Source: Acidimicrobiales bacterium (GTDB lineage Bacteria > Actinomycetota > Acidimicrobiia > Acidimicrobiales > DATDAH01). From it: a stretch of DNA of 64,000 nucleotides. Within the stretch, counting starts at the first letter, position 1. Every line of letters starts with the position of its first letter. The stretch covers positions 14,772 through 78,771 of the forward strand of contig JAYRFK010000060.1 in NCBI GenBank assembly GCA_041908445.1, written 5' to 3'. Below the pieces are notes generated by a model. The model made no database searches, was not told the DNA's origin, and saw only the letters and a program-made list of their open reading frames with translations. Of the stretch, positions 1-64,000 are shown one piece after another. The position numbers and the translations under genes were made by a program.

Positions 1-2
1 TC

Positions 3-761
3 GTGCTGGTGGACGCCGACGCCCCGGCGTCGTTCTTCGCCTACCCGGACAAGGCCACGAGCCTGGTGCCCGACGGCTGCGAGGTCCACGTGCTGGCCGG
101 CCCGGCCGACGACGGCATCGCCGCCCTCGAAGCCCTCGCCGAGGCGGTGGGCGCGCCGGCCGACGCGGCGACCATCCAGGAGCTCGCCCGCCCCGAGCGC
201 CCCACCGGCGCGCTCGACCCCGAGACCCTCGGCGCGTCCATCGCCGCGCTCCTCCCCGAGGGGGCGATCCTCGTCGACGAGTCGGCCACCGCGGGCCTCT
301 GGACCAGCCTGGCCACGGCCGGCTCGGCCCGCCACACCCTGCTCACCCTGACCGGCGGCGCCATCGGCTACGGCCTCCCGGCCGCCACCGGCGCGGCGCT
401 GGCCTGCCCCGACCGCCCCGTGGTCTCGCTCGAGGCCGACGGGTCCGGGATGTACACCCTGCAGGCGCTCTGGACCCAGGCCCGAGAGGACCTCAACGTC
501 ACCACGGTCGTCTACAACAACCACGCCTACGACATCTTGAACCTCGAGCTCGGGCGCGTCGGCGCCGGCGAGCCCGGTCCCAAGGCCAAGGCGATGTTCG
601 ACCTGCACGGGCCCGACCTCGACTACGTGAAGCTGGCCGCCGGCATGGGCGTGCCGGGCAGCCGGCCGACCACCGCCGAGGAGTTCTACGACGCCTTCGA
701 GCTCGCCCTCGCCGAGCCCGGCCCCTACCTCATCGAGGTCGGCCTGACGTCGCGCTTCTGA
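3..761 (+). CDS. Thiamine-pyrophosphate-dependent enzyme, C-terminal TPP-binding domain (acetolactate-synthase-large-subunit-like); 5' end cut by window edge
   Basis: ORF is open at the window start. TPP-binding type motif GGAIGYGLPAATGAALA...LEADGSGMYTLQALWT...VVYNNHAY. Confidence 0.8.
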   Translation: MLVDADAPASFFAYPDKATSLVPDGCEVHVLAGPADDGIAALEALAEAVGAPADAATIQELARPERPTGALDPETLGASIAALLPEGAILVDESATAGLWTSLATAGSARHTLLTLTGGAIGYGLPAATGAALACPDRPVVSLEADGSGMYTLQALWTQAREDLNVTTVVYNNHAYDILNLELGRVGAGEPGPKAKAMFDLHGPDLDYVKLAAGMGVPGSRPTTAEEFYDAFELALAEPGPYLIEVGLTSRF

Positions 762-785
762 CCGCCCCGCGCCGGACGGGCCGGC

Positions 786-2246
786 TCAGGCCGAGTCGCG
801 CCTGCGCGTGCGCATGCGCCGTTCGGCCCGGAGGCGGCCCGGCTTGTCCGAGCGGGCGGTCTGGCGCAGGGCGTCGCGCAGGATGACGCCGACGGTGGCG
901 ATCATCACCTTGACGTCCTCCCACGGGGACCAGTGCTCGATGTAGTAGTTGTCGAAGCGGGCCCGCTCCTCGATCGAGGTGTCGCCCCGAAGGCCGTGGA
1001 TCTGGGCCAGGCCGGTGAGGCCGACCGGGAGCCGGTGGCGGTCGGCGTAGTGGGTGACCTGCGCCGAGAAGCGGCTCACGAAGTGCGGCCGCTCGGGCCG
1101 GGGGCCGACGAGGGACATGTCGCCCCGCAGCACGTTCCAGAACTGGGGCAGCTCGTCGAGGCTCAGGCGCCGGAGCCACTTGCCCACGCTGGTCTGGCGG
1201 GGGTCGTCCTCCACGGACCAGGTCACGTCGGCATCGGTGTTCACCCGCAGGGTGCGGAACTTCAGGACCTCGATCTCGCGTCCGTGCTGGCCGATGCGGC
1301 GCTGGCGGAACAGGATCGGCCCGGGGCTGCTGATGCGCACGGCCAGGGCGAGCAGGCCCAGCAGCGGGGCCAGCAGGAACAGCAGGAGGGCGGCGACCAC
1401 GATGTCCACGACCCGCTTGGCCTTCCAGGCGCCGGCGCGCAGCGCGGCCCGCCGCACCTGGAACAGGGGGATGCCCCAGACGTGCTCCACGTCGGGGCCG
1501 CCGGGGGCGAAGCCGAGCTCGAAGAACCGGGGGACCACGTGCAGCTCGACGTCGTGCAGGCCGGTGGAGCGGAGGGTGGCGACGAGCTCCTGCTCGCCGC
1601 GCGGGCCGAAGGCGACCAGCACCCGGCGCACGTCCTGCTCCTGGATGACCTTCTCGAGGTCGGCCATGCCGCCGAGCAGGTCGAGGCCGGGCTGCGAGGG
1701 GACGTCGTCGATGAAGCCCACCGGCACCAGCCCGTACTCGGGGTGCTCCTTGAGCAGGCGCGACAACTCGATGCCCACGGCGCCGGCGCCGACGATGAGG
1801 GCGTTCTCCTGGAGCTGGCCGGCCCGCCGGGCGGTGCGGATGACCGCGTAGGTCAGGGTCCGGCCGACCACGACGGCCACGCCGGTCACGGCGACCTGGT
1901 CGAACAGGGTTTCGGGCAGGTCGGTGAACGGGGCGAAGCTGCCCACGAACAGGAGCGGGATGCCGGCCCCCAGCAACAGCCGGGGCAGTTCCGACAGCGT
2001 GCTCAGGGCGAGGTGGCGGCGATAGGTGCCCACCATCCCGAGGGTCACGAACACCGCGACGGCGTAGAGGAGGTTGGCCCAGCCGATGCTCGGGATCACC
2101 GAGAGGCCGACCATCACGGCGGCGAGGTCGGCGACGATGCGCAGCGACCACGGGCTCAGCGGCTGGCGGCGGCGCCGCGGCCCCCGGGGCTCGGCGTCGC
2201 GCGTGCCGTTGATGGCGACGAGCGGACCTTCGACAGAGACTGCCAT
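786..2246 (-). CDS. Polyprenyl-phosphate sugar phosphotransferase (bacterial sugar transferase, WbaP/CpsE-like initiating enzyme)
   Basis: C-terminal sugar-transferase domain (KRVVDIVVAALLLFLLAPLL..SSPGPILFRQRRIGQHGREIEVLKFRTL..DELPQFWNVLRGDMSLVGPRPERP), N-terminal TM helices and a Rossmann-like IVGAGAVG segment. Start set at ATG 2246 (MAVSVEG). The 106 upstream codons of the 592-aa ORF are Pro/Arg/Ser low complexity. Confidence 0.85.
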   Translation of the reverse strand: MAVSVEGPLVAINGTRDAEPRGPRRRRQPLSPWSLRIVADLAAVMVGLSVIPSIGWANLLYAVAVFVTLGMVGTYRRHLALSTLSELPRLLLGAGIPLLFVGSFAPFTDLPETLFDQVAVTGVAVVVGRTLTYAVIRTARRAGQLQENALIVGAGAVGIELSRLLKEHPEYGLVPVGFIDDVPSQPGLDLLGGMADLEKVIQEQDVRRVLVAFGPRGEQELVATLRSTGLHDVELHVVPRFFELGFAPGGPDVEHVWGIPLFQVRRAALRAGAWKAKRVVDIVVAALLLFLLAPLLGLLALAVRISSPGPILFRQRRIGQHGREIEVLKFRTLRVNTDADVTWSVEDDPRQTSVGKWLRRLSLDELPQFWNVLRGDMSLVGPRPERPHFVSRFSAQVTHYADRHRLPVGLTGLAQIHGLRGDTSIEERARFDNYYIEHWSPWEDVKVMIATVGVILRDALRQTARSDKPGRLRAERRMRTRRRDSA

Positions 2247-2361
2247 CTGAGCTGTAGCCGCCGTTCTCCATGGCCGCGGGTGGGGACAGGCTCCTGTCGG
2301 ACGCGCCGGGACGGCCTTGAGCGGCGGGGTGGTCGGAGATCGCGCGCTGCGCGCGGGGAAC

Positions 2362-3435
2362 TCAGGCCGAGGTGACCGAGGCGGCGAGGTCGCGCATCGC
2401 GTCGGCGAAGCGTTCCTCGGTGAAGCGCCGCGCCGAGGCCGAGACCTCGGTCCGGTCCCAGTCGGTGGACGCCGCCTCCCGCAGGGCGGCGACGAGCGAG
2501 GTGACGGTGGGCTCGGCGAAGAGGAGCCCGGAGCGCCCGGGCTCGACCGAGTCGCGGGCGCCACCCGCGTCGAGCGCGATCACCGGGGTCCCGGCGGCCA
2601 TGGCCTCGACCATGGTGATCCCGAAGTCCTCGACCCCGGCGAACACGAGACCGCGCGCCCCGGCCAGCAGCGCGGGCAGGTCCTCGTCGGGCACGCGGCC
2701 GGCGAAGCGCACGTTGGCCGGCGCCGTGGACTCGATGGCGGCCCGCGCCCGACCCTCGCCCGCCACGACGAGGGGCCAGCCCAGCTCCCGGAACGCCTCC
2801 ACGACCAGATCGACCCGCTTGTAGGCCACCACCCGGGAGAACGAGACGAAGTAGTCGCCCTCCGGCTCGCCGAGCGCGCCGGCGAAGCGGTCCACCTCCA
2901 CGGGCGGGTGCACGACCTCGGCGTCACGGCCGTAGGCGGCCCGGATCCGGCCCTGCACCTCGGTGGAGTTGGCCACCCACAGGTCGGGCCGGCGGCTGCG
3001 GCGACGGTCGCCGGGCTGGAGGACGGCGGCGGCCGCGCCGGTGAGGCCCGTGGACAGGCCCCGCTCGCCGGCGAGCTGCTCGCGCTCCCACAGGAAGCGC
3101 GGCGGGGTGTGGCAGTAGACGATGTGCGGCGTACCGCGGCGCACGCGTGCGTTCAGGGCGAACGAGTGGAAGCTGGTGATCACGAGGTCGGCGTCGGGCA
3201 CCCGCAGCGAGTGCATCGCCGCCGGGATCAGGGGCAGCACCCGCAGGTGGGCACCCCGCTTGGTGGCGAACGGCTGGAGGAAGGTCGTGCGCACCGGGTC
3301 CCAGCCGGGGAACTCGGGGGCGTAGTACAGGCTCGTGCTCAGGCCCGCCCCCGGGAAGGCCCGCCGCAGCGCGCCCGCAACCTTCTCGGAGCCGGCCATG
3401 TTGGTCAGCCACTCGTGGACGAGCTCGACGTGCAC
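2362..3435 (-). CDS. Glycosyltransferase, GT-B fold, family 4-like
   Basis: Typical GT4 C-terminal half (FVSFSRVVAYKRVDLVVEAF...RFAGRVPDEDLPALLAGARGLVFAGVEDFGITMVEAMAAGTPVIA). Confidence 0.8.
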   Translation of the reverse strand: MHVELVHEWLTNMAGSEKVAGALRRAFPGAGLSTSLYYAPEFPGWDPVRTTFLQPFATKRGAHLRVLPLIPAAMHSLRVPDADLVITSFHSFALNARVRRGTPHIVYCHTPPRFLWEREQLAGERGLSTGLTGAAAAVLQPGDRRRSRRPDLWVANSTEVQGRIRAAYGRDAEVVHPPVEVDRFAGALGEPEGDYFVSFSRVVAYKRVDLVVEAFRELGWPLVVAGEGRARAAIESTAPANVRFAGRVPDEDLPALLAGARGLVFAGVEDFGITMVEAMAAGTPVIALDAGGARDSVEPGRSGLLFAEPTVTSLVAALREAASTDWDRTEVSASARRFTEERFADAMRDLAASVTSA

Positions 3436-3540
3436 CGGGCGAACCTACCGCCGCACCCAGCCGTAAAGAGTGCTCCGGTCGGGCCGATAGGCGCAGGTCG
3501 CACCGGGCGACATCCCTGGGAGATCGAGGCCGAACCCGCC

Positions 3541-5034
3541 ATGGAACCGACGAACCCGCTCCGGATCATCTGGGGCTACCGCTGGTGGCTGTTGGCCTTC
3601 GCGTCGGCGGCGGCGGTGGTCGTGTTCCTGCTGTCGTCGATCCGCTCCGAGACCTACCAGGCCACCGCCGTGGTGCAGGTCGAGTCGGGCCGGGAGCAGG
3701 CCAACGAGTTCGTCTCGGCCGACGAGCTGTTCCAGCAGGCCAACTTCTACGCGTCGCTGGCCAAGACCCGGCCCGTCCAGGATGCCGCTGCTGCGGTCCT
3801 CGACCCCGACGCCGAGGACCCCGACCTGCCCGCACCCGTCACCGTCTCGCCCCGCTCGGACGTGCAGCTGCTCGACTTCAGCGCCACCGCCGCCTCTCCG
3901 GACACGGCCGCCGCGGTGGCCAACGCCTACGCCGAGGCCTTCTCCACCTTCATCGCCGACCGCCAGCAGGCCCAGCGCGAGGAGACCATCGGCCGCATCC
4001 AGGACCGGGTGGACGAGATCAACCAGGGCCTCGCGGTCAACCCCGACGACGTGGCGCTGACGACCGAGCTCGAGCAGCTCCAGACCCAGGCCGCCGAGGT
4101 GCGGGGCGCCCCCGCCGACGCCGCGACGATCCTCGAGGAGGCCACGCCGCCGGACGCCCCCATCGCCCCCAAGCCGGCCCGCGACGCGGTGCTGGCCTTC
4201 CTCGCCGCCCTCGTCATCGGCTCGGCCGCCGCCTACGCCCGCTCGGCGCTCACCGACCGCTACGCCAACGCCGAGGAGGCCGCCCACGACCTCGGCCTGC
4301 CGGTCCTCGCCCAGGTGTCGCGCTCGAACCCGGACACCGCCGAGGCGGTCGAGGCCTTCCGGGTCCTCCGCACGAGCGTGTCCTACGCCCTGCGCGAGCA
4401 CGTCGGCCCCGTCCTCATGGTCACCTCCGCAACGCCGGGCTCGGGCAAGACCCACATCTCGATCAACATGGCCCAGGCCTTCGCGGCCGAGGGCCGCCGC
4501 GTGATCCTCGTGGACTGCGACTTCCGCCGCCCCGCCATCAACAAGCGCCTCGGCATCCCGGTGAAGCCGGGCATGACCGACCTGGTCGGCGGCACCGGTG
4601 GCCAGAGCCCCGAGATGGCGGGCGGACGCCTCCCCCTCTGGTCGCTGCCCGTCCCCGGGGCCAGCGAGTACCTCGACGTGGTCCCGGCCGGGTCCGGCAT
4701 CCTCGACCCCGCCGCCGCGCTGACCACCGACCGGGCCGCCCACGTCTTCGACAGCATCAGCGCCCAGTACGACCTCTCCGTCATCGACAGCCCGCCGACC
4801 CTGCCCGTGGTCGACCCCCTCGTCATCGCCCACTACGCCGACGGGGTCCTCTTCGTGGTCGACGGCCGCAAGGACCGCCGCAGCGACGTGCGGCGGGCGC
4901 TCGAGACCCTCCGGGCCATCGACGCCCCCGTCATCGGCTTCGTGTTCAACGGCGCCGCCACCCCCGAGCGCCGCTACAGCTACGCCGACCAGCGCGGCGT
5001 CCACGAAGCCGAGGTCGTCAGGGCCTCGGCGTGA
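3541..5034 (+). CDS. Polysaccharide co-polymerase (Wzz-like, 2 TM) fused to BY-type tyrosine autokinase
   Basis: N-terminal TM plus periplasmic coiled region, second TM, then Walker A (SATPGSGKTHISINMA), Walker A' (ILVDCDFRRP) and Walker B (LSVIDSPP). C-terminal tail carries YSY. Start is ATG 3541; the upstream part of ORF 2317..5034 is antisense to the GT4 gene. Confidence 0.8.
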   Translation: MEPTNPLRIIWGYRWWLLAFASAAAVVVFLLSSIRSETYQATAVVQVESGREQANEFVSADELFQQANFYASLAKTRPVQDAAAAVLDPDAEDPDLPAPVTVSPRSDVQLLDFSATAASPDTAAAVANAYAEAFSTFIADRQQAQREETIGRIQDRVDEINQGLAVNPDDVALTTELEQLQTQAAEVRGAPADAATILEEATPPDAPIAPKPARDAVLAFLAALVIGSAAAYARSALTDRYANAEEAAHDLGLPVLAQVSRSNPDTAEAVEAFRVLRTSVSYALREHVGPVLMVTSATPGSGKTHISINMAQAFAAEGRRVILVDCDFRRPAINKRLGIPVKPGMTDLVGGTGGQSPEMAGGRLPLWSLPVPGASEYLDVVPAGSGILDPAAALTTDRAAHVFDSISAQYDLSVIDSPPTLPVVDPLVIAHYADGVLFVVDGRKDRRSDVRRALETLRAIDAPVIGFVFNGAATPERRYSYADQRGVHEAEVVRASA

Positions 5035-6536
5035 CCGCGGCGGTCGACACCCGCACCGGCCAGGCCGTCGTGCTCGTGGGTGCGGCGGCCGCCCTCGGCG
5101 TCCTGCTGACCGTCGGCCTCGCCGTCGTCGGCCCCGCCGCCGCCCTCCTCCCCATCGCGCTGGTCGCGTGCTGGTGGCTGTTCTGGCACCCCGTCGCCAC
5201 CCTGGCCACCCTCGTCACCACCACGGTGCTCATCGAGGGTCAGCCGGGCGTGTGGCCGGTGGCCCTCGACCGCTGGTACGGGAGCCTGGGCCCGACCCCC
5301 CTGCACCCCCCGGACGTCCTGGTCCTGCTCCTGCTCGGCTGGGTCGTGTACGAGCGGCTCACCTCCGGGAGGCCCGGCCCGGGCATCGGCCCGTTCACCC
5401 TGCCCATGGCCCTGATGGCCGTGGCCCTCGCCTTCGGACTGGTCACCGGCTACCTCGGCCCGAGCAACAAGATCGACCTCGTCGGCTCCGCCCGGGTCGT
5501 CGGCCTCCTCCTCGTCGTGCCCTACGTCACCGCCGAGGTGCTGCGCCGGCGGGGCAACCCCCGCCGGGCCGTCTCGTTCGTGGTCGTGCTCGTCGTGATC
5601 CGCGCCGCGGTCGGCCTGGTGGCGGTGCTCACCGACCACACGAGCGGGGCGGCCGGGTCGACCGGTGTCGCCGCCTCGCTGAGCGCCGAGGCCAGCACCT
5701 TCTACGAGCCGACCATGAACTTCCTCATGGTGGTCGTGCTGCTCGGCGTCCTCGTGGCCGTCGTGCGGCGGGTCCCGCTCCCCCGCTGGCTCTACCTCGC
5801 CGCACCGGTCCTGGTCGTCACCCTCGCCCTGTCGTACCGCCGCAGCTTCTGGATCGCGCTCGTCCTCGGCGTCGTGCTCGTGCTGCTCGTCGCCTCGGGC
5901 CAACGGGGCCGGCCGTGGCTCGTGCTCGGCGCCGCCGCCGTGGGCCTCGCGCTGTACGTCGCGATCTCCGCCGGGGGGGCCACCGACACGACGAACCCGG
6001 TCCTCTACCGTGCGGAATCGCTGAGCCCGTCCAAGCTCGCCTCGTCGACGGGCGACCGCTACCGCCTCGACGAGCAGCGCAACGTGCTGGCCGAGATCCG
6101 GGCCCACCCGCTGACCGGCCTCGGCCTCGGGGTGCCGTGGACGATCCGCTACGCGCTCTCGGAGAACCACATCGGCGGCCAGCTCTACACCCACGTGACA
6201 CCGCTGTGGTTCTGGTTGAAGCTCGGTCCGCTCGGCTTCGTCGCCTACCTGTGGGTCTGGGCCACGGCCATCCGCACCGCCTACGGCGTCTGGCGACAGG
6301 ACCGGGACCGGCGCATCCGGGTCACCGCCCTCGCCCTCGGCGCCGCGTTCGTCGGCCTGATGGTCGCGGAGCTGACCGGCCCGTTCACCGGGATCGACGT
6401 CCGCATCACCTTGACCGTGGCGGTGGCCTTCGGCTGGCTGGTCGCGGCCCGTGCCGGCCTGCAGGACGAGGAGCGCGACCCGGCGACCGAGACGGACGAC
6501 CGGCGGCGCCGCGACTACGCGCTGACCGCCCGGTAG
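5031..6536 (+). CDS. O-antigen ligase/polymerase-like (Wzy_C-type) polytopic membrane protein
   Basis: About 10 or more hydrophobic segments and a large loop with RYRLDEQRNVLAEIRAHPLTGLGLGVPW, typical of O-antigen ligase/polymerase family. GTG start overlaps the kinase stop (GTGA at 5031-5034). Confidence 0.7.
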   Translation: MTAAVDTRTGQAVVLVGAAAALGVLLTVGLAVVGPAAALLPIALVACWWLFWHPVATLATLVTTTVLIEGQPGVWPVALDRWYGSLGPTPLHPPDVLVLLLLGWVVYERLTSGRPGPGIGPFTLPMALMAVALAFGLVTGYLGPSNKIDLVGSARVVGLLLVVPYVTAEVLRRRGNPRRAVSFVVVLVVIRAAVGLVAVLTDHTSGAAGSTGVAASLSAEASTFYEPTMNFLMVVVLLGVLVAVVRRVPLPRWLYLAAPVLVVTLALSYRRSFWIALVLGVVLVLLVASGQRGRPWLVLGAAAVGLALYVAISAGGATDTTNPVLYRAESLSPSKLASSTGDRYRLDEQRNVLAEIRAHPLTGLGLGVPWTIRYALSENHIGGQLYTHVTPLWFWLKLGPLGFVAYLWVWATAIRTAYGVWRQDRDRRIRVTALALGAAFVGLMVAELTGPFTGIDVRITLTVAVAFGWLVAARAGLQDEERDPATETDDRRRRDYALTAR

Positions 6537-7594
6537 ACGGCGACGGTCGCGTCCACCATCGCCTCCAGGCGGTGCTCGCCGGCCACCCGGTGGGCGCCGT
6601 CACGAGCGCGGGGCAGGTCGGCGAGGGCGCGCTCGATCGCCTCGGCCCAGGCCGTGGTGTCGCCGGCGGCGACCGCCTGCACGCCGGTGCCACCCCCGGC
6701 CGGGACGAGCTCCCGGTGGGGCGGGATGTCCGACAGGACGAGGGGAAGGGCGACGGCCAGCGCCTCGAGCGGGGTGAAGGGCAGGCCTTCGTACGCCGAG
6801 GGGGCCAGCAGCACGTCGGCGGCGGCCATCTCCGCCTGCGGGTCGGGCGAGAAGCCGGCGAGGGTCACCGCGCCCCCGAGCCCGGCGGCACGGGCGGCCT
6901 CGTCCACCTCGGCACGGCAGGGGCCGTCGCCCACGACCCGGAGCACGGCATCGTGGCCCCGATCGCGCAGGGCGCCCAGCACCGGCACGAGGTGCTCGAC
7001 GCCCTTCTGCTCGGTGAGCCGGCCCACGAAGAGCAGGCGGGCGGCACGCCCGTCGAGGGCCGGTCGGTCGGGGGCCGGCTGGACGGGGACGCCGTTGGGG
7101 ATCACGGTGAGCGGCGGCGGGCGCCGCCAGCGGGCCTCGGCCTCTCGCCGGGCCGCCTCCCCCACCACGATCATGCGGGCGATGCGCCGGTTGGCCCACC
7201 GCCGGGTCGTCTCCCAGTGGGGGCCGGCGTGGCGGAGCTGGGGCAGGTGGTCGGTGATCACCGACGGGTGCCCCCAGGGCAGCAGCAGGAAGCTCGCGCC
7301 CCGGAAGGCGAACGGGTCGACGAAGTTCCAGTGCAGGACACCGGGGCGGTGGCGGCGCACCGCCTCCCGGATCGGCCCCGGACGGGCCCGCCCGGCGAGC
7401 ACGCGGGTATCGGGCGCGACGGCGGCCAGCCGGTCGCCCAGCCGGGCGGCGGCCTCGGGGTCGGCGACGAACACGACGGCGCCGACCTCGACCCCGGCCG
7501 CGACCAGGCCGGCGCCCAGCAGCTCGAGGTAGCGCTCGGCGCCCCCGAACGGCCCCGGGAACTCGTGGACGAGCAGGACCGACGGCGCGCTCAC
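6515..7594 (-). CDS. Glycosyltransferase, GT-B fold, family 4-like
   Basis: LLFVGRLTEQKGVEHLV...VTLAGF...ADVLLAPSAYEGLPFTPLEALAVALPLVLSD. GTG start overlaps the Wzx stop (GTGA). The 3' end overlaps the convergent Wzy-like gene by 22 nt. Confidence 0.8.
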   Translation of the reverse strand: MSAPSVLLVHEFPGPFGGAERYLELLGAGLVAAGVEVGAVVFVADPEAAARLGDRLAAVAPDTRVLAGRARPGPIREAVRRHRPGVLHWNFVDPFAFRGASFLLLPWGHPSVITDHLPQLRHAGPHWETTRRWANRRIARMIVVGEAARREAEARWRRPPPLTVIPNGVPVQPAPDRPALDGRAARLLFVGRLTEQKGVEHLVPVLGALRDRGHDAVLRVVGDGPCRAEVDEAARAAGLGGAVTLAGFSPDPQAEMAAADVLLAPSAYEGLPFTPLEALAVALPLVLSDIPPHRELVPAGGGTGVQAVAAGDTTAWAEAIERALADLPRARDGAHRVAGEHRLEAMVDATVAVYRAVSA

Positions 7595-9474
7595 CGCCCG
7601 GCCCCGACCTCGGCCTCGCCGGCGTGGTCCGGGTCGTCGGCGCCGACGGTCGCGGCCGGCTCGTCCTCGAGCCGCGGCTCGTCGCGATCGCCGTCGCCGT
7701 CACCCTCACCGGCGGTGGGGCCGTGCTCGACCGCCGACACGAACCACCGCCACCACCAGTGGCCGCCGTCCCGGCCGTCCCGTCGATCGTCGGTGACGCG
7801 CACGACCACCGGGTCGCAGCCCGCGAGCCGGGCGGCGACCGGCGCCCAGCCGGGCACCCGGTCCGGCCCCCCGACGACCACGCAACCGCCGGCGCCCAGC
7901 AGCGAGCGCCACGTGGCCAGCGGCGAGCCCAGCGCGCCGGCGGCCACCTCGACCGACTCGCCGTCGGCCCCCATGAGGCCCCCGAGGTCGTCCCAGTGCA
8001 GCGAGCCGGTCGGCAGCAGCGCGACGGCGTAGGCGACCAGCCCGAGCGCCAGCTGCGCGAAGGGCGGCAGGGGCGACGCCAGCACCAGCACGACCGCCAT
8101 CACCAGCGAGGCCCGCGCCGCCCGCACCACCCGCCGCCACGGCCAGACCACGCCGAGGTGGCGGCGGATGGTCAGCACCAGGCCCGTGACCACAGCCAGC
8201 TCGGTGACTGCGGTGGCCACGGCCGCACCGCGGTACGAGAAGGGCGGGATGAGGGCCACGTTGAGGGCCAGGTTCACGAGCAGGCCGGCGAACGACACCC
8301 CGAGCAGGCGGCCCTGCTGGTGCCCCGAGACGAGCACCGCCGACAGCGCGGTGCCGAAGAAGATGCACGGTGCGGCCAGCGCCAGGATGGCCAGCGCGTC
8401 CCCGGCCCCGGAGAACTCACCGAACCCGGGCACCGCGGGGAAGACCCGCGAGGCGGTGAGGAGGCCCGCCACCGCCACCGGAAACGACAGGATCGCGATC
8501 AGGTGCAGGAGGTGGCCGTACCGACGCTGGAGCACGTCCTTGCCCGCAACGACGCTCGCCGCGACCACCGGGGTGAGCACGGTCATGGCCAGCGACGGCA
8601 CGACGACGAAGGTCTCGAGCACCCGGTAGGCCGCGCCGTACTGGCCCACGTCGTCCTCGGGCTTGACCGCGGCGAGGATCAGCAGGTCAAGCCGGTAGTA
8701 GAGGGTGATGCAGAGCTGGGCCAGGCCGAGCAGGACGGCGGCACGCGCCAGCGTCCACCAGACGCCCGGCCGGGGCCGCCAGTGCAGGCGCCCCGACTGG
8801 CGCAGGGCCACCGTGGCCACGATGGCGAAGTTGGCCACGTTGGAGGCCACGAACACCCACAGGAACGCGACCACCCCGCCCCCGCCGGCGGCGACCGCGA
8901 CCGTGCCGCCCGCCAGCACGACGCCCTGGACCACGCCGGCGATCGAGACCCACCCCATGCGGAGCCGCACCTCGAGGATGACCTGGAACGACTCGAGGGC
9001 GAGCACGACGAGCAGGACCCCGGTGACCAGCGCGGCCTGGCGCTCGATCCCCGAGTAGCCGCCGACGAGCAGCACCACGGTAAGCACGCCGTACGCGGCC
9101 CCACCGGCGAGGACCCGCAGGTAGAAGAGGTTCGTCACCAGGTCGCGCTCGCGGTCGGGCTGCTGGGCGATGTCGCGCATGGCGATGGCCCGGACGCCGA
9201 AGTTCGTGACGTAGGCGAACAGGCTGTAGAAGGCGACCGCGAAGGTGTAGGCGCCGACGCCGGCGGGGCCGAGGTCGGCCGCGACCAGGGCGAACGCGAC
9301 GAGCTGGAGGCCGAGGGTGGCGATGCGGCCGGCCGAGAGCGCGACGAAGCCGCGCGTCATCCGCCGGGCGACCCGGTCCTCCGGCACCACCGAGGGCTCG
9401 GCCGTCCCGGTCACGTCAGGGGCTCCAGCTCCGTCGGCGTCAGAGTCGGGGGCGATGCCGGAAGTGGACCACAC
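7591..9474 (-). CDS. Wzx-like polysaccharide flippase (MOP superfamily) with about 125-aa non-membrane C-terminal extension
   Basis: 12-14 hydrophobic segments with the usual Wzx layout (RGFVALSAGRIATLGLQLVAFALVA..., GQYGAAYRVLETFVVVP...). Start uncertain: ATG 9474 (overlaps upstream GT2 by 35 nt), GTG 9414 or ATG 9360. Confidence 0.7.
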   Translation of the reverse strand: MWSTSGIAPDSDADGAGAPDVTGTAEPSVVPEDRVARRMTRGFVALSAGRIATLGLQLVAFALVAADLGPAGVGAYTFAVAFYSLFAYVTNFGVRAIAMRDIAQQPDRERDLVTNLFYLRVLAGGAAYGVLTVVLLVGGYSGIERQAALVTGVLLVVLALESFQVILEVRLRMGWVSIAGVVQGVVLAGGTVAVAAGGGGVVAFLWVFVASNVANFAIVATVALRQSGRLHWRPRPGVWWTLARAAVLLGLAQLCITLYYRLDLLILAAVKPEDDVGQYGAAYRVLETFVVVPSLAMTVLTPVVAASVVAGKDVLQRRYGHLLHLIAILSFPVAVAGLLTASRVFPAVPGFGEFSGAGDALAILALAAPCIFFGTALSAVLVSGHQQGRLLGVSFAGLLVNLALNVALIPPFSYRGAAVATAVTELAVVTGLVLTIRRHLGVVWPWRRVVRAARASLVMAVVLVLASPLPPFAQLALGLVAYAVALLPTGSLHWDDLGGLMGADGESVEVAAGALGSPLATWRSLLGAGGCVVVGGPDRVPGWAPVAARLAGCDPVVVRVTDDRRDGRDGGHWWWRWFVSAVEHGPTAGEGDGDGDRDEPRLEDEPAATVGADDPDHAGEAEVGAGR

Positions 9475-10465
9475 CGCGCCAGTAGCTGGACAGGTACGCC
9501 CACGGGACGAGGGCCGACACGGCGACGATCGGCAGCACGTCCCGCGGCCGCACGTCCTTGCGCCACACCAGTGCGCCGATGTTGCCCACCCAGCCCACGG
9601 CGATGCCCAGGAGCCCCAGGCGGGTCAGCCAGGGGCGGCGGGCCAGCACCCCCACGGCGGCCACCGCGGTGCTGCCCACGAACACCGCGGCGGCGTCGTG
9701 GCGGGCGCGGCGGAGGGTGATCGGGCCGACTCGGCGCGTGGCGTTCAGCGCCCGGAAGGCATCAGGGTGCTCGCGGTCCAGCAGGGGATCGAAGTAGTAG
9801 CGGCGGGCGAGCTTCACCGGCGTCCAGAACGACGGGGGCAGGGGCGGGTGCACGACCAGGAGCTCGGGCTCGTAGGCGAACCGCCGCCCCTCGGCCTCGA
9901 GCCGGAAGGCGAGCTCGGCGTCCTCGCGGAAGTGCACCCGGCGCGCCGGGTCGTAGAAGCGCTCGTCGAACCCGCCGGCCGCCCGCAGCACCTCGCTGCG
10001 GAAGATCAGGTTGGCCGCCACCCGCTGCTCCGGCGGCACCGCCTCGGTGGCGTGGGCGAACGGCGTGGCGGGCTCGTCGCCGCCGACGGCCATCCGGCCC
10101 TCGATCACGTCCGGCGGGTCCTCCACCGACACGATCTCGGTCAGCTGCTCGAGCCAGTCCGGCGCCGGGACCACGTCGGCGTCGAGGAAGGCGACCCACG
10201 GGGTGTCGACCAGCGCGAAGCCGGTGTTCCGCGACGCCCCGGGACCGCCGTTGCGGTCGCGGCGCACGACCTCGAGCACGAGGTGCTCGTACGCCCGCTC
10301 CTCGAGCCCCGCGGCGAGGGGCACGTCGTTGGCGTCGTCGACCACGACGACGCGGATGCTCGTGTCGGCCTCCTTCGCCTGCGGCTCGAGCGCGTCGAGG
10401 AGGGGGACGACGATGCCCAGCGAGCCGCGCACGGGGATGACGAGGGTGACGAGGGCCACCTCCAC
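9440..10465 (-). CDS. Glycosyltransferase family 2 (GT-A) with C-terminal TM segments
   Basis: VTLVIPVRGS...VVVVDDANDV...GGPGASRNTGFALVDTPWVAFLDADVVP (DXD) ...RED. Two or three C-terminal hydrophobic helices. GTG start. Confidence 0.75.
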   Translation of the reverse strand: MEVALVTLVIPVRGSLGIVVPLLDALEPQAKEADTSIRVVVVDDANDVPLAAGLEERAYEHLVLEVVRRDRNGGPGASRNTGFALVDTPWVAFLDADVVPAPDWLEQLTEIVSVEDPPDVIEGRMAVGGDEPATPFAHATEAVPPEQRVAANLIFRSEVLRAAGGFDERFYDPARRVHFREDAELAFRLEAEGRRFAYEPELLVVHPPLPPSFWTPVKLARRYYFDPLLDREHPDAFRALNATRRVGPITLRRARHDAAAVFVGSTAVAAVGVLARRPWLTRLGLLGIAVGWVGNIGALVWRKDVRPRDVLPIVAVSALVPWAYLSSYWRGVVHFRHRPRL

Positions 10466-10555
10466 CCATCGGATGCCACCGAGGGGGGTTGAGGGCCGGC
10501 GATGCGCACCCGCCCGGCCTCAACGGTGGCCCTCGGGGGCCGATGGGACGTGGAC

Positions 10556-12106
10556 ATGGCCCGTTCCCTCGCTGACGCGCCCGCGCCCGACGCGGCCACC
10601 ACCCCGGCCCGCCCCGACGGGCCGGCGTCACCCGAGCGCCCGTGGCCGGTGCGCCCCCGCACGGTCGCGGTCCTCGCGACCGTGCTGGCCGGCGCCCTGA
10701 GCCTGTTCCACCTGGGCCACAAGAGCTTCTGGCTCGACGAGGGCTACAGCATCGGGCACGCCCGCATGCCCTGGTCCGAGTTCTGGACGGTGCTCACCCA
10801 GCGCGAGCCCAACGGCGCCCTGCACGCCCTGGTCCTGTTCCCCTGGATCCGGGTCTCCGACGCCGAGTGGTGGCTGCGCCTCCCAAGTGCGCTGGCCCTG
10901 ACCGCGAGCGTGCCCGTGCTCTACCTCCTGGGCAGGCGCCTGTTCGGGGAACGGGTCGGCGCCACCGCGGCACTCCTGCTGGCCGTCAACGGCTTCGCCC
11001 TCCAGTTCGGCCAGGAGGTGCGCGCCTACGCCCTCGTCATGTTCGTCGGCACCCTGAGCACCCTGCTCTTCGTGGCCTTCGTCCAGGACGGCCGCAAGGG
11101 CCAGTGGTGGGCCTGGGTCGCGGTGTCGATCCTGCTCCCCTGGGCCCACCTCTTCGGCTGGCTCGTCCTCGGTGCGCAGGGGACGGCCGCGCTCCTGCGG
11201 GGACGATCGCTCCGCCGGCCCGTCGCCGGCCTCGTCGCCGGGTTCGCGCTCATCGGCGCGCTCGGCGGCATCGTGCTCGTGCTCATCGCGACCGGCGAGA
11301 GCAGCGGGCAGGCCGAGGGCATCCCCGGCGTCACCGTGGTGCGCTTCGTCGGCGTCTACGCCCGGGTCGCCGGCAACGCCGGCATCCCCCTCCTCGCGGT
11401 CTTCATGGCCCTCGGCGCGTACGTGGCCTGGGTCTACGGCCGACCGCTCGTCACCGGGCGCCCGTACCGGCCCACCGAGGCCGAGTGGGGCGTGCTCCTG
11501 CTGGCCGCCTGGCTCGCGCTGCCCACCGTCGCCATCGCGCTGCTCTCGCCCGTCCAGCCGCTCTTCGGGGCGCGCTACTTCATCATCCTCGTCCCCGCCG
11601 CGGCCACCCTCCTGGCCCTCGGCATCCACACGGTCCCGGCGGGCTGGGCGCGGCGGTGCACCGCGGTCGTGGTCGGCGCGCTCGTCGTGGCCGGGGCGGT
11701 CGGCTGGTACGTCCGGCCGCCGGCGGACGACATCCGGGGGGTCGCCCGCACCGTCGCCGCCGACGCCCGCACCGGCGACGCCATCGTGTTCCTCCCGTGG
11801 TTCGAGCAGCTCCCGTTCGACGCCTACGCCCTCCGCGACGCCCGCATCGACGACGACGTCCGGCCCCTGTGGCCCGACGCTCGGTGGGGGCACTTCGTGC
11901 CGGACCACCCGGACCACCCGACCAAGGCCGAGGTCGACGAGGCGGTCACCGGCACCGACCGGCTCTGGCTCGTCGTGCGCGACGACCGGGGCGAGGACGA
12001 CCAGCGCGACGTGGACGCCTACGTCGAGCGCCTGACGCGGGACCACGTCGAGGTGCGCCACGTCGACCTCGACGGGGTCGACGTGTACCTGTACGAGCGG
12101 GGCTGA
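10556..12106 (+). CDS. GT-C fold glycosyltransferase, ArnT/PMT_2-like (paralog 1)
   Basis: First-loop acidic motif SFWLDEGYS, then RLPSALALTASVPVLYLLGRRLF, at least 10 TM segments, and a soluble C-terminal domain of about 120 aa. Start ATG 10556 preferred over 10502. Confidence 0.75.
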   Translation: MARSLADAPAPDAATTPARPDGPASPERPWPVRPRTVAVLATVLAGALSLFHLGHKSFWLDEGYSIGHARMPWSEFWTVLTQREPNGALHALVLFPWIRVSDAEWWLRLPSALALTASVPVLYLLGRRLFGERVGATAALLLAVNGFALQFGQEVRAYALVMFVGTLSTLLFVAFVQDGRKGQWWAWVAVSILLPWAHLFGWLVLGAQGTAALLRGRSLRRPVAGLVAGFALIGALGGIVLVLIATGESSGQAEGIPGVTVVRFVGVYARVAGNAGIPLLAVFMALGAYVAWVYGRPLVTGRPYRPTEAEWGVLLLAAWLALPTVAIALLSPVQPLFGARYFIILVPAAATLLALGIHTVPAGWARRCTAVVVGALVVAGAVGWYVRPPADDIRGVARTVAADARTGDAIVFLPWFEQLPFDAYALRDARIDDDVRPLWPDARWGHFVPDHPDHPTKAEVDEAVTGTDRLWLVVRDDRGEDDQRDVDAYVERLTRDHVEVRHVDLDGVDVYLYERG

Positions 12107-12108
12107 CG

Positions 12109-13644
12109 GTGGACGTCCTGCACGCTCCGGCCGGCCCGACGACCGCGGACGCACCGGCGGGTGCCGTCGAGGAGGAGGTGACGGTTCCCCGCGCCCGCCT
12201 GCTCGTGGCCGTCGCGAGCGCGGTCGCCTTCGTGCTCGGCGTGGTCGAGCTCGGCACCGACAGCTTCTGGGTCGATGACGGCTTCACCCTGACCCACGCC
12301 CGCCTCGCCAACGCGGACTTCTTCCGTGTGATCGTCGACCACGAGATGAACGGCGCCCTGTTCACGACGCTGATGCACGGCTGGGTGCAGATCGGGCAGG
12401 GCGAGACCTGGATGCGCCTCCCGTCGGTCCTGTTCGCCACCGCCGTCGTCCCGGTCACGTACCTGCTGGCCCGCCGGCTGTTCGACCAGCGCGTCGGCGT
12501 CACCGCGGCGTTCCTCGTCGCCGTCAACGCCTTCGTGGTCGAGTACGCGCACGAGGCCCGCACCTACGCCATGACCCTGCTCCTCGCCACGAGCAGCGTC
12601 CTGTTGCTGGTCCGCTACCTGCAGGGACCGAGCCGCGGGCGGTGGGCGGCGTGGGCCGGCATCACGGCCCTGCTCCCGCTCGCCCACTTCTTCGGCCTGC
12701 TCGTGGTCGGCGCCGAGGTCGTGGCCGTCGTGCTCCGCGGCCGCCTGCCGACGCCACGCAAGGCGCTGGTCGGTGGCCTCGCGGTCGTGGGCCTCGCCAC
12801 CCTGCCGATCGTGTGGTTCCTCGCCGCCGGCGGGGACAAGGGCCAGGTCGACGGCGCGCCTGCGCTGACCCCCGTGCGCTTCGTGGGCACGTTCGTCCGC
12901 CTGGTCGGCAACGGGGGCCCGGTGCTGCTGCTCCTCGCCGTTGCCGCCATCGGCGCCGCCCTCTGGGACGCCGCCCGGCGCCACCGGGCCGCCGGCGGCC
13001 TCGACGAGCGGACCTGGGGCACCGTCCTGCTCGTGTCGTGGGTCGCCGTGCCGATCGCGACCATGGCCGTGGTCTCGGCGGTCAAGCCGCTCTTCGGCGC
13101 CCGCTACTTCCTGCTCGTCGCCCCCGGCTTGATCGTGCTGGTGGCGGCGGGCGTGTGGGCCCTCCCGTGGCGCCGGGCGGGGGTCGTCCTGCTCGGCCTC
13201 ATCGTCGCCGTGTCGCTGGTGGCGACGGCGTTCTTCTATCCACGCGACGCCCACGACGACTTCCGGGCCACCACCGCCTACGTCCTCGACCACGCCGCGG
13301 CCGGCGACGCCATCGTCTTCCAACCCTGGTTCACCCGGACCACCTTCGAGGTCTACGCCGGCCGGTCACCAGAGCGCCGGGACCAGCTCATCCCGCTCGA
13401 CCCCGATCCGGCCTGGGGTGACTGGCTCCTGATCGACCAGCCGCCCGAGCTCACGCCCGAGCGCGCCGAGGCGCTGCTCGAGGGCCACGACCGCATCTGG
13501 GTGCTCGAGCGGGCCGGCACCGAGGACGCTCCCCAGGCGAGCGACGCCGCGACCATGACCGACGCCCTCGTCGCCAACGGGTACACCGCGATCGACGAGC
13601 GCTCCTTCCCCGGCCTCGACGTCACCCTCTACCAGGGCGGCTGA
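12109..13644 (+). CDS. GT-C fold glycosyltransferase, ArnT/PMT_2-like (paralog 2)
   Basis: Colinear with paralog 1 (SFWVDDGFT, RLPSVLFATAVVPVTYLLARRLF, KPLFGARYFLLVAP versus QPLFGARYFIILVP). GTG 12109 lies 2 nt after the paralog 1 stop. The upstream part of the 1000-aa ORF is off-frame junk. Confidence 0.75.
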   Translation: MDVLHAPAGPTTADAPAGAVEEEVTVPRARLLVAVASAVAFVLGVVELGTDSFWVDDGFTLTHARLANADFFRVIVDHEMNGALFTTLMHGWVQIGQGETWMRLPSVLFATAVVPVTYLLARRLFDQRVGVTAAFLVAVNAFVVEYAHEARTYAMTLLLATSSVLLLVRYLQGPSRGRWAAWAGITALLPLAHFFGLLVVGAEVVAVVLRGRLPTPRKALVGGLAVVGLATLPIVWFLAAGGDKGQVDGAPALTPVRFVGTFVRLVGNGGPVLLLLAVAAIGAALWDAARRHRAAGGLDERTWGTVLLVSWVAVPIATMAVVSAVKPLFGARYFLLVAPGLIVLVAAGVWALPWRRAGVVLLGLIVAVSLVATAFFYPRDAHDDFRATTAYVLDHAAAGDAIVFQPWFTRTTFEVYAGRSPERRDQLIPLDPDPAWGDWLLIDQPPELTPERAEALLEGHDRIWVLERAGTEDAPQASDAATMTDALVANGYTAIDERSFPGLDVTLYQGG

Positions 13645-13662
13645 GACCGACCCGGTCGGCCC

Positions 13663-14808
13663 TCAGGGGGCCGGCGCCACGAGGTCGGCGACGACCGAGG
13701 CCACGGTCGGGGCGAACACGCCCCAGTCGTAGCGCTGCTCGACCAGGGCCCGCGCCGCCTTGGACAGCCGCTCGGCCAGGTCGTCGTCGATGAGCACGCG
13801 GACCGCCTGGGCGGCCAGGTCCGCCGCCGACTCGCCGAGGAGCAGGTGCTCGCCGTCGACCGCGTCGATGCCGGCGGCGCCGAGTGGGGTCGAAACCACC
13901 GGCGTGCCGGCGGCCATGGCCTCGAGGATCTTCAGGCGCGTGCCGCTCCCCGCCCGCAGCGGGACCACGAGGGCTCGCGCGTGGTGCAGGCACGGGAGCA
14001 CGTCGTCGACCGCGCCCGACACGGCGACGCCGGCGCCCGCCAGGGCCCGGACCGCGTCGGTGGGGTTGCGGCCGACCAGCCCGACCGTGACGTCGGGGAC
14101 GGCCTCGCGCACCCTGGGCAGCACGTCGGTGACCAGCTCGACCGCGGCGGCCTCGTTGGGGCGGTAGCCGTACTGGCCCACGTAGAGCAGCTCACGGTGC
14201 TCACCGGGTGGGGCGTAGGCCACGGCGTCGGTGTCGACCCCGTTGGGCACGACCTCGACGCGGGTGACCCCCCAGCTGCGGAACACGTCGGCGTCGGCGT
14301 CGCTGGTGGCGAGCACGGCGGCCGAGGCGCGGACGGCACCACGCTCGACGCGGCCCATCTTGGCCGCCTCCCAGCGCCAGCGGAGGCGGTGGAGGAGGCG
14401 CTCGTCGGTCCGGGCGAGGGTGGCCATGATGTCCGTCTCGACGTTGTGGGCGTCCAGCACGACGGGGGCACCCGCCGCACCGACCAGGTCCACGAAGAAC
14501 GGTGACGACGCCACGACCAGGTCCCACGCGCCGTCACGGGCCAGCTCGGTGAGCCCGGGTGAGTCGAGCAGGGCGGCGAGGTAGGGCCGCCGCCACGAGC
14601 GCACCAGGGCCCGCCGGCGCGAGAAGTCGTGCTCGACGCCGACCAGCCGGAACGGCTCGTCGTGGTCGACCGGCGCCTCCCCCAGCGCCGCCACCGTCAC
14701 GTCGCCGACGCGGGCGAGCAGCCGGGCCAGGTGCAGGACCCGCAACCGGTAGCCGCCGTGGGGCGGCACCGGCGACTCGTACGAGCAGACCAGGATGCGG
14801 GGCGCCAA
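13663..14808 (-). CDS. Glycosyltransferase, GT-B fold, family 4-like
   Basis: RILVCSYESP...GGY start typical of GT4, and C-terminal VVPLRAGSGTRLKILEAMAAGTPVVSTPLGAAG. Proposed TTG start at 14808, 5 nt after the upstream stop. The start is the least certain part. Confidence 0.7.
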   Translation of the reverse strand: MAPRILVCSYESPVPPHGGYRLRVLHLARLLARVGDVTVAALGEAPVDHDEPFRLVGVEHDFSRRRALVRSWRRPYLAALLDSPGLTELARDGAWDLVVASSPFFVDLVGAAGAPVVLDAHNVETDIMATLARTDERLLHRLRWRWEAAKMGRVERGAVRASAAVLATSDADADVFRSWGVTRVEVVPNGVDTDAVAYAPPGEHRELLYVGQYGYRPNEAAAVELVTDVLPRVREAVPDVTVGLVGRNPTDAVRALAGAGVAVSGAVDDVLPCLHHARALVVPLRAGSGTRLKILEAMAAGTPVVSTPLGAAGIDAVDGEHLLLGESAADLAAQAVRVLIDDDLAERLSKAARALVEQRYDWGVFAPTVASVVADLVAPAP

Positions 14809-14813
14809 CGGAG

Positions 14814-15902
14814 CTACCAGCCCCGGGAGCGCTGCTGCTCCTTGTAGGTGGCGGTGCTCAGGTGGAACAGCTCCTCGAAGTAGCGCTTCTGCTGGAACGA
14901 CATGATGCCCAGCGTGAGGAGCTGCACGGCGATGACGAGGGTGAAGCCGCTCACGAAGTAGGCGTGGGGACGCTCGTCGAAGGTGTTGGCGAAGGCCGCG
15001 GACATCCGGGGCTCGAAGCTGCCGGCCAGGCTCGAGTACTCGTGGAGGATGTTGTAGCTGAGCCAGCCGAGGTTGTAGAGGGCGAAGGCGAGGATGAGCA
15101 GGCCGGGGATGATGAAGAAGGCCACGGGCCGGAACATGAACCCCGAGAAGGCGTAGCCCGAGGTGCTCTTGCCGATCTGGAGCTTCGACTCCCGCTCGGG
15201 CATCGACGACTGGCCGGTCCAGTCGAGGTGGGCGGGCACCTCCACGACCCGGGCGTTCAGCAGCTGGGCCTTGTAGATGATCTCGGTGTTGATGTCGGTG
15301 CCCATCGAGCGCAGGCTCAGGCTCGACAGGAAGGGCCGGTCGTAGGCCCGCACCATGCCGGTGAGGGTCGAGAGGTTGCCGCCCGACGACGCCGACAGGA
15401 ACCGGTTGGCGCCCTTGCTCAGGAACCGCCGGCCGAACGGGATGCCCGTCGTCTGGCCGCCCTTCATGTACGGCGAGGCGACGGCGATCTTGGCGTGGTC
15501 CTCGCGGAGGCGGGACAGCAGCAGGCCGATGTGCTCGGGGGCGTAGCTGAGGTCGCAGTCGATGGTGACGACGTAGTCGCCCCGGCACGTGTTGAACGCG
15601 AAGCGCAGGGCCTGGCCCAGGCGGAAGTTCACCGCGTGGTGCAGCACCCGGACCTCGGGGCGGGTCGAGGCGAAGGCCTCGGCGATGGCACCGGTCTCGT
15701 CGGAGCTGCCGTCGTTGACGACGACGAGCTCCCAGTCGTACTCGTCGCTCAGGGCCTGCAGGTAGGCGTAGAGCTGGGTGAGCGACTCCATGAGGATGAG
15801 GGCCTCGTTGTAGGCCGGCACCACCACGGAGACGAAGGGCCGCTTCCCCTCGGGGCGCGGCTCGTCGAGGTCGGGGTCGACGGCATGGTCGAGGGCGGTC
15901 AC
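14814..15902 (-). CDS. GT2 polyprenyl-phosphate glycosyltransferase (ArnC / GtrB / DPM1-like) with C-terminal TM hairpin
   Basis: VSVVVPAYNEALIL...ELVVVNDGSSDETG...YVVTIDCDLSY (DXD)...RAYDR, followed by two hydrophobic helices (FRPVAFFIIPGLLILAFALY, YFVSGFTLVIAVQLLTLGIMSF). This layout is typical of lipid-phosphate sugar synthases. Confidence 0.8.
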   Translation of the reverse strand: MTALDHAVDPDLDEPRPEGKRPFVSVVVPAYNEALILMESLTQLYAYLQALSDEYDWELVVVNDGSSDETGAIAEAFASTRPEVRVLHHAVNFRLGQALRFAFNTCRGDYVVTIDCDLSYAPEHIGLLLSRLREDHAKIAVASPYMKGGQTTGIPFGRRFLSKGANRFLSASSGGNLSTLTGMVRAYDRPFLSSLSLRSMGTDINTEIIYKAQLLNARVVEVPAHLDWTGQSSMPERESKLQIGKSTSGYAFSGFMFRPVAFFIIPGLLILAFALYNLGWLSYNILHEYSSLAGSFEPRMSAAFANTFDERPHAYFVSGFTLVIAVQLLTLGIMSFQQKRYFEELFHLSTATYKEQQRSRGW

Positions 15903-15912
15903 CGGTCCGACC

Positions 15913-16917
15913 TCACGCCGCCGGGGCCGTCTCGGTGGCGAAGCGCGGCGTGACGACGTCCAGGCCGCCGCGCCGCTCGATGTCGTCCACGTGGTCCCGC
16001 ATCGTCACCACCTCGAACTGCTCGCGGAGCTGGTCGACGAACTGCCCGACCAGCTCGGTCTTGGCCTCGCCGGCCATCCCCATCGCGGGGAAGAAGGCCA
16101 GCTCCGCCACGTCGTCGGCGCCGAGGAAGTCCAGCGGGTGCAGGAGGATCGACGGCTCCACCTTCCGGAGTCGGCACAGGCGCAGGGCAGTTGAGAAGTA
16201 GGCCCGGGCCAGCGCCGGGCGCACGCCCGCCAGGTAGAGCAGGTAGCTGACGTGGATGGGCACCCGCCCCATCGGCAGGGTGGTCACCGGCAGCTCCGTG
16301 AGCATCCCGTCGGCGACCCGCCACCGGTACGGCCGGATCGAGCGCAGGCCGTCGCTCCAGGTGCCGAACAGCTCGGAGCGCTCGGCCATCTGCTCCTCGG
16401 TGAGCTTGGACGCCCGGAAGTAGTAGGCCCGGGCGAGGGGGCCGATCACCGTCGGCAGGGTCGAGGCGTCGTAGCGGTAGCCCCGCTCCACGAGCACCTC
16501 GAGGGTGCTCGTGGAGAGGCTGTAGCCGGGCCCGCGGAACCCGATGGTCCGCTCCCCCGTCGCCTCGGCGATGGCGTCCTCGGCGCGGGCGAGCTCGTCG
16601 ACGAGCTCGTCGCGCTCGTAGAGGTGCAGCCACGGCTCGTGGCGGAACGAGTGGTTCCCGATCTCGTGGCCGGCGGCCGACAGCGAGGCCAGCGCCTCGC
16701 GGTTCTCGGGGAGGGACGCGTCCTTGCCCACCACGAAGAACGTGATGGTCAGGTCGCGGGCGGCGAGGAAGTCGAGCACCCGGGGGGCGAGCACGTCGAG
16801 GTAGGAGCCGTAGCGGTCCCACCCGGCGTCGCCGTGGGTCTTCTGGTACGACCAGAGGTTGTCGGCGTCCAGCGAGAGGCTGGCGATCGGCTTCCCCGAG
16901 CGGTGGGGGGTGGTCAT
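15913..16917 (-). CDS. Polysaccharide deacetylase family (CE4/NodB-like), no signal peptide
   Basis: SLDADN (Asp motif), TFFVVG, GHEIGNHSFRH (His-His metal motif), GFRGPGYS. The N-terminus has no signal or TM segment. ATGA overlap with the upstream gene. Confidence 0.8.
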   Translation of the reverse strand: MTTPHRSGKPIASLSLDADNLWSYQKTHGDAGWDRYGSYLDVLAPRVLDFLAARDLTITFFVVGKDASLPENREALASLSAAGHEIGNHSFRHEPWLHLYERDELVDELARAEDAIAEATGERTIGFRGPGYSLSTSTLEVLVERGYRYDASTLPTVIGPLARAYYFRASKLTEEQMAERSELFGTWSDGLRSIRPYRWRVADGMLTELPVTTLPMGRVPIHVSYLLYLAGVRPALARAYFSTALRLCRLRKVEPSILLHPLDFLGADDVAELAFFPAMGMAGEAKTELVGQFVDQLREQFEVVTMRDHVDDIERRGGLDVVTPRFATETAPAA

Positions 16918-18269
16918 GCGGGCACCGCCTCCGTGCGGGATCCCTCGGCGTCGGCGATCAGCGCCGCGGCCTCGTCGGCGAGGCCGAGGGTGTCGTCGAC
17001 GTTGAGGGTGGCGTGCACCAGGTCGGCCGAGCCCACCAGGTAGAGGCCGGGGACCGACGTGACGATCGGCGGCACCCGGTCGGAGTAGTCGATGGTGGGC
17101 ACGGCGAACACGAGGCGGGCCCGTGACACCCGGCGGGCCACGACGTCGTCGTCGCCCAGGGCGGGGTGCATCCGCTGCAGGTACGGCCAGAAGGCGTCGT
17201 GCACCTCGTCGTCGGTGGCGTCGAGGAGCGGGTCGTCGGGCGCCACGTACTTCGGCAGGTACACCAACGTGTGACCGCCGACCTCGGCCGGGTCGATGAG
17301 CGAGGTCATCTCGACCACGGCCGTGAACGGGGTGCCCGGGTCGGTGATGTTGGTCAGGTAGTACGGCGCCAGCGGTCGGCGCAGCACGAGCGACTCGCAG
17401 ACGATCCCCTGGTAGGTGACGCCGTCGAGGCGGCCGCGCTCGTCGTCGTCCAGGTCGGGGCAGAGGCGCGACGCCAGCGGTGCCGCCGTGGTGACCACGA
17501 CCCGGTCCACCGTCTCGTCACCCGTCGGCGTGGCGAGCACGAAGCCGTCGCCGTCGCGGCGGATCGACCCGACCGGGCAGCCGGTGCGGAGCTCGACGCC
17601 CTCGGCGCGGAGGTGGGCGGCGAAGGCGTCGATGGTGCGGGCGTACCCGCCGTGGACGTAGCCGAACAGCTCCTTCTTCAGGCCGCTGCGGCGCGCCGCG
17701 TAGAGGCGCTGGATGGTGGCCCAGATGAACGCCGCCGACGCCTCCCGGTGGCTGTCGCCCAGCTTGGCCCGCAGCAGGGGCAGCCAGAAGCGCTCGAACG
17801 TGCGCCCACCCGACCAGCGCCGCAGCCAGTCGTCCACCCCGATGCGCTCCATGCGCCGGCCGTCGCGGATGCGCGAGCCGTAGAGGATGGTGCCGCCGAG
17901 GCGGACCTTGTCGACCAGGCCGAGCGGCGGGAAGCGCAGGAACTCGATCGCGTTCGAGACCGAGTAGAGCTCGCCGTCGGCGTAGCAGCCGGTCCGGGTC
18001 TCGACCCACCGGACCTCGTCCTCGAGACCGAGGTCGGTGAGCAGGCCGCGGGTGCGCAGATCGGACAGGAGGGTCACGTGGTAGTAGCGGTCCCAGGTGA
18101 TGCGCTCGCCGCCGGGAAGGTCGATGGACCAGGCCGAGGCGAGGCCCCCGAGGTCGTCGGCGCCCTCGTAGAGGGTGACGGCGTGGCCCTCGGCGCGCAG
18201 GCGCCGGGCCACCGAGAGGCCGAGGACGCCGCCGCCCACCACCGCCCACCGCTGGACGGTGTCGCTCAC
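16914..18269 (-). CDS. FAD/NAD(P)-binding oxidoreductase (amine-oxidase / phytoene-desaturase-like Rossmann family)
   Basis: N-terminal dinucleotide fold WAVVGGGVLGLSVARRLRAEGHAVTLYEGADDLGGLA. GTG start at 18269 overlaps the upstream stop (GTGA). Confidence 0.7.
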   Translation of the reverse strand: MSDTVQRWAVVGGGVLGLSVARRLRAEGHAVTLYEGADDLGGLASAWSIDLPGGERITWDRYYHVTLLSDLRTRGLLTDLGLEDEVRWVETRTGCYADGELYSVSNAIEFLRFPPLGLVDKVRLGGTILYGSRIRDGRRMERIGVDDWLRRWSGGRTFERFWLPLLRAKLGDSHREASAAFIWATIQRLYAARRSGLKKELFGYVHGGYARTIDAFAAHLRAEGVELRTGCPVGSIRRDGDGFVLATPTGDETVDRVVVTTAAPLASRLCPDLDDDERGRLDGVTYQGIVCESLVLRRPLAPYYLTNITDPGTPFTAVVEMTSLIDPAEVGGHTLVYLPKYVAPDDPLLDATDDEVHDAFWPYLQRMHPALGDDDVVARRVSRARLVFAVPTIDYSDRVPPIVTSVPGLYLVGSADLVHATLNVDDTLGLADEAAALIADAEGSRTEAVPA

Positions 18270-18886
18270 GGGTCGAGCTCCTTCACGCGCCCCTCGGTCA
18301 CCGCGTAGCGGCGGCCGCAGGCGGCGCAGTCGAGGTCCTCGTGGTCGCCGAGGGGCTCGCCGGGCCGGATCCGCAGCACGGGCGGGCCGCAGCGGCACAC
18401 CAACCCGATCGTCACGGCGGGCACGCCGGCCACCAGGTGGAAGTCGGGGACGTCACGGGTCACCACCGAGCCGGCGGCGACCATCGAGAACCGGCCGAGG
18501 TCGACCCCGGGGCCGATCACGGCACGGGCGCCGATGGTCGTGCCGGCGCCCACGAGGGTGCTCGTGGTGTCCTCGTCGGGGTCCGACGGCCGCAGCTCGG
18601 CCAGGTCCGGGGTGGTCGCCCGGGGGTAGCGGTCGTTGGTGAACACCGTGCCGGCGCTGATCATCACGCCGTCCTCGATCGTGATCCCGGTGCACACGTA
18701 CACGAACGCGTTGATCTTGACCCGGTCGCCGATCTCGACGCCGTAGGCGACGTAGCTCTTCTCCCCGATGATGCAGTCCCGGCCGATGCGGGACGGGCCC
18801 CGCAGGTGGACGTTGTCCCACACCGCCGTGCCCTCACCGAGGACGACGCCGTCCTCGACGAGCGCGCTCGGGTGGACGCGGGCCAT
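18266..18886 (-). CDS. Left-handed beta-helix (hexapeptide) sugar N-acetyltransferase, WbpD/WlbB-like, with Cys4 C-terminal tail
   Basis: Hexapeptide repeats (VHPSALVEDGVVLGEGTAVWDNVHLRG..IGRDCIIGEKSYV..VEIGDRVKINAFVYV..) and a tail CRCG-x20-CAAC. Start ATG 18886 (MARVHPS) preferred over 18919. Confidence 0.8.
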   Translation of the reverse strand: MARVHPSALVEDGVVLGEGTAVWDNVHLRGPSRIGRDCIIGEKSYVAYGVEIGDRVKINAFVYVCTGITIEDGVMISAGTVFTNDRYPRATTPDLAELRPSDPDEDTTSTLVGAGTTIGARAVIGPGVDLGRFSMVAAGSVVTRDVPDFHLVAGVPAVTIGLVCRCGPPVLRIRPGEPLGDHEDLDCAACGRRYAVTEGRVKELDP

Positions 18887-18899
18887 CAACGGCGCACCA

Positions 18900-19946
18900 T
18901 CAGGCGGCGCTGCCGCCACGCGCCCGCGTGCCGACCATCGCGTCGACGGGGGCGGGGACGGGCACCCAGTGGTCGGCGGCCAGCGACGCGTAGGCCTGCT
19001 CGATGACCGCCACCGACGCCAGCGCGTCCTCGGCGGTGATGAGCAGCGGCTCCTCGCCGCGGATGGCGTGGCAGAAGTTCCGCACCGCGCCGCCCATGGC
19101 CTCGACCTTGTCGTAGCCCTTGCCGAACGAGACCCAGTCGGTGCTCGCCACCTGCCGGAAGCTGGAGCTGCGCCACCCCACGCGGATCTCGCCCTCCGTG
19201 CCGAAGATGGCGATGTAGTGGTCGAGGCTCTTGTCCATGCTCCACGACAGGTCGATGCTGCCGATCACGTCCTCGACGGAGCGCAGGAAGACCCGGACGG
19301 TGTCCTCGACCTCGAGGGCCTGGGTGCGCTTGCCCTCCACGGCCATGACCTCGCCGATGGGCCCGAGGAAGAAGCGGGCGATGTCCACCGAGTGGGTGCC
19401 GTTGTCGATGAGGACGCCGCCGCCGGCGATGCGCGGGTCGGCGTTCCACCGCCCCGACATGTCGACGCGCGACGTGAAGGCGTTCTCGAACAGGAGCAGG
19501 TCGCCGAGGATCCCCGACTCCACGATGTGGCGGGCCCGGGTGACGTCGTCCGCGAAGCGGAACTTGGCCGCCATGGTGAGGATGACGCCGGCCTGGTCGG
19601 CGGCCTCGATCATCGTGCGGGCGGTCTCGGCGTCCACCGCCAGCGGCTTCTCGCAGAGCACGTGGATGCCCCGCTGGAGGAACTCGAGCGCGATGGGCCC
19701 GTGGGTCGCCGGCGGTGTGGCGATCACGACGCCGGCGGGCTCCATGGCCTCGAGGAGCGCGCGGTGCGACGAGAACGACCGGGCGTCGCCGAAGCGGCGG
19801 GCGAGGCGCGCCGCGGCGGCCTCGTCCACGTCGGCCACGGCCACGATCTCGACGCAGTCGGACGCGGCGACCACGTCCACGTAGGACTGGGCGATGCGCC
19901 CGGCCCCGACGAGGGCGAGGGGCAGCTTGGACGGTGCGGCGGGCAT
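18900..19946 (-). CDS. Gfo/Idh/MocA-family NAD-dependent sugar oxidoreductase (WbpB/WlbA/GnnA-like)
   Basis: LALVGAGRIAQSYV..., EKPLA motif (HVLCEKPLAVD), GGGVLIDNGTHSVD. ATG 19946 shares 1 nt with the upstream stop (TGATG). Confidence 0.85.
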   Translation of the reverse strand: MPAAPSKLPLALVGAGRIAQSYVDVVAASDCVEIVAVADVDEAAAARLARRFGDARSFSSHRALLEAMEPAGVVIATPPATHGPIALEFLQRGIHVLCEKPLAVDAETARTMIEAADQAGVILTMAAKFRFADDVTRARHIVESGILGDLLLFENAFTSRVDMSGRWNADPRIAGGGVLIDNGTHSVDIARFFLGPIGEVMAVEGKRTQALEVEDTVRVFLRSVEDVIGSIDLSWSMDKSLDHYIAIFGTEGEIRVGWRSSSFRQVASTDWVSFGKGYDKVEAMGGAVRNFCHAIRGEEPLLITAEDALASVAVIEQAYASLAADHWVPVPAPVDAMVGTRARGGSAA

Positions 19947-21163
19947 CAGGCCTCCCGGTTCAGCTCGGCCACGGCGCCGGTCAGCGCGCCGGCGAGGTGG
20001 TCCACGTGGTCGTCGGTGAAGCGCTCGTTCCAGGGCAGGACGAGCACGGAGGACAGGTAGGCGAAGGTGCCGGGGAAGCGCTCCTCCGCGTAGTCGACCG
20101 CCTCGGGACGGGCGAGGGTGAACGGCCAGCGGCTGTCGCCGAAGGTGCGCTGGTCGGCGATCACCTTGCAGCGGAAGGCCGGCTTCTGGATGTACCGGGG
20201 CGCCGAGGGCACCTCGACCTCCCGCAGCGCGGCGGCGAGGGCGTCCGGGCCACCGGGCAGGTGCTCGGGATCGACGTGCAGGGCGTAGCGCCAGTAGACC
20301 GCGGTGTCGCTCGGCGCCGCCTCCGGGGTGACGATGGCGTCGACCCCGGCAAGCTGCTTGGTCAGCCGGTCCGCCGCGGCGATGCGGCGGTCGACCCCGT
20401 CGGCCAGCTTGGCCAGCTGGGCCCGTCCGACGGCGCTCGCCAGCTCGGTGGTGCGGTAGTTGAGGGCGAGGAACTCGTGGTCGGGGTTCGCCTCGCCGTA
20501 GGGCCACGCCTTGTTCACGAAGACCCGCATGCGCCGGGCCAGGTCGGCGTCCGCCGTCACCACGAAGCCGCCCTCACCGGTGGTGATGTGCTTGCCCTGC
20601 TGGAGGCTGAAGCAGCCGATGGCACCGACGGTGCCGACGAGGTCGTCGCCGTGGCGGGCCAGGTAGGCCTGGGCGCAGTCCTCGATGACCGGGATCCCCC
20701 GGGCGTCGGCCAGGGCCATGATCGGCCCCATGTCGCAGGGGTTGCCGAAGAGGTGGGTGACGATGATCGCCCTGGTGCGCTCGCTCAGGACCGCCTCGAT
20801 CGTCGCCGCGGTGACGTTGCCGGTGCGGGCATCGACGTCGGCGAACACCGGGATGGCGCCCTGGTAGAGGATCGGGCTGATGGCGCCCATGTCGGTGATC
20901 GACGTGGTGACGATCTCGTCACCCGGTTCGGGGTCGAGCGCGGCGACGGCGGTGTGCACCGCGGCCGTGCCGGACGCCAGCGCCACCGCGTGGGGCATGC
21001 CGAAGGTGTCCGCCACCTCGGCCTCGAACCGGGGGGTCTGCGCCCCCTTCGTCGCGGTCAGCGTGCCGGACCGGATGACCTCGGTCAGCAGGGCCAGCTC
21101 TTCGTCGCCGAGCGTCCGCCCTGACGCGGCTTGATCTGAGGGGAGTTCCACGGGCGTGCTCAC
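19946..21163 (-). CDS. DegT/DnrJ/EryC1/StrS-family PLP-dependent sugar aminotransferase (WbpE/WlbC/GnnB/ArnB class)
   Basis: FEAEVADTFGMPHAVALASGTAAVHTAV..., IVTHLFGNPCDM, CFSLQQGKHITTGEGG (PLP lysine). Start proposed at GTG 21163; upstream codons are off-composition. Confidence 0.85.
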   Translation of the reverse strand: MSTPVELPSDQAASGRTLGDEELALLTEVIRSGTLTATKGAQTPRFEAEVADTFGMPHAVALASGTAAVHTAVAALDPEPGDEIVTTSITDMGAISPILYQGAIPVFADVDARTGNVTAATIEAVLSERTRAIIVTHLFGNPCDMGPIMALADARGIPVIEDCAQAYLARHGDDLVGTVGAIGCFSLQQGKHITTGEGGFVVTADADLARRMRVFVNKAWPYGEANPDHEFLALNYRTTELASAVGRAQLAKLADGVDRRIAAADRLTKQLAGVDAIVTPEAAPSDTAVYWRYALHVDPEHLPGGPDALAAALREVEVPSAPRYIQKPAFRCKVIADQRTFGDSRWPFTLARPEAVDYAEERFPGTFAYLSSVLVLPWNERFTDDHVDHLAGALTGAVAELNREA

Positions 21164-21197
21164 CCGTGTCCCGTCGGCCGGAGAGGTCCCCGGTTGA

Positions 21198-22340
21198 ATG
21201 GACCGGCGCCGCCACAATGGCCGCGTGAGCCTCGACCACACCGGCCGGGTGGCCGTCGTCCTCGGCACCCGGCCCGAGATCGTGAAGCTGGCCGCCCTCG
21301 TGCGGCTCCTCGGCGACCGTGCCTGGGTGGTGCACACGGGCCAGCACTACGACGCCACCCTGTCCGACGTCTTCTTCGCCCAGTTCGGCCTGCAACCCCC
21401 CACCGACGCCCTCGACGTGGGCGGGCGGACCCGCGGCGCGCAGATCGGCGAGGCCACGGCCGCACTCGACGCCCTCTTCGGCGACGAGCGGCCCACCGCC
21501 GTGGTCGTGCAGGGCGACACCAACAGCGCGCTCGCGGGTGCCCTGGCCGCGAACGCCCGCGAGGTGCCCCTGGTGCACCTCGAGGCCGGGCTGCGCAGCC
21601 ACGACCGGGCCATGCCCGAGGAGCACAACCGGGTGCTCGTCGACCACGTCGCCGACCTCTGCCTGGCCCCCACCGAGACCAGCCGGGAGAACCTCCTCGC
21701 CGAGGGCATCCCCGACGAGCGCATCGAGGTGACGGGGAACACCGTGGTCGAGGCCGTCCTCGAGCTTCTACCCGGCGACGACGAGCGGGCCGCCCTGCTC
21801 GCCGACCACGGCGTGACCCGGGACGGCTTCGTGCTCTCGACCTTCCACCGCCCCGAGAACGTCGACGACCCCGACCGGCTCCGCGTGATCCTCGAGCAGC
21901 TCGTGGCGCTCGACGTGCCGGTGGTCCTGCCCGTCCACCCCCGCCTGGCGGCGCGGGTCGAGGCCTTCGGCCTCGGCGACCAGCTGGCCCGGCTGCGGCC
22001 CGTCGACCCGCTCGGCTACCGGGAGTTCCTCGGGCTGTTCGCGGAGGCGGCGCTGGCGGTCTCCGACTCCGGGGGTGTGCAGGAGGAGGCCAGCGTGGTG
22101 AAGCGACCGGTCGTCGTGGTCCGGCGCTCCACCGAGCGCCCCGAGGTCCTCGGCACGTTCTCGGCGCTGGCCGCCGTCGGCCCGGGGATCGGCGCCGCCG
22201 CGGCCCGGTGGCTCGCAGATCCCGCGGCCGCCCACGCCGAGCTCGCCGCCCTCCCGTCGCCGTACGGTGCTGGCGACGCCGGGCAGCGGTCGATCGACGC
22301 GATGGCGCGCCTGCACCTGATCGCCCCGTCCGGGAAATAG
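21198..22340 (+). CDS. wecB: UDP-N-acetylglucosamine 2-epimerase family (non-hydrolysing; WecB/MnaA/WbpI-like)
   Basis: VLGTRPEIVKLAALV..HTGQHYD...VQGDTNSALAGALAA..VHLEAGLRS...PEEHNR...DSGGVQEEA. An alternative GTG start is at 21225. Confidence 0.85.
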   Translation: MDRRRHNGRVSLDHTGRVAVVLGTRPEIVKLAALVRLLGDRAWVVHTGQHYDATLSDVFFAQFGLQPPTDALDVGGRTRGAQIGEATAALDALFGDERPTAVVVQGDTNSALAGALAANAREVPLVHLEAGLRSHDRAMPEEHNRVLVDHVADLCLAPTETSRENLLAEGIPDERIEVTGNTVVEAVLELLPGDDERAALLADHGVTRDGFVLSTFHRPENVDDPDRLRVILEQLVALDVPVVLPVHPRLAARVEAFGLGDQLARLRPVDPLGYREFLGLFAEAALAVSDSGGVQEEASVVKRPVVVVRRSTERPEVLGTFSALAAVGPGIGAAAARWLADPAAAHAELAALPSPYGAGDAGQRSIDAMARLHLIAPSGK

Positions 22341-22423
22341 TCCTTCAGGCCCACGTTTCGCCCACCGATGACTCGGAGGTCACCCAGCACTGGGACGGGT
22401 GACGGAGCGAAAGAAGGACCGCG

Positions 22424-23728
22424 ATGTCGAGTCACACCCACCCCCGTTGGTCGATCCGCCTCCTGGCACTCGGGCTCATCGTCACCGTCGCCGCCGGCCT
22501 CGTGGCCCTCGGCGGCGGGGTCGGCGCCGCCGGCGCCGTGAGCGCCGAGACGGTGCCCTCGCCCTATGCCGGCGACATCGGGATCAACTCGCACTCGTTC
22601 TGGCTCGGGGCCGACGACGCCACCCGCCAGTTCCGCGACCTGATGGCGGCCGGGGTCACGAGCACCCGTGAGGACATCGACTGGGACCACACCGAGCCCA
22701 GCCGCGGCAACTTCGACTGGAGCCGCAGCGACAACCTCTTCACCGCCGCCTCCCGCACCGGCATCGACGTCCTGGGCGTGCTCGACTACTCGGCCTCGTG
22801 GGCGTCCTCCCAGCCGGGCAACCCGCGGGTGATGCCGGCGAACGACACCGACTTCGCCCGCTTCGCCAGCGCCGTCGTCGGCCGGTACGGCCCGGGTGGC
22901 CGCTTCTGGGCCCAGCACCCCGAGCTCGCGCCGCAGCCGCTCGTCGCCGTCGAGATCTGGAACGAGCCGTGGGGCTTCTGGACCTGGGTCGGCGAGGTCG
23001 ACGCCGCCCGGTACGCCCGCCTGGCCCGGGCCGCGGCGACGTCCATCCGCAACACGAACCCGGACGTCGACATCCTCATCTCCGCCGACCTGCTCGAGGC
23101 CCGCCGCGACGGCCAGATCGTCGGCTGGATCGACAGCGTCCTGCGCGCCGACCCGGGCCTGGACGAGCTCGTCGACGCCTACAGCATCCACCCGTACCAC
23201 TACGGCGGCCCGCGGGACGTCCGCCCGGATCCCCGTTGGGACTACGGCAAGGTGTCGCTCATCCGCCAGGTCACCGCGGCCCACGACGCCAACAAGCCCA
23301 TGTGGATCACGGAGGTCGGGTGGACCACGGCCCCCAACACCGAGGACCACGTCTCCGAGTCGACCCAGGCCACCTACACCCGGCAGGCGATCGTGCGGGC
23401 CTTCGACGAGTGGCCCTACATCAAGCGCTTCTACCTCTACAGCTACGACCGGGACTCGGGGAACACCTCGGACCGGGAGGGCTACTTCGGCGTCCGCCGC
23501 CAGGACGGCAGCTACAAGCCGGCCTGGACGACCCTGACCAACCTCCTGGCCCCACGCACCGTGACCACGTCGACCACCGCCCCGCCGACGACCACCACGG
23601 CGCCGCCGACGACGTCCACCACCACCCCGCCGACCACGACGCCGACCCAGCAGGCCGTGCTCGGCCCGGCGCGGCTCGCCGTGCGGATCCTGGGGCGCAT
23701 CTTCTACTACGACCCCGCCCCGACCTGA
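22424..23728 (+). CDS. Secreted clan GH-A (TIM-barrel) glycoside hydrolase with C-terminal Thr/Pro linker
   Basis: Signal/TM segment (IRLLALGLIVTVAAGLVALGGGVGAAGA). Acid/base motif EIWNEPW and nucleophile motif MWITEVGW. Linker TTSTTAPPTTTTAPPTTSTTTPPTTTPT. RBS GAAAGAAGGA upstream. Confidence 0.7.
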   Translation: MSSHTHPRWSIRLLALGLIVTVAAGLVALGGGVGAAGAVSAETVPSPYAGDIGINSHSFWLGADDATRQFRDLMAAGVTSTREDIDWDHTEPSRGNFDWSRSDNLFTAASRTGIDVLGVLDYSASWASSQPGNPRVMPANDTDFARFASAVVGRYGPGGRFWAQHPELAPQPLVAVEIWNEPWGFWTWVGEVDAARYARLARAAATSIRNTNPDVDILISADLLEARRDGQIVGWIDSVLRADPGLDELVDAYSIHPYHYGGPRDVRPDPRWDYGKVSLIRQVTAAHDANKPMWITEVGWTTAPNTEDHVSESTQATYTRQAIVRAFDEWPYIKRFYLYSYDRDSGNTSDREGYFGVRRQDGSYKPAWTTLTNLLAPRTVTTSTTAPPTTTTAPPTTSTTTPPTTTPTQQAVLGPARLAVRILGRIFYYDPAPT

Positions 23729-23766
23729 TCACCCGGCCGGGACCGGCCGAACCGTCGCCAGCCGCG

Positions 23767-23798
23767 GAACAGCGCGCCCCGCACGGGGCGCGCTGTTC
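23767..23798. terminator. Perfect 14-bp GC-rich hairpin between convergent genes (bidirectional terminator candidate)
   Basis: GAACAGCGCGCCCC-GCAC-GGGGCGCGCTGTTC, followed by GGTTCC. Lies between the stops at 23728 (+) and 23858 (-). Confidence 0.6.
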
Positions 23799-23857
23799 GG
23801 TTCCAGGGTGCTTTGCGAGGTTCCCGGAGGTGTTCGCCCCGCCTCCGGGGTGCGGCG

Positions 23858-24154
23858 TCAGGCGGGCGTGTGGGCGTCGCGGCGGCGCTTGCCCACCACG
23901 ACGAGGCCGGCGCCGGTGACCAGCACCGCGCCGCCCACGAGGGCCAGCTTCTCGGTGTTGTCCGAGCCGGTGCGGGGCAGCTGGTTGCTGACCTGGGCCC
24001 GCTGGACGGAGGTGGGCGTGGTCGACGGCGTCGGGTAGTCCTGCGCCGCCACGGGGCCGGCCACCCCCAGCGTCAGCAGCAGAGCGAGCCCGCCGGCCGC
24101 CACGATCGCCCGGAGCGGGCGAATCTTCGAAAATCGCTCAAGGTGCGAGGCCAT
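23858..24154 (-). CDS. Very small LPXTG cell-wall-anchored protein (98 aa precursor)
   Basis: Signal peptide MASHLERFSKIRPLRAIVAAGGLALLLTLGVAGPVAAQ, then a short Ser/Thr/Pro segment. The sorting signal is LPRTG plus hydrophobic LALVGGAVLVTGAGLVVVG plus KRRRD. RBS AAGGGA lies 9 nt before ATG 24154. Confidence 0.7.
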   Translation of the reverse strand: MASHLERFSKIRPLRAIVAAGGLALLLTLGVAGPVAAQDYPTPSTTPTSVQRAQVSNQLPRTGSDNTEKLALVGGAVLVTGAGLVVVGKRRRDAHTPA

Positions 24155-24312
24155 GGTGACGATCCCTTTGCAGGTCGTGGTCTGTGTTCCACCCAGACCG
24201 TACACCTGCCGCCGTCGTTCCGCCACCCTGAGTGAGAAATTCATTCACCTCGCGCGTTCGTGTGCCGAGGGACCCCGCCTCGTGGTGACCGACCTCCCCC
24301 GCGGCCGGGGGG

Positions 24313-26037
24313 TCAGGGCGTCGTCAGCGGGACGGACTGGCGAGGGGTGTCGAGGTCGTTCCAGCGCAGCCCGTCGGGGCCCCACCACTCGAGCTTGGGC
24401 ACCCGGGCGCTGGGCCCCACCGTGATGGCCTCGACGTCGGGCGGCACGAGGAACGAGACCGTCCACTCGACGGTGTCGCCCTGGGAGAGCACCAGCGGGA
24501 TCGCGAGCACCCGGCTGTCGCCGTCCGGGCCCGCGGCCACGGCCTCGGGCTGGCTGGAGTCGACGAGGGTGGAGTCGCCGGGCATGGTCAGCGCGAAGAA
24601 CCCGTCGTAGCGGCCGTACTCCTCCTCGCCGGCGATGTAGTCGGGCTCCCCGTCGGGCACCTCGTTCGTCACCGTGAGCCGCACCGTGACCAGCGTGCCC
24701 TCGGCCACCGGGCGGGCGCGCACCCGGCCCTCGATCGCCTGGTACTGGTCGAGCTTGTTGCCGCCACGGTTCATCAGCCCCACGAGCACGTCGTGGTCCC
24801 CCACCGCTCCACTCACGCCGGCCTGCTCCCAGGCCCGCTGCTCGGTGTCGTCCTCGGACCACAGCATGAGGTGGCGGCCCTCGACCGCCACCCGCAGCGC
24901 CTGGGCCAGGGCGGGCAGGTCGGGAGCGCTCGAGTCGAACGCCTCGAGCACGGCGCGGGCGATCTCGGCGAGCTGGTCGCGACGGGCCGCCTGGTCGGGA
25001 TCGCCGTAGTACTGGTCGTGCAGGAGCAGCTGCTGGACGTTCTCGGCGTCCACCGTGAGGTCGCCCACGTGGACGGGGCCGGTGGCCTCGAGGAAGGCCC
25101 GGAGGCCGACCACGTCGAGGGCGAGGACGCCGTCGACGCGGACGCCCTCGGCCTCCCGCCACATCCGGGTCGCCATCTCGGCGTTGGCCGGGAAGCGGGG
25201 CGACAGCGCCAGGTTCCGCCACTCGCGGTTGGGGTGGGCGAACCCCCACAGGGCCTCCATGTCGCGGTCGCGGTAGGCGACGCCCTCGGCGAGGTGCAGG
25301 TCGCCGCTCGACTGGAAGTCCGAGAGCTGGAGGCGCCCGCCGTCGAAGTCGACCCGGCCCACCGACAGGAACATGCCCGAGCCCGCCCGCATCTCGGCGT
25401 TGTTGCCCGCCATGACCAGGTACGAGGACGGGCCGTCGAGGACGTCGGCGAGCGAGTCCGCCGCGTCGCGGGTGTAGAGGAGGGCCAGCTCGATCTCGTC
25501 CTTCTGGTCGGCGAACTCACGACGGGCCCGGGCGACCGGGCCCACCAGGTCCTGGTCGGGACCGAGCGGGATGGTGGCCACCTGGGCCGACGTCTGCTCC
25601 GCGATGTCCGCGAGGCGCCGCAGGGTCGTGATCCGGCCCTCGCCGGCGGGGATGTCGCCGCCCAGCACCCGCCGTGCCTCCTCGGCGCCCTCCACGCCCA
25701 CCGCGGTGACCCGGGCGGCGGCGTCGGAGATGGCCGCGAACGAGTCGACCTGCCGGCCCACGAGCGGGACCATGCGCAGCGGGAGCAGCAGCGGTGACCG
25801 GGCGCGGTCGCGGGCCGAGGCGAAGTCGCGCTGCGCGGACCGGATCACGGGCAGGGCGCTGCCGTCGAGCAGGTCCTGGGGGTCGGGGTCCTCGCGGAAC
25901 TCGGCGAGCTGGTCGCTGCCGGTGCGCGCCTCGCGACGGGCCATGGCCAGCCACACCCCGCAGAAGACGAGGTAGGCCCCCACGGCGATGCCGGCGACGA
26001 GCAGGGCCCGCCGGGCGCGCGGGCTGAGGCGCTTCAC
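24313..26037 (-). CDS. DUF4012-like membrane-anchored extracytoplasmic protein
   Basis: N-terminal TM (ALLVAGIAVGAYLVFCGVWLA) and the central motif YLVMAGNNAEMRAGSGMFLSVG, which I recognise from DUF4012 proteins in actinobacterial glycan loci. GTG start. Confidence 0.6.
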   Translation of the reverse strand: MKRLSPRARRALLVAGIAVGAYLVFCGVWLAMARREARTGSDQLAEFREDPDPQDLLDGSALPVIRSAQRDFASARDRARSPLLLPLRMVPLVGRQVDSFAAISDAAARVTAVGVEGAEEARRVLGGDIPAGEGRITTLRRLADIAEQTSAQVATIPLGPDQDLVGPVARARREFADQKDEIELALLYTRDAADSLADVLDGPSSYLVMAGNNAEMRAGSGMFLSVGRVDFDGGRLQLSDFQSSGDLHLAEGVAYRDRDMEALWGFAHPNREWRNLALSPRFPANAEMATRMWREAEGVRVDGVLALDVVGLRAFLEATGPVHVGDLTVDAENVQQLLLHDQYYGDPDQAARRDQLAEIARAVLEAFDSSAPDLPALAQALRVAVEGRHLMLWSEDDTEQRAWEQAGVSGAVGDHDVLVGLMNRGGNKLDQYQAIEGRVRARPVAEGTLVTVRLTVTNEVPDGEPDYIAGEEEYGRYDGFFALTMPGDSTLVDSSQPEAVAAGPDGDSRVLAIPLVLSQGDTVEWTVSFLVPPDVEAITVGPSARVPKLEWWGPDGLRWNDLDTPRQSVPLTTP

Positions 26038-26105
26038 CCCCCACCCGTCGGCCGCGGCCGGCCCGTCAGTAGGGGCCCGTCGGTCGGCCGATCAGCAGGG
26101 AGCGG

Positions 26106-27344
<1,239 letters not shown>

Positions 27345-27358
27345 GCGGGGGTCGCCTT

Positions 27359-27826
27359 TCAGGACGGGGTGGCGGGGCGTTCGGTGTTGCTGGATTCGAT
27401 GTCGGTGATCTGGGCCAGGCGGCGCTCGTGGCGCCCGCCCTCGAAGGGCGTGGCCAGCCAGAGGGTGAGGATCTCGGTGGCGAGGCCGTCGGCGACGATG
27501 CGCCCGCCCATCGACAGCACGTTGGCGTCGTTGTGCTCGCGCGAGAGTCGCGCCGTGTAGAGGTCGTTGCACAGGGCGGCGCGCACGCCGTCGACCTTGT
27601 TGGCCGCGATCTGCTCGCCCTGGCCGCTGCCGCCGAGCACGATGCCGCGCTCGGCCTCGCCGGCGACGACCGCACGGCCGACCGCCGCACAGATGGGCGG
27701 GTAGTCGCACGACTCCTCGCTGTCGGTGCCGAAGTCGACCGGCTCGTGGCCGAGGTCGCGCAGCACCGAGAGCAGGTGGGTCTTGAGCCGGAAGCCGGCG
27801 TGGTCCGAGCCGATGGCGACCCTCAT
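27359..27826 (-). CDS. rpiB: Ribose-5-phosphate isomerase B
   Basis: [15 protein letters not shown]...DYPPICAAV...[29 protein letters not shown] overlap with the upstream phosphatase gene. Confidence 0.9.
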
Positions 27827-28569
27827 GGCGACACCTTCGTGCTGGTGGGCGCCGGCGAGGCCGGCGCCGGGGGCGGGGGTGGAGGAGGCGGGGGCGGGGG
27901 TGGAGGAGGCGGGGGCGGTGGCGGCGGGGCCGCGGACCGCCCGGCGTCCGCGGCGCGGCCGAAGAGCGACCGGCTCGTGGTGGCCGCCACCGGCGGCGGG
28001 GGCGGGGGCGCCGGCGCGGTGACCGGCGCCGGCCAGAGCAGGTCGCACAGGCGGGCGACCAGGCCGTCGAGCTCGGCGGCCGTGCGCTCGTACTGGTCGA
28101 GGGGCCGACCGATGGGGTCGGCCACGTCGTCGTCCGGCGAGGCTCCCAGGTGGTCGGTGGCGCGGCGGCCCGCCGCAGCCCGGGCCAGCCAGTCCGCCTC
28201 GGTCTCGTCGGCACGACGCGGCCCGATGGCCGAGCCTCGCCGGACGAGCTCCTTCAGGGTGAACGCCCGGGGTGCGACGTCGTTGGCGAGCACGACCGCC
28301 TCGCGCACGTGCATGCGCTCCATGCCGAGGATCAGGTCGGCTCGACGGAGCAGGTCGGCGGTCATCACCCGGCTGCGGTGCTGGCTCAGGTCGAGGCCCT
28401 TGCGCCCCACCACGGTGACCCCGTGGGGCGACGCGGGCTGCCCGTCCTTGTAGAGGCCGGCGGACGAGACCGTGCCGGGGACGCGCCGCGCCGCGAGCTG
28501 GTAGGCCAGGAAGGCCTGGGCCATCGGGGACCGGCAGATGTTGCCCGAGCACAGGACGAGGACGTCGAT
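27823..28569 (-). CDS. Low-molecular-weight protein tyrosine phosphatase with Pro-rich C-terminal tail; probable non-AUG start
   Basis: P-loop [16 protein letters not shown] (CX5RS) and Asp-Pro general-acid motif DVADPIG. The P-loop lies upstream of the first ATG (28524). No ATG/GTG/TTG occurs between the in-frame TGA (28620..28618) and that ATG. The 5' end is drawn at ATC 28569. Confidence 0.65.
27871..27912. repeat. 21-nt perfect tandem duplication (GGGCGGGGGTGGAGGAGGCGG x2) inside the poly-proline coding tract
   Basis: Direct reading of 27871-27891 and 27892-27912. On the minus strand it encodes part of the 20-Pro run (27868..27927). Confidence 0.85.
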
Positions 28570-28613
28570 CCGGCGATTGTACGGAATGGCCCGGGTCTTT
28601 CTAACTTGACCGC

Positions 28614-30107
28614 GTGGTCAAGAGCCTCGACCCCCGCACTCCCGTCATCGTCGGCGTCGGTCAGGTGGCCAACCGGCCCGACCGGGGCGACGACGAGATC
28701 GAGCCCATCGAGCTCGTGGCCCGGGCCGCCCGGGCCGCCGAGGCCGACAGCGGCGGCGCCGGCGTGCTCGCCGCGCTGGACTCCGTCCGGGTCGTGAAGC
28801 TGCTGTCCTGGCGGTACCGGGACCCGGGGCGCCTCCTCGCCGAGCGGGTCGGGGCGGCGCCGCGCCAGTCCCTCTACTCGACCGACGGCGGGCAGACCCC
28901 GCAGGCCATCGTGAACCGCACCGCGGTCGAGATCGCCGCGGGCGACCTCGACGTCGCGCTGCTCTGCGGCGGCGAGACGTGGCGCACCCGCCAGCGCTAC
29001 CGCCAGGCCGGCGAGGTGCCGCCGTGGACGCCGCTCGACGAGTCGACCCCGGCGGCGGAGACGTTCGGCGCCGAGCTCGACATGGTCGGCGCCGCCGAGC
29101 TGGCCCGGGGCCTGCTGATGCCGGTGCAGTTCTACGCCCTGTTCGAGGTCGCCCTGCGCGCCGCCGCCGGCCGCAGCCCCGACGAGCACCGCGCCCACCT
29201 GGGGCGGCTCTGGTCCCGCTTCTCCGAGATCGCCGCCGCCAACCCGAACGCCTGGCTGCAGAAGGTGATGACCCCGGAGGAGGCGGTCACCCCGACGCCG
29301 GACAACCGCCTCATCGGGTATCCGTACACGCTGGTCATGAACTCGAACAACAACGTCGAGCAGGCCTCCGCGGTGCTGCTGTGCTCGGCCGAGAAGGCCG
29401 ACGCCCTCGGGGTCCCCCGCGACCGCTGGGTGTTCCCGCTGGCCGGCGCCGAGGCCAACGACAGCGCCCACGTCTCGCACCGGATCGACCTGTGCTCCTC
29501 ACCCGCCATCCGGTCGGCCGGTCGGGCGCTGTTCTCGTCGGTCGGCGTCGGGGTCGACGACCTCGGCCCGGTCGACCTCTACTCCTGCTTCCCCTCGGCG
29601 GTGCAGATCGCCGCGGACGAGCTCGGCCTCGGCACCGACCGGGACCTCACCGTCACCGGCGGCATGGGCTTCGCCGGCGGGCCGTGGAACAACTACGCGA
29701 CCCACGGCATCGCCACGATGGTCGATCGCCTGCGCGCCGAGCCCGGGGCGATCGGGCTCTGCACCGCCAACGGCGGCCTCACCACCAAGCACGCGCTCGG
29801 GCTCTACTCGACCGAGCCACCGGCGCAGCCGTTCGCCCGGCTCGTCACCCAGGACGAGGCGGACGCCGCCCCCCGGCGCGACGTCGTCGGCGACGACCAC
29901 GAGGGCCCGATCACGGTCGAGGCCTACACGGTCATGCACGGGCGCGACGGCACCCGCGAGGTGGGCTTCGTCGCGGGCCTGCTCGCCGACGGCCGGCGCA
30001 CCTGGTGCAGCTCCAACGACGCCGACCTGCTCGCCACCCTGGTGGCCGAGGAGTGCTGCGGGCGGTCGGCCCACCGCCGGGCCGACGGCACCGTCGCGCT
30101 GGCGTAG
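28614..30107 (+). CDS. Thiolase-like protein (acetyl-CoA acetyltransferase / SCP-x-type thiolase family)
   Basis: Thiolase-like core (VIVGVGQV..., LLCGGETW, DLYSCFPSAVQIAADELG, GGMGFAGGPWNNY, CTANGG). GTG start at 28614. Confidence 0.6.
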   Translation: MVKSLDPRTPVIVGVGQVANRPDRGDDEIEPIELVARAARAAEADSGGAGVLAALDSVRVVKLLSWRYRDPGRLLAERVGAAPRQSLYSTDGGQTPQAIVNRTAVEIAAGDLDVALLCGGETWRTRQRYRQAGEVPPWTPLDESTPAAETFGAELDMVGAAELARGLLMPVQFYALFEVALRAAAGRSPDEHRAHLGRLWSRFSEIAAANPNAWLQKVMTPEEAVTPTPDNRLIGYPYTLVMNSNNNVEQASAVLLCSAEKADALGVPRDRWVFPLAGAEANDSAHVSHRIDLCSSPAIRSAGRALFSSVGVGVDDLGPVDLYSCFPSAVQIAADELGLGTDRDLTVTGGMGFAGGPWNNYATHGIATMVDRLRAEPGAIGLCTANGGLTTKHALGLYSTEPPAQPFARLVTQDEADAAPRRDVVGDDHEGPITVEAYTVMHGRDGTREVGFVAGLLADGRRTWCSSNDADLLATLVAEECCGRSAHRRADGTVALA

Positions 30108-30145
30108 CCCACCCGCCGGTACGGCAGGGGCCGCCCAGCCGAGGC

Positions 30146-30589
30146 TCAGCCGTCGACGTCGCGGGCGGCGTTCTCCTGGAGGCGGGCGTTGAGCAGGGAC
30201 ATCACCCGCTGGCTGGCCTTGGGCATCTCCTCGAGGAGGGCCCGGAAGCTGCGGGTGTCGAGGCCGAGCAGGTGCATCGGCGTCTCGGCCACGACGGTGG
30301 CGATCCGGGGCCGGTGCTCGAGCAGCGCCATCTCCCCCACCATCGAGCCGGGCCCGAGGGTGGCGATGTGCTCGCCGCCGAAGTACACGTTGGCCTGGCC
30401 GGACTCGATCACGAAGCACTCGGTGCCGGGGCGACCCTGCTCGGTGAGCACCGCGCCGGGCTCGGCGGCGACGTCGTCCACCAGCTCGGCGACCCGCTGG
30501 AGCTCCTCGGGGGTGAACCCCTCGAAGAACCCGATCCTGGCCAGGCGCTCCGCCGCCTCGCCGCTCGTCGCCTTCTTCCTGTTGAACAT
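30146..30589 (-). CDS. Stand-alone cyclic-nucleotide-binding domain protein (147 aa, no output domain)
   Basis: CNB signature: FFEGFTPEEL..., G.ANVYFGG, GSMVGEMALL, RIATVVA. Strong RBS AGGGGGAG lies before ATG 30589. The upstream 282 codons of the ORF are junk. Confidence 0.8.
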   Translation of the reverse strand: MFNRKKATSGEAAERLARIGFFEGFTPEELQRVAELVDDVAAEPGAVLTEQGRPGTECFVIESGQANVYFGGEHIATLGPGSMVGEMALLEHRPRIATVVAETPMHLLGLDTRSFRALLEEMPKASQRVMSLLNARLQENAARDVDG

Positions 30590-30685
30590 CGACTCCCCCT
30601 GTGGCTGGGCCCTGCCCGGACCGTGCGCGCCGACAGGGTAGACGCGCATCGGGGCGGGTGGCGCCGGGCGCCGGGAACCAGACCG

Positions 30686-30705
30686 GTATCTTCGGACGTA
30701 GATAC
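30686..30705. promoter_or_regulatory. 6-8-6 inverted repeat GTATCT-N8-AGATAC in divergent intergenic region
   Basis: Read directly from sequence. Lies between the cNMP-binding gene (start 30589, -) and the protease gene (start 30738, +), in the least GC-rich part of the spacer. Confidence 0.25.
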
Positions 30706-30737
30706 GGGTGATCCCACCCGTCGAGCAAGGGGAACCG

Positions 30738-33671
30738 GTGTACGTAGGCAAGACGAATCGAACGGGGCGAGCCGTGCGCGTGGTGGTGATGGCCGTCGTC
30801 GGCCTCCTCCTCGCCACCCTGGTGGCCTGCTCCTCGAGTGACGACGGCGGTGACGACGCCGGCTCCACCGCCACCACCGAGGCCCTGAGCGCGGAGGACC
30901 AGGCCATCGTCGACGCCGCCCACGAGTGGCTGGGCAACGCCGAGGCCGTGGCGGCGCCGACCTTCGAGTCGCTCGTGTTCACCGGGCTCACCCGGTCCCC
31001 GAACGTCACCCACGTGACCTTCGGCCAGGAGTACGACGGCCACCTCGTGCAGGACGCGCAGGTCACCGTCCACGTGCGAGACGGCGGCGAGATCACCGGG
31101 GCCAACAACGCCCTCGTGGACGCCCAGCCCACCGACGACGCCTCGGCGGACGTGTCGGCCGACACCGCCTCGGAGAACGCCGGCAAGGCCGTCCACGGCA
31201 CCCCGAGCGACACGCAGGACCCCGAGCTCGTCTGGGTGCAGTCGGGCGACGAGCTCCTGCTCGCCTGGCGCGTCGACGTGCGCACCACCGACCCGGTCGG
31301 CGCCTGGCAGGTGCTGGTCGACGCCGGCACGGGCGACACCTTGAGCGCGGCCCAGGTCACGCCCGACCGGGACCGCCTCGGCCCGGCCCTCCCCGGCAAC
31401 GCCGCCCTCGGGGCGCGGGCCGTGGCCGGCGTCAAGGGCGCCGAGCTGCTGGCCGCCCAGGCCGCCGGCGACCAGTGCGACCTCCCCTCGGCGCCGTCCG
31501 CCTGCGTGTTCCTCCCCGATCCGATCTACGCCTCCGGCGGCCAGCTGAGCAACGCCGCCGACGCCAACCAGTTCCTCACCGGCGTCGAGCTGCAGGGCCT
31601 CGACGACCCCGCCTCCGGCCAGCTACGCGGCGAGTTCGTCGACGCCGACCCGGCGGGCGCCCCCGTCGACGCCCCCGACGAGACCGACGGCGTGTGGGGC
31701 CAGGGCCGCGGCGAGGCCGGCTTCGAGAACGCGATGGCCTACTTCTGGGTCGACCGGGTCCAGCGCGAGATCCAGGCCCTCGGCTTCACCGACGTGCGCA
31801 ACGAGTCCTTCCCGATCTTCGGCGTCGACCCGAGCACCGTGGACAACGCCTTCTACGACGGCAGCGAGATCGTCCTCGGCGTCGGCTCGGACGGCATCAA
31901 CGAGGGCGAGGACGCCAGCGGCATCATCCACGAGTACGGGCACGCGGTGCTCGACCAGCAGGCGCCCGGCCTGCTGCAGGGCCAGGAGGCCGGGGCGTAC
32001 CACGAGGCCTTCGGCGACCTGCTCGCCTACTTCACCACCGTCGACCTGCGCACGGGCAACGACCAGATCGACCAGGCCTGCCTGTTCGCCTGGGCCGAGA
32101 ACGGCGACTGCATCCGGCGCATGGACGACGACAAGGTGTACCCCGACGACCTCGTCAACGAGGTCCACGAGGACGGCACCATCTACACCGGCGCCATCTT
32201 CGACATCTTCGGCGAGCTCCTCGCCCAGCAGGGCATCGACATCGCCGACTGCCCCGGTAGCGACCAGTGCGACGAGCTGCGCGACCAGATCCTCGTCACC
32301 CTGCTCTCGTCGAACAACTACCTGAACGCCAACGTGACGCTGCCGGACGTCGCGGCGGCGTTCCAGACCGCCTACAACGCCAACTTCGGCGAGGACGACG
32401 CCGAGCTGATCCGGTCGGTGTTCGCCGAGCACGGCCTCGCGGGTGGCAGCAGCAACACCATCGACGCCGACGGCAACGACACCGGCTCGGACAACGCGAC
32501 GACCGCCTCGGTCTCGTTCGAGATCAACCACAGCTACCGAGGCGACCTCGACGTGCGGGTGGGCGTGGCCGATCCCGAGGGCAACGACCTCTGCGACCCG
32601 ATCCAGATCCAAGAACCCGACAACACGGACTCGGCCCAGGACCTCAGCGGCACGGTCGACATCAGTGACACGGGCTGCGCCCAGTTCCTGCCGCCGAGCC
32701 GGGAGCAGCTCTGGTTCCTCCGGGCCGAGGACACCCTGCCGCAGGACGAGGGCCAGATCGTGAGCTTCACCGTCTTCGACGGCGACACCCCGTTCCCGGC
32801 GCTGGGCCTGCCCAAGCCGATCGCGGACGCGGACCCCTCGGGCACCTTCGCCATCACCGACGGCAGCACCGATGCGGTGGACACCAGCACCGGGACGAGC
32901 GACGACGTCGGCGACGGCCCGTTCATGAGCCTCGAGCTCACCCACACCTACACCGGCGACCTCTCCATCCGCGCCGGCGTGGGCCAGTCCGACGGCACGA
33001 CGCTCTGCTCCGTGCAGGTGCACGAGCCGGACCCGAACGAGAACGGTGACGGCGGCATCTCCGGCGACATCGACCTCTCCGAGTGCGCCGACCAGTACCC
33101 GCCCGACGCCGAGCACCTCTGGTTCCTCCAGGTGATCGACACCGCGGACCTCGACAGCGGCACGGTCGACAGCCTCTCGCTGACCGGGCCCGACGGCCAG
33201 ACCTTCGAGTTCGACAACGTGCCCGCCGACATCCCGGACAACGACGAGAACGGCCTCACGCTGTTCACCGACGGGTCGTCGGGCAGCTCGACGACCGACA
33301 TCGGCGCCGGTGGCGCCCCGACCGCCTCGGTCACCATCGACCACTCGTTCCAGGGCGACCTGGCCGTGACGGTCGGCGTGCTCGACGCCGACGGCAACGT
33401 GCTCTGCGAGGAGCCCTTCGCCACCCCGGACCAGAACAACGGTGAGAACGGCCTCGACGTGACCGGTCCGGTCAGCGATTGCGTGGCCCAGTACCCGCCC
33501 TCGGCGGACCGCCAGTGGTACCTGTTCGTGGCCGACACCCTGGCCCAGGACACCGGGTCGGTCGTCTCGGCGACGCTCGAGGGCCCCGACGGCCAGACCT
33601 TCACGGTCGACACGTCGAGCGCCGACATCCCCGACGCCGACCCGGACGGCCTCCTCCTCTTCTTCGAGTAG
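30738..33671 (+). CDS. Lipoprotein M4/M36-like (thermolysin/fungalysin-type) zinc metalloprotease with three C-terminal P-domain-like modules
   Basis: Lipobox LLATLVAC. FTP/PepSY-like propeptide. HEXXH (IIHEYGHAV) with the third ligand 20 aa later in YHEAFGDL. Three modules follow, each starting with an HxYxGDL-type motif. GTG 30738 is preceded by AAGGGGAA; the ORF-track start 30708 is possible. Confidence 0.75.
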   Translation: MYVGKTNRTGRAVRVVVMAVVGLLLATLVACSSSDDGGDDAGSTATTEALSAEDQAIVDAAHEWLGNAEAVAAPTFESLVFTGLTRSPNVTHVTFGQEYDGHLVQDAQVTVHVRDGGEITGANNALVDAQPTDDASADVSADTASENAGKAVHGTPSDTQDPELVWVQSGDELLLAWRVDVRTTDPVGAWQVLVDAGTGDTLSAAQVTPDRDRLGPALPGNAALGARAVAGVKGAELLAAQAAGDQCDLPSAPSACVFLPDPIYASGGQLSNAADANQFLTGVELQGLDDPASGQLRGEFVDADPAGAPVDAPDETDGVWGQGRGEAGFENAMAYFWVDRVQREIQALGFTDVRNESFPIFGVDPSTVDNAFYDGSEIVLGVGSDGINEGEDASGIIHEYGHAVLDQQAPGLLQGQEAGAYHEAFGDLLAYFTTVDLRTGNDQIDQACLFAWAENGDCIRRMDDDKVYPDDLVNEVHEDGTIYTGAIFDIFGELLAQQGIDIADCPGSDQCDELRDQILVTLLSSNNYLNANVTLPDVAAAFQTAYNANFGEDDAELIRSVFAEHGLAGGSSNTIDADGNDTGSDNATTASVSFEINHSYRGDLDVRVGVADPEGNDLCDPIQIQEPDNTDSAQDLSGTVDISDTGCAQFLPPSREQLWFLRAEDTLPQDEGQIVSFTVFDGDTPFPALGLPKPIADADPSGTFAITDGSTDAVDTSTGTSDDVGDGPFMSLELTHTYTGDLSIRAGVGQSDGTTLCSVQVHEPDPNENGDGGISGDIDLSECADQYPPDAEHLWFLQVIDTADLDSGTVDSLSLTGPDGQTFEFDNVPADIPDNDENGLTLFTDGSSGSSTTDIGAGGAPTASVTIDHSFQGDLAVTVGVLDADGNVLCEEPFATPDQNNGENGLDVTGPVSDCVAQYPPSADRQWYLFVADTLAQDTGSVVSATLEGPDGQTFTVDTSSADIPDADPDGLLLFFE
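32505..33668 (+). repeat. Three tandem proprotein-convertase P-domain-like coding modules (about 135 aa each)
   Basis: SVSFEINHSYRGDLDVRVGV...LWFLRAEDTLPQDEGQIVSFTVF. MSLELTHTYTGDLSIRAGV...LWFLQVIDTADLDSGTVDSLSL. SVTIDHSFQGDLAVTVGV...QWYLFVADTLAQDTGSVVSATL. Confidence 0.65.
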
Positions 33672-33692
33672 GCCGCAGCACCCGCCGGGCTC

Positions 33693-33729
33693 GAGGCGAT
33701 GGCGGTCGGATCCCGACCGCCATCGCCTC
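33693..33729. terminator. Perfect 17-bp hairpin between convergent genes (bidirectional terminator candidate)
   Basis: GAGGCGATGGCGGTCGG-ATC-CCGACCGCCATCGCCTC, between the stops at 33671 (+) and 33739 (-). Confidence 0.65.
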
Positions 33730-33738
33730 GTGTCGCGT

Positions 33739-34341
33739 TCAGGCCCCGTCGAGGACGGCGCGGAGCTGCACCTCGGTGAGCCTGCCCTCGCGGAGCACCC
33801 GCAGGTCGGGCCCGGTGACGTCCACGACGGTCGACGCGGTGCCCGCGCAGGCGCCGCCGTCGAGCACCACCGCGACCTCGCCGACCAGCGACGCGGCCGC
33901 CTCCGCGGCGGTCGCCGGCGTGGGCTCGCCGGTGCGGTTCGCGCTCGTCGTGGCCAGCGGGCCGACCACCGTCGCCAGCCGGGCGATCAGCGGGTGGTCG
34001 GGCCAGCGCACCCCGATGGTGGCGTCGGAACCCCCGAGGGGCAGGTCGAGACCGGGCCGGCGCGGCAGCACGAGCGTGAGCGGCCCGGGCCAGAAGGCGC
34101 CGGCCAGGCGCAGGGCCTGGTCGGGCAGGTCGGCCAGCGCCCGGACCTGCTCCACGTCGGCGACCAGCACGGCGATGGGCATGTCCGCGGGCCGTCCCTT
34201 CAGCGCGTAGAGCCGGTCGACCGCACCCGGGACGGCGGGCAGCGCCGCCACCCCGTAGACGGTGTCGGTCGGTACGACGATCGCCTCACCGGCCCGGAGC
34301 GCGGCGACGGCACGCTCGACCGCCTCGTCACCGACGCTCAC
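33739..34341 (-). CDS. tsaC: L-threonylcarbamoyladenylate synthase (YrdC/Sua5 family, short form)
   Basis: GEAIVVPTDTVYGVAA...LYALKGRP...PGPLTLVL...RWPDHP...LATTSANRTGEP. GTGA overlap with the prmC stop. Confidence 0.85.
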   Translation of the reverse strand: MSVGDEAVERAVAALRAGEAIVVPTDTVYGVAALPAVPGAVDRLYALKGRPADMPIAVLVADVEQVRALADLPDQALRLAGAFWPGPLTLVLPRRPGLDLPLGGSDATIGVRWPDHPLIARLATVVGPLATTSANRTGEPTPATAAEAAASLVGEVAVVLDGGACAGTASTVVDVTGPDLRVLREGRLTEVQLRAVLDGA

Positions 34342-35240
34342 GGCGTCGGGCCGATCCGGGCGACGAGGGCCCGGGGGCGTCCGGCGAGGTCGGGGGCGAC
34401 GTGCGCGTCACGGAAGCCGGCGGCGAGGGCGAGCGCGACGGCGGCGTCGGCCTGGCTCGGGGCGAGCTCCACCACCAACGCGCCGGGGCGGCGCAGCCAG
34501 GTGGGGGCGCCGGCCACGATCACCTCGATGTCTTCGAGCCCGGTCGGGCCGGGGACGAGCGCCTGGCGGGGCTCCCAGTCGGCCACCTCCGGGGGGAGGG
34601 GGTCGGACTCGGCCACGTAGGGCGGGTTGGTGACCACCAGGTCGAACGTGGCCCGGAGGTCGCCCGGCAAGGCGTCGAACCACGACCCTTCGACCAGGGT
34701 GACCCGGGTGCCGGCGTGCCCGATGCCGGCGAGGTTGGCCCGGGCGACGGCCAGCGCGTCCGGCGAGGCGTCGACCGCCCAGACCGCGGTGGCCGGGCGC
34801 TCGACGGCGACCGACAGCGCGATGGCGCCGGTGCCCGTGCCGAGGTCGAGCACCCGAGGCGCCGCCGGCGCCAGGGCGTCCAGCTCGGCCAGGGCCACCT
34901 CGACGACCTGCTCGGTCTCGGGCCGGGGGATGAGCGCCCGCCGGTCGACCATGAGGTCGAGCGAGCGGAAGGACCACTCCCCCACCACGTACTGGAGCGG
35001 CTCGCCGGCGAGGCGACGCTCGACCATGACGTCGAAGAAGCCCATGGCGCGTTCGGTGGCCGGCTCGGACAGGCCGAGCGCGTACTCGGCGCCCTCGAAC
35101 CCCGCCGCCCGCTCGATGATGCGCCGGACGCTGACCTCGGGCGACTCGATCCCCGCCGCGTCGAAGCGGGCCCGGGCCTCCGCGGCGAACACCCGCCACG
35201 GCGTCCCCTCGCCGCCCCGATCCGGGCCAGCGGGGCTCAC
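34338..35240 (-). CDS. prmC: Release-factor glutamine N5-methyltransferase
   Basis: LIPRPETE, VLDLGTGTGAIAL, LVVTNPPYV (NPPY). GTG 35240 overlaps the prfA stop (GTGA). Confidence 0.85.
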   Translation of the reverse strand: MSPAGPDRGGEGTPWRVFAAEARARFDAAGIESPEVSVRRIIERAAGFEGAEYALGLSEPATERAMGFFDVMVERRLAGEPLQYVVGEWSFRSLDLMVDRRALIPRPETEQVVEVALAELDALAPAAPRVLDLGTGTGAIALSVAVERPATAVWAVDASPDALAVARANLAGIGHAGTRVTLVEGSWFDALPGDLRATFDLVVTNPPYVAESDPLPPEVADWEPRQALVPGPTGLEDIEVIVAGAPTWLRRPGALVVELAPSQADAAVALALAAGFRDAHVAPDLAGRPRALVARIGPTP

Positions 35241-36301
35241 GACCCCTGGAGCTGGGTGGCCCGTTCGTCGGCCACCAGGGCGTCGACCACGTCGTCGAGC
35301 TCGCCCGCGAGGATCTTGTCGAGCTTGTAGAGCGTGAGCTCGATGCGGTGGTCGGTGACCCGGTTCTCCTTGAAGTTGTAGGTCCGGATCTTCTCGGAGC
35401 GCCCACCGCCACCGATCTGGCCGCGTCGCTGGTCGGAGGCCGCGGCCGCGGCCTCGTCCTGCTTGGCCTTGAGCAGCCGGGACCGCAGCACCTGCATGGC
35501 CTTGGCCCGGTTCTGGATCTGGCTCTTCTCGTCCTGCATGGCCACCACCACGCCCGTGGGCTTGTGGGTGATGCGGACGGCGGAGTCGGTGGTGTTGACC
35601 GACTGCCCGCCGGGGCCGGACGACCGGTAGACGTCGATCTGGAGGTCGTTCGGGTCGATCTCGATGTCGACCTCCTCGGCCTCGGGCAGCACCGTCACGG
35701 TCGCCGACGAGGTGTGGATGCGGCCCTGGCTCTCGGTGACCGGCACCCGCTGCACCCGGTGCGGGCCGCCCTCGTGCTTCAGGCGGCTCCACACGCCCTC
35801 GCCGCTGAACAGCAGCGTGATGTCCGAGAAGCCGCCCATGTCGGACGGCTGGCTGGCGAGCACCTCGCACTTCCAGCCCATGCGCCCGGCGTAGGCCTGG
35901 TACATCTCGGCGAGGTCACGGGCGAAGAGGTTGGCCTCCTCGCCACCCTCGGCGCCGCGGATCTCGACGATCACGTTCTTGTCGTCGTTGGGGTCCTTCG
36001 GGAGCAGCAGCGTCTTGAGCTCGTCCTCGAGTCGGGCGATGGCGGCCTCGTTGTCGTCGACCTCGGCCCGCATGATCTCGCGGTCGTCGCCGGACGCCTC
36101 GGAGAACATCTCGCGGGCGGTCTGGAGGTCGTCGGTGGCCTGGCGGAGCTGCCGGGACCGCACCACGATCTCCTCGAGCTCCTTGTAGCGCCGGGCGGTG
36201 TCGGCGTAGCGGCGCTGGTCGGCGATGACGGCGGGGTCGGCGAGGCGCGCTTCGACGTCCTCGTACTCCCGCTCCAGGTCGCCGAGCCGCTCCAGCATCA
36301 C
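35237..36301 (-). CDS. prfA: Peptide chain release factor 1
   Basis: RF1 signature including RSSGPGGQSVNTTDSAVRITH. Start is GTG 36301 or the adjacent ATG 36298. Confidence 0.95.
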   Translation of the reverse strand: MMLERLGDLEREYEDVEARLADPAVIADQRRYADTARRYKELEEIVVRSRQLRQATDDLQTAREMFSEASGDDREIMRAEVDDNEAAIARLEDELKTLLLPKDPNDDKNVIVEIRGAEGGEEANLFARDLAEMYQAYAGRMGWKCEVLASQPSDMGGFSDITLLFSGEGVWSRLKHEGGPHRVQRVPVTESQGRIHTSSATVTVLPEAEEVDIEIDPNDLQIDVYRSSGPGGQSVNTTDSAVRITHKPTGVVVAMQDEKSQIQNRAKAMQVLRSRLLKAKQDEAAAAASDQRRGQIGGGGRSEKIRTYNFKENRVTDHRIELTLYKLDKILAGELDDVVDALVADERATQLQGS

Positions 36302-36302
36302 G

Positions 36303-37328
36303 TCAGGCTACGGGAGTGACGTCGTCCCGCCAGTCCCCGGCCACGGCCACGATCTCGGCGGGCTCGACGAGGGCGGCGGCGAGCGCCCGGGTGACGGGGT
36401 GGTCGTCGCGCTCGGGCACGACGAGGACGAGGCGGGCGCCGGGGGCGCGCCACTGGCGGACGTCGGCGGCGGCGGGGACGAGGTCGAGGTCGATCCCCGC
36501 CGAGCACACGACCACGACGGGGGCGCCGTCGGTGGCCTCGCCGAGCGCCGGCGCGGGCGCGGCGTCCTTCACGTTGTCCCGGGCGATCGGCGGGTCGACG
36601 GGGCGCAGCGAGCGGGCGCCCACGAGCCCGGGCCGCTCGACCACGAGCGCCCGCAGCCAGCGCTCGGCCGCGAGCCGGTTGAGCGGGTGGGGGGGCGCAC
36701 CGGGACGGCGCTGGGCGAGCACCGCGTCGATGACCGCGGCCAGGGCGTCGGGCGTGGGCAGGTCGCCGTGGATCATGGCGAACGCCTCGCGGTCGTGGCG
36801 GCCGACCCCGACCTCGAGGCGGGGCGGGCCGTCGTCGGGGACCACGATGCGGGCGATCTCGAGGCCGAGGACCTCGCCGACGATCGCACCGTGCTCGACG
36901 ACCACCTCGACGCCGCTCGCCTCGAGCAGGGCCACAAGGTCGTCGACCTCGGTGGGGCCGGGGCCCGGCTCGGGGTACGGGGTGGCGGCGGCCGGCTCGA
37001 CGGCCCGGCCCCGCACGCGCCAGACCTCGGGGGCGCCCGTGAACGCAGGCGCCCGCCGGGCCACCACGCCGGCGGCCTCGTCGTCCACCAGCACGTGCAG
37101 CGCCGCGACCCCCTGGGCGCGTGCCCACGCCAGTGCGGGCCCGAGCACGCGGTGGGGCTGCTCGTCGGCGAGCACCCAGGCGGTGGGACCGTCGTCGCCG
37201 GGCTGGACGAGGCCGGCGCCGCCGCCGAACACCGCCGGTGTCCGCTCGGCCTCGCCCCAGTGGTCGCGGACGAGCGCGCCGAGCTTGGCGCCCAGCAGCG
37301 CGGCGCGGCGGTCGGGGTCGAGCGTCAT
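36303..37328 (-). CDS. Hypothetical protein (341 aa) between rpmE and prfA
   Basis: Normal soluble-protein composition from ATG 37328 (MTLDPDRRAALLGAKL...). The 67 upstream codons are Ser/Pro/Ala junk. The stop lies 1 nt before the prfA start. No motif I can assign. Confidence 0.6.
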   Translation of the reverse strand: MTLDPDRRAALLGAKLGALVRDHWGEAERTPAVFGGGAGLVQPGDDGPTAWVLADEQPHRVLGPALAWARAQGVAALHVLVDDEAAGVVARRAPAFTGAPEVWRVRGRAVEPAAATPYPEPGPGPTEVDDLVALLEASGVEVVVEHGAIVGEVLGLEIARIVVPDDGPPRLEVGVGRHDREAFAMIHGDLPTPDALAAVIDAVLAQRRPGAPPHPLNRLAAERWLRALVVERPGLVGARSLRPVDPPIARDNVKDAAPAPALGEATDGAPVVVVCSAGIDLDLVPAAADVRQWRAPGARLVLVVPERDDHPVTRALAAALVEPAEIVAVAGDWRDDVTPVA

Positions 37329-37371
37329 GGTCGGTGTGCGGGGCCCCGGTCGGGCGCCCGCCGGGCGGGTG

Positions 37372-37584
37372 CTACTGGCCCTTGCGCTTGCCGTAGCGGC
37401 GCTCGAACCGGTCGATGCGGCCGCCGGAGTCCACCAGCTTCTGCTTGCCGGTGTAGAAGGGGTGGCACTCGCTGCACAGCTCGACGTGGAGGTCGGGCTC
37501 GGTGGAGCGGGTGGTGAACGTGTTGCCACACGAGCACTTCACGGTGGCGACCACGTAGTCGGGGTGGATGTCAGCCTTCATCAC
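37372..37584 (-). CDS. rpmE: 50S ribosomal protein L31, Zn-ribbon (type A)
   Basis: MKADIHPDY...KCSCGNTF...[13 protein letters not shown]. Confidence 0.95.
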
Positions 37585-37638
37585 GTGCCTTCTTCACTGA
37601 GCGGGGTGGTCATCGTAGCGGGCGGGGCCTCGTGAGCC

Positions 37639-39399
37639 TCAGCCGCCGGGCGCGGCCTTGGCGATCTCGTCGAGGAACGCGTCGTTGGACTTGAACGTCT
37701 TCATGCGGTCGATCAGCAGCTCGAGGCCGGCGCCGTTGCCGCCGTCGAGGGCGTGCAGCACCCGCCGGAGCTTCCAGACCTGCTGGAGCTCCTTCTTCTC
37801 GAACAGCAGCTCCTCGTGCCGGGTGGACGAGGCCTCGACGTCGATGGCGGGGTAGATCCGGCGCTCGGCGAGGCGCCGGTCGAGCCGCAGCTCCATGTTC
37901 CCGGTGCCCTTGAACTCCTCGAAGATGACCTCGTCCATCCGCGAGCCGGTGTCGATCAGCGCGGTGGCGAGGATGGTGAGCGAGCCACCCTCCTCGAGGT
38001 TGCGGGCGGCGCCGAAGAACTTCTTCGGCGGGTAGAGCGCCCCGGTGTCGATGCCGCCGGACATGACCCGGCCGGTGGCCGGCGCCGAGAGGTTGTAGGC
38101 CCGGGCCAGGCGGGTGATGCCGTCCAGCACGACCACGACGTCCTTGCCGGACTCGACCAGGCGCTTGGCCCGCTCGATGGTGAGCTCGGCCACCTGGGTG
38201 TGCTCCTCGGTGGGCCGGTCGAAGGTGGAGGCCGCGACCTCGCCCTTCTTCACCCACCGGCGCATGTCGGTGACCTCCTCGGGCCGCTCGTCGACGAGCA
38301 GCACGATGAGCTCGACCTCGGGGTTGTTCACCTCGATGGCCCGCACGATCTGCTTCATCACCGTGGTCTTGCCCGCCTTCGGGGGCGACACGATGAGGCC
38401 GCGGGTGCCCTTGCCGATGGGGGCGATGAGGTCGATGATCCGCGACGTCATGTTGTACGGGTCGGCGGACGACTCGAGGCGCAGCTTCTGGTCGGGGAAC
38501 AGCGCGGTCAGCTCGTCGAAGCGGGGGCGCTGGCGGGCCTCGTCGGGGGCCACGCCGTTCACCGCGTCGATCTGAAGCAGCGCCGGGTTCTTCTCGTTGC
38601 GGTTCGCCGGGCGGCTCGTGCCCGTGACCCGGTCGCCCTTGCGCAGCGAGAACTGCCGCACCTGCTTCACCGAGACGTAGACGTCGTCCTTGCTGGCGAG
38701 GTAGCCGTGGAGGCGCAGGAAGCCGTAGCCCTCGTCGCGCAGGTCGAGCAGGCCCTCGACGGGGACGGGGTCGCCCTGCCATGGCTCGTCGCCCCCGGGG
38801 CGGTCGCCCCGACCGCGCCGGCGCCGGCGCCGGTTGCCGGACTCGGTCTCGTCGCCCTGGCCACCCTGGCCGCCGTCGCCACCGCCGGCGCGGTTGGCGT
38901 CGTCACCGCGGTCCTTGCCGCCGTCGCCCTGCCCCTGGCCTCCCTTCGCGCCGCCCTTGGCGGGCTTGGCGGCATTGGCCGAGGCCTCGGCGCCCTCGTC
39001 GTCGTCACCGTCACCGTGGTCGTCGTCCTCCGCAGCCCGGGCGGGGCGGGCGCGGCCCTTGCCGTTGGTGCTCGGCGCCGGCGCCTCGTCGGCGTGGTCG
39101 TCGCCACCCGCCGCATCGTGGGCACCCGCGGTCCCGCCATCGGCCGAGTCGCCACCGTCCGCGTCGCCGCTGCCGGTGTCGGCCGCCTCGACGGCCGCAG
39201 GCGCCTCGTCGGCGCCACCGTCCGCCGGGCCCCCGGCGGGCTCGGTGACCCCGGCCAGCTCGAGGATCAGGTCGATGATCTCGCCCTTGCGCGCCCGTGA
39301 CCCGGGCTTGCCCCCCATCGCCTCGGCGATGGTCTGGAGCTCGTCGCGGTCCTTGCGCTCGAGCGCCGCTCGCTCGAGGTCCGTGGACTCCACGCTCAT
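37639..39399 (-). CDS. rho: Transcription termination factor Rho with actinobacterial-type Gly/Asp/Arg-rich N-terminal insertion
   Basis: Core motifs [24 protein letters not shown] (Walker A), [37 protein letters not shown] lies before ATG 39399. The ORF-track extension to 40461 is antisense to the ABC gene. Confidence 0.95.
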
Positions 39400-39636
39400 G
39401 GTTCCTTCTTTCACGCATCGGGGCCGACGCGGGCGACACGAGCCGCACGGTCCGGCAAGGGGGAGATCGCCGAGCGGGAGACCGCCACCGCGACCGCCGT
39501 GCGGCGACACGCCCGGGCCTCGGGAGGAGAGGTCGGCACCGGGTGGTGGAACGGGTCCGTCATCGACGGCCCGACCACGATACCAGTTGTCCCTCCCGGG
39601 GCCAGATGGCGCCCGACCGCAGGCGTCCGGCCCGAA

Positions 39637-40488
39637 ATGGGCGGGCACGCGCCCCGCCCGGCCGCGAGACTCGGTCCCGTGGGGGAACGCACGGACGCTC
39701 CGGTGCTGGAGGCACGCGGCCTCGTGAAGGTCTACAAGCGCGTCCGTGCGGTCGACGGGGTCAGCCTCGTCGTCGCCCCGGGCGAGCGCCTCGGGCTGCT
39801 CGGCCCGAACGGCGCCGGCAAGACCACCACGCTGCTCATGCTGCTGGGCGCGATCACGCCCGACGAGGGCACCGTCACGATCGCCGGCCACCGCCTGCCC
39901 CGCCATCGCAGCCGGGCCATGCAGCACGTCGGCTTCGCGGCCGGCTACCTGCCCCTGCCCGACCGCCTGCGGGTGCGCGAGGTGCTCGGGATCTTCGGCC
40001 GCCTCTACGGGCTCGACGACCCGTTCCCCGCGGCCGACGCCGCCCTCGACCGCTTCGGCGTCCGTCACCTCGCCGGCGCCATGTGCATGGAGCTCTCCTC
40101 GGGCCAGCGCACGATCGTCGGCATCGCCAAGGCGATCATGCACCACCCCCAGCTCCTCGTCCTCGACGAGCCCACCGCGTCGCTCGACCCCGACGTGGCC
40201 CTTCGGGTGCGCACCGGCCTGCAGAGCCTGAGCGACGACGAGGGCATCGCCCTGCTCGTCACCAGCCACAACATGGTCGAGGTGGAGGAGCTCTGCGAGC
40301 GGGTCGTGTTCGTCCAGGGCGGCCGCGTCGTCGCGGACGGCACCCCCGCCGAGATCGCCGGCGACGGCTCGCTGGAGGAGTTCTTCCTCGCCCTCGCCCG
40401 CAACGACGAGCTCGACAGCATCGGCACGTACCGGGGCGCCGGCGGCCACGTCGCCCCCCACGACGACGAAGGCTCGGCCCGCGCATGA
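39637..40488 (+). CDS. ABC transporter ATP-binding protein
   Basis: Walker A GPNGAGKTT, signature LSSGQ, Walker B LLVLDEPT, H-loop TSHN. Start is ATG 39637 or GTG 39679. Confidence 0.85.
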   Translation: MGGHAPRPAARLGPVGERTDAPVLEARGLVKVYKRVRAVDGVSLVVAPGERLGLLGPNGAGKTTTLLMLLGAITPDEGTVTIAGHRLPRHRSRAMQHVGFAAGYLPLPDRLRVREVLGIFGRLYGLDDPFPAADAALDRFGVRHLAGAMCMELSSGQRTIVGIAKAIMHHPQLLVLDEPTASLDPDVALRVRTGLQSLSDDEGIALLVTSHNMVEVEELCERVVFVQGGRVVADGTPAEIAGDGSLEEFFLALARNDELDSIGTYRGAGGHVAPHDDEGSARA

Positions 40489-41321
40489 GCGCCCCCACCG
40501 ACGACCGCCTCGGGCTCGCCGGGATCCATCCCCGCCGGTGGACCCGGATCAAGGCCATCGCGATCCGCCACGCGTACGTGCTGCGCCGCAGCCCCCACCG
40601 ATCGTTCGACGTGTTCGTCTGGCCGGTCGTCGACGTCCTGCTGTGGGGATCGCTCGGCGTGTTCGTCACCCGCCAGGGCCAGGCCGGTCAGGCCGGCGCC
40701 GAGTACCTGCTGGCCGGGATCCTGCTCTTCCACGTGCTGTACCAGAGCCAGATCGCGCTCTCGACCGGCTTCCTCGAGGAGGTCTGGTCGCGCAACCTCC
40801 TCAACTTCATGACGACGCCCTGCAACGAGTGGGAGTACGCCGCCGGCGTGGCCCTGTTCGGCCTGGCCAAGGTGGCCACCGGCCTGGCCGTGGTGTTCCT
40901 CGCCGCCTTCGGCTTCTACGCGTTCTCGATCTTCGACGTGGGCTGGGCGCTGATCCCGATCGGCAGCGTGCTGCTCATCGCCGGCTGGTCGATCTCGCTG
41001 TTCGTCATCGGCCTGGTCCTGCGCTTCGGCCAGAGCGCCGAGGTCATGGCCTGGGGGATCCTCTTCGTCGTGATGCCGCTGTCGGGCATCTTCTACCCGG
41101 TCGACGCGCTGCCGGCGATCCTCCAGCCGATCTCGGTGGTGCTGCCCACGACCCACGCGTTCGCCGCGGTGCGCACCGTGCTCGACGGCGACCCGATGCC
41201 GTGGGACCAGCTCGCCATCGCCGCGGCCGGCTGCGTCGGTGTCGCCCTCGTCGGCCTCTGGTTCGTCACCCACATGCTGAAGACCTTCCGCCAGCGCGGC
41301 TACATCACCCGCTTCAGCTGA
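40485..41321 (+). CDS. ABC-2 type transporter permease
   Basis: Six hydrophobic segments with the ABC-2 layout. ATGA overlap with the ATPase stop. Confidence 0.75.
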   Translation: MSAPTDDRLGLAGIHPRRWTRIKAIAIRHAYVLRRSPHRSFDVFVWPVVDVLLWGSLGVFVTRQGQAGQAGAEYLLAGILLFHVLYQSQIALSTGFLEEVWSRNLLNFMTTPCNEWEYAAGVALFGLAKVATGLAVVFLAAFGFYAFSIFDVGWALIPIGSVLLIAGWSISLFVIGLVLRFGQSAEVMAWGILFVVMPLSGIFYPVDALPAILQPISVVLPTTHAFAAVRTVLDGDPMPWDQLAIAAAGCVGVALVGLWFVTHMLKTFRQRGYITRFS

Positions 41322-41527
41322 CGCCCTCGCGGCGCGGCGACACGGGATCGGTGACCGAGCCTCGGCGCAGGGTCGCAGCAGCGCGGCCACGTCTCGGCAC
41401 GGTTCGGGCAGCCGCGGCTGGGGCGGAGGGCCCGCGGTCGGCGCCGCCGCATAGGTATGTGACCGAGATCACCGTCGGCGGGTGACCTTCGGCCCTGCGC
41501 GGTCGAGACACGCGGCGCGAGGGTCGG

Positions 41528-44500
41528 GTGAAGAGAACGGAACGGGCGGTGATCGCGATGCTGCGACGACTCGTGGGTATGACGCTGGTGGCGGTGCTGG
41601 TCGGAGCGCTCCTGGTGGTGATGCCCGTGGCGGCGCAGGCGGCCCCTGCGGCCCCCCTCCCCCCGGTGTTCTCCCTCACGTGGGGCAGCTACGGGACCGG
41701 TGACGGGCAATTCAACGAGCAGCGCGGCGTCGCGACCGACAGCGCCGGGAGCGTCTACGTCACCGACTACTGGAACCACCGGGTCCAGAAGTTCTCGTCC
41801 TCCGGCACGTACCTCACCCAGTGGGGCGGCTACGGCAGTGGGCCCGGCCAGTTCAACCAGCCCTTCGGGGTGGCGACCGACAGCGCCGACAACGTCTATG
41901 TCGTCGACCAGTACAACAGCCGCGTCCAGAAGTTCTCCGCCGACGGCACCTACCTCACCGAGTGGGGAACCCAGGGCTTCGGTCCCGGCGAGTTCTACTG
42001 GCCCTCGGCGGTGGCGACCGACGCCGCCGACAACATCTACGTCGTGGATCTCTACAACAACCGGGTCGAGAAGTTCACCTCGGATGGCACCTTCCTGACC
42101 CAGTGGGGCACCTACGGCTCCGAGAATGGCCAGTTCTTCCACCCCGAGGCGGTGGCGATCGACGGCGCCGGGAACGTCTACGTCACCGACACCTACAACC
42201 GGGTCCAGAAGTTCACCGGTGACGGCACCTACCTCACCCAGTGGGGCACCTACGGCTCCGGCGACGGCCAGTTCGACGACGCGGTCGGGGTGGCGACCGA
42301 CAGCGCCGGCCACGTCTACGTCGCCGACAAGGAGAACAACCGCATCCAGGAGTTCACCGGCGACGGCACCTACCTCACCCAGTGGGGCACCTACGGCTCC
42401 GGCAACGGCCAGTTCTCCAACGAGTGGGGGCTGACGGTCGACGCCGCCGGCAACGTGTACGTCATCGACTCCGGCAATTCCAGGGTGCAGAAGTTCGTGC
42501 TGGCGGCGCCGGCGGTGTCGGTGGCGAAGTCGGCCGACGAGACGTCGGTGTCGGTGGGTGACACCATCCACCTGCACGTGGTGATCGAGAACACCGGAAA
42601 CGTGCCGCTCACCGGGATCACCGTCGCCGACCCGGACGCCACCGGGTGCGCGGGTCCGGTGGCGGACCTCGCGGTGGGTGCTTCGCGCACCGTCGACTGC
42701 ACTCACACCGCGCTCGCGGGCGACGTCCCCACCTACCGCAACACGGCCAGCGTGGAAACCGACCAGACCGGGCCGACCGACTCGAACACCCTCGAGGTCG
42801 CCGTCCTGGACACGACCGACCCGACGGTCGACCTGCGCACCCCCGCCGCCGACCAGGCCTTCACCCTCGGCGCCGCCGCCACCGCCGACTACAGCTGCGA
42901 CGACACCGGCGGCTCCGGGCTCGACACCTGCACCGGCACCATCGCCGACGGCGACCCCATCGACACCACCGCCCTCGGCACCTACACCTTCACCGTCACC
43001 GCCACCGACCACGCCGGCAACGAAACCACCGTCACCCACACCTACCGCGTCGTCGGCCTCCCCGCCCACAACGGCCGCATCGCCTTCGTGTCGAACCGGG
43101 ACGGCGACGACGAGATCTTCACCATGAACGTGGACGGCTCGGGCCAGACCCAGCTCACCCACAACACGGTCAGCGACAACGACCCGGCCTGGTCCCCCGA
43201 CGGCACCCGCATCGCGTTCACCAGCACCCGCGACGGCAACCCCGAGATCTACGCCATGAACGCCGACGGCACCGGCGTCGCCCGCCTCACCACCGATCCC
43301 GAGGTCGACCGGCACGCGGCGTGGTCGCCCGACGGCACGCGCATCGCGTTCTCGAGCCGCCGCGACGGCAACTGCGCCGGCAGCCCCGTCTCGTGCGACG
43401 AGATCTACGTGATGGATGCGGACGGCACGGGTCAGACGCGGCTCACCACCGCCTACAACTACGACAACTCGCCGGCCTGGTCGCCAGACGGCGCGCACAT
43501 CGCCTTCACGGCAGCACGCGACGACAACGCCGAGATCTACGTGATGAACGCGGACGGCACCGGGCAGGCCCGCCTCACCAGCGAGCCCGCCAACGACCTG
43601 CAGCCCGCCTGGTCCCCCGACGGCACCCGCATCGCCTTCACCAGCGCACGCGACGGCAACGAGGAGATCTGGACCATGGGCGCGGACGGGAGCGCGGCCG
43701 TCCAGCTCACCGACTCCCCGACCAACAACGGCGGCCCCGCGTGGTCACCGGACGGCCGGTTCATCGCCTTCGACACGAACCGCGGGCCCGCCCCCTTCGA
43801 GGTCTACCGGATGAACGCCGACGGCTCCGCGGAGACGAACCTCACCGTCACCATCGGACGAGACGACTACGCGCCCGACTGGCAGCCCGTCCGCGACGCC
43901 GAGGGCCCGACCATCACGATCACCACCCCCGCCGACGGCGACACCTACCTCCGAGGCGCCTCGGTGACCGCGGACTACGCCTGCTCGGACACCCCGGCCG
44001 GCGTCGTCGAGTGCACCGGGACGCTCGACGGCGGGGCCATCGCCGACGGCGACCCGCTGGACACCACCACGCTCGGCGAGCACACCTTCACGGTCACGGC
44101 CACGGACAACGCCGGCAACACCGCCGCACGCACCCACCACTTCACGGTGGTGCGGGCGGGCGAGCTCGCCGGGACGGTCACCGAGACGGGCACCGGCACC
44201 CCGCTCGAGGGCACCTGGGTGATCGTGCTGCAGGCGGCGGACTACGGCCTGGTGGGTGGCGCCGAGACCGCCGCGGACGGGACCTGGTCGCTGCGGGTCG
44301 ACCCCGGCGACTACCACCTCGAGTTCGTCGATCCGGCCCTGTCGCATGTGATCGAGTGGTACGACGGCCACGGCTACCGGGACCTCGCGCAGGCCGACAC
44401 GGCCAGTGCCACCGCGGGCGCCACCACGACCGTCGACGCCGACCTGGTCGACCCCACCGGCGCGGTCTCGGGCACGGTCACCGAAACGGGCACCGGCACC

Positions 44501-45361
44501 CCCCTCGCCGATGCCGTCGTGGCCGTGCTGCCGGCAGGGGTGTCCCACCCGCTGGCCGCGACCTCCACGGACGCCGACGGGCACTACCGGCTCACCGGCC
44601 TGCCGCCCGGCGCCTACCTCGTCGTGTCTGCCTTGGCCCAGGGGACCCACGCAGCCACGTTCTTCGGTGACACGATGGATGCGGACGCCGCCACCCCCCT
44701 CATGGTCACCGCCGGCACCACTTCGTCCGGGACCGACATCGCGATGGCCCCCAACGAGGCCGACCCCCTGGCCGGGTCGGTGACCGGCACCGTGACCGAC
44801 GACGTCACCGGCGACCCCGAGCCCGGCGTCCTCGTCGGCGCCATGCGGGCCAGCGACGTCCGGTTCACCGCCGCGACCTTCACCGACGCGTCGGGCCGCT
44901 TCGTCCTCGGCGTCGACGGCGGCGACTACTACGTCGAGTTCTTCGACCTCGACACCGGCCACCGGTTCGAGTGGTACGACGACCAGCAGGACCCCGCATC
45001 GTTCGCCGACCTCACCACCGTGGCCGCCGGCAGCACCGCCGACGCCGCCCTCACCCCCCTCGAGGGGCGGATCGCCGGCGCGGTGACCGAGGACGGCACG
45101 GGTGCCCCCCTCGGCGGTGTCTGGGTCGCGCTCATGGGCTATGCCACCGGGCAGCCCGTGGCCGGCGCCGTCACCGCCGCCGACGGCACCTACGCCATGC
45201 CCGCCGTCGACATCGGCGACTACTACGAGGTCTTCATCGACCCCACTGGCGCCCACGCACTCGAATTCAACGACGATGCCCCCGACATGGGCACCGCCAC
45301 GCCCGTCACCATCACCGGCGGCCACGTCACCACCATCGACGCCGCCCTCGCCGCCAGCTGA
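41528..45361 (+). CDS. Large secreted multidomain protein: signal peptide, 6 NHL repeats, DUF11-like, Ig-like, PD40/TolB-type beta-propeller, Ig-like, 4 CarboxypepD_reg-like domains
   Basis: Signal MKRTERAVIAMLRRLVGMTLVAVLVGALLVVMPVAAQA. Six copies of YGSG.GQF..P.GVATDSAGNVYV.D..N.RVQKF. PD40 units IAF.S.RDGN.EIY.MNADG.G...LT. Two G.HTFTVTATD.AGN modules. GTVTETGTGTPL-type units. GTG start. Confidence 0.8.
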   Translation: MKRTERAVIAMLRRLVGMTLVAVLVGALLVVMPVAAQAAPAAPLPPVFSLTWGSYGTGDGQFNEQRGVATDSAGSVYVTDYWNHRVQKFSSSGTYLTQWGGYGSGPGQFNQPFGVATDSADNVYVVDQYNSRVQKFSADGTYLTEWGTQGFGPGEFYWPSAVATDAADNIYVVDLYNNRVEKFTSDGTFLTQWGTYGSENGQFFHPEAVAIDGAGNVYVTDTYNRVQKFTGDGTYLTQWGTYGSGDGQFDDAVGVATDSAGHVYVADKENNRIQEFTGDGTYLTQWGTYGSGNGQFSNEWGLTVDAAGNVYVIDSGNSRVQKFVLAAPAVSVAKSADETSVSVGDTIHLHVVIENTGNVPLTGITVADPDATGCAGPVADLAVGASRTVDCTHTALAGDVPTYRNTASVETDQTGPTDSNTLEVAVLDTTDPTVDLRTPAADQAFTLGAAATADYSCDDTGGSGLDTCTGTIADGDPIDTTALGTYTFTVTATDHAGNETTVTHTYRVVGLPAHNGRIAFVSNRDGDDEIFTMNVDGSGQTQLTHNTVSDNDPAWSPDGTRIAFTSTRDGNPEIYAMNADGTGVARLTTDPEVDRHAAWSPDGTRIAFSSRRDGNCAGSPVSCDEIYVMDADGTGQTRLTTAYNYDNSPAWSPDGAHIAFTAARDDNAEIYVMNADGTGQARLTSEPANDLQPAWSPDGTRIAFTSARDGNEEIWTMGADGSAAVQLTDSPTNNGGPAWSPDGRFIAFDTNRGPAPFEVYRMNADGSAETNLTVTIGRDDYAPDWQPVRDAEGPTITITTPADGDTYLRGASVTADYACSDTPAGVVECTGTLDGGAIADGDPLDTTTLGEHTFTVTATDNAGNTAARTHHFTVVRAGELAGTVTETGTGTPLEGTWVIVLQAADYGLVGGAETAADGTWSLRVDPGDYHLEFVDPALSHVIEWYDGHGYRDLAQADTASATAGATTTVDADLVDPTGAVSGTVTETGTGTPLADAVVAVLPAGVSHPLAATSTDADGHYRLTGLPPGAYLVVSALAQGTHAATFFGDTMDADAATPLMVTAGTTSSGTDIAMAPNEADPLAGSVTGTVTDDVTGDPEPGVLVGAMRASDVRFTAATFTDASGRFVLGVDGGDYYVEFFDLDTGHRFEWYDDQQDPASFADLTTVAAGSTADAALTPLEGRIAGAVTEDGTGAPLGGVWVALMGYATGQPVAGAVTAADGTYAMPAVDIGDYYEVFIDPTGAHALEFNDDAPDMGTATPVTITGGHVTTIDAALAAS
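41681..42500 (+). repeat. In-frame 141-nt periodic coding repeats (NHL blades)
   Basis: The segment at 42221-42270 recurs almost exactly at 42362-42411 (gacggcacctacctcacccagtggggcacctacggctccgg). Six units of 47 aa. Confidence 0.85.
43066..43850 (+). repeat. In-frame PD40 (WD40-like beta-propeller) coding repeats, about 6 units
   Basis: Recurrent PAWSPDGTRIAF.S.RDGN.EIY.MNADGTG motif. Confidence 0.75.
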
Positions 45362-45421
45362 GCCATCACCACGGGAGGTCCCCGTGGCCGAAACCTGGTC
45401 CGATCTTCGGCCCCGGTTCGA

Positions 45422-46582
45422 CTATCGGCCGAGCAGGCGGGGCAGGAGTTGGTGGCCGGGGAGGGCGCCGGCGTCGGCGGCGCCCTCCTCGGTGTACACC
45501 CCGCCCGGGCCGTCGACCCGACTGTCGACCAGCAGGTAGGGCACCGGATCCGGGGTGTGGGTCTTCAGCTCGATGGGGGTGGCGTGGTCGGGCAGGAGCA
45601 GCAGGCGCCAGTCCCCCAGGTCGTCGAGGCCGGCCACGAGATCCGTGAGGATGCGCCGGTCCCAGTTCTCGAGGGCCCGCACCTTCTCCGCGTGGTCGCC
45701 GGCGTGGCCGGCCTCGTCGGTGGCCTCCACGTGGACGATGAACAGGTCGGCGCCGGCGGCGAGGCCGGCGAGGGCGGCGTCCCGCTTGCCCTCGTAGTTC
45801 GTGTCGTACCAGCCCGTGGCGCCCTCGACCTCGACGATCTCCATCTCGGTGAGCACGCCGAGGCCCCGCACGAGGTCGACCGCGGTGACGAGACCCGCCT
45901 GCACGCCGAACGCGTCGCGGAACGGGGTCATCTGCGGCTGGGGGCCCTGACCCCAGAGCCAGACCTGGTTGGCCGTCACCGGGGAGCCGTCGGCCTTGGC
46001 CCCGGCGAGGACCTCTCGTGAGGCGTCCATGACCGCCTGGAGCTTGGCCGCGGCCGGGCCCGACGGCCAGATCGCGGGCTTGTCGGTGAGGTCGTGGGGC
46101 GGGACGCACTCGGCGTCGGCCCACGCCTTCGGCGCCACGACGATGTGGCGGTACTGGACGCCCGGGTGGAAGGCGATCTCGTCGGTGCCGAGCTCGGCCT
46201 GGAGGCGGGCGACGACCGCGGCGGCGTCCTCGGTGCTCGGGTGCCCGCCGGCGAAGTCGACCATGGTGCCGTCGTCGCCGACGGTCACGAGGTTGCAGCG
46301 GAAGGCGACCTGATCGGGGTCGAGGCGCAGGCCCAGGGCGGCAGCCTCGATCGGGGCCCGGCCGGTGTGGAAGCGGGCGGGGTCGTAGCCGAAGATCGAC
46401 ATGTTGCCGACGTCGCTGCCGGGGGGCATCCCGGCCGGGATCACCGCGGCGAGGCCCACCTCACCGCGGGCGGCGAGGGCGTCCAGCGTCGGGGTGTGGG
46501 CCGCCTGCAGCGGCGTCTTGCCGCCGAGGGCCGCCACCGGCTCGTCCGCACACCCGTCGGGCACGCACACCACGTACTTCAC
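45422..46582 (-). CDS. ApgM-family (cofactor-independent phosphoglycerate mutase-like) metalloenzyme in the thrB position; candidate non-canonical homoserine kinase
   Basis: KYVVCVPDGCAD (metal Asp), GSDVGNMS, VHVEATDEAGHAGD, LLLPDHATP. Lies 65 nt downstream of thrC on the same strand. GTG 46582 is preceded by GAAGGCGGAG; GTG 46606 is an alternative. Confidence 0.7.
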   Translation of the reverse strand: MKYVVCVPDGCADEPVAALGGKTPLQAAHTPTLDALAARGEVGLAAVIPAGMPPGSDVGNMSIFGYDPARFHTGRAPIEAAALGLRLDPDQVAFRCNLVTVGDDGTMVDFAGGHPSTEDAAAVVARLQAELGTDEIAFHPGVQYRHIVVAPKAWADAECVPPHDLTDKPAIWPSGPAAAKLQAVMDASREVLAGAKADGSPVTANQVWLWGQGPQPQMTPFRDAFGVQAGLVTAVDLVRGLGVLTEMEIVEVEGATGWYDTNYEGKRDAALAGLAAGADLFIVHVEATDEAGHAGDHAEKVRALENWDRRILTDLVAGLDDLGDWRLLLLPDHATPIELKTHTPDPVPYLLVDSRVDGPGGVYTEEGAADAGALPGHQLLPRLLGR

Positions 46583-46647
46583 GAGAGCTCCGCCTTCCCG
46601 GGACACGCCTGCATGCCGCCATCTTGCCCGCTCACGGGCGGGGTGCC

Positions 46648-48039
46648 TCAGCCGAGGACGGCGGTGGCGAGCAGGTGGTCACGCACGGCGTCGACGTCGT
46701 TGGGGAGCGTCTCGTAGCGCTCGGGGCGCTCGAAGAGGTCGCGCAGGTGGTCGGGCAGCTCGGGGCGGATCCCCGTGGCCTGCTCGACCGCGTCGGGGAA
46801 CTTGGCCGGGTGGGCCGTGGCCAGCGCCACCATCGGCACCGCCGGGTCCCGGCGGCAGGCTCTCGCGGCGCCCACGCCGACGGCGGTGTGAGGGTCGATC
46901 AGGACGTCGTCGTGCTCGTACTCCGAGGCGATGACCGCACGGGTCTGCTCGTCGTCGAACCGGGCGCCGGCGAAGACCTCGGCCACCTGGGCGAGGCGCT
47001 CGGTGCCGATCGTGACGGAGCGCTCGGTCCGGAACTCGTCCATGAGCGCCGCGATGCCCGCGCCGTCGCGGCCGTAGAGCTCGAAGAGCAGGCGCTCGAG
47101 GTTGCTCGACACCTGGATGTCCATGCTCGGGCTGATGGTGGGCTCGACGTCGCGCATCTCGAGCGCGCCCGAGCCGAGGAAGCGGAAGAGGATGTCGTTC
47201 GCGTTGGAGCCGATCACGAGCTGCGGGATGGGCACGCCCATGCGGCGGGCGGCGTAGCCGGCGAAGACGTTGCCGAAGTTGCCCGTGGGCACGGAGAACG
47301 AAACGGGCGTGCCGTGGCCCACCCGGGCCGCGGCGCGGACGTAGTAGACGATCTGGGCCATCACCCGGGCCCAGTTGATGGAGTTCACCGCGGACAGGTG
47401 CAGCTTCTCGCGGGTGGCGGGGTCGTTGAACAGCGCCTTCACGAGGTCCTGGCAGTCGTCGAAGGTGCCCTCGACGGCGAGGTTGTGCACGTTGGGCGAC
47501 TGGACCGTCGTCATCTGGCGGCGCTGCACCTCGGACACGCGGCCGGCGGGGTGGAGGATGAAGATCTCGATGCCGTCGCGGTCGCGGCAGGCCTCGATGG
47601 CGGCCGACCCGGTGTCGCCGGACGTGGCCCCCACGATCGTGACCCGCTCGCCCCGCTTGGCCAGCTCGTGGTCGAAGAGCCGCCCCACGAGCTGCAGGGC
47701 GACGTCTTTGAAGGCGAGGGTCGGGCCGTGGAAGAGCTCGAGCAGCCAGAGCCCGTCGTGCAGTCGGTAGAGCGGGGTGACCTCGGGGTCGTCGAAGGTG
47801 GCGTAGGACGCCCGCACCAGCTCGGCGAACTCGTCGCGCTCGTACTCGCCCTCGACGAAGGGCCACATAACCTCGACGGCCACCTCCGCGTAGGGCCGGT
47901 CGGCGAGCGACGCCAGCCCGTGCGGCAGCTTGGGCCAGGCCTCGGGCACGTAGAGCCCACCGTCGGTGGCGAGGCCGGCGAGGAGCGTGTCGGCGAAGCG
48001 CAGGGTGGGCGCGGCGCCGCGGGTGGAGACGTAGCGCAC
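46648..48039 (-). CDS. thrC: Threonine synthase (long form)
   Basis: FHGPTLAFKDVALQ (PLP lysine), ATSGDTGSAA, VPTGNFGN. Confidence 0.9.
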   Translation of the reverse strand: MRYVSTRGAAPTLRFADTLLAGLATDGGLYVPEAWPKLPHGLASLADRPYAEVAVEVMWPFVEGEYERDEFAELVRASYATFDDPEVTPLYRLHDGLWLLELFHGPTLAFKDVALQLVGRLFDHELAKRGERVTIVGATSGDTGSAAIEACRDRDGIEIFILHPAGRVSEVQRRQMTTVQSPNVHNLAVEGTFDDCQDLVKALFNDPATREKLHLSAVNSINWARVMAQIVYYVRAAARVGHGTPVSFSVPTGNFGNVFAGYAARRMGVPIPQLVIGSNANDILFRFLGSGALEMRDVEPTISPSMDIQVSSNLERLLFELYGRDGAGIAALMDEFRTERSVTIGTERLAQVAEVFAGARFDDEQTRAVIASEYEHDDVLIDPHTAVGVGAARACRRDPAVPMVALATAHPAKFPDAVEQATGIRPELPDHLRDLFERPERYETLPNDVDAVRDHLLATAVLG

Positions 48040-48043
48040 GGGC

Positions 48044-49330
48044 TCAGGCGTCCCCGATGACGCGGAGCACGCTGCCGACCTTGCCCACCACGTCGAGCTG
48101 CTTGAGGTCGTGCAGGGTGGCGGCCACGTCGCGCTCGAAGGCCTCGTGGGTGATGAAGATCAGGCGCGCCTCGTCGCCGAGCCCCTCCTGCTCCATCGAG
48201 CGGATCGACACGCCGTGCTCGCCGAACACGCCCGCCACCGTGGCCAGCACGCCGGGACGGTCGAAGACCTCGACGTTCAGGTAGTAGCCCGAGCGCACCT
48301 CGTCGATGGGGCGGATGCGGGCCGGGCCGAGGCGGCCGATGTGGGCGCTGGAGCCCTTGCGCAGGTTCACCGCGGCGTCGATCAGGTCGCCCAGCACGGC
48401 GCTGGCCGTGGGGAAGCCGCCGGCGCCGCGGCCGTAGAGCATCAGCTCGCCGATCGCGTCGCCCTCGATGAACACGGCGTTGAAGCTCTCGCGCACCGAG
48501 GCCAGCGGGTGGGCGGCGGGGACCATGGCGGGGTGGACCCGCACCGCGATCTCGCCGTCGACGTCCTCGACCACCGCGAGCAGCTTCACCACGTAGCCGA
48601 GGTGGCGGGCGAAGTCGATGTCCGCCGCGGTGATCCCCGAGATGCCCTCGTGGTAGACGTCGCCGGCGACCACGCGGGCGCCGAAGGCGATCATGGCGAT
48701 GATGGCGGCCTTGGCGCCGGCGTCGAAGCCCTCCACGTCGGCGGTGGGGTCGCGCTCCGCGAAGCCCAGGCTCTGGGCCTCGGCGAGGGCCTCCTGGTAG
48801 GAGGCGCCCGCTTCGGTCATGCGGGTGAGGATGTAGTTGGTGGTGCCGTTGACGATGCCCATCACCCGGGTGATGCGCTCGCCGGCGAGCGACTCCCGCA
48901 GCGGGCGGATGAGGGGGATGGCGCCGGCCACGGCCGCCTCGAACAGCACGTCGACCCCGGCGGCGTCGGCGGCGTCGAAGATCTCGGCGCCCATGCTGGC
49001 CAGCAGCTCCTTGTTGGCGCTGACCACGGGCTTGCCCGCCTTCAGAGCGTCGAGGGTGAGGGTGCGGGCGGGCTCGATGCCGCCGATGACCTCGACCACG
49101 AGGTCGACCTCGGGGTCGTCCACCACGCCGCCGGCGTCGTGGGTGACGACGTGGTCGGGGAGCTCGACCGGGCGGGCCTTGGCCAGGTTGCGCACCGCCA
49201 CCCGGGTGACCTCGAGGCGCAGGCCGGTGCGGGCGGCGATGTCGTCGCCGCGGTCCTCGATGAGCTGGATGAGGGCCGCCCCGACGTTGCCGCAACCGAG
49301 GACGCCGACCCGGACCGTTGATTCGTCCAC
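48044..49330 (-). CDS. hom: Homoserine dehydrogenase with C-terminal ACT domain
   Basis: VGVLGCGNVGAAL, VSANKELLA, IVNGTTNYILT, C-terminal ACT-like DRPGVLATVAGVFGEHGVSI. Confidence 0.9.
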   Translation of the reverse strand: MDESTVRVGVLGCGNVGAALIQLIEDRGDDIAARTGLRLEVTRVAVRNLAKARPVELPDHVVTHDAGGVVDDPEVDLVVEVIGGIEPARTLTLDALKAGKPVVSANKELLASMGAEIFDAADAAGVDVLFEAAVAGAIPLIRPLRESLAGERITRVMGIVNGTTNYILTRMTEAGASYQEALAEAQSLGFAERDPTADVEGFDAGAKAAIIAMIAFGARVVAGDVYHEGISGITAADIDFARHLGYVVKLLAVVEDVDGEIAVRVHPAMVPAAHPLASVRESFNAVFIEGDAIGELMLYGRGAGGFPTASAVLGDLIDAAVNLRKGSSAHIGRLGPARIRPIDEVRSGYYLNVEVFDRPGVLATVAGVFGEHGVSIRSMEQEGLGDEARLIFITHEAFERDVAATLHDLKQLDVVGKVGSVLRVIGDA

Positions 49331-49357
49331 CCCGCCACGGTAGTGGCTGACCCCCGG

Positions 49358-49441
49358 CGTTCCCGCCCGCGTTCGGGGCCGCGTTCCGGCCCGCGTCCCG
49401 GGCCGCGCTCCCGTGGGCGGACGGCGGCGCGTTCCGGCCGG
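49358..49441. repeat. Degenerate 12-nt tandem repeats (GCGTYCSSGSCC, 5 adjacent copies plus 1 displaced) in divergent promoter region
   Basis: gcgttcccgccc / gcgttcggggcc / gcgttccggccc / gcgtcccgggcc / gcgctcccgtgg at 49358-49417, and gcgttccggccg at 49430-49441. Lies between hom (start 49330, -) and the DUF2079 gene (start 49493, +). Confidence 0.7.
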
Positions 49442-49492
49442 GCGGCGGGAGGTCCCCCGGCCACGACGACCCCCACCCGTACACTTCCGGCG

Positions 49493-51028
49493 ATGGCTGA
49501 GGCGGTGGCGCCCCGGGTCCGGCCGCCGCTACGGGCGTGGCCCCGCCGCGGTGTGGCCCTCGTGCGCCACGGCGTCGAGCGCCTGGGGCCGCCGCAGGTC
49601 GTGCTCGCCCTCGCCATCGGGGTCTTCGCCATCGTCTTCGGGCGCCTGGTGGTCCTGCGCCACGAGCGCTTCGGCACCTTCGACTTCGACCTCGGCATCT
49701 ACGACCAGGCGGTCTGGCTGCTGGCCCACGGCCACGGCTTCGACACCGTGCGGGGCCTCGGCGTGTTCGGCAACCACGTCAACCTGGCCTTCTACCTGCT
49801 CGTCCCCTTCTACTGGCTGGGCGCCGGCCCGAACTTCCTGAACCTGGTGATGGTGGCCGCGGTCGGTGCCGCCGCCGTGCCCGTCTTCCGGCTCGGGCGG
49901 ATCTGGTTGCGGGACGACTGGCACGCCCTCGTCCCCGCCCTCGCCTTCCTCCTGCACTTCACGAGCCAGTGGATGGTGCAGGAGACGTTCCACGCCGAGG
50001 TCGTGGCCCTCTTCCCGTTCTTCATGGCCTACCTCGCCGCGACGGAGTCCCGCTGGCGCGCCTACGCGCTCTGGATGGTCTTCGCGGTGGCGTGGAAGGA
50101 GGACATCGCGCTCGCCACGACGGTGGTGGGCCTCCTCCTCGTGGTGCGGGGCCACCGCTCGGGCGACCGCTCCGCGCGTCGGGCCGGCGTCTGGACGGTG
50201 GTGGCGTCGCTCGGCTGGTTCCTGCTCTGCACCCGCCTGATCATCCCGGCCTTCAGCCCCGGCGGCGTGTTCTACGAGGACTTCTTCGGCCCGCTCGGCG
50301 ACTCACCCTGGGCGCTGGCCGACACCGCGCTCACCAACCCGACCGCCGTCACCCGCCAGCTCGACCACGCCAACGCCCTCGGGTACGTCCGCGACCTGCT
50401 CACGCCCTACGGCTTCACCCCGCTGCTGGCCCCGGCGGTGCTGCTGATCGGGCTGCCGCAGGCCCTCGTCAACCTGCTGTCGGGCAACGGCTTCACCTGG
50501 AGCCTGCGCTTCCACTACGCCTCGATGCCCCTCGCCGGCGCCACCCTCGCCATGGTCGAGGGGATCGGCCGGCGGGCCTCGATCGCGCTGCGCCGCTTCC
50601 TGCTGGGGCTGGTGGCAGCGTGCGCCCTGGCCACCACGGCGATGTGGGGCATCTCACCGATCAGCACCTACTACGACCAGGGGTTCTGGCCGCTCACCCC
50701 CATCGAGCGCCAGGACGAGCTCGAGCGGGCGGTGAACACGCCGCCCGACGACGCCTCGGTGGCGGCCACCTACCTGCTCGTCCCCCACCTGACCCACCGG
50801 CGGAACATCTACTCGTTCCCGAATCCCTGGCAGCCCCAGAACTGGGGCGTGAACAACGAGCGTCAGCACGACCCCGCCGACGTGGACTGGCTGGTGATCG
50901 ACCGCCTCAGCCTGAGCCCCGAGCTGGCCGAGAAGCTCCAGGAGATCCTCGACACCGAGGACTGGGTCATCGTCGAGGCCCAGGACGACCTGCTGGTCGC
51001 CCACCGCCGCGGCGCCCCCACCCGCTGA
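49493..51028 (+). CDS. DUF2079-like polytopic membrane protein (possible GT-C-fold enzyme)
   Basis: FGTFDFDLGIYDQAVWLLAHGHGF...GNHVNLAFYL, about 10 or more TM segments and a C-terminal soluble part. I recognise this as the DUF2079 pattern. Start ATG 49493. Confidence 0.6.
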   Translation: MAEAVAPRVRPPLRAWPRRGVALVRHGVERLGPPQVVLALAIGVFAIVFGRLVVLRHERFGTFDFDLGIYDQAVWLLAHGHGFDTVRGLGVFGNHVNLAFYLLVPFYWLGAGPNFLNLVMVAAVGAAAVPVFRLGRIWLRDDWHALVPALAFLLHFTSQWMVQETFHAEVVALFPFFMAYLAATESRWRAYALWMVFAVAWKEDIALATTVVGLLLVVRGHRSGDRSARRAGVWTVVASLGWFLLCTRLIIPAFSPGGVFYEDFFGPLGDSPWALADTALTNPTAVTRQLDHANALGYVRDLLTPYGFTPLLAPAVLLIGLPQALVNLLSGNGFTWSLRFHYASMPLAGATLAMVEGIGRRASIALRRFLLGLVAACALATTAMWGISPISTYYDQGFWPLTPIERQDELERAVNTPPDDASVAATYLLVPHLTHRRNIYSFPNPWQPQNWGVNNERQHDPADVDWLVIDRLSLSPELAEKLQEILDTEDWVIVEAQDDLLVAHRRGAPTR

Positions 51029-51035
51029 TCCTCCG

Positions 51036-51084
51036 TTCCTCCAGCAGGAACGCGAGGTACCACCTTCCGTTTCTGCTGGAGGAA
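51036..51084. terminator. 17-bp stem (one G-U) with 15-nt loop between convergent genes
   Basis: TTCCTCCAGCAGGAACG...CGTTTCTGCTGGAGGAA. Lies between the stops at 51028 (+) and 51095 (-). Confidence 0.4.
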
Positions 51085-51094
51085 TGAGAGGCGG

Positions 51095-52384
51095 TCAGGC
51101 GAGGTCGGTGCGGAGGAGGTCCTCGTAGGTCTCGCGGCGGACCACCAGGCGGGCCTCGCCGCCGCGGCAGAACACGACCGGCGGGCGGGGCAGCTTGTTG
51201 TAGTTGGACCCCATGGAGTGGCCGTAGGCGCCGGTGACCGGGGTGGCGAGCACGTCGCCGACGGCGAGGTCGGCGGGGACCGCGGCGTCGCGCACCAGCA
51301 CGTCGCCCGACTCGCAGTGCTTGCCCACGACCGTGACCGTGCGGGGGCGCTCGGCGAGGGTCGCCCGGGGCAGGAAGGCCTCGTAACCGCTGCCGTAGAG
51401 TGCCGGCCGGGGGTTGTCGATCATGCCGCCGTCGACGGCGACGTAGGTGCGCACGCCGGGCACCTCCTTGACCGTGCCCACCCGGTAGAGGGTGACGGCG
51501 GCCTGGGCCACGATGGCCCGGCCGGGCTCGGCGACCGGTCGGGCGATGAGGCCGGCCTCGGCGCAGGCCTGGTGGACCGCCTTGGCCCAGTCGGCGATGG
51601 TCGGCGCCGACTCGCCCACGACGTAGGGGACGCCCAGCCCGCCGCCGATCGAGAGCTCGGGGAGGCCGAGGGGCGCCACGAAGGGGGCCAGGACCTCGAC
51701 GGCCTCGGCGAAGAAGTCGGCCACGAACACCTGGCTGCCGATGTGGGCGTGCACGCCGACGAGCTCCATGGCGTCGGAGCCCGACGCCCGGATCACCGCG
51801 GCGGCGGCGTCGCCCGAGGCGAGCCCGAAGCCGAACTTCGAGTCCTGCTGGCCGGTGCGGATGTACTCGTGGGTGTGGGCCTCGATCCCCGGCGTTACCC
51901 GGATCAGCACCTTGGGGACGGCGGCGCCGGCGGCGACGAGGGCCTCGATGCGGTCCATCTCGTCGAACGAGTCGACCACGATGCGGCCCACGCCGGCCTC
52001 GATCGCGCCGTGGAGCTCCTCGACGGACTTGTTGTTGCCGTGCAGGACGATGCGCTCGGCGGGCACGCCGGCGGCAAGCACCACGAAGAGCTCACCGCCG
52101 CTGGCGACGTCGATGTGCATGCCCTCCTCGTGGGCGAGGCGGGCCATGGCGGTGCAGAGGAAGGCCTTGGCCGCGTAGGCCACGCCGTCGCCGAAGGCGG
52201 CGACCGCCTCACGGCAGCGGGCCCGCAGGTGGTCCTCGTCGTAGACGAAGAGCGGGGTGCCGAACTCCTCGGCCAGGTCCAGCACGTCGCAGCCGCCGAT
52301 CGACAGGCGGCCGTCGGCGCCCACCACCGCGTTCTCGGGCAGCAGGTGCCGGGGCAGCGCGGTCACGCCACCCCCCGAATCCAT
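51095..52384 (-). CDS. lysA: Diaminopimelate decarboxylase
   Basis: YAAKAF (PLP lysine region), HIGSQ, GGGLGV, CESGD, GAY. An alternative GTG start is at 52366. Confidence 0.9.
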   Translation of the reverse strand: MDSGGGVTALPRHLLPENAVVGADGRLSIGGCDVLDLAEEFGTPLFVYDEDHLRARCREAVAAFGDGVAYAAKAFLCTAMARLAHEEGMHIDVASGGELFVVLAAGVPAERIVLHGNNKSVEELHGAIEAGVGRIVVDSFDEMDRIEALVAAGAAVPKVLIRVTPGIEAHTHEYIRTGQQDSKFGFGLASGDAAAAVIRASGSDAMELVGVHAHIGSQVFVADFFAEAVEVLAPFVAPLGLPELSIGGGLGVPYVVGESAPTIADWAKAVHQACAEAGLIARPVAEPGRAIVAQAAVTLYRVGTVKEVPGVRTYVAVDGGMIDNPRPALYGSGYEAFLPRATLAERPRTVTVVGKHCESGDVLVRDAAVPADLAVGDVLATPVTGAYGHSMGSNYNKLPRPPVVFCRGGEARLVVRRETYEDLLRTDLA

Positions 52385-52448
52385 CGTTCTGGGACCACGG
52401 GAGCGTCACCGGTGCCACGAGCGTGTACCCAGAACGAGGAAATCGCCG

Positions 52449-54062
52449 TCACATCGACTCCGGGGCCGACACGCCGAGCAGGTCGAGGCCGATGGCGAGG
52501 CCGACGGCGGCGGCCTCGACCAGCCACAGCCGGGCCTGGGTCAGCTCGGGGGCGACGCCCTCCCCCATCACGTAGCAGTCGTGGTAGAAGCCGTGGAACC
52601 GGCCGGCCAGCTCCCGCACCCACGTCGTGATCTGGTGGGGCGCCCGGGCGTTGCACGCCGTGGCGACAGTCTCGGGCAGCTCGGACAGGCTGCGCAGCAC
52701 GTCGAGCTCCCGCTCGTGGGTCAGCAGCGACAGGTCGACGTCGGCCAGCGGTGCCCGCTCGACACCGCGCTCGGCCGCGACCCGGCCGATGGAGTGGATC
52801 CGGGCGTGGGCGTACTGGACGTAGAAGACCGGGTTCTCCATGGCCTGGCTGGCCACCACGTCGAGGTCGAAGTTCTGCCGGGTGTCGATCGACTGGAGCA
52901 GGAAGGTCAGCCGGGCCGCGTCGGGGCCCACCTCGTCGAGCACCTCGGCGAGGGTGATCAGGTCGCCGGAGCGCTTCGAGAGCCGCACCGGCTCGCCGTC
53001 GCGCAGGAGGTTGACCAGCTGCACGATGGGCACCTCGAAGGCGTCGGGATCGTGGCCGAGGGCCTCGAGCGCCGCCTTCATCCGGGGCACGTAGCCGTGG
53101 TGGTCCGATCCCCACACGTCCACGAGCAGGGCGAAGCCCCGGGCCAGCTTGTCCCGGTGATAGGCGATGTCGGGCAGCAGGTAGGTGTACTCGCCGTCCG
53201 ACTTCACGAGCACCCGGTCCTTGTCGTCCCCGAAGTCGGTGCTGCGCAGCCAGGTGGCACCGTCCTCGTCGAACACCACGCCGCGGGCCCGCAGGTCGTC
53301 GAGCGTGGCGGTGATCGCGCCGGATTCGACCATCGACTTCTCACTGAACCAGGTCTCGAACGACACGTTCACCCGCTCGAGGGTGGCGCGCTGGTCGGCG
53401 ATGGCCCGCGCCTCGCCCCACTCGACGGGGTCGGCGTCGTCGGGCAGCTCGGCGGCCCACTCCTTGATGTACTCGCCCCGGTAGCCGTCCTCGGGGACGT
53501 CCTCGCCGGCCTTGCGGGCGGCGAGGGAGGCCCCGAAGAGCTCCATCTGGACGCCCCGGTCGTTGATGTAGAACTCGCGGTGGACCTCGTAGCCACACCG
53601 CTCGAACAGGCGCGCCAGCGAGTCGCCGTAGGCCGCGCCCCGGCCGTGGCCGGCGTGGACCGGGCCGGTCGGGTTGGCGCTGACGAACTCGACGTTGACC
53701 TTGGCCCCGCCGCCGAGGTCGGGGCGCGCGAAGCCGTCGACGCCGGCGGTGACGACGTCGGCGAGGATCTCGTGCAGCCACGTGTCGTGGAGCCGGAAGT
53801 TCACGAAGCCGGGGCCGGCGATCTCCACCCCGGCGACGTGCGCCGGCGGGTTCGCCTCGAGAACGGCGACGAGCTCGCCGGCCAGCTCCCGGGGGTTGCG
53901 GCCGGCCGCCTTGGCGGTGGCCATGGCCACGTTGCTCGACCAGTCCCCGTGCTCGCGGCGGGCGGGGCGCTCCAGGGCGATCCCCGAGGCCGGGGGCTCG
54001 ACCCCGACCTGGGCCAGGGCGCCGCCCAGCGCCTCCGTCAACGACTCCCTGATGCCGGCCAC
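52449..54062 (-). CDS. argS: Arginine--tRNA ligase
   Basis: VEIAGPGFVNFRL, HIGH-type SANPTGPVHAGHGRG, KMSK-type RLSKRSG, C-terminal anticodon-binding DALR region. GTG start at 54062 chosen by N-terminal colinearity with known ArgS. Confidence 0.9.
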   Translation of the reverse strand: MAGIRESLTEALGGALAQVGVEPPASGIALERPARREHGDWSSNVAMATAKAAGRNPRELAGELVAVLEANPPAHVAGVEIAGPGFVNFRLHDTWLHEILADVVTAGVDGFARPDLGGGAKVNVEFVSANPTGPVHAGHGRGAAYGDSLARLFERCGYEVHREFYINDRGVQMELFGASLAARKAGEDVPEDGYRGEYIKEWAAELPDDADPVEWGEARAIADQRATLERVNVSFETWFSEKSMVESGAITATLDDLRARGVVFDEDGATWLRSTDFGDDKDRVLVKSDGEYTYLLPDIAYHRDKLARGFALLVDVWGSDHHGYVPRMKAALEALGHDPDAFEVPIVQLVNLLRDGEPVRLSKRSGDLITLAEVLDEVGPDAARLTFLLQSIDTRQNFDLDVVASQAMENPVFYVQYAHARIHSIGRVAAERGVERAPLADVDLSLLTHERELDVLRSLSELPETVATACNARAPHQITTWVRELAGRFHGFYHDCYVMGEGVAPELTQARLWLVEAAAVGLAIGLDLLGVSAPESM

Positions 54063-54111
54063 GAGCCATCTTGGCCGCACCGCACCCGGAAACGACAAAA
54101 GGATTGAGCGG

Positions 54112-56097
54112 ATGGGCCGTCGTAGGGTGCCGACGGTGAGGATCGGCGACCCGCCCCGTTGGCGCATCGAGGGCGACGGTGGGCGGGTCGCGCTGGGGCC
54201 GATGGCCCGCTGGCAGATCGTGCCGAGCGATCCGGCGCAGTGCGAGGACCCCGACGCACCCGCCCTCGGCTTCGAGGCGACGTTCGACGAGGGTCCCGGG
54301 TGGGCGCAGCTGTCGGCCCGGGTCCGCAACGACGAGGACCGCCCCGTCGCCCTCGAGCGACTCGTGCTGTTCGACGGGCCCCTCCGGGTCGGCGAGGACC
54401 CCCGCCGCTGGCGGATCTACCGCAACGGCTACCAGTCGTGGTCGGGGACGTGGACCATCGGCGTCGACGAGCGCGACCGCGACCTGCCCACCGCCGTCGC
54501 CCGCGGTGCGGTGACGGATGCCCGCCACCCCGCGCCCCGGGGCAAGGGCCACGTGCGGTCGGATGCGCTCACCGCCGTGGTCGACCCCGTGAGCGGCGAC
54601 GCCGTCGCCGTCGGCTTCACCACCCTCGCCGACGCCTTCGGGTTCGTCGAGGTCGTGGCGCCGGGCGGCGAGGACCCGCGGCTCTCCGCGTGGGTGGACC
54701 TCGACGGCACGGTGCTCCCCCCGGGCGAGTCGACGCCGTGGTTCACGGTGCTCGTGGCCGAGGAGCACGGTGGGTCGGCGCCGGGAACCCGGGCGCTGCG
54801 GCGGGTGGCCGAGGCCGCCGGTGCGGCCATGGGCGCCCGGACGGGCGACGGCCACCACCCCGCCGGTTGGTGCTCGTGGTACTTCTACTTCACGAAGGTC
54901 ACCGAGGCCGACGTGCGCGAGAACCTGGCCGTGCTGGCCGCCGACGGGCGCGACGGGCCGACCTTCGGCTGCGAGTACGTCATGGTCGACGACGGCCACC
55001 AGGCCGCGATCGGCGACTGGCTCACCACGAACGACACGTTCCCCAGCGGGATGGCGGGGCTCGCCCGGTCGATCACCGACGAGGGCTTCGACGCCGGCAT
55101 CTGGTGGGCGCCCTTCCTCGCCTCCTCGCGCTCGCAGGTCGCCGCCGAGCACCCCGACTGGCTCGTGCGGGACCGGCGGGGCCGGCCCATCCTCGGCCTG
55201 CTCAACCCGGGGTGGGGCCTCACGACGCCGATGCGGGTGCTCGACACGACCCACCCCGAGGTGCTCGACCACCTACGCCACGTGGCCGCCACCATCGGCC
55301 ACGAGTGGGGCTACGCCATCCAGAAGCTCGACTTCCTCTACGCCGCCGCGCTGCCCGGCGTGCGCCACGACCCCGATGCCACCCGGGCCCAGTCGCTGCG
55401 GCGGGGGCTCGAGGCCGTGCGGGCGGGTGCCGGCGACGACGCCTTCCTGCTCGGGTGCGGCTGCCCGCTGGGGCCGGCGGTGGGCGTGGTCGACGCCATG
55501 CGGATCGGCGCCGACGTGACCCCGTCGTGGACGAGCCTGGTCGGCCGCACCGTCGGCCGGAACCGCCACGGCTTGTCCACCTTCCACGCCCTGCTCAACA
55601 CCCTGACCCGCTCGGTGCTCGACAGCGCCTGGTTCCTGAACGACCCCGACTGCCTGATGGTCCGCGACGCCGACACCCGCCTCGACGAGGACGAGGTGCG
55701 CCTGCTGGCGACCGTCTTCGCCATGACCGATGGGATGCTCGTGCTCTCCGACCGGCTCGACCGGCTGCCGGCGGCCCGGCGGGCGCTCGTCGCGAACGCC
55801 CGGGCGCTCACGGGTGGCACGCCCGAGGTCGTCGACCTCTTCGAGCGGGCCCTGCCCGAGCTGCTCGTCAGCCGCCACGCCGACGGCCGGGTCGACGTCG
55901 GCCTGCTCAACCTCACCGACCGCCCCCGGCCCGGCGTGGTCGACCTCACCCGCCTCGGCCTGGCCGACCGGGTGGCGCCGGGGACCACCGCCCTCACGGA
56001 GCACTGGAGCGGCCGCCCCGTCGACGTGCGGGGCACCCTGGTGGACGTCGGCGTGCTCCCCCGCCACTCGGCCCGGGTCGTCCGCCTGGAGGCCTGA
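54112..56097 (+). CDS. Glycoside hydrolase family 36-like (alpha-galactosidase/melibiase fold), cytoplasmic
   Basis: GWCSWYFYF, YVMVDDGH, IQKLDFLY, FLNDPDCLMV. No signal peptide. RBS AAAGGA lies before ATG 54112. Confidence 0.7.
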   Translation: MGRRRVPTVRIGDPPRWRIEGDGGRVALGPMARWQIVPSDPAQCEDPDAPALGFEATFDEGPGWAQLSARVRNDEDRPVALERLVLFDGPLRVGEDPRRWRIYRNGYQSWSGTWTIGVDERDRDLPTAVARGAVTDARHPAPRGKGHVRSDALTAVVDPVSGDAVAVGFTTLADAFGFVEVVAPGGEDPRLSAWVDLDGTVLPPGESTPWFTVLVAEEHGGSAPGTRALRRVAEAAGAAMGARTGDGHHPAGWCSWYFYFTKVTEADVRENLAVLAADGRDGPTFGCEYVMVDDGHQAAIGDWLTTNDTFPSGMAGLARSITDEGFDAGIWWAPFLASSRSQVAAEHPDWLVRDRRGRPILGLLNPGWGLTTPMRVLDTTHPEVLDHLRHVAATIGHEWGYAIQKLDFLYAAALPGVRHDPDATRAQSLRRGLEAVRAGAGDDAFLLGCGCPLGPAVGVVDAMRIGADVTPSWTSLVGRTVGRNRHGLSTFHALLNTLTRSVLDSAWFLNDPDCLMVRDADTRLDEDEVRLLATVFAMTDGMLVLSDRLDRLPAARRALVANARALTGGTPEVVDLFERALPELLVSRHADGRVDVGLLNLTDRPRPGVVDLTRLGLADRVAPGTTALTEHWSGRPVDVRGTLVDVGVLPRHSARVVRLEA

Positions 56098-56163
56098 TCG
56101 ACGCGACCGACGCGACGCCGGCGCTCGCTCGCCCGCGCCACCCCCAACGCGGGATCTCCTGTT

Positions 56164-56190
56164 GAGAAACCCCCGTATCGGGGGTTTCTC
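56164..56190. terminator. Perfect 12-bp hairpin with flanking T/A runs between convergent genes
   Basis: GAGAAACCCCCG-TAT-CGGGGGTTTCTC, between the stops at 56097 (+) and 56209 (-). Confidence 0.7.
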
Positions 56191-56208
56191 ACCAAGAATT
56201 CCTTGTCG

Positions 56209-57075
56209 TCAGAGGCCGGGGGGGCGGTTGGTGTAGCGGCGGGCCGAGGGGGACCAGAACCAGCCGCCGCCGGCGCGGGTGCCGCCGTCGACGGGGATGT
56301 TGTGGCCGGTGACGAACGATGACTGGTCGGAGGCGAGGAAGAGCGCCACCCGGGCCTGGTCCTCGGGGACGCCGACCCGGCCCACCGGGGCCCACGCCTC
56401 CCACAGGGGGTCGTCGGCGTCGCCGGCGGCCTCGTAGTCGACCTGAGCGGTCTGGGTGAGGTCGGGGCCGATGCCGTTGACCCGGATGCCGTGGCGGCCG
56501 ACGGCGACGGCGAGGTCGGTGGTGAACGCCGCCACCGCCGCCTTCATGGCGCCGTAGACCGGATCGCCGGGGTAGCCCCGCATCCCCTCCACCGAGTGCA
56601 CGTTGACGATGGCGCCCGACCGGGCCGCGACCATCGCATCGAGGAAGGCCCGGGTCACGGCGAAGACGTGGAGCAGGTTCACCTCGTACTGCGCCTGCCA
56701 CGACTCGGGGCCCGACCGGGAGAACGGGGTGAACGGCCGGTAGTCGCCGACGTTGTTCACCAGCACGTCGACACGGCCGTGGTGGTCGAGCACGCCGGCG
56801 GCCAGCGCCGCCACCCCGTCGGCGTCGCGCACGTCGACCACGTGGGCCCGGGCGATGCCACCCGCGGCCTCGATCCCGGCGACGGTGGCCGCGGCCGCCT
56901 CCCCGTCGACGTCCGCGAGCTCCACGAGCGCCCCGTGGGCGGCGAACAGCCGCGAGATGGCGCCGCCGATGCCGCCGGCCCCGCCGGTGACGACCGCGAC
57001 CCGTCCGTCGAGCAACCGGTTGGCGTCGTCGATCGCCGGCGGTCCTGCGGTCGGCGGCCCTGCGGTCGGTGTCAT
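56209..57075 (-). CDS. Short-chain dehydrogenase/reductase (SDR)
   Basis: VVTGGAGGIGGA (TGxxxGxG), NNVG, YGAMKAAV (YxxxK). Start ATG 57075. Confidence 0.85.
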   Translation of the reverse strand: MTPTAGPPTAGPPAIDDANRLLDGRVAVVTGGAGGIGGAISRLFAAHGALVELADVDGEAAAATVAGIEAAGGIARAHVVDVRDADGVAALAAGVLDHHGRVDVLVNNVGDYRPFTPFSRSGPESWQAQYEVNLLHVFAVTRAFLDAMVAARSGAIVNVHSVEGMRGYPGDPVYGAMKAAVAAFTTDLAVAVGRHGIRVNGIGPDLTQTAQVDYEAAGDADDPLWEAWAPVGRVGVPEDQARVALFLASDQSSFVTGHNIPVDGGTRAGGGWFWSPSARRYTNRPPGL

Positions 57076-57119
57076 GGACCGCCACCTCCGACACGGACGG
57101 GATCTACGGCCGGGATCTG

Positions 57120-57194
57120 TGGCGCCCTCGGCAGGACTCGAACCTGCGCACACGCCTCCGGAGGGCGATGCTCTATCCGCTGAGCTACGAGGGC
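57120..57194 (-). tRNA. tRNA-Arg (anticodon CCG), CCA encoded
   Basis: Minus-strand read GCCCTCG-TA-GCTC-AGCGGATA-GAGC-A-TCGCC-CTCCGGA-GGCGT-GTGC-GCAGG-TTCGAGT-CCTGC-CGAGGGC-G-CCA. Cloverleaf folded by hand. The anticodon loop CTCCGGA is as I recall for E. coli tRNA-Arg(CCG). Confidence 0.9.
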
Positions 57195-57203
57195 AGGGTG
57201 ACG

Positions 57204-57267
57204 ACTCTACCGCGGGCGGGGCGTGGTCCCGAAGGTGGTGCCGCAGGTGGTGCCGAAGGTGGTACCG
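57204..57267 (-). promoter_or_regulatory. Candidate tRNA-Arg promoter: -10-like TAGAGT preceded by four tandem 12-nt repeats
   Basis: Minus strand reads CGGTACCACCTT CGGCACCACCTG CGGCACCACCTT CGGGACCACGCC (57267..57220). TAGAGT (57209..57204) then lies 9 nt before the tRNA 5' end. Confidence 0.4.
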
Positions 57268-57268
57268 A

Positions 57269-58723
57269 TCACTCGCAGTCGATGCCGTCGGCCGCGGGGT
57301 CGCCGGCGCTGTGGCCGATGGTGGTCGACGTGGTGGAGGTCGACGACGGGGTCGAGCCGTCGCCGGCCTGCGCCGCGGCGTCGGTGGGGGCCGGCGGGCG
57401 GGCGGCCTGCTGCACCGTGGTGAAGTCGGCACCCGTCACGAGGACCACCTGGTTCGGGTCGAGCGACTCGTCGGGGACCAGGGTGGCGCCGGCGGTGAGG
57501 TGGCGCGCCACCAGGTCGGCCGCCTTCTCCGAGCCCGGCGCGTAGTGCACCTCCGTGACGGCCACGGGCGCCCCCGCCGTGTCGGTGGTGCCGGCCGTGA
57601 ACCCGCTGGCCACGAGGGCGTCGGACACGGCCTGCGCCTGCCCGTCGACCCCGCTGCCGTTGGCCACGTCGACCGTGACCATGGCCTCGGTCATGGCGTC
57701 GGGGTCGAGGCCGCGGAAGAGGTTGAGCACCGGCTGGGAGGCGGCCTCGTCGAGGGTGAGGACGGCGGCACCGCCGGGCGTGCGGTAGTCCTCGACCTCG
57801 AGGTTGTGGCGGGAGATGTCCTCGCTGTTGGTGTCGGAGAAGGCCTTGGCCAGCGACACCATGTCGTCGAAGGTGAAGCCCGGGTCGACGCCGACGTTGT
57901 CCACGCCCACGTTGATGAGGCGGTTGAGGTGGGCCGGGTTGGCCAGCTCGAGCGAGACGGCCTCGTCGACCGCGTTCACCACGAGGAGCTGCTGGCGGTT
58001 CATGCGCCCGAGATCGCCGGTGGGGTCGGACTCCCAGTCGCCCGACTCGGGGTCGTAGAACTGGAGGTGGCGGGCCCGGGCGTAGGCGAGCGCCTGGTCG
58101 GGGTTGAGGGTGACGCAGCCCTCGCCCTTGATGTCGAGGCCCGAGTTGCCGTCGCGCCAGGCGGTGTCGAAGTAGGTGGGCACCCCGCCGATGGCGGCCA
58201 CGAGCTCGCGGAAGCCGGTGAAGTCGACCTCGACGTAGTGGTTGATGTCGAGCCCGAGGGTGGCTTCGACCGTCTCGATGAGCTGCTGGCGACCGCCGGC
58301 GAAGGCCTCGTTGATGCGGTGGTGCTCGTCGGGGTCACCACCCGGGATCGTCACCCAGAGGTCGCGGGGGACCGACAGCAGGTCGACGTGGCGGCTCGAC
58401 GGGTCGACCCGGGCGACCATCATCGAGTCCGACCGTTCGCCACCCGACTCGCCGTTGAGGAACAGGTCGTTGCCGGGGGCGTCGGGGTCGATGTTCTCCC
58501 GGGAGTCGGAGCCCACGATGAGGAAGTTCTCCGGGGCACCGCGGGCGGCCTGCACGAGCTCGATCTCGTAGTGCTCGACCTGGTCGAACTTCCACGCGCC
58601 GTAGGCGAGCCCGCTGGCGGTGAGCGCGCACAGGAAGGCCACCACGACGCCCGTACCGATCACGATGCGCTGGGGCCAGGTGCGGCGCGACTTGGCGGCG
58701 CGGGCCGAGCGTCGGGCGGACAT
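57269..58723 (-). CDS. LytR-CpsA-Psr (LCP) family glycopolymer-peptidoglycan ligase with LytR_C-like domain and Ser/Thr-rich tail
   Basis: N-terminal TM. NFLIVGSDSR, RSDSMMVARV, LLSVPRDLWV, INEAF, ALAYARAR. C-terminal STPSSTSTTSTT. Confidence 0.85.
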   Translation of the reverse strand: MSARRSARAAKSRRTWPQRIVIGTGVVVAFLCALTASGLAYGAWKFDQVEHYEIELVQAARGAPENFLIVGSDSRENIDPDAPGNDLFLNGESGGERSDSMMVARVDPSSRHVDLLSVPRDLWVTIPGGDPDEHHRINEAFAGGRQQLIETVEATLGLDINHYVEVDFTGFRELVAAIGGVPTYFDTAWRDGNSGLDIKGEGCVTLNPDQALAYARARHLQFYDPESGDWESDPTGDLGRMNRQQLLVVNAVDEAVSLELANPAHLNRLINVGVDNVGVDPGFTFDDMVSLAKAFSDTNSEDISRHNLEVEDYRTPGGAAVLTLDEAASQPVLNLFRGLDPDAMTEAMVTVDVANGSGVDGQAQAVSDALVASGFTAGTTDTAGAPVAVTEVHYAPGSEKAADLVARHLTAGATLVPDESLDPNQVVLVTGADFTTVQQAARPPAPTDAAAQAGDGSTPSSTSTTSTTIGHSAGDPAADGIDCE

Positions 58724-58815
58724 GACCGGAACAGGGTAACAATCCGTAACGGAACCGCAATGTCACTCCTGGGGGACGACCCCCGTCGCCGGGTAGAGGA
58801 GCCTCGGAGGGCTGC

Positions 58816-59310
58816 TCAGTCGGCGTTGGCGGCGGCGACCGCGGCGTCGACCGCGTCGACGAGGCGCTCGAGCAGGCCGGCGAGCTGGTGCAATTCGTCG
58901 GGCTCGAACCCGGCCAGCACGTCCCCGAAGAGGTGACGGCGACGTTCGTTCATGGCCGCGTGGGCGACCTCGCCGCGGCGGCTCATCCGCACCCGGACGC
59001 TGCGGGCGTCGTCGGGGTCGGGCTCGCGCTCGACGAAGCCCTGGTCGGCGAGCCGGGTGACCATGCGGGTGGCGGTCGAGGCGTCGACCCGCAGCGCGGC
59101 GGCGAGGTCGCGCATGCGTGAGGGGCCGTGCTGCACGAGCGCGTCGAGGGCGTCGACCTGGCCCATCTCGAGCTCGTCGCCGTAGAGGAGCTCCCGGAAG
59201 CGGGCCATCGACGCGCCTCGCCGCAGCTCGCGCCACGCCTCACCGACGCGCAGGCGATCGCGGACCAGCGCCTCGTCGCGGGTCGGGGTACGAGTTGGCG
59301 AGGTGCCCAT
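58816..59310 (-). CDS. MarR-family transcriptional regulator
   Basis: Winged-helix region MRDLAAALRVDASTATRMVTRLADQGFVEREPDPDDARSVRVRMS. ATG 59310 preferred over TTG 59331. Confidence 0.8.
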   Translation of the reverse strand: MGTSPTRTPTRDEALVRDRLRVGEAWRELRRGASMARFRELLYGDELEMGQVDALDALVQHGPSRMRDLAAALRVDASTATRMVTRLADQGFVEREPDPDDARSVRVRMSRRGEVAHAAMNERRRHLFGDVLAGFEPDELHQLAGLLERLVDAVDAAVAAANAD

Positions 59311-59368
59311 GCACTTGTAGGATACAACCAATCTCCTTGCACACTACAAGTTTCTTCCGCGAGCGCCG
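59311..59368. promoter_or_regulatory. Divergent MarR/MFS promoter-operator region with nested inverted repeats
   Basis: ACTTGTAG (59313-59320) pairs with CTACAAGT (59344-59351). Inner palindrome TTGTA-GGA-TACAA (59315-59327). This spacer is markedly less GC-rich than its surroundings. Confidence 0.5.
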
Positions 59369-60958
59369 ATGACCACGCCTGCCACCCCCGCCAGCCCGAC
59401 CCAGCTCACGCACCGCCAGATCCTCCTGGTGTTCAGCGGCCTGATGAGCGGCGTGCTGCTGGCGGCACTCGACCAGACCATCGTGTCGACTGCGCTGCCG
59501 ACCATCGTCGGCGAGCTCGGCGGCATCGACCACCTCTCGTGGGTCGTGACCGCCTACCTGCTGACCTCGACCGCGAGCACGCCGCTCTACGGCAAGCTCA
59601 GCGACCTCTACGGCCGCAAGCAGATGTTCCAGGCCGCCATCGTGATCTTCCTGATCGGGTCGGTGCTGAGCGGGATCTCGCAGGACATGTTCCAGCTCGT
59701 CCTGTTCCGGGGCGTGCAGGGCATCGGCGCCGGCGGCCTCATGGCCATGGCCTTCGCCATCATCGGCGACATCATCTCGCCCCGCGAGCGGGGCCGGTAC
59801 ACCGGCTACCTCGGCTCGGTCTTCGCCGTCGCCAGCGTCGCCGGCCCGCTGCTCGGCGGCCTGTTCGTCGACCACCTGAGCTGGCGCTGGGTCTTCTACA
59901 TCAACGTCCCCGTGGGCGCCGTGGCCCTGGTCATCACGGCCAAGGTGCTCGACCTGCCCTTCGCGGTGCGCCGCCACCGCATCGACTACGAGGGCGCGGC
60001 GCTGCTCGTGGCCGGCGTCACCTCCCTGCTGCTGGCCCTGGTGTGGGGCGGCAACGAGTACCCCTGGGGCTCGCCGGTGATCCTCGGCTCGGCCGCCGCC
60101 GGCGTGGTGCTGCTGGCCGGCTTCGTCCTCTGGGAGGGCCGTGCCGCCGAGCCGATCCTGCCGCTCCGCCTGTTCCGCAAGCCCGTGTTCCGGATGAGCG
60201 TGGTGCTGAGCTTCCTGGTGGGCATGGGCATGTTCGGCGGGATCATCTTCCTGCCGCTGTTCCTGCAGGTCGTCAACGGCGCCTCCGCCACGGACTCCGG
60301 CCTGCTGACCCTCCCGATGATGATCGGCATCATGACCACCTCGATCGGCTCGGGCCGGCTCATCACCCGTACGGGCCGCTACAAGGTGTTCCCCGTCGTC
60401 GGCTTCGCCGTCGCGTCCCTCGGCATGTGGATGCTCAGCCGCATGGACTCGGCCACGACGACCGTCTACAGCTCGCTCTCGATGTTCGTGTTCGGCCTGG
60501 GTATCGGCCTCATCTCCCAGGTGCTGATCCTGGCCATGCAGAACGAGTCCGACCCCGCCGACCTCGGCACCACCACCTCGTCGGCGACGTTCTTCCGCCA
60601 GATCGGCGGGTCGTTCGGCGTGGCCATCTTCGGCGCCGTGCTCACCGCCGGCATCACCCGCGAGCTGCCCCGGCTCCTGCCGGAGGGCACGCCCACGACC
60701 GGTGGTGGCGGCACGAGCTCGCTGCTGGCCAGCCCGGAGGCCATCCGGGCCCTGCCCACCGACATCCGCGAGGCCGTCGTCCAGGCGCTCACGCTGGCGA
60801 TCCACGACGTGTTCCTGCTCGGCATGGCCGTGCTGCTCGTCGGGTTCGCGCTGGTGTGGTGGCTGAAGGAGCTCCCGCTCGGCGAGACCGCGGCCGTCGG
60901 CAACGAGGGTCCCGAGGGCGCCGCCGACGGCCCCGTCCTCGCCATCGAGCCGATCTGA
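59369..60958 (+). CDS. MFS transporter, DHA2 (EmrB/QacA, 14-TMS) type
   Basis: LDQTIVSTALPTI, GKLSDLYGRK (motif A-like), about 14 hydrophobic segments. Confidence 0.85.
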   Translation: MTTPATPASPTQLTHRQILLVFSGLMSGVLLAALDQTIVSTALPTIVGELGGIDHLSWVVTAYLLTSTASTPLYGKLSDLYGRKQMFQAAIVIFLIGSVLSGISQDMFQLVLFRGVQGIGAGGLMAMAFAIIGDIISPRERGRYTGYLGSVFAVASVAGPLLGGLFVDHLSWRWVFYINVPVGAVALVITAKVLDLPFAVRRHRIDYEGAALLVAGVTSLLLALVWGGNEYPWGSPVILGSAAAGVVLLAGFVLWEGRAAEPILPLRLFRKPVFRMSVVLSFLVGMGMFGGIIFLPLFLQVVNGASATDSGLLTLPMMIGIMTTSIGSGRLITRTGRYKVFPVVGFAVASLGMWMLSRMDSATTTVYSSLSMFVFGLGIGLISQVLILAMQNESDPADLGTTTSSATFFRQIGGSFGVAIFGAVLTAGITRELPRLLPEGTPTTGGGGTSSLLASPEAIRALPTDIREAVVQALTLAIHDVFLLGMAVLLVGFALVWWLKELPLGETAAVGNEGPEGAADGPVLAIEPI

Positions 60959-61049
60959 CGCCGCCGCGTCGGGAGGCTGCGCGGCGGAGCGGAGCGGCGC
61001 CGCCGACGAACCGGATGCCGAAGGCGCTCCGAGGGACGAGGAGCCGGTG

Positions 61050-62288
61050 TCAGGCCGGCTTGGGCTCCTTGGGGAGGCCGAGGACGCGCTCGCCGACGAT
61101 GTTGCGCTGGATCTGGGCCGTGCCGCCCCAGATGGTCTCCGAGCGGCTGAAGAAGAACGACGACTGCAGCACGCTGGCCGGGTAGTGGGCGTTCGTCGGG
61201 CGCACGCCGTAGCCCGGCACCGACTCCTCCTCGTCCACGGTGCCGGTCAGGATCTGGCCGTCCATCCCGAGGATGTCGATGGCCAGCTCCATGACGTCGC
61301 GGTGGTACTCGGACCAGAACATCTTGTTGGTCGCGCCCAGCGCGGCGACGCCGAGGTCCTTCTTGGCCTGGACCACCGCGGTCAGGCTGCGGAGGCCGTT
61401 GATGCGCATGATCTGGACCTTCGACCAGGCGTGGGCGAGGCGCTGGCGCACGAGCGGGTCGTGGATGCGGCCGTTCTCCCGGGCCTTGTCCGTGATGATC
61501 TCGAGCTCCTTCTCGAAGCGGCGGTGGCCGGTGGTCGCCGACGTGCCCCGCTCGAAGCCGAGGGTGGTCATGGCCACCTTCCAGCCGTTGTTGACGCCGC
61601 CGACGACGTTCTCCTTCGGGCACCGGGCGTTGTCGAAGAAGACCTCGTAGAACTCGGCCGAGCCGTCGATCTGGTGGATCGGGCGGGCCTCGACGCCGGG
61701 CTGCTTCATGGGGACGAGCAGGTACGAGATGCCGGCGTGCTTGGGGGCGTCCGGGTCGGTGCGGGCGAGCAGGAAGATGTAGTCGGCGAAGCCGGCCTGG
61801 GTGGTCCAGACCTTCTGGCCGTTGATGACCCACTCGTCGCCGTCGAGCTCGGCCCGGGTCTTCAGGCCGGCGAGGTCGGAGCCGGCCTCGGGCTCGGAGA
61901 AGCCCTGGCACCAGGCGATCTGGCCCGAGAGGATCTTGGGCAGGTACTCCTTCTTCTGCTCCTCGCTCCCCCACTGCAGGATCGTGGGGCCGACGAGGGT
62001 GTCGCCGAAGAAGTCGGCCCGCAGTGGGGCGCCCGCGCGCGCGAACTCCTCGTTCAGGACCACGGCCTCCATGGTGGAGAGGCCCTTGCCGCCGTACTCC
62101 TGGGGCCAGGACGCGCAGATCCAGCCGCCGCCGTAGAGCTTCTCGGTCCACTCCTCGTTGAACCGGGTCCGGTCCGGACCGCTGAGCTCGAAGCCCTCGT
62201 CGAACCAGCCGTCGGGCAGGTTCTCCTCGAGCCAGGCGCGGATCTCGATGCGGAAGGCCTCGGCCTCCGGCGGGTACGTCAGGTCCAT
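61050..62288 (-). CDS. Acyl-CoA dehydrogenase
   Basis: WCQGFSEPEAGSDLAGL, INGQKVWTT, C-terminal IWGGTAQIQRNIVGERVLGLP. Confidence 0.85.
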   Translation of the reverse strand: MDLTYPPEAEAFRIEIRAWLEENLPDGWFDEGFELSGPDRTRFNEEWTEKLYGGGWICASWPQEYGGKGLSTMEAVVLNEEFARAGAPLRADFFGDTLVGPTILQWGSEEQKKEYLPKILSGQIAWCQGFSEPEAGSDLAGLKTRAELDGDEWVINGQKVWTTQAGFADYIFLLARTDPDAPKHAGISYLLVPMKQPGVEARPIHQIDGSAEFYEVFFDNARCPKENVVGGVNNGWKVAMTTLGFERGTSATTGHRRFEKELEIITDKARENGRIHDPLVRQRLAHAWSKVQIMRINGLRSLTAVVQAKKDLGVAALGATNKMFWSEYHRDVMELAIDILGMDGQILTGTVDEEESVPGYGVRPTNAHYPASVLQSSFFFSRSETIWGGTAQIQRNIVGERVLGLPKEPKPA

Positions 62289-62296
62289 GCCCCCAT

Positions 62297-62326
62297 CTTG
62301 ACCCTTTTCTTGACCGAACGGTCAAG
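62297..62326. promoter_or_regulatory. CTTGACC direct repeat plus perfect palindrome CTTGACC-GAAC-GGTCAAG upstream of acyl-CoA dehydrogenase
   Basis: 62297-62303 is CTTGACC. 62309-62326 is CTTGACCGAACGGTCAAG. Located 9-38 nt upstream of the ACAD ATG (62288) and 17 nt downstream of the FrhB-like stop. Confidence 0.45.
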
Positions 62327-62342
62327 TGGAGGGCACCGAACG

Positions 62343-63671
62343 TCAGGGGGTGGTCGGCGCCTCCGGCGCGGTGGCGTCGGGGGCGGTGCCCGTTGCACCC
62401 TCGGGCGCCTGGGCGTCGGCCACGGCCTGGTTGGAGGCGGCCTGGCCGTCGGTGGTCGCCGCCGGCTCCTTGGGGAGCGCCTCGGCGGCGGGCGCCGCCG
62501 CCTTCTTCTTCTTGGGCGGTGGGACGCCGACCTTCACCGAGGCCTCGGCGAACTCGGGCCAGCGCCGGCGGCTCACGATGGAGAGGCGGCGCATGAGGTC
62601 GATGGCGCCCGGGTCCTCGTCGCCCGGCCGGGCGATGATCGAGCCGTCGTCGATCATGCGGCTGATGATCTCGCGACCGAGGTCGGTACGGACGATGGTG
62701 AGGGTCCAGTCGTTGTTCTCGCCGATGCCGCCGGTGGAGATGTCGGCGTGCTCGGCCGAGAAGTCGGGGCAGCACTTGCAGCCCTCGCGGGTCCAGGCGT
62801 GGCACTCCTTGAGGTTGATCTCGTGGTAGTCGCCGTTGCGCATCCAGATCTGGAAGACGCCCTTGATGTTCATCTTCACCATGTCCTGCTTCTTCAGGCC
62901 GTACTTGGCCTCGAAGAGCTCGGGAAAGATGGCGTCGTCGAAGGTCTTGGAGCAGAGCAGCCCGATGTTGAACACGATGGGCTTCGAGATCTTGCCGACC
63001 TTGCGGTGCCACATGACCGGCGGCACCGACGACTGGCAGCTCATGCCGACGAGGGCGAGCTTGGAGAAGCCCCGCTCGAGGGCCTCGTCGATGGCGAGGG
63101 TGTTGGCGGAGTACGTGTAGCGGCTGCCGGCGCCGGCGAGGACCTCGTCCTTGGTGCTGGCCACGCCGGGCACGGCCTTCCACGACGTGCCGTCGCCCTC
63201 GACGTAGGACGTGAGCGCCGCGTCGATGTAGCCGTGGTCGAGGGCCCAGATCAGCAGCGCCGAGACGAGCCCGCCGTCCTGGCCCATCTTGTGGACGTAG
63301 TCGTCGCTGGCACGGGTGAGCAGCACGTCCTGGTAGATGCCGGACATCTCGTCGGGCTCGCGGGTGCGGGCGAAGAGGTGCTCGTCGGCCTCGGCCTCCC
63401 AGGTGCGAAAGCGCGGGCAGGCCCGGGTGCAGGTCGTGCAGCCCTTCTGCCCGTGGATGCAGTCGGTCGGGCCGAGCTCGTCCTCGAGGTGGAACGGCTT
63501 GTAGCCGCCCGCCTGGTGGTCGTAGCCGATGACGTCGTGCGGGCAGGAGATCACGCAGCCGGCGCAGCCGGTGCAGAGGCCGGTGTCGATGACCTCCTCG
63601 TAGAGCTCCTTCCACTGGGCCGTCCAGCGGGGCTTGCGGGCGGGCGCCGCCGGCGCGGCGGTGTCGGTCAC
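62343..63671 (-). CDS. FrhB/FdhB-family (coenzyme F420 hydrogenase/dehydrogenase beta-subunit-like) Fe-S flavoprotein with low-complexity tail
   Basis: Ferredoxin motif CTGCAGCVISCP and a second cluster GCTTCTRACP. GQDGGLVSALLIWAL and MSCQ-type FrhB core. Tail PPPKKKKAAAPAAEALPKEP... GTG 63671 overlaps the upstream stop (GTGA). Confidence 0.7.
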   Translation of the reverse strand: MTDTAAPAAPARKPRWTAQWKELYEEVIDTGLCTGCAGCVISCPHDVIGYDHQAGGYKPFHLEDELGPTDCIHGQKGCTTCTRACPRFRTWEAEADEHLFARTREPDEMSGIYQDVLLTRASDDYVHKMGQDGGLVSALLIWALDHGYIDAALTSYVEGDGTSWKAVPGVASTKDEVLAGAGSRYTYSANTLAIDEALERGFSKLALVGMSCQSSVPPVMWHRKVGKISKPIVFNIGLLCSKTFDDAIFPELFEAKYGLKKQDMVKMNIKGVFQIWMRNGDYHEINLKECHAWTREGCKCCPDFSAEHADISTGGIGENNDWTLTIVRTDLGREIISRMIDDGSIIARPGDEDPGAIDLMRRLSIVSRRRWPEFAEASVKVGVPPPKKKKAAAPAAEALPKEPAATTDGQAASNQAVADAQAPEGATGTAPDATAPEAPTTP

Positions 63672-64000
63672 GGTGCCACCGTCGTGTCGGTGACCGCGGG
63701 CGCCGTGGTGGTGGCGCCGGCGACCGTGGTCGACGTGGTGGTCGGCACCGTGGGGGTCGTGCCGGCGGAGCCGCCGCCCGCCTGGATCACGCAGTCGGTG
63801 TAGAGGTCGAGGAAGTCGTCGGGCAGCTCGGCGTTCGGGTCGTCGCTGAGGCGCTCGTCGACCCGCTGGAACCGGTCGAACGGGATGTTCTGCTCGAACG
63901 AGTCGTAGGCGCACTGGCACACGTCCTGGAGGTCGTCACCGCCCTGGTCCGTGCAGGTCTGGATGAAGTTCTCCTCGACCTCCGCGTTGTAGTCCGTGGG
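63668..64000 (-). CDS. Hypothetical Cys-containing protein with Thr-rich C-terminus; 5' end beyond window
   Basis: The frame stays open to position 64000 (PTDYNAEVEENFIQTCTDQGGDDLQDVCQCAYDSFEQN...). The C-terminus is GTTPTVPTTTSTTVAGATTTAP. Stop overlaps the FrhB-like start. Confidence 0.5.
   Translation of the reverse strand, partial: PTDYNAEVEENFIQTCTDQGGDDLQDVCQCAYDSFEQNIPFDRFQRVDERLSDDPNAELPDDFLDLYTDCVIQAGGGSAGTTPTVPTTTSTTVAGATTTAPAVTDTTVAP

Follow-up and report, generated by a model that had tools for sequence, protein, structure and literature searches.

A seven-gene operon within a polysaccharide locus

The stretch of DNA analysed (the window; 64,000 nt) derives from an Acidimicrobiales bacterium, with a Microthrixaceae MAG (Actinomycetota) as the nearest relative. 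GC3 frame plots and ORF calls placed seven minus-strand genes between 13663 and 21163; the initial annotation had counted eight, although it named only seven. The first, which also heads the conserved cassette described below, encodes a DegT/DnrJ/EryC1-family PLP sugar aminotransferase (19946..21163; PF01041, 275 bits). It is followed by genes for a Gfo/Idh/MocA NAD-dependent sugar dehydrogenase (18900..19946; PF01408, PF22725, PF02894), a left-handed beta-helix (LbH) N-acetyltransferase of the WlbB/WbpD type with Hexapep repeats (18266..18886, or from an alternative GTG start at 18919), an FAD oxidoreductase (16914..18269), a predicted cytoplasmic CE4 (NodB-fold) de-N-acetylase (15913..16917; PF01522, 68 bits), a GT2 glycosyltransferase of GT-A fold with a C-terminal TM hairpin (14814..15902; PF00535, 115 bits) and, last, a GT4 glycosyltransferase (13663..14808; Glyco_trans_1_4 and Glyco_transf_4). 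Pfam and NCBIfam searches confirmed every enzyme class that had been assigned initially.

Re-reading the junctions from the sequence bore out the tight packing described earlier, with all three overlaps present. The Gfo ATG and the DegT stop share one base in TGATG (1-nt overlap at 19946), and 4-nt overlaps join LbH to FAD (GTGA, 18266-18269) and FAD to CE4 (ATGA, 16914-16917). The remaining gaps are 13 nt (Gfo/LbH, counted from the LbH ATG at 18886), 10 nt (CE4/GT2) and 5 nt (GT2/GT4). Such packing is by itself ordinary for a high-GC operon; the feature that exceeds chance is the gene set, and its order, kept across phyla.

A Wzx/Wzy-type polysaccharide locus (786..10465) surrounds the operon and is the likely source of an acceptor glycan. 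It includes a priming Bac_transf (786-2246), several GT4s, Wzz plus a BY-kinase (3541-5034), a Wzy-like protein (5031-6536), Wzx (7591-9414) and a further GT2 (9440-10465). On the operon's other side lie genes for a DUF4012 protein (24313-26037) and an LMW phosphotyrosine phosphatase (27823-28524). Divergent from the operon is a plus-strand gene for a non-hydrolysing, WecB/WbpI-like UDP-GlcNAc 2-epimerase (21198..22340; TIGR00236, 285 bits against a cut-off of 210). Two minus-strand genes serve as context markers: one for an LCP (LytR-CpsA-Psr) wall-glycopolymer ligase (57269..58723; PF03816, 113 bits, plus LytR_C), a marker of a monoderm envelope, and one for a small, secreted protein (23858..24244), in whose translation we read an LPRTG sortase signal together with a hydrophobic tail and a basic terminus.

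Probable amino-sugar synthesis genes

The upstream genes point to 3-amino-sugar and acetyl chemistry, as had been proposed. The match of LbH to the 3-N-acetyltransferase WlbB spans the whole protein: its top solved match is 3mqg/3mqh (WlbB, a lipopolysaccharide biosynthesis acetyltransferase; 117 bits, residues 1-200 against 3-188). QdtC and WxcM-like proteins come next and are likewise 3-amino-sugar N-acetyltransferases. Gfo is probably a UDP-GlcNAc 3-dehydrogenase, judging by its match to the NCBIfam archaeal UDP-GlcNAc 3-dehydrogenase model (125 bits, under the model's cut-off) and by PDB matches that include 3q2k and 3q2i, both of which we take to be WlbA. In the PDB, DegT is most similar to perosamine synthetase and to a generic sugar aminotransferase, a similarity that does not show regiospecificity. 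Homologues of DegT from other phyla share 54-66% identity with it and occupy the same cassette position, and roughly half of the loci also have a WecB-like gene near the cassette.

The CE4 deacetylase and its flavoenzyme partner

CE4 has neither a signal peptide nor a TM segment, in agreement with the initial annotation, and it groups apart from the secreted deacetylases that act on peptidoglycan or xylan. Its catalytic motifs are intact, with D17, D19, H89, H93, R128, P130 and H260 invariant among 21 homologues. With more than 8000 homologues, and 55-70% identity across phyla, it is a member of a distinct, highly conserved clade. The top fold matches of its structure model (pLDDT 86) were 3rxz, HP0310 and PuuE, which are intracellular CE4 proteins. 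The parallel with ArnD drawn earlier extends to the shared fold and stops short of orthology or family membership: a CE4-family profile search of the PDB missed ArnD, and ArnD (8t0j) ranked only 12th by fold.

The FAD oxidoreductase belongs to the PRK07233 family, with an amine-oxidase/PPO/phytoene-desaturase fold (NF005560, 446 bits against a cut-off of 252; also HpnE, 101 bits, and PF01593, 111 bits). Foldseek searches with its AlphaFold model (pLDDT 88.5) returned PPO/CgoX and phytoene desaturase first (TM 0.78-0.81), then amine oxidases. The initial annotation named this enzyme in the operon and gave it no role, yet it is the closest, obligate partner of CE4: its gene turns up in 68 of the 71 loci, and natural FAD-CE4 fusions form about 85 protein clusters. 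So tight a linkage, and such frequent fusion, make a free-amine, cationic end product uncertain. The final sugar may be something other than a simple free amine; if the released amine is oxidised by the flavoenzyme, the product would not be cationic.

Membrane-associated glycosyltransferases

GT2 is probably a polyprenyl-phosphate amino-sugar synthase of ArnC/GtrB/DPMS/PpgS architecture, which upholds the type and TM hairpin first described. It carries a DxD motif (D114-C-D116) and two hydrophobic C-terminal segments (about 257-284 and 314-336), and the hairpin is kept in all 13 distinct GT2 orthologues from other loci. Its PDB matches are DPMS (5mlz, 69 bits), ArnC (54) and GtrB (41), and the top NCBIfam models are ArnC, PgfS, PpgS and AglJ. 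All of these model scores fall far under the curated cut-offs (for ArnC, 61 bits against 529), so any sugar and acceptor specificity is tentative. The neighbouring GT4 scored 187 bits against TIGR03087 (stp1), under the cut-off, and has counterparts only in two Acidimicrobiales relatives (L006 and L007); it is lineage-specific and lies outside the conserved cassette.

Two plus-strand genes for PMT_2 membrane glycosyltransferases of GT-C fold converge on the operon, the second ending (13644) 18 nt from the GT4 stop (13663), as first reported. GT-C1 (10502..12106, or perhaps from the ATG at 10556 chosen earlier; PF13231, 35 bits) has about 10 hydrophobic segments, an FWLDEG motif and 82 bits to the MT1671-type model. 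GT-C2 follows after 2 nt (12109..13644; PF13231, 36 bits against a cut-off of 26). It has about 11 hydrophobic segments, an FWVDDG motif in the first loop and 66 bits over about 380 residues to the NCBIfam MT1671-type polyprenyl-P-mannose-dependent mannosyltransferase model; a search for sequence relatives of GT-C2 in the PDB found none. The pair is kept in L006 and L007 (58-79%), and also in L010, where the cassette, GT2 and both GT-C genes all run in one direction.

Conservation of the cassette across phyla

We compared gene neighbourhoods in 80 species loci, with denominators of 71 for FAD, 60 for collinearity and 44 for GT2. The six-gene cassette (DegT, Gfo, LbH, FAD oxidoreductase, CE4, GT2) is widespread, mobile and uncharacterised; it recurs in hundreds of species from some ten phyla, mostly Acidobacteriota, Planctomycetota and Cyanobacteria. 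The order DegT>Gfo>LbH>FAD>CE4 is collinear in 45/60 species loci, and GT2 accompanies the cassette in 39/44. The Gram-positive setting emphasised initially is real as regards the LPRTG substrate and the LCP ligase, but the cassette itself is no Gram-positive feature: the 80 best loci comprise 72 from non-Actinomycetota phyla, 6 from Actinomycetota and 2 unclassified.

Linkage of GT2 to CE4 is kept, with GT-C genes strongly enriched just downstream. PMT_2-type GT-C genes occur in 34 of the 80 loci; 44 of these 46 genes lie downstream of CE4 (p = 7e-12) and 39 of 46 on its strand (p = 2e-6), binomial values that overstate independence because the loci are phylogenetically related. Other loci carry further PMT_2 and YfhO types, plus unclassified polytopic proteins. 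Counting confident families only, about half of the full-length loci have GT-C genes (20/44, plus two more).

A proposed lipid-linked pathway and its alternatives

We favour, at somewhat better than even confidence, a pathway in which a lipid-linked sugar is made, tailored by CE4 and FAD and passed to the GT-C enzymes, giving extracytoplasmic glycan decoration in the style of three-component systems. Gene content, domain identities, intact motifs, topology features, cross-phylum conservation and fusions are observed directly; the steps are predicted from them. By family homology, Gfo would oxidise UDP-GlcNAc at C3, DegT would aminate it and LbH would N-acetylate it. This WlbA/WlbC/WlbB logic would yield the di-N-acetylated UDP-GlcNAc3NAc, a possible substrate for 2-epimerisation by the divergent WecB-like enzyme. 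The architecture of GT2 and its nearest relatives suggest that it loads the sugar on polyprenyl phosphate at the cytoplasmic face. Synteny and fusions suggest that cytoplasmic CE4 and its FAD partner then tailor the sugar, most likely once it is lipid-linked: CE4 would take off one N-acetyl group, and the flavoenzyme would add a redox step on the exposed amine, a neighbouring hydroxyl or the carrier lipid. The product would then be flipped across the membrane, and the two PMT_2 enzymes would move the sugar to the Wzx/Wzy-locus polysaccharide or another surface acceptor.

In favour of this pathway, the nearest solved relatives of GT2 are polyprenyl-phosphate glycosyltransferases (DPMS, ArnC, GtrB), and at one other locus (L088) the cassette has as neighbours a PMT_2 gene and genes for two small EamA-type membrane proteins that form an ArnE/ArnF-like pair. 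Against it, GT-C genes of confident families are missing from roughly half of the full-length loci, and the window holds no GtrA/ArnEF-type flippase candidate: in line with what was initially noted, an ORF/GC3 scan of its whole length shows no ORF that is at once small, multi-TM and coding-like in GC3.

The Arn-like reading of the initial annotation thus remains the best supported, shorn of its Gram-positive specificity, its lack of a FAD role and its lack of known equivalents. GT2 resembles ArnC in architecture; CE4 shares only the ArnD fold. A characterised actinobacterial equivalent, of which the initial annotation knew none, does exist: in mycobacteria and corynebacteria, PpgS/Rv3632/Rv3779 add GalN to arabinogalactan, with the deacetylase and flippase not yet assigned (PMC9671496). 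NaxD de-N-acetylates undecaprenyl-P-GalNAc in lipid A modification (PMC10927774). Both are precedents for transferring an N-acetylated sugar and then de-N-acetylating it on the lipid (PMC10927774, PMC9671496). Three-component glycosylation systems are a further known equivalent and offer a precedent for the proposed FAD step, in that DprE1/E2 homologues tailor their lipid-linked donors by redox chemistry (PMC11127046).

Tailoring could instead precede transfer, an alternative that we consider unlikely. Soluble DegT, Gfo, LbH, CE4 and FAD would jointly make an unusual UDP-sugar out of UDP-GlcNAc, one possible route being de-N-acetylation and then a flavin oxidation that turns the amine into an imine or keto group, and GT2 would only load the finished sugar on a lipid carrier or glycan; the final residue need not have a free amine. 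In its favour, the five genes show collinearity and, in many cases, translational coupling, none of their products has a TM segment, and FAD-CE4 fusions are frequent. A single 1263-aa Gfo-LbH-FAD-CE4 polypeptide (P0311) ties CE4 and FAD to known UDP-sugar enzymes, which fits this alternative and counts against the lipid-linked pathway, but it is the only four-domain fusion and may be an artefact, because its contig is a low-coverage (3x) long-read assembly. Against this alternative, the FAD-CE4-GT2 trio exists without DegT/Gfo/LbH, away from sugar-nucleotide and polysaccharide genes (L004, L016); CE4 would there need a central metabolite such as UDP-GlcNAc, and the self-contained trio argues for a generally available lipid acceptor. 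In 38 loci a second deacetylase is fused to the ArnC/PpgS-like GT2 itself, and the nearest folds to FAD, PPO and phytoene desaturase, are monotopic membrane enzymes with lipophilic substrates. In every characterised pathway known to us (LpxC, PIG-L, MshB, NaxD, GpgD), deacetylation comes only after transfer.

Less probable again is that GT2 and GT4 add a diacetamido sugar to an undecaprenyl-diphosphate-linked Wzx/Wzy repeat unit, which CE4 partly de-N-acetylates on the cytoplasmic face, the GT-C proteins serving some unrelated purpose. Partial de-N-acetylation of a lipid-linked intermediate at that face has reportedly been proposed for the Caulobacter holdfast enzyme HfsH. The locus around the operon is indeed a complete Wzx/Wzy/Wzz one that has a priming transferase along with several GT4/GT2 genes, GT4 directly follows GT2 in one operon, and related cassettes occur in PEP-CTERM or Wza/Wzz polysaccharide loci (for example L086). 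Yet GT4 is not kept with the cassette, the L004 trio has no polysaccharide genes within 10 kb, GT2 has the architecture and nearest relatives of polyprenyl-monophosphate sugar synthases, and the GT-C position and strand bias just downstream of CE4 is strong across phyla.

That the lipid-linked product is itself final, a membrane aminoglycolipid altering surface charge like the GpgS/GpgD/GpgF GlcN-phosphatidylglycerol and with no GT-C donor role, would suit trios without a recognised GT-C within 10 kb (L004, L059) and the cationic glycolipids known from operons pairing a glycosyltransferase with a deacetylase (PMC11483062), but is very improbable given that the cassette has GT-C genes near it both in the window and at 34 or more of the 80 loci, that GT2 is unlike the GpgS family and that an MprF/GpgF-type flippase is absent. 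The GpgS-type NCBIfam model matches only the C-terminus of the neighbouring GT4 (45 bits).

A seven-gene operon within a polysaccharide locus

Both GC3 frame plotting and ORF scoring indicated continuous coding from ~10.5 kb to 23.7 kb of the window (73-74% GC), within which seven minus-strand genes span 13663-21163. In order of transcription, these encode a DegT aminotransferase (19946-21163), a Gfo/Idh/MocA oxidoreductase (18900-19946), an LbH acetyltransferase (18266-18886, or to 18919), an FAD oxidoreductase (16914-18269), a CE4 deacetylase (15913-16917), a GT2 (14814-15902) and a GT4 (13663-14808). The initial annotation counted eight genes, although its own list also has seven. Each enzyme class that it named was confirmed by Pfam and NCBIfam, and the packing is as tight as it described: a one-base overlap (TGATG) at 19946, four-base overlaps at 18266-18269 (GTGA) and 16914-16917 (ATGA), and gaps of 13, 10 and 5 nt at the remaining junctions. 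Two convergent, plus-strand PMT_2-type GT-C genes follow (GT-C1, 10502 or 10556-12106; GT-C2, 12109-13644); again as described, the operon and the GT-C2 stop are 18 nt apart. At 73% GC, consensus scans for promoters and terminators gave no useful signal.

The operon is embedded in a Wzx/Wzy-type polysaccharide locus containing a priming Bac_transf gene, GT4 genes, Wzz and a BY-kinase, a Wzy-like gene, Wzx (7591-9414) and a further GT2, with DUF4012 and LMW phosphotyrosine phosphatase genes on the other flank. A WecB-type 2-epimerase gene (21198-22340) is divergent from the operon. The LPXTG/LCP, monoderm context proposed earlier was borne out by an LPRTG sortase substrate at 23858-24244 and an LCP ligase at 57269-58723. 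The sortase substrate (minus strand) is a secreted protein of 128 aa that closes with LPRTG, hydrophobic residues and KRRRD; its gene is flanked by one for a secreted glycoside hydrolase and by the DUF4012 gene that belongs to the polysaccharide locus.

A predicted 2,3-diacetamido-sugar module

The best solved relative of the LbH protein was the Bordetella 3-N-acetyltransferase WlbB (3mqg/3mqh; 117 bits, full length), and the next-ranked matches were other 3-amino-sugar N-acetyltransferases. This full-length match places it in the WlbB/WbpD type, in agreement with the 3-amino, acetyl-based chemistry initially proposed. The Gfo protein matched WlbA-type structures; in NCBIfam it scored 125 bits against an archaeal UDP-GlcNAc 3-dehydrogenase model (cut-off 450) and 136 bits against inositol dehydrogenase. 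None of the best DegT matches was specifically a 3-aminotransferase, and similarity does not give the regiospecificity of this protein. By analogy, and from synteny, Gfo and DegT would act as C3 dehydrogenase and C3 aminotransferase. Together with the WecB-like gene, DegT, Gfo and LbH are best read as a putative route to UDP-GlcNAc3NAc (or ManNAc3NAc). Because the cassette (the six genes from DegT to GT2) lacks a UDP-GlcNAc 6-dehydrogenase, the product is probably a neutral sugar and not a uronic acid.

The same three enzyme classes, with a WecB/WbpI-like 2-epimerase, make up WbpB/WbpE/WbpD of Pseudomonas, WlbA/WlbC/WlbB of Bordetella and the archaeal UDP-GlcNAc3NAc pathway. Unlike the cassette, these pathways feed ordinary cytoplasmic glycosyltransferases and have no CE4, FAD or TM-GT2 genes.

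The GT2 resembles polyprenyl-phosphate sugar synthases

The GT2 has an N-terminal GT-A domain (PF00535, 115 bits, residues 25-192) with a DxD motif that reads D114-C-D116, and the C-terminal TM hairpin reported earlier is evident from hydropathy peaks at ~257-284 and 314-336. This hairpin is retained in 13/13 distinct GT2 orthologues from other loci. Among solved structures, alignments reached up to residue 225 and were headed by Pyrococcus DPMS (5mlz, 69 bits), with ArnC at 54 and GtrB at 41 bits. The top NCBIfam matches include ArnC, PgfS, PpgS and AglJ, at scores below the curated equivalog cut-offs (ArnC 61 vs 529, PpgS 54 vs 370, PgfS 59 vs 500). Architecture and nearest relatives thus point to a polyprenyl-phosphate sugar synthase type of non-assignable sugar specificity, yet one that falls outside every named family because its scores are far under all curated cut-offs. 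The comparison with ArnC, GtrB and Ppm1 that had been suggested for this protein supports the lipid-phosphate synthase type, but makes it an orthologue of none of them. Nor does it single out a mannose synthase of the Ppm1/DPMS kind: DPMS heads the solved matches, but at only 69 bits it is level with ArnC, PgfS and PpgS. Synteny favours an amino sugar as the substrate.

A second GT2 gene (9440-10465, minus), divergent from GT-C1, encodes three C-terminal hydrophobic segments and is conserved in Acidimicrobiales relatives (79-88%). It was considered as a second lipid-phosphate synthase serving the second GT-C and discarded, as its sole match was the chondroitin synthase N-terminal domain and it showed no similarity to lipid-phosphate sugar synthases.

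An intracellular CE4 deacetylase distinct from ArnD

The CE4 domain (PF01522) carries the catalytic motifs D17 and D19 (SLDxDN), H89-S-F-R-H93, R128-G-P and L259-H260, which are invariant in 21 homologues. The protein is without a signal peptide, as the initial annotation stated, and also without a TM segment or hydrophobic N-terminus. Its AlphaFold model (pLDDT 86) was closest in fold to M. smegmatis 3rxz, H. pylori HP0310 and PuuE. ArnD (8t0j) ranked 12th by Foldseek (E = 2.5e-9, TM 0.51/0.62, 12% identity), below folds that include these three, BA3943 and 3s6o, and was not among the single-sequence or family-profile matches in PDB sequences at E <= 0.01. Orthology to ArnD was rejected on these grounds, the fold alone being in common; the enzyme shares its compartment and fold with ArnD but is not an ArnD.

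Intracellular-type CE4 proteins were the top matches in both sequence and fold, with PgdA and PdaA-type enzymes lower, which sets the protein apart from secreted peptidoglycan, xylan and chitin deacetylases, as had been predicted. A secreted peptidoglycan or xylan deacetylase was accordingly discarded, given the missing signal peptide and the intracellular nearest relatives. Synteny with the GT2, and the fusions described below, point indirectly to a polyprenyl-phosphate-linked N-acylated amino sugar as the substrate.

The cassette is conserved across phyla

The CE4 family returned more than 8000 matches, ~55-70% identical across phyla, and at least 580 species proved to have a CE4 relative when a single genome of each was scanned. 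The best 80 loci were from Acidobacteriota (36), Planctomycetota (17), Cyanobacteria (7), Actinomycetota (6), Pseudomonadota (6) and Gemmatimonadota (2), with one each from Nitrospirota, Myxococcota, Methylomirabilota and Binatota, and two unclassified. The gene set had been presented as that of a Gram-positive-type organism; the host here is indeed monoderm, but the cassette is spread over ~ten phyla, mostly diderm. Culturable carriers include Pseudanabaena biceps PCC 7429 (L036), a Leptolyngbya or Gemmatimonas strain and Nodosilinea sp. PGN35 (P0223).

The FAD gene was present in 68/71 loci with enough upstream sequence, and directly upstream of CE4 in 47. DegT, Gfo, LbH, FAD and CE4 were collinear, in this order, in 45/60 loci, and 39 of the 44 full-length loci had a GT2. 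In 7/44 this was an orthologue with the TM hairpin, as in the window; in 32/44 it was ArnC/PpgS-like and TM-less, was joined in one protein to a second deacetylase, and lay just upstream of DegT. Such fusions were found in 38 loci from Acidobacteriota, Planctomycetota and Proteobacteria (e.g., L023 3589-5298, plus strand). Their deacetylase is of the TIGR03006 XrtA-system type with DUF3473, and the fusion protein has no TM helix; its end is formed by a basic amphipathic helix that is conserved (SKMK..RTI.GHLRLL). Two deacetylases are thus encoded in these loci, matching the two N-acetyl groups of the predicted sugar.

In two other Actinomycetota contigs, L004 and L016, a minimal FAD-CE4-GT2 trio occurs alone, far from sugar-nucleotide and polysaccharide genes. 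We conclude that the six genes of the cassette are the conserved unit and that FAD-CE4-GT2 forms its core, whereas the GT4 is confined to the window's lineage. The closest locus, in a Microthrixaceae MAG (Acidimicrobiia, Actinomycetota), has a 91% identical CE4, and its entire arrangement is syntenic, both GT-C genes included. The cross-phylum identity of the CE4 and FAD proteins (55-67%) suggests a strongly constrained, and probably important, function.

A flavoenzyme partner that is recurrently fused to the CE4

The FAD oxidoreductase, to which the initial annotation gave no role, is the closest partner of the CE4. It is a clear member of the unnamed NCBIfam family PRK07233 (446 bits), of the amine-oxidase, protoporphyrinogen oxidase (PPO) and phytoene-desaturase fold; its nearest curated family is the squalene-pathway HpnE (101 bits). 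The AlphaFold model (pLDDT 88.5) was closest to protoporphyrinogen/coproporphyrinogen oxidases and plant phytoene desaturase (TM 0.78-0.81), followed by soluble amine oxidases. The protoporphyrinogen/coproporphyrinogen oxidases and phytoene desaturase are monotopic membrane enzymes with lipophilic substrates.

In L010, the locus of an Actinomycetes MAG, FAD and CE4 form one 795-residue protein (8582-10969, plus), in which residues 8-439 match the window's FAD enzyme at 59% identity and residues 474-793 match its CE4 at 63%. A database search with this fusion retrieved ~85 distinct clusters of 750-845 residues with both domains, at identities down to 44%, indicating that the fusion is natural and recurrent. 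The source annotation of these proteins (P0241-P0320 and others) is merely "protoporphyrinogen oxidase" or "FAD-dependent oxidoreductase". One 1263-residue single ORF, P0311 (locus L088, 9001-12792, plus), comprises Gfo/Idh/MocA, LbH, FAD and CE4; it may be an assembly artefact, since the contig name gives 3x long-read coverage.

By analogy with the DprE1 homologues that act at the lipid stage in three-component systems (PMC11127046), the FAD enzyme is a candidate for oxidising the lipid-linked sugar, at its amine or a hydroxyl, once the acetyl group is gone; it could equally perform redox chemistry on the polyprenyl carrier chain or act at the nucleotide-sugar level. More tentatively, and with less than even confidence, we propose that FAD and CE4 together could be an unrecognised bifunctional enzyme tailoring lipid-linked sugars, with de-N-acetylation coupled to flavin redox, and that with the GT2 and GT-C they could constitute a new, widespread route for modifying glycans outside the cytoplasm in ~ten phyla. 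The redox step could oxidise the fresh amine or a hydroxyl next to it, using a quinone acceptor as DprE1 does, or could modify the polyprenyl carrier; either way an undescribed sugar or donor lipid would result.

Other roles for the FAD enzyme were considered and rejected. Recycling of 2-hydroxyglutarate for a WbpB-type dehydrogenase does not fit an enzyme that accompanies CE4 and GT2 even without Gfo and DegT; ring contraction of the UDP-galactopyranose-mutase kind was dismissed because the GLF domain is absent; and carotenoid or hopanoid glycosylation, prompted by the HpnE and phytoene desaturase similarity, was dropped because none of the inspected loci contained terpenoid genes. Some Pyrinomonadaceae and Blastocatellia loci have, downstream of CE4, a second, different flavoenzyme of amine-oxidase fold with only faint UDP-galactopyranose-mutase (GLF) similarity, together with a sugar-1-P nucleotidyltransferase-GT2 fusion and SAM methyltransferases (examples, all plus strand: L046 11042-12361, L014 11085-12584 and L033 12700-13551).

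GT-C genes cluster downstream of the CE4

Both GT-C proteins are above the PMT_2 gathering score (PF13231, 34.9 and 36.2 bits vs 26.1), are polytopic, with at least 10 hydrophobic segments, and have acidic first-loop motifs, FWLDEG in one and FWVDDG in the other. They aligned over ~380 residues with the model of the mycobacterial MT1671/Rv1635c-type mannosyltransferase, which uses a polyprenyl-phosphate donor. No PDB sequence relative was found at E <= 1, and their NCBIfam matches included no ArnT or Emb model. The initial description as ArnT/PMT_2-like thus holds for the PMT_2 class; neither search placed the proteins in the ArnT, PMT or EmbC families.

Using an HMM built from the PMT_2 proteins of the 80 loci, we counted 46 GT-C genes in 34/80 loci. 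Nearly all of these (44/46) were downstream of CE4, where 49% of the available sequence lies (p = 7e-12), and 39/46 were on the CE4 strand (p = 2e-6); both p-values are optimistic, as the loci are not phylogenetically independent. The median distance to CE4 was 2.4 kb, and several GT-C genes start within 150 nt. Other loci have a PMT_2 protein under the HMM threshold, a YfhO-type GT-C (one related locus) or unclassified polytopic proteins of 500-660 residues adjoining CE4. The GT2-CE4-GT-C neighbourhood on which the earlier prediction depended is therefore conserved in relatives, with a GT-C component that is variable and not detected everywhere.

Individual loci illustrate this variety. The cassette, GT2 and two GT-C genes of L010 are all co-directional, and in locus L087 the cassette is followed by a PMT_2 gene and a Wzx gene. 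Divergent from its cassette, L088 has (3080-7392, minus) a sulfotransferase, two small membrane proteins of EamA type (124 and 102 aa, 3-4 TM each) reminiscent of the flippase pair ArnE/ArnF, and an 866-aa PMT_2 GT-C. The window itself contains no small multi-TM ORF of the GtrA, ArnE/F or GtcA type, as the initial annotation had noted. In L001, from a Myxococcota MAG (10981-14467, plus), genes for a sulfatase/LtaS-like protein of 660 aa and for a HAD-UbiA fusion follow CE4. Because HAD-UbiA fusions typify the synthesis of polyprenyl-phosphate pentofuranose donors, this locus is suggested to contain a second pathway to a lipid-linked donor.

Proposed tailoring at the lipid stage

The best-supported explanation is tailoring at the lipid stage followed by GT-C transfer, which we judge moderately probable with its four stages taken together. 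UDP-GlcNAc3NAc would be synthesised and its sugar loaded on polyprenyl phosphate by the GT2; the CE4-FAD pair would then tailor the lipid-linked sugar at the cytoplasmic face; flipping and GT-C transfer to the locus polysaccharide, or to another surface acceptor, would complete the route. The case for lipid-stage deacetylation is indirect: the trio occurs alone, deacetylase and GT2 are fused in many loci, the FAD protein has the fold of membrane enzymes, and as a general rule transfer comes before deacetylation. N-acetyl-hexosamine transfer precedes deacetylation in the NaxD (PMC10927774) and GpgD (PMC11483062) systems and in the mycobacterial GalN pathway (PMC9671496).

Tailoring could instead occur at the UDP-sugar stage; set beside the transfer-first order and the trio that stands far from sugar-nucleotide genes, we regard this as unlikely. 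Somewhat less probable again is ordinary cytoplasmic repeat-unit assembly, with deacetylation of a diphosphate-linked intermediate, for which the surrounding Wzx/Wzy-type locus would provide the setting and against which the synthase-type GT2 and the GT-C neighbours speak. A terminal aminoglycolipid, consistent with stand-alone trios that lack a recognised GT-C within 10 kb and at odds with the GT-C genes near CE4, is improbable. Under lipid-stage tailoring with GT-C transfer, the cationic surface modification proposed by the initial annotation is plausible but not secured, because a free amine on the final residue depends on the flavoenzyme reaction.

Relationship to known systems

The Arn logic invoked initially fits the predicted order of operations and the enzyme classes present; the CE4 shares the fold of ArnD but is not its orthologue. 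The Arn pathway, which adds 4-amino-arabinose to lipid A, shares with the predicted route UDP-sugar oxidation, DegT-class transamination, transient N-acylation, undecaprenyl phosphate loading by a GT2 with C-terminal TM helices, acyl removal by a cytoplasmic CE4-fold enzyme and then external transfer by a PMT_2/ArnT-like GT-C. It differs in its sugar (C4 amination of a pentose with formyl, where the cassette is predicted to carry out C3 amination of a hexosamine with acetyl), in its dehydrogenase (ArnA, in contrast to the Gfo/Idh/MocA type) and in its acceptor, which is not lipid A here. Unlike Arn, the cassette has an extra obligate FAD oxidoreductase, and ArnE/F are absent from the window.

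The load-unmask-transfer order is also shared by NaxD/FlmF2/FlmK of Francisella and Acinetobacter and LgmABC of Bordetella, which have lipid A as the acceptor and, unlike the cassette, no 3-amino chemistry and no flavoenzyme. In the FlmK and Lgm systems the transfer step is of the ArnT-like GT-C kind, and NaxD belongs to the YdjC family, not CE4. An ArnC-like GT2 of NaxD-type systems loads an N-acetyl-hexosamine on undecaprenyl phosphate, and de-N-acetylation takes place on the lipid (PMC10927774; PMC8149597).

The initial annotation knew of no characterised actinobacterial equivalent; the PpgS/Rv3632/Rv3779 galactosamine system qualifies as one (PMC9671496). In this modification of the arabinogalactan of M. 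tuberculosis and C. glutamicum (PpgS/Rv3631, Rv3632, Rv3779), a GT2 synthesises polyprenyl-P-GalNAc; after de-N-acetylation and flipping, by a deacetylase and flippase that are still unassigned, a GT-C moves the free-amine sugar to the wall polysaccharide (PMC9671496). The PpgS model covers the window's GT2 over its whole length, but the latter is not a PpgS orthologue, as its 54 bits compare with a cut-off of 370. Unlike the cassette, the PpgS system has no DegT/Gfo/LbH module and no flavoenzyme.

Three-component systems (GtrA/GtrB/Gtr*, CsbB/GtcA/YfhO, GacI-L and pentofuranose) likewise combine a lipid-phosphate sugar synthase with a GT-C, and decorate O-antigens, teichoic acids and wall polysaccharides (PMC11127046; PMC13390465); DprE1/E2 homologues can carry out redox tailoring of their donors on the lipid, ahead of the transfer step (PMC11127046). 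They usually employ an unmodified common sugar and a small flippase, whereas the window has no such flippase and the cassette has a built-in amino-sugar pathway, a deacetylase and a PPO/phytoene-desaturase-fold flavoenzyme.

The concept is thus already known. What is distinct here is the 2,3-diacetamido-sugar module, the separate CE4 clade, the obligate and often fused flavoenzyme, and their packaging as a cassette over ~ten phyla; the cassette itself is widespread, strongly conserved and uncharacterised, with a function predicted from sequence. Literature searches turned up nothing relevant on the cassette, on PRK07233 or on deacetylase and amine-oxidase fusions. The Actinoplanes wps/gsf and Rubrivivax psc clusters were rejected as precedents because their published gene sets differ.

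If lipid-stage tailoring is correct, the logic of making an N-acylated sugar, parking it on a lipid, unmasking it and attaching it outside would be far commoner than recognised, and the cassette would carry it, in portable form, in the genomes of at least 580 species from soil, water and sludge phyla. The cassette offers a concrete candidate family for lipid-stage de-N-acetylation, the step unassigned in the Mycobacterium/Corynebacterium pathway, and a bifunctional FAD-CE4 enzyme, if real, might hint where the mycobacterial-type deacetylase step lies. The conserved flavoenzyme partner has no counterpart in described pathways of this type and could yield new sugar or carrier-lipid chemistry. 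In the host, a relative of the Microthrixaceae, a group known from activated sludge, the cassette would alter surface charge and also wall or exopolysaccharide properties.

Other secreted and membrane proteins in the window

Two large plus-strand genes encode a 1260-aa secreted protein with NHL, PD40 and CarboxypepD_reg repeats (41579-45361) and a 965-aa M36 (fungalysin)-like protease with a P-domain (30774-33671); the LPXTG motif is absent from both. A DUF2079 polytopic membrane protein (49553-51028, plus; 216 bits), of a family thought to be GT-C-like, is encoded amid amino-acid biosynthesis genes, distant from the polysaccharide locus. Directly after the WecB-like gene, a plus-strand gene (22424-23728) encodes the secreted glycoside hydrolase, which has a weak match to Glyco_hydro_cc and a Thr/Pro-rich C-terminal linker, and which may act on the polysaccharide of the locus by trimming or remodelling it. 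L087 likewise has a cellulase-like gene, adjoining WecB.
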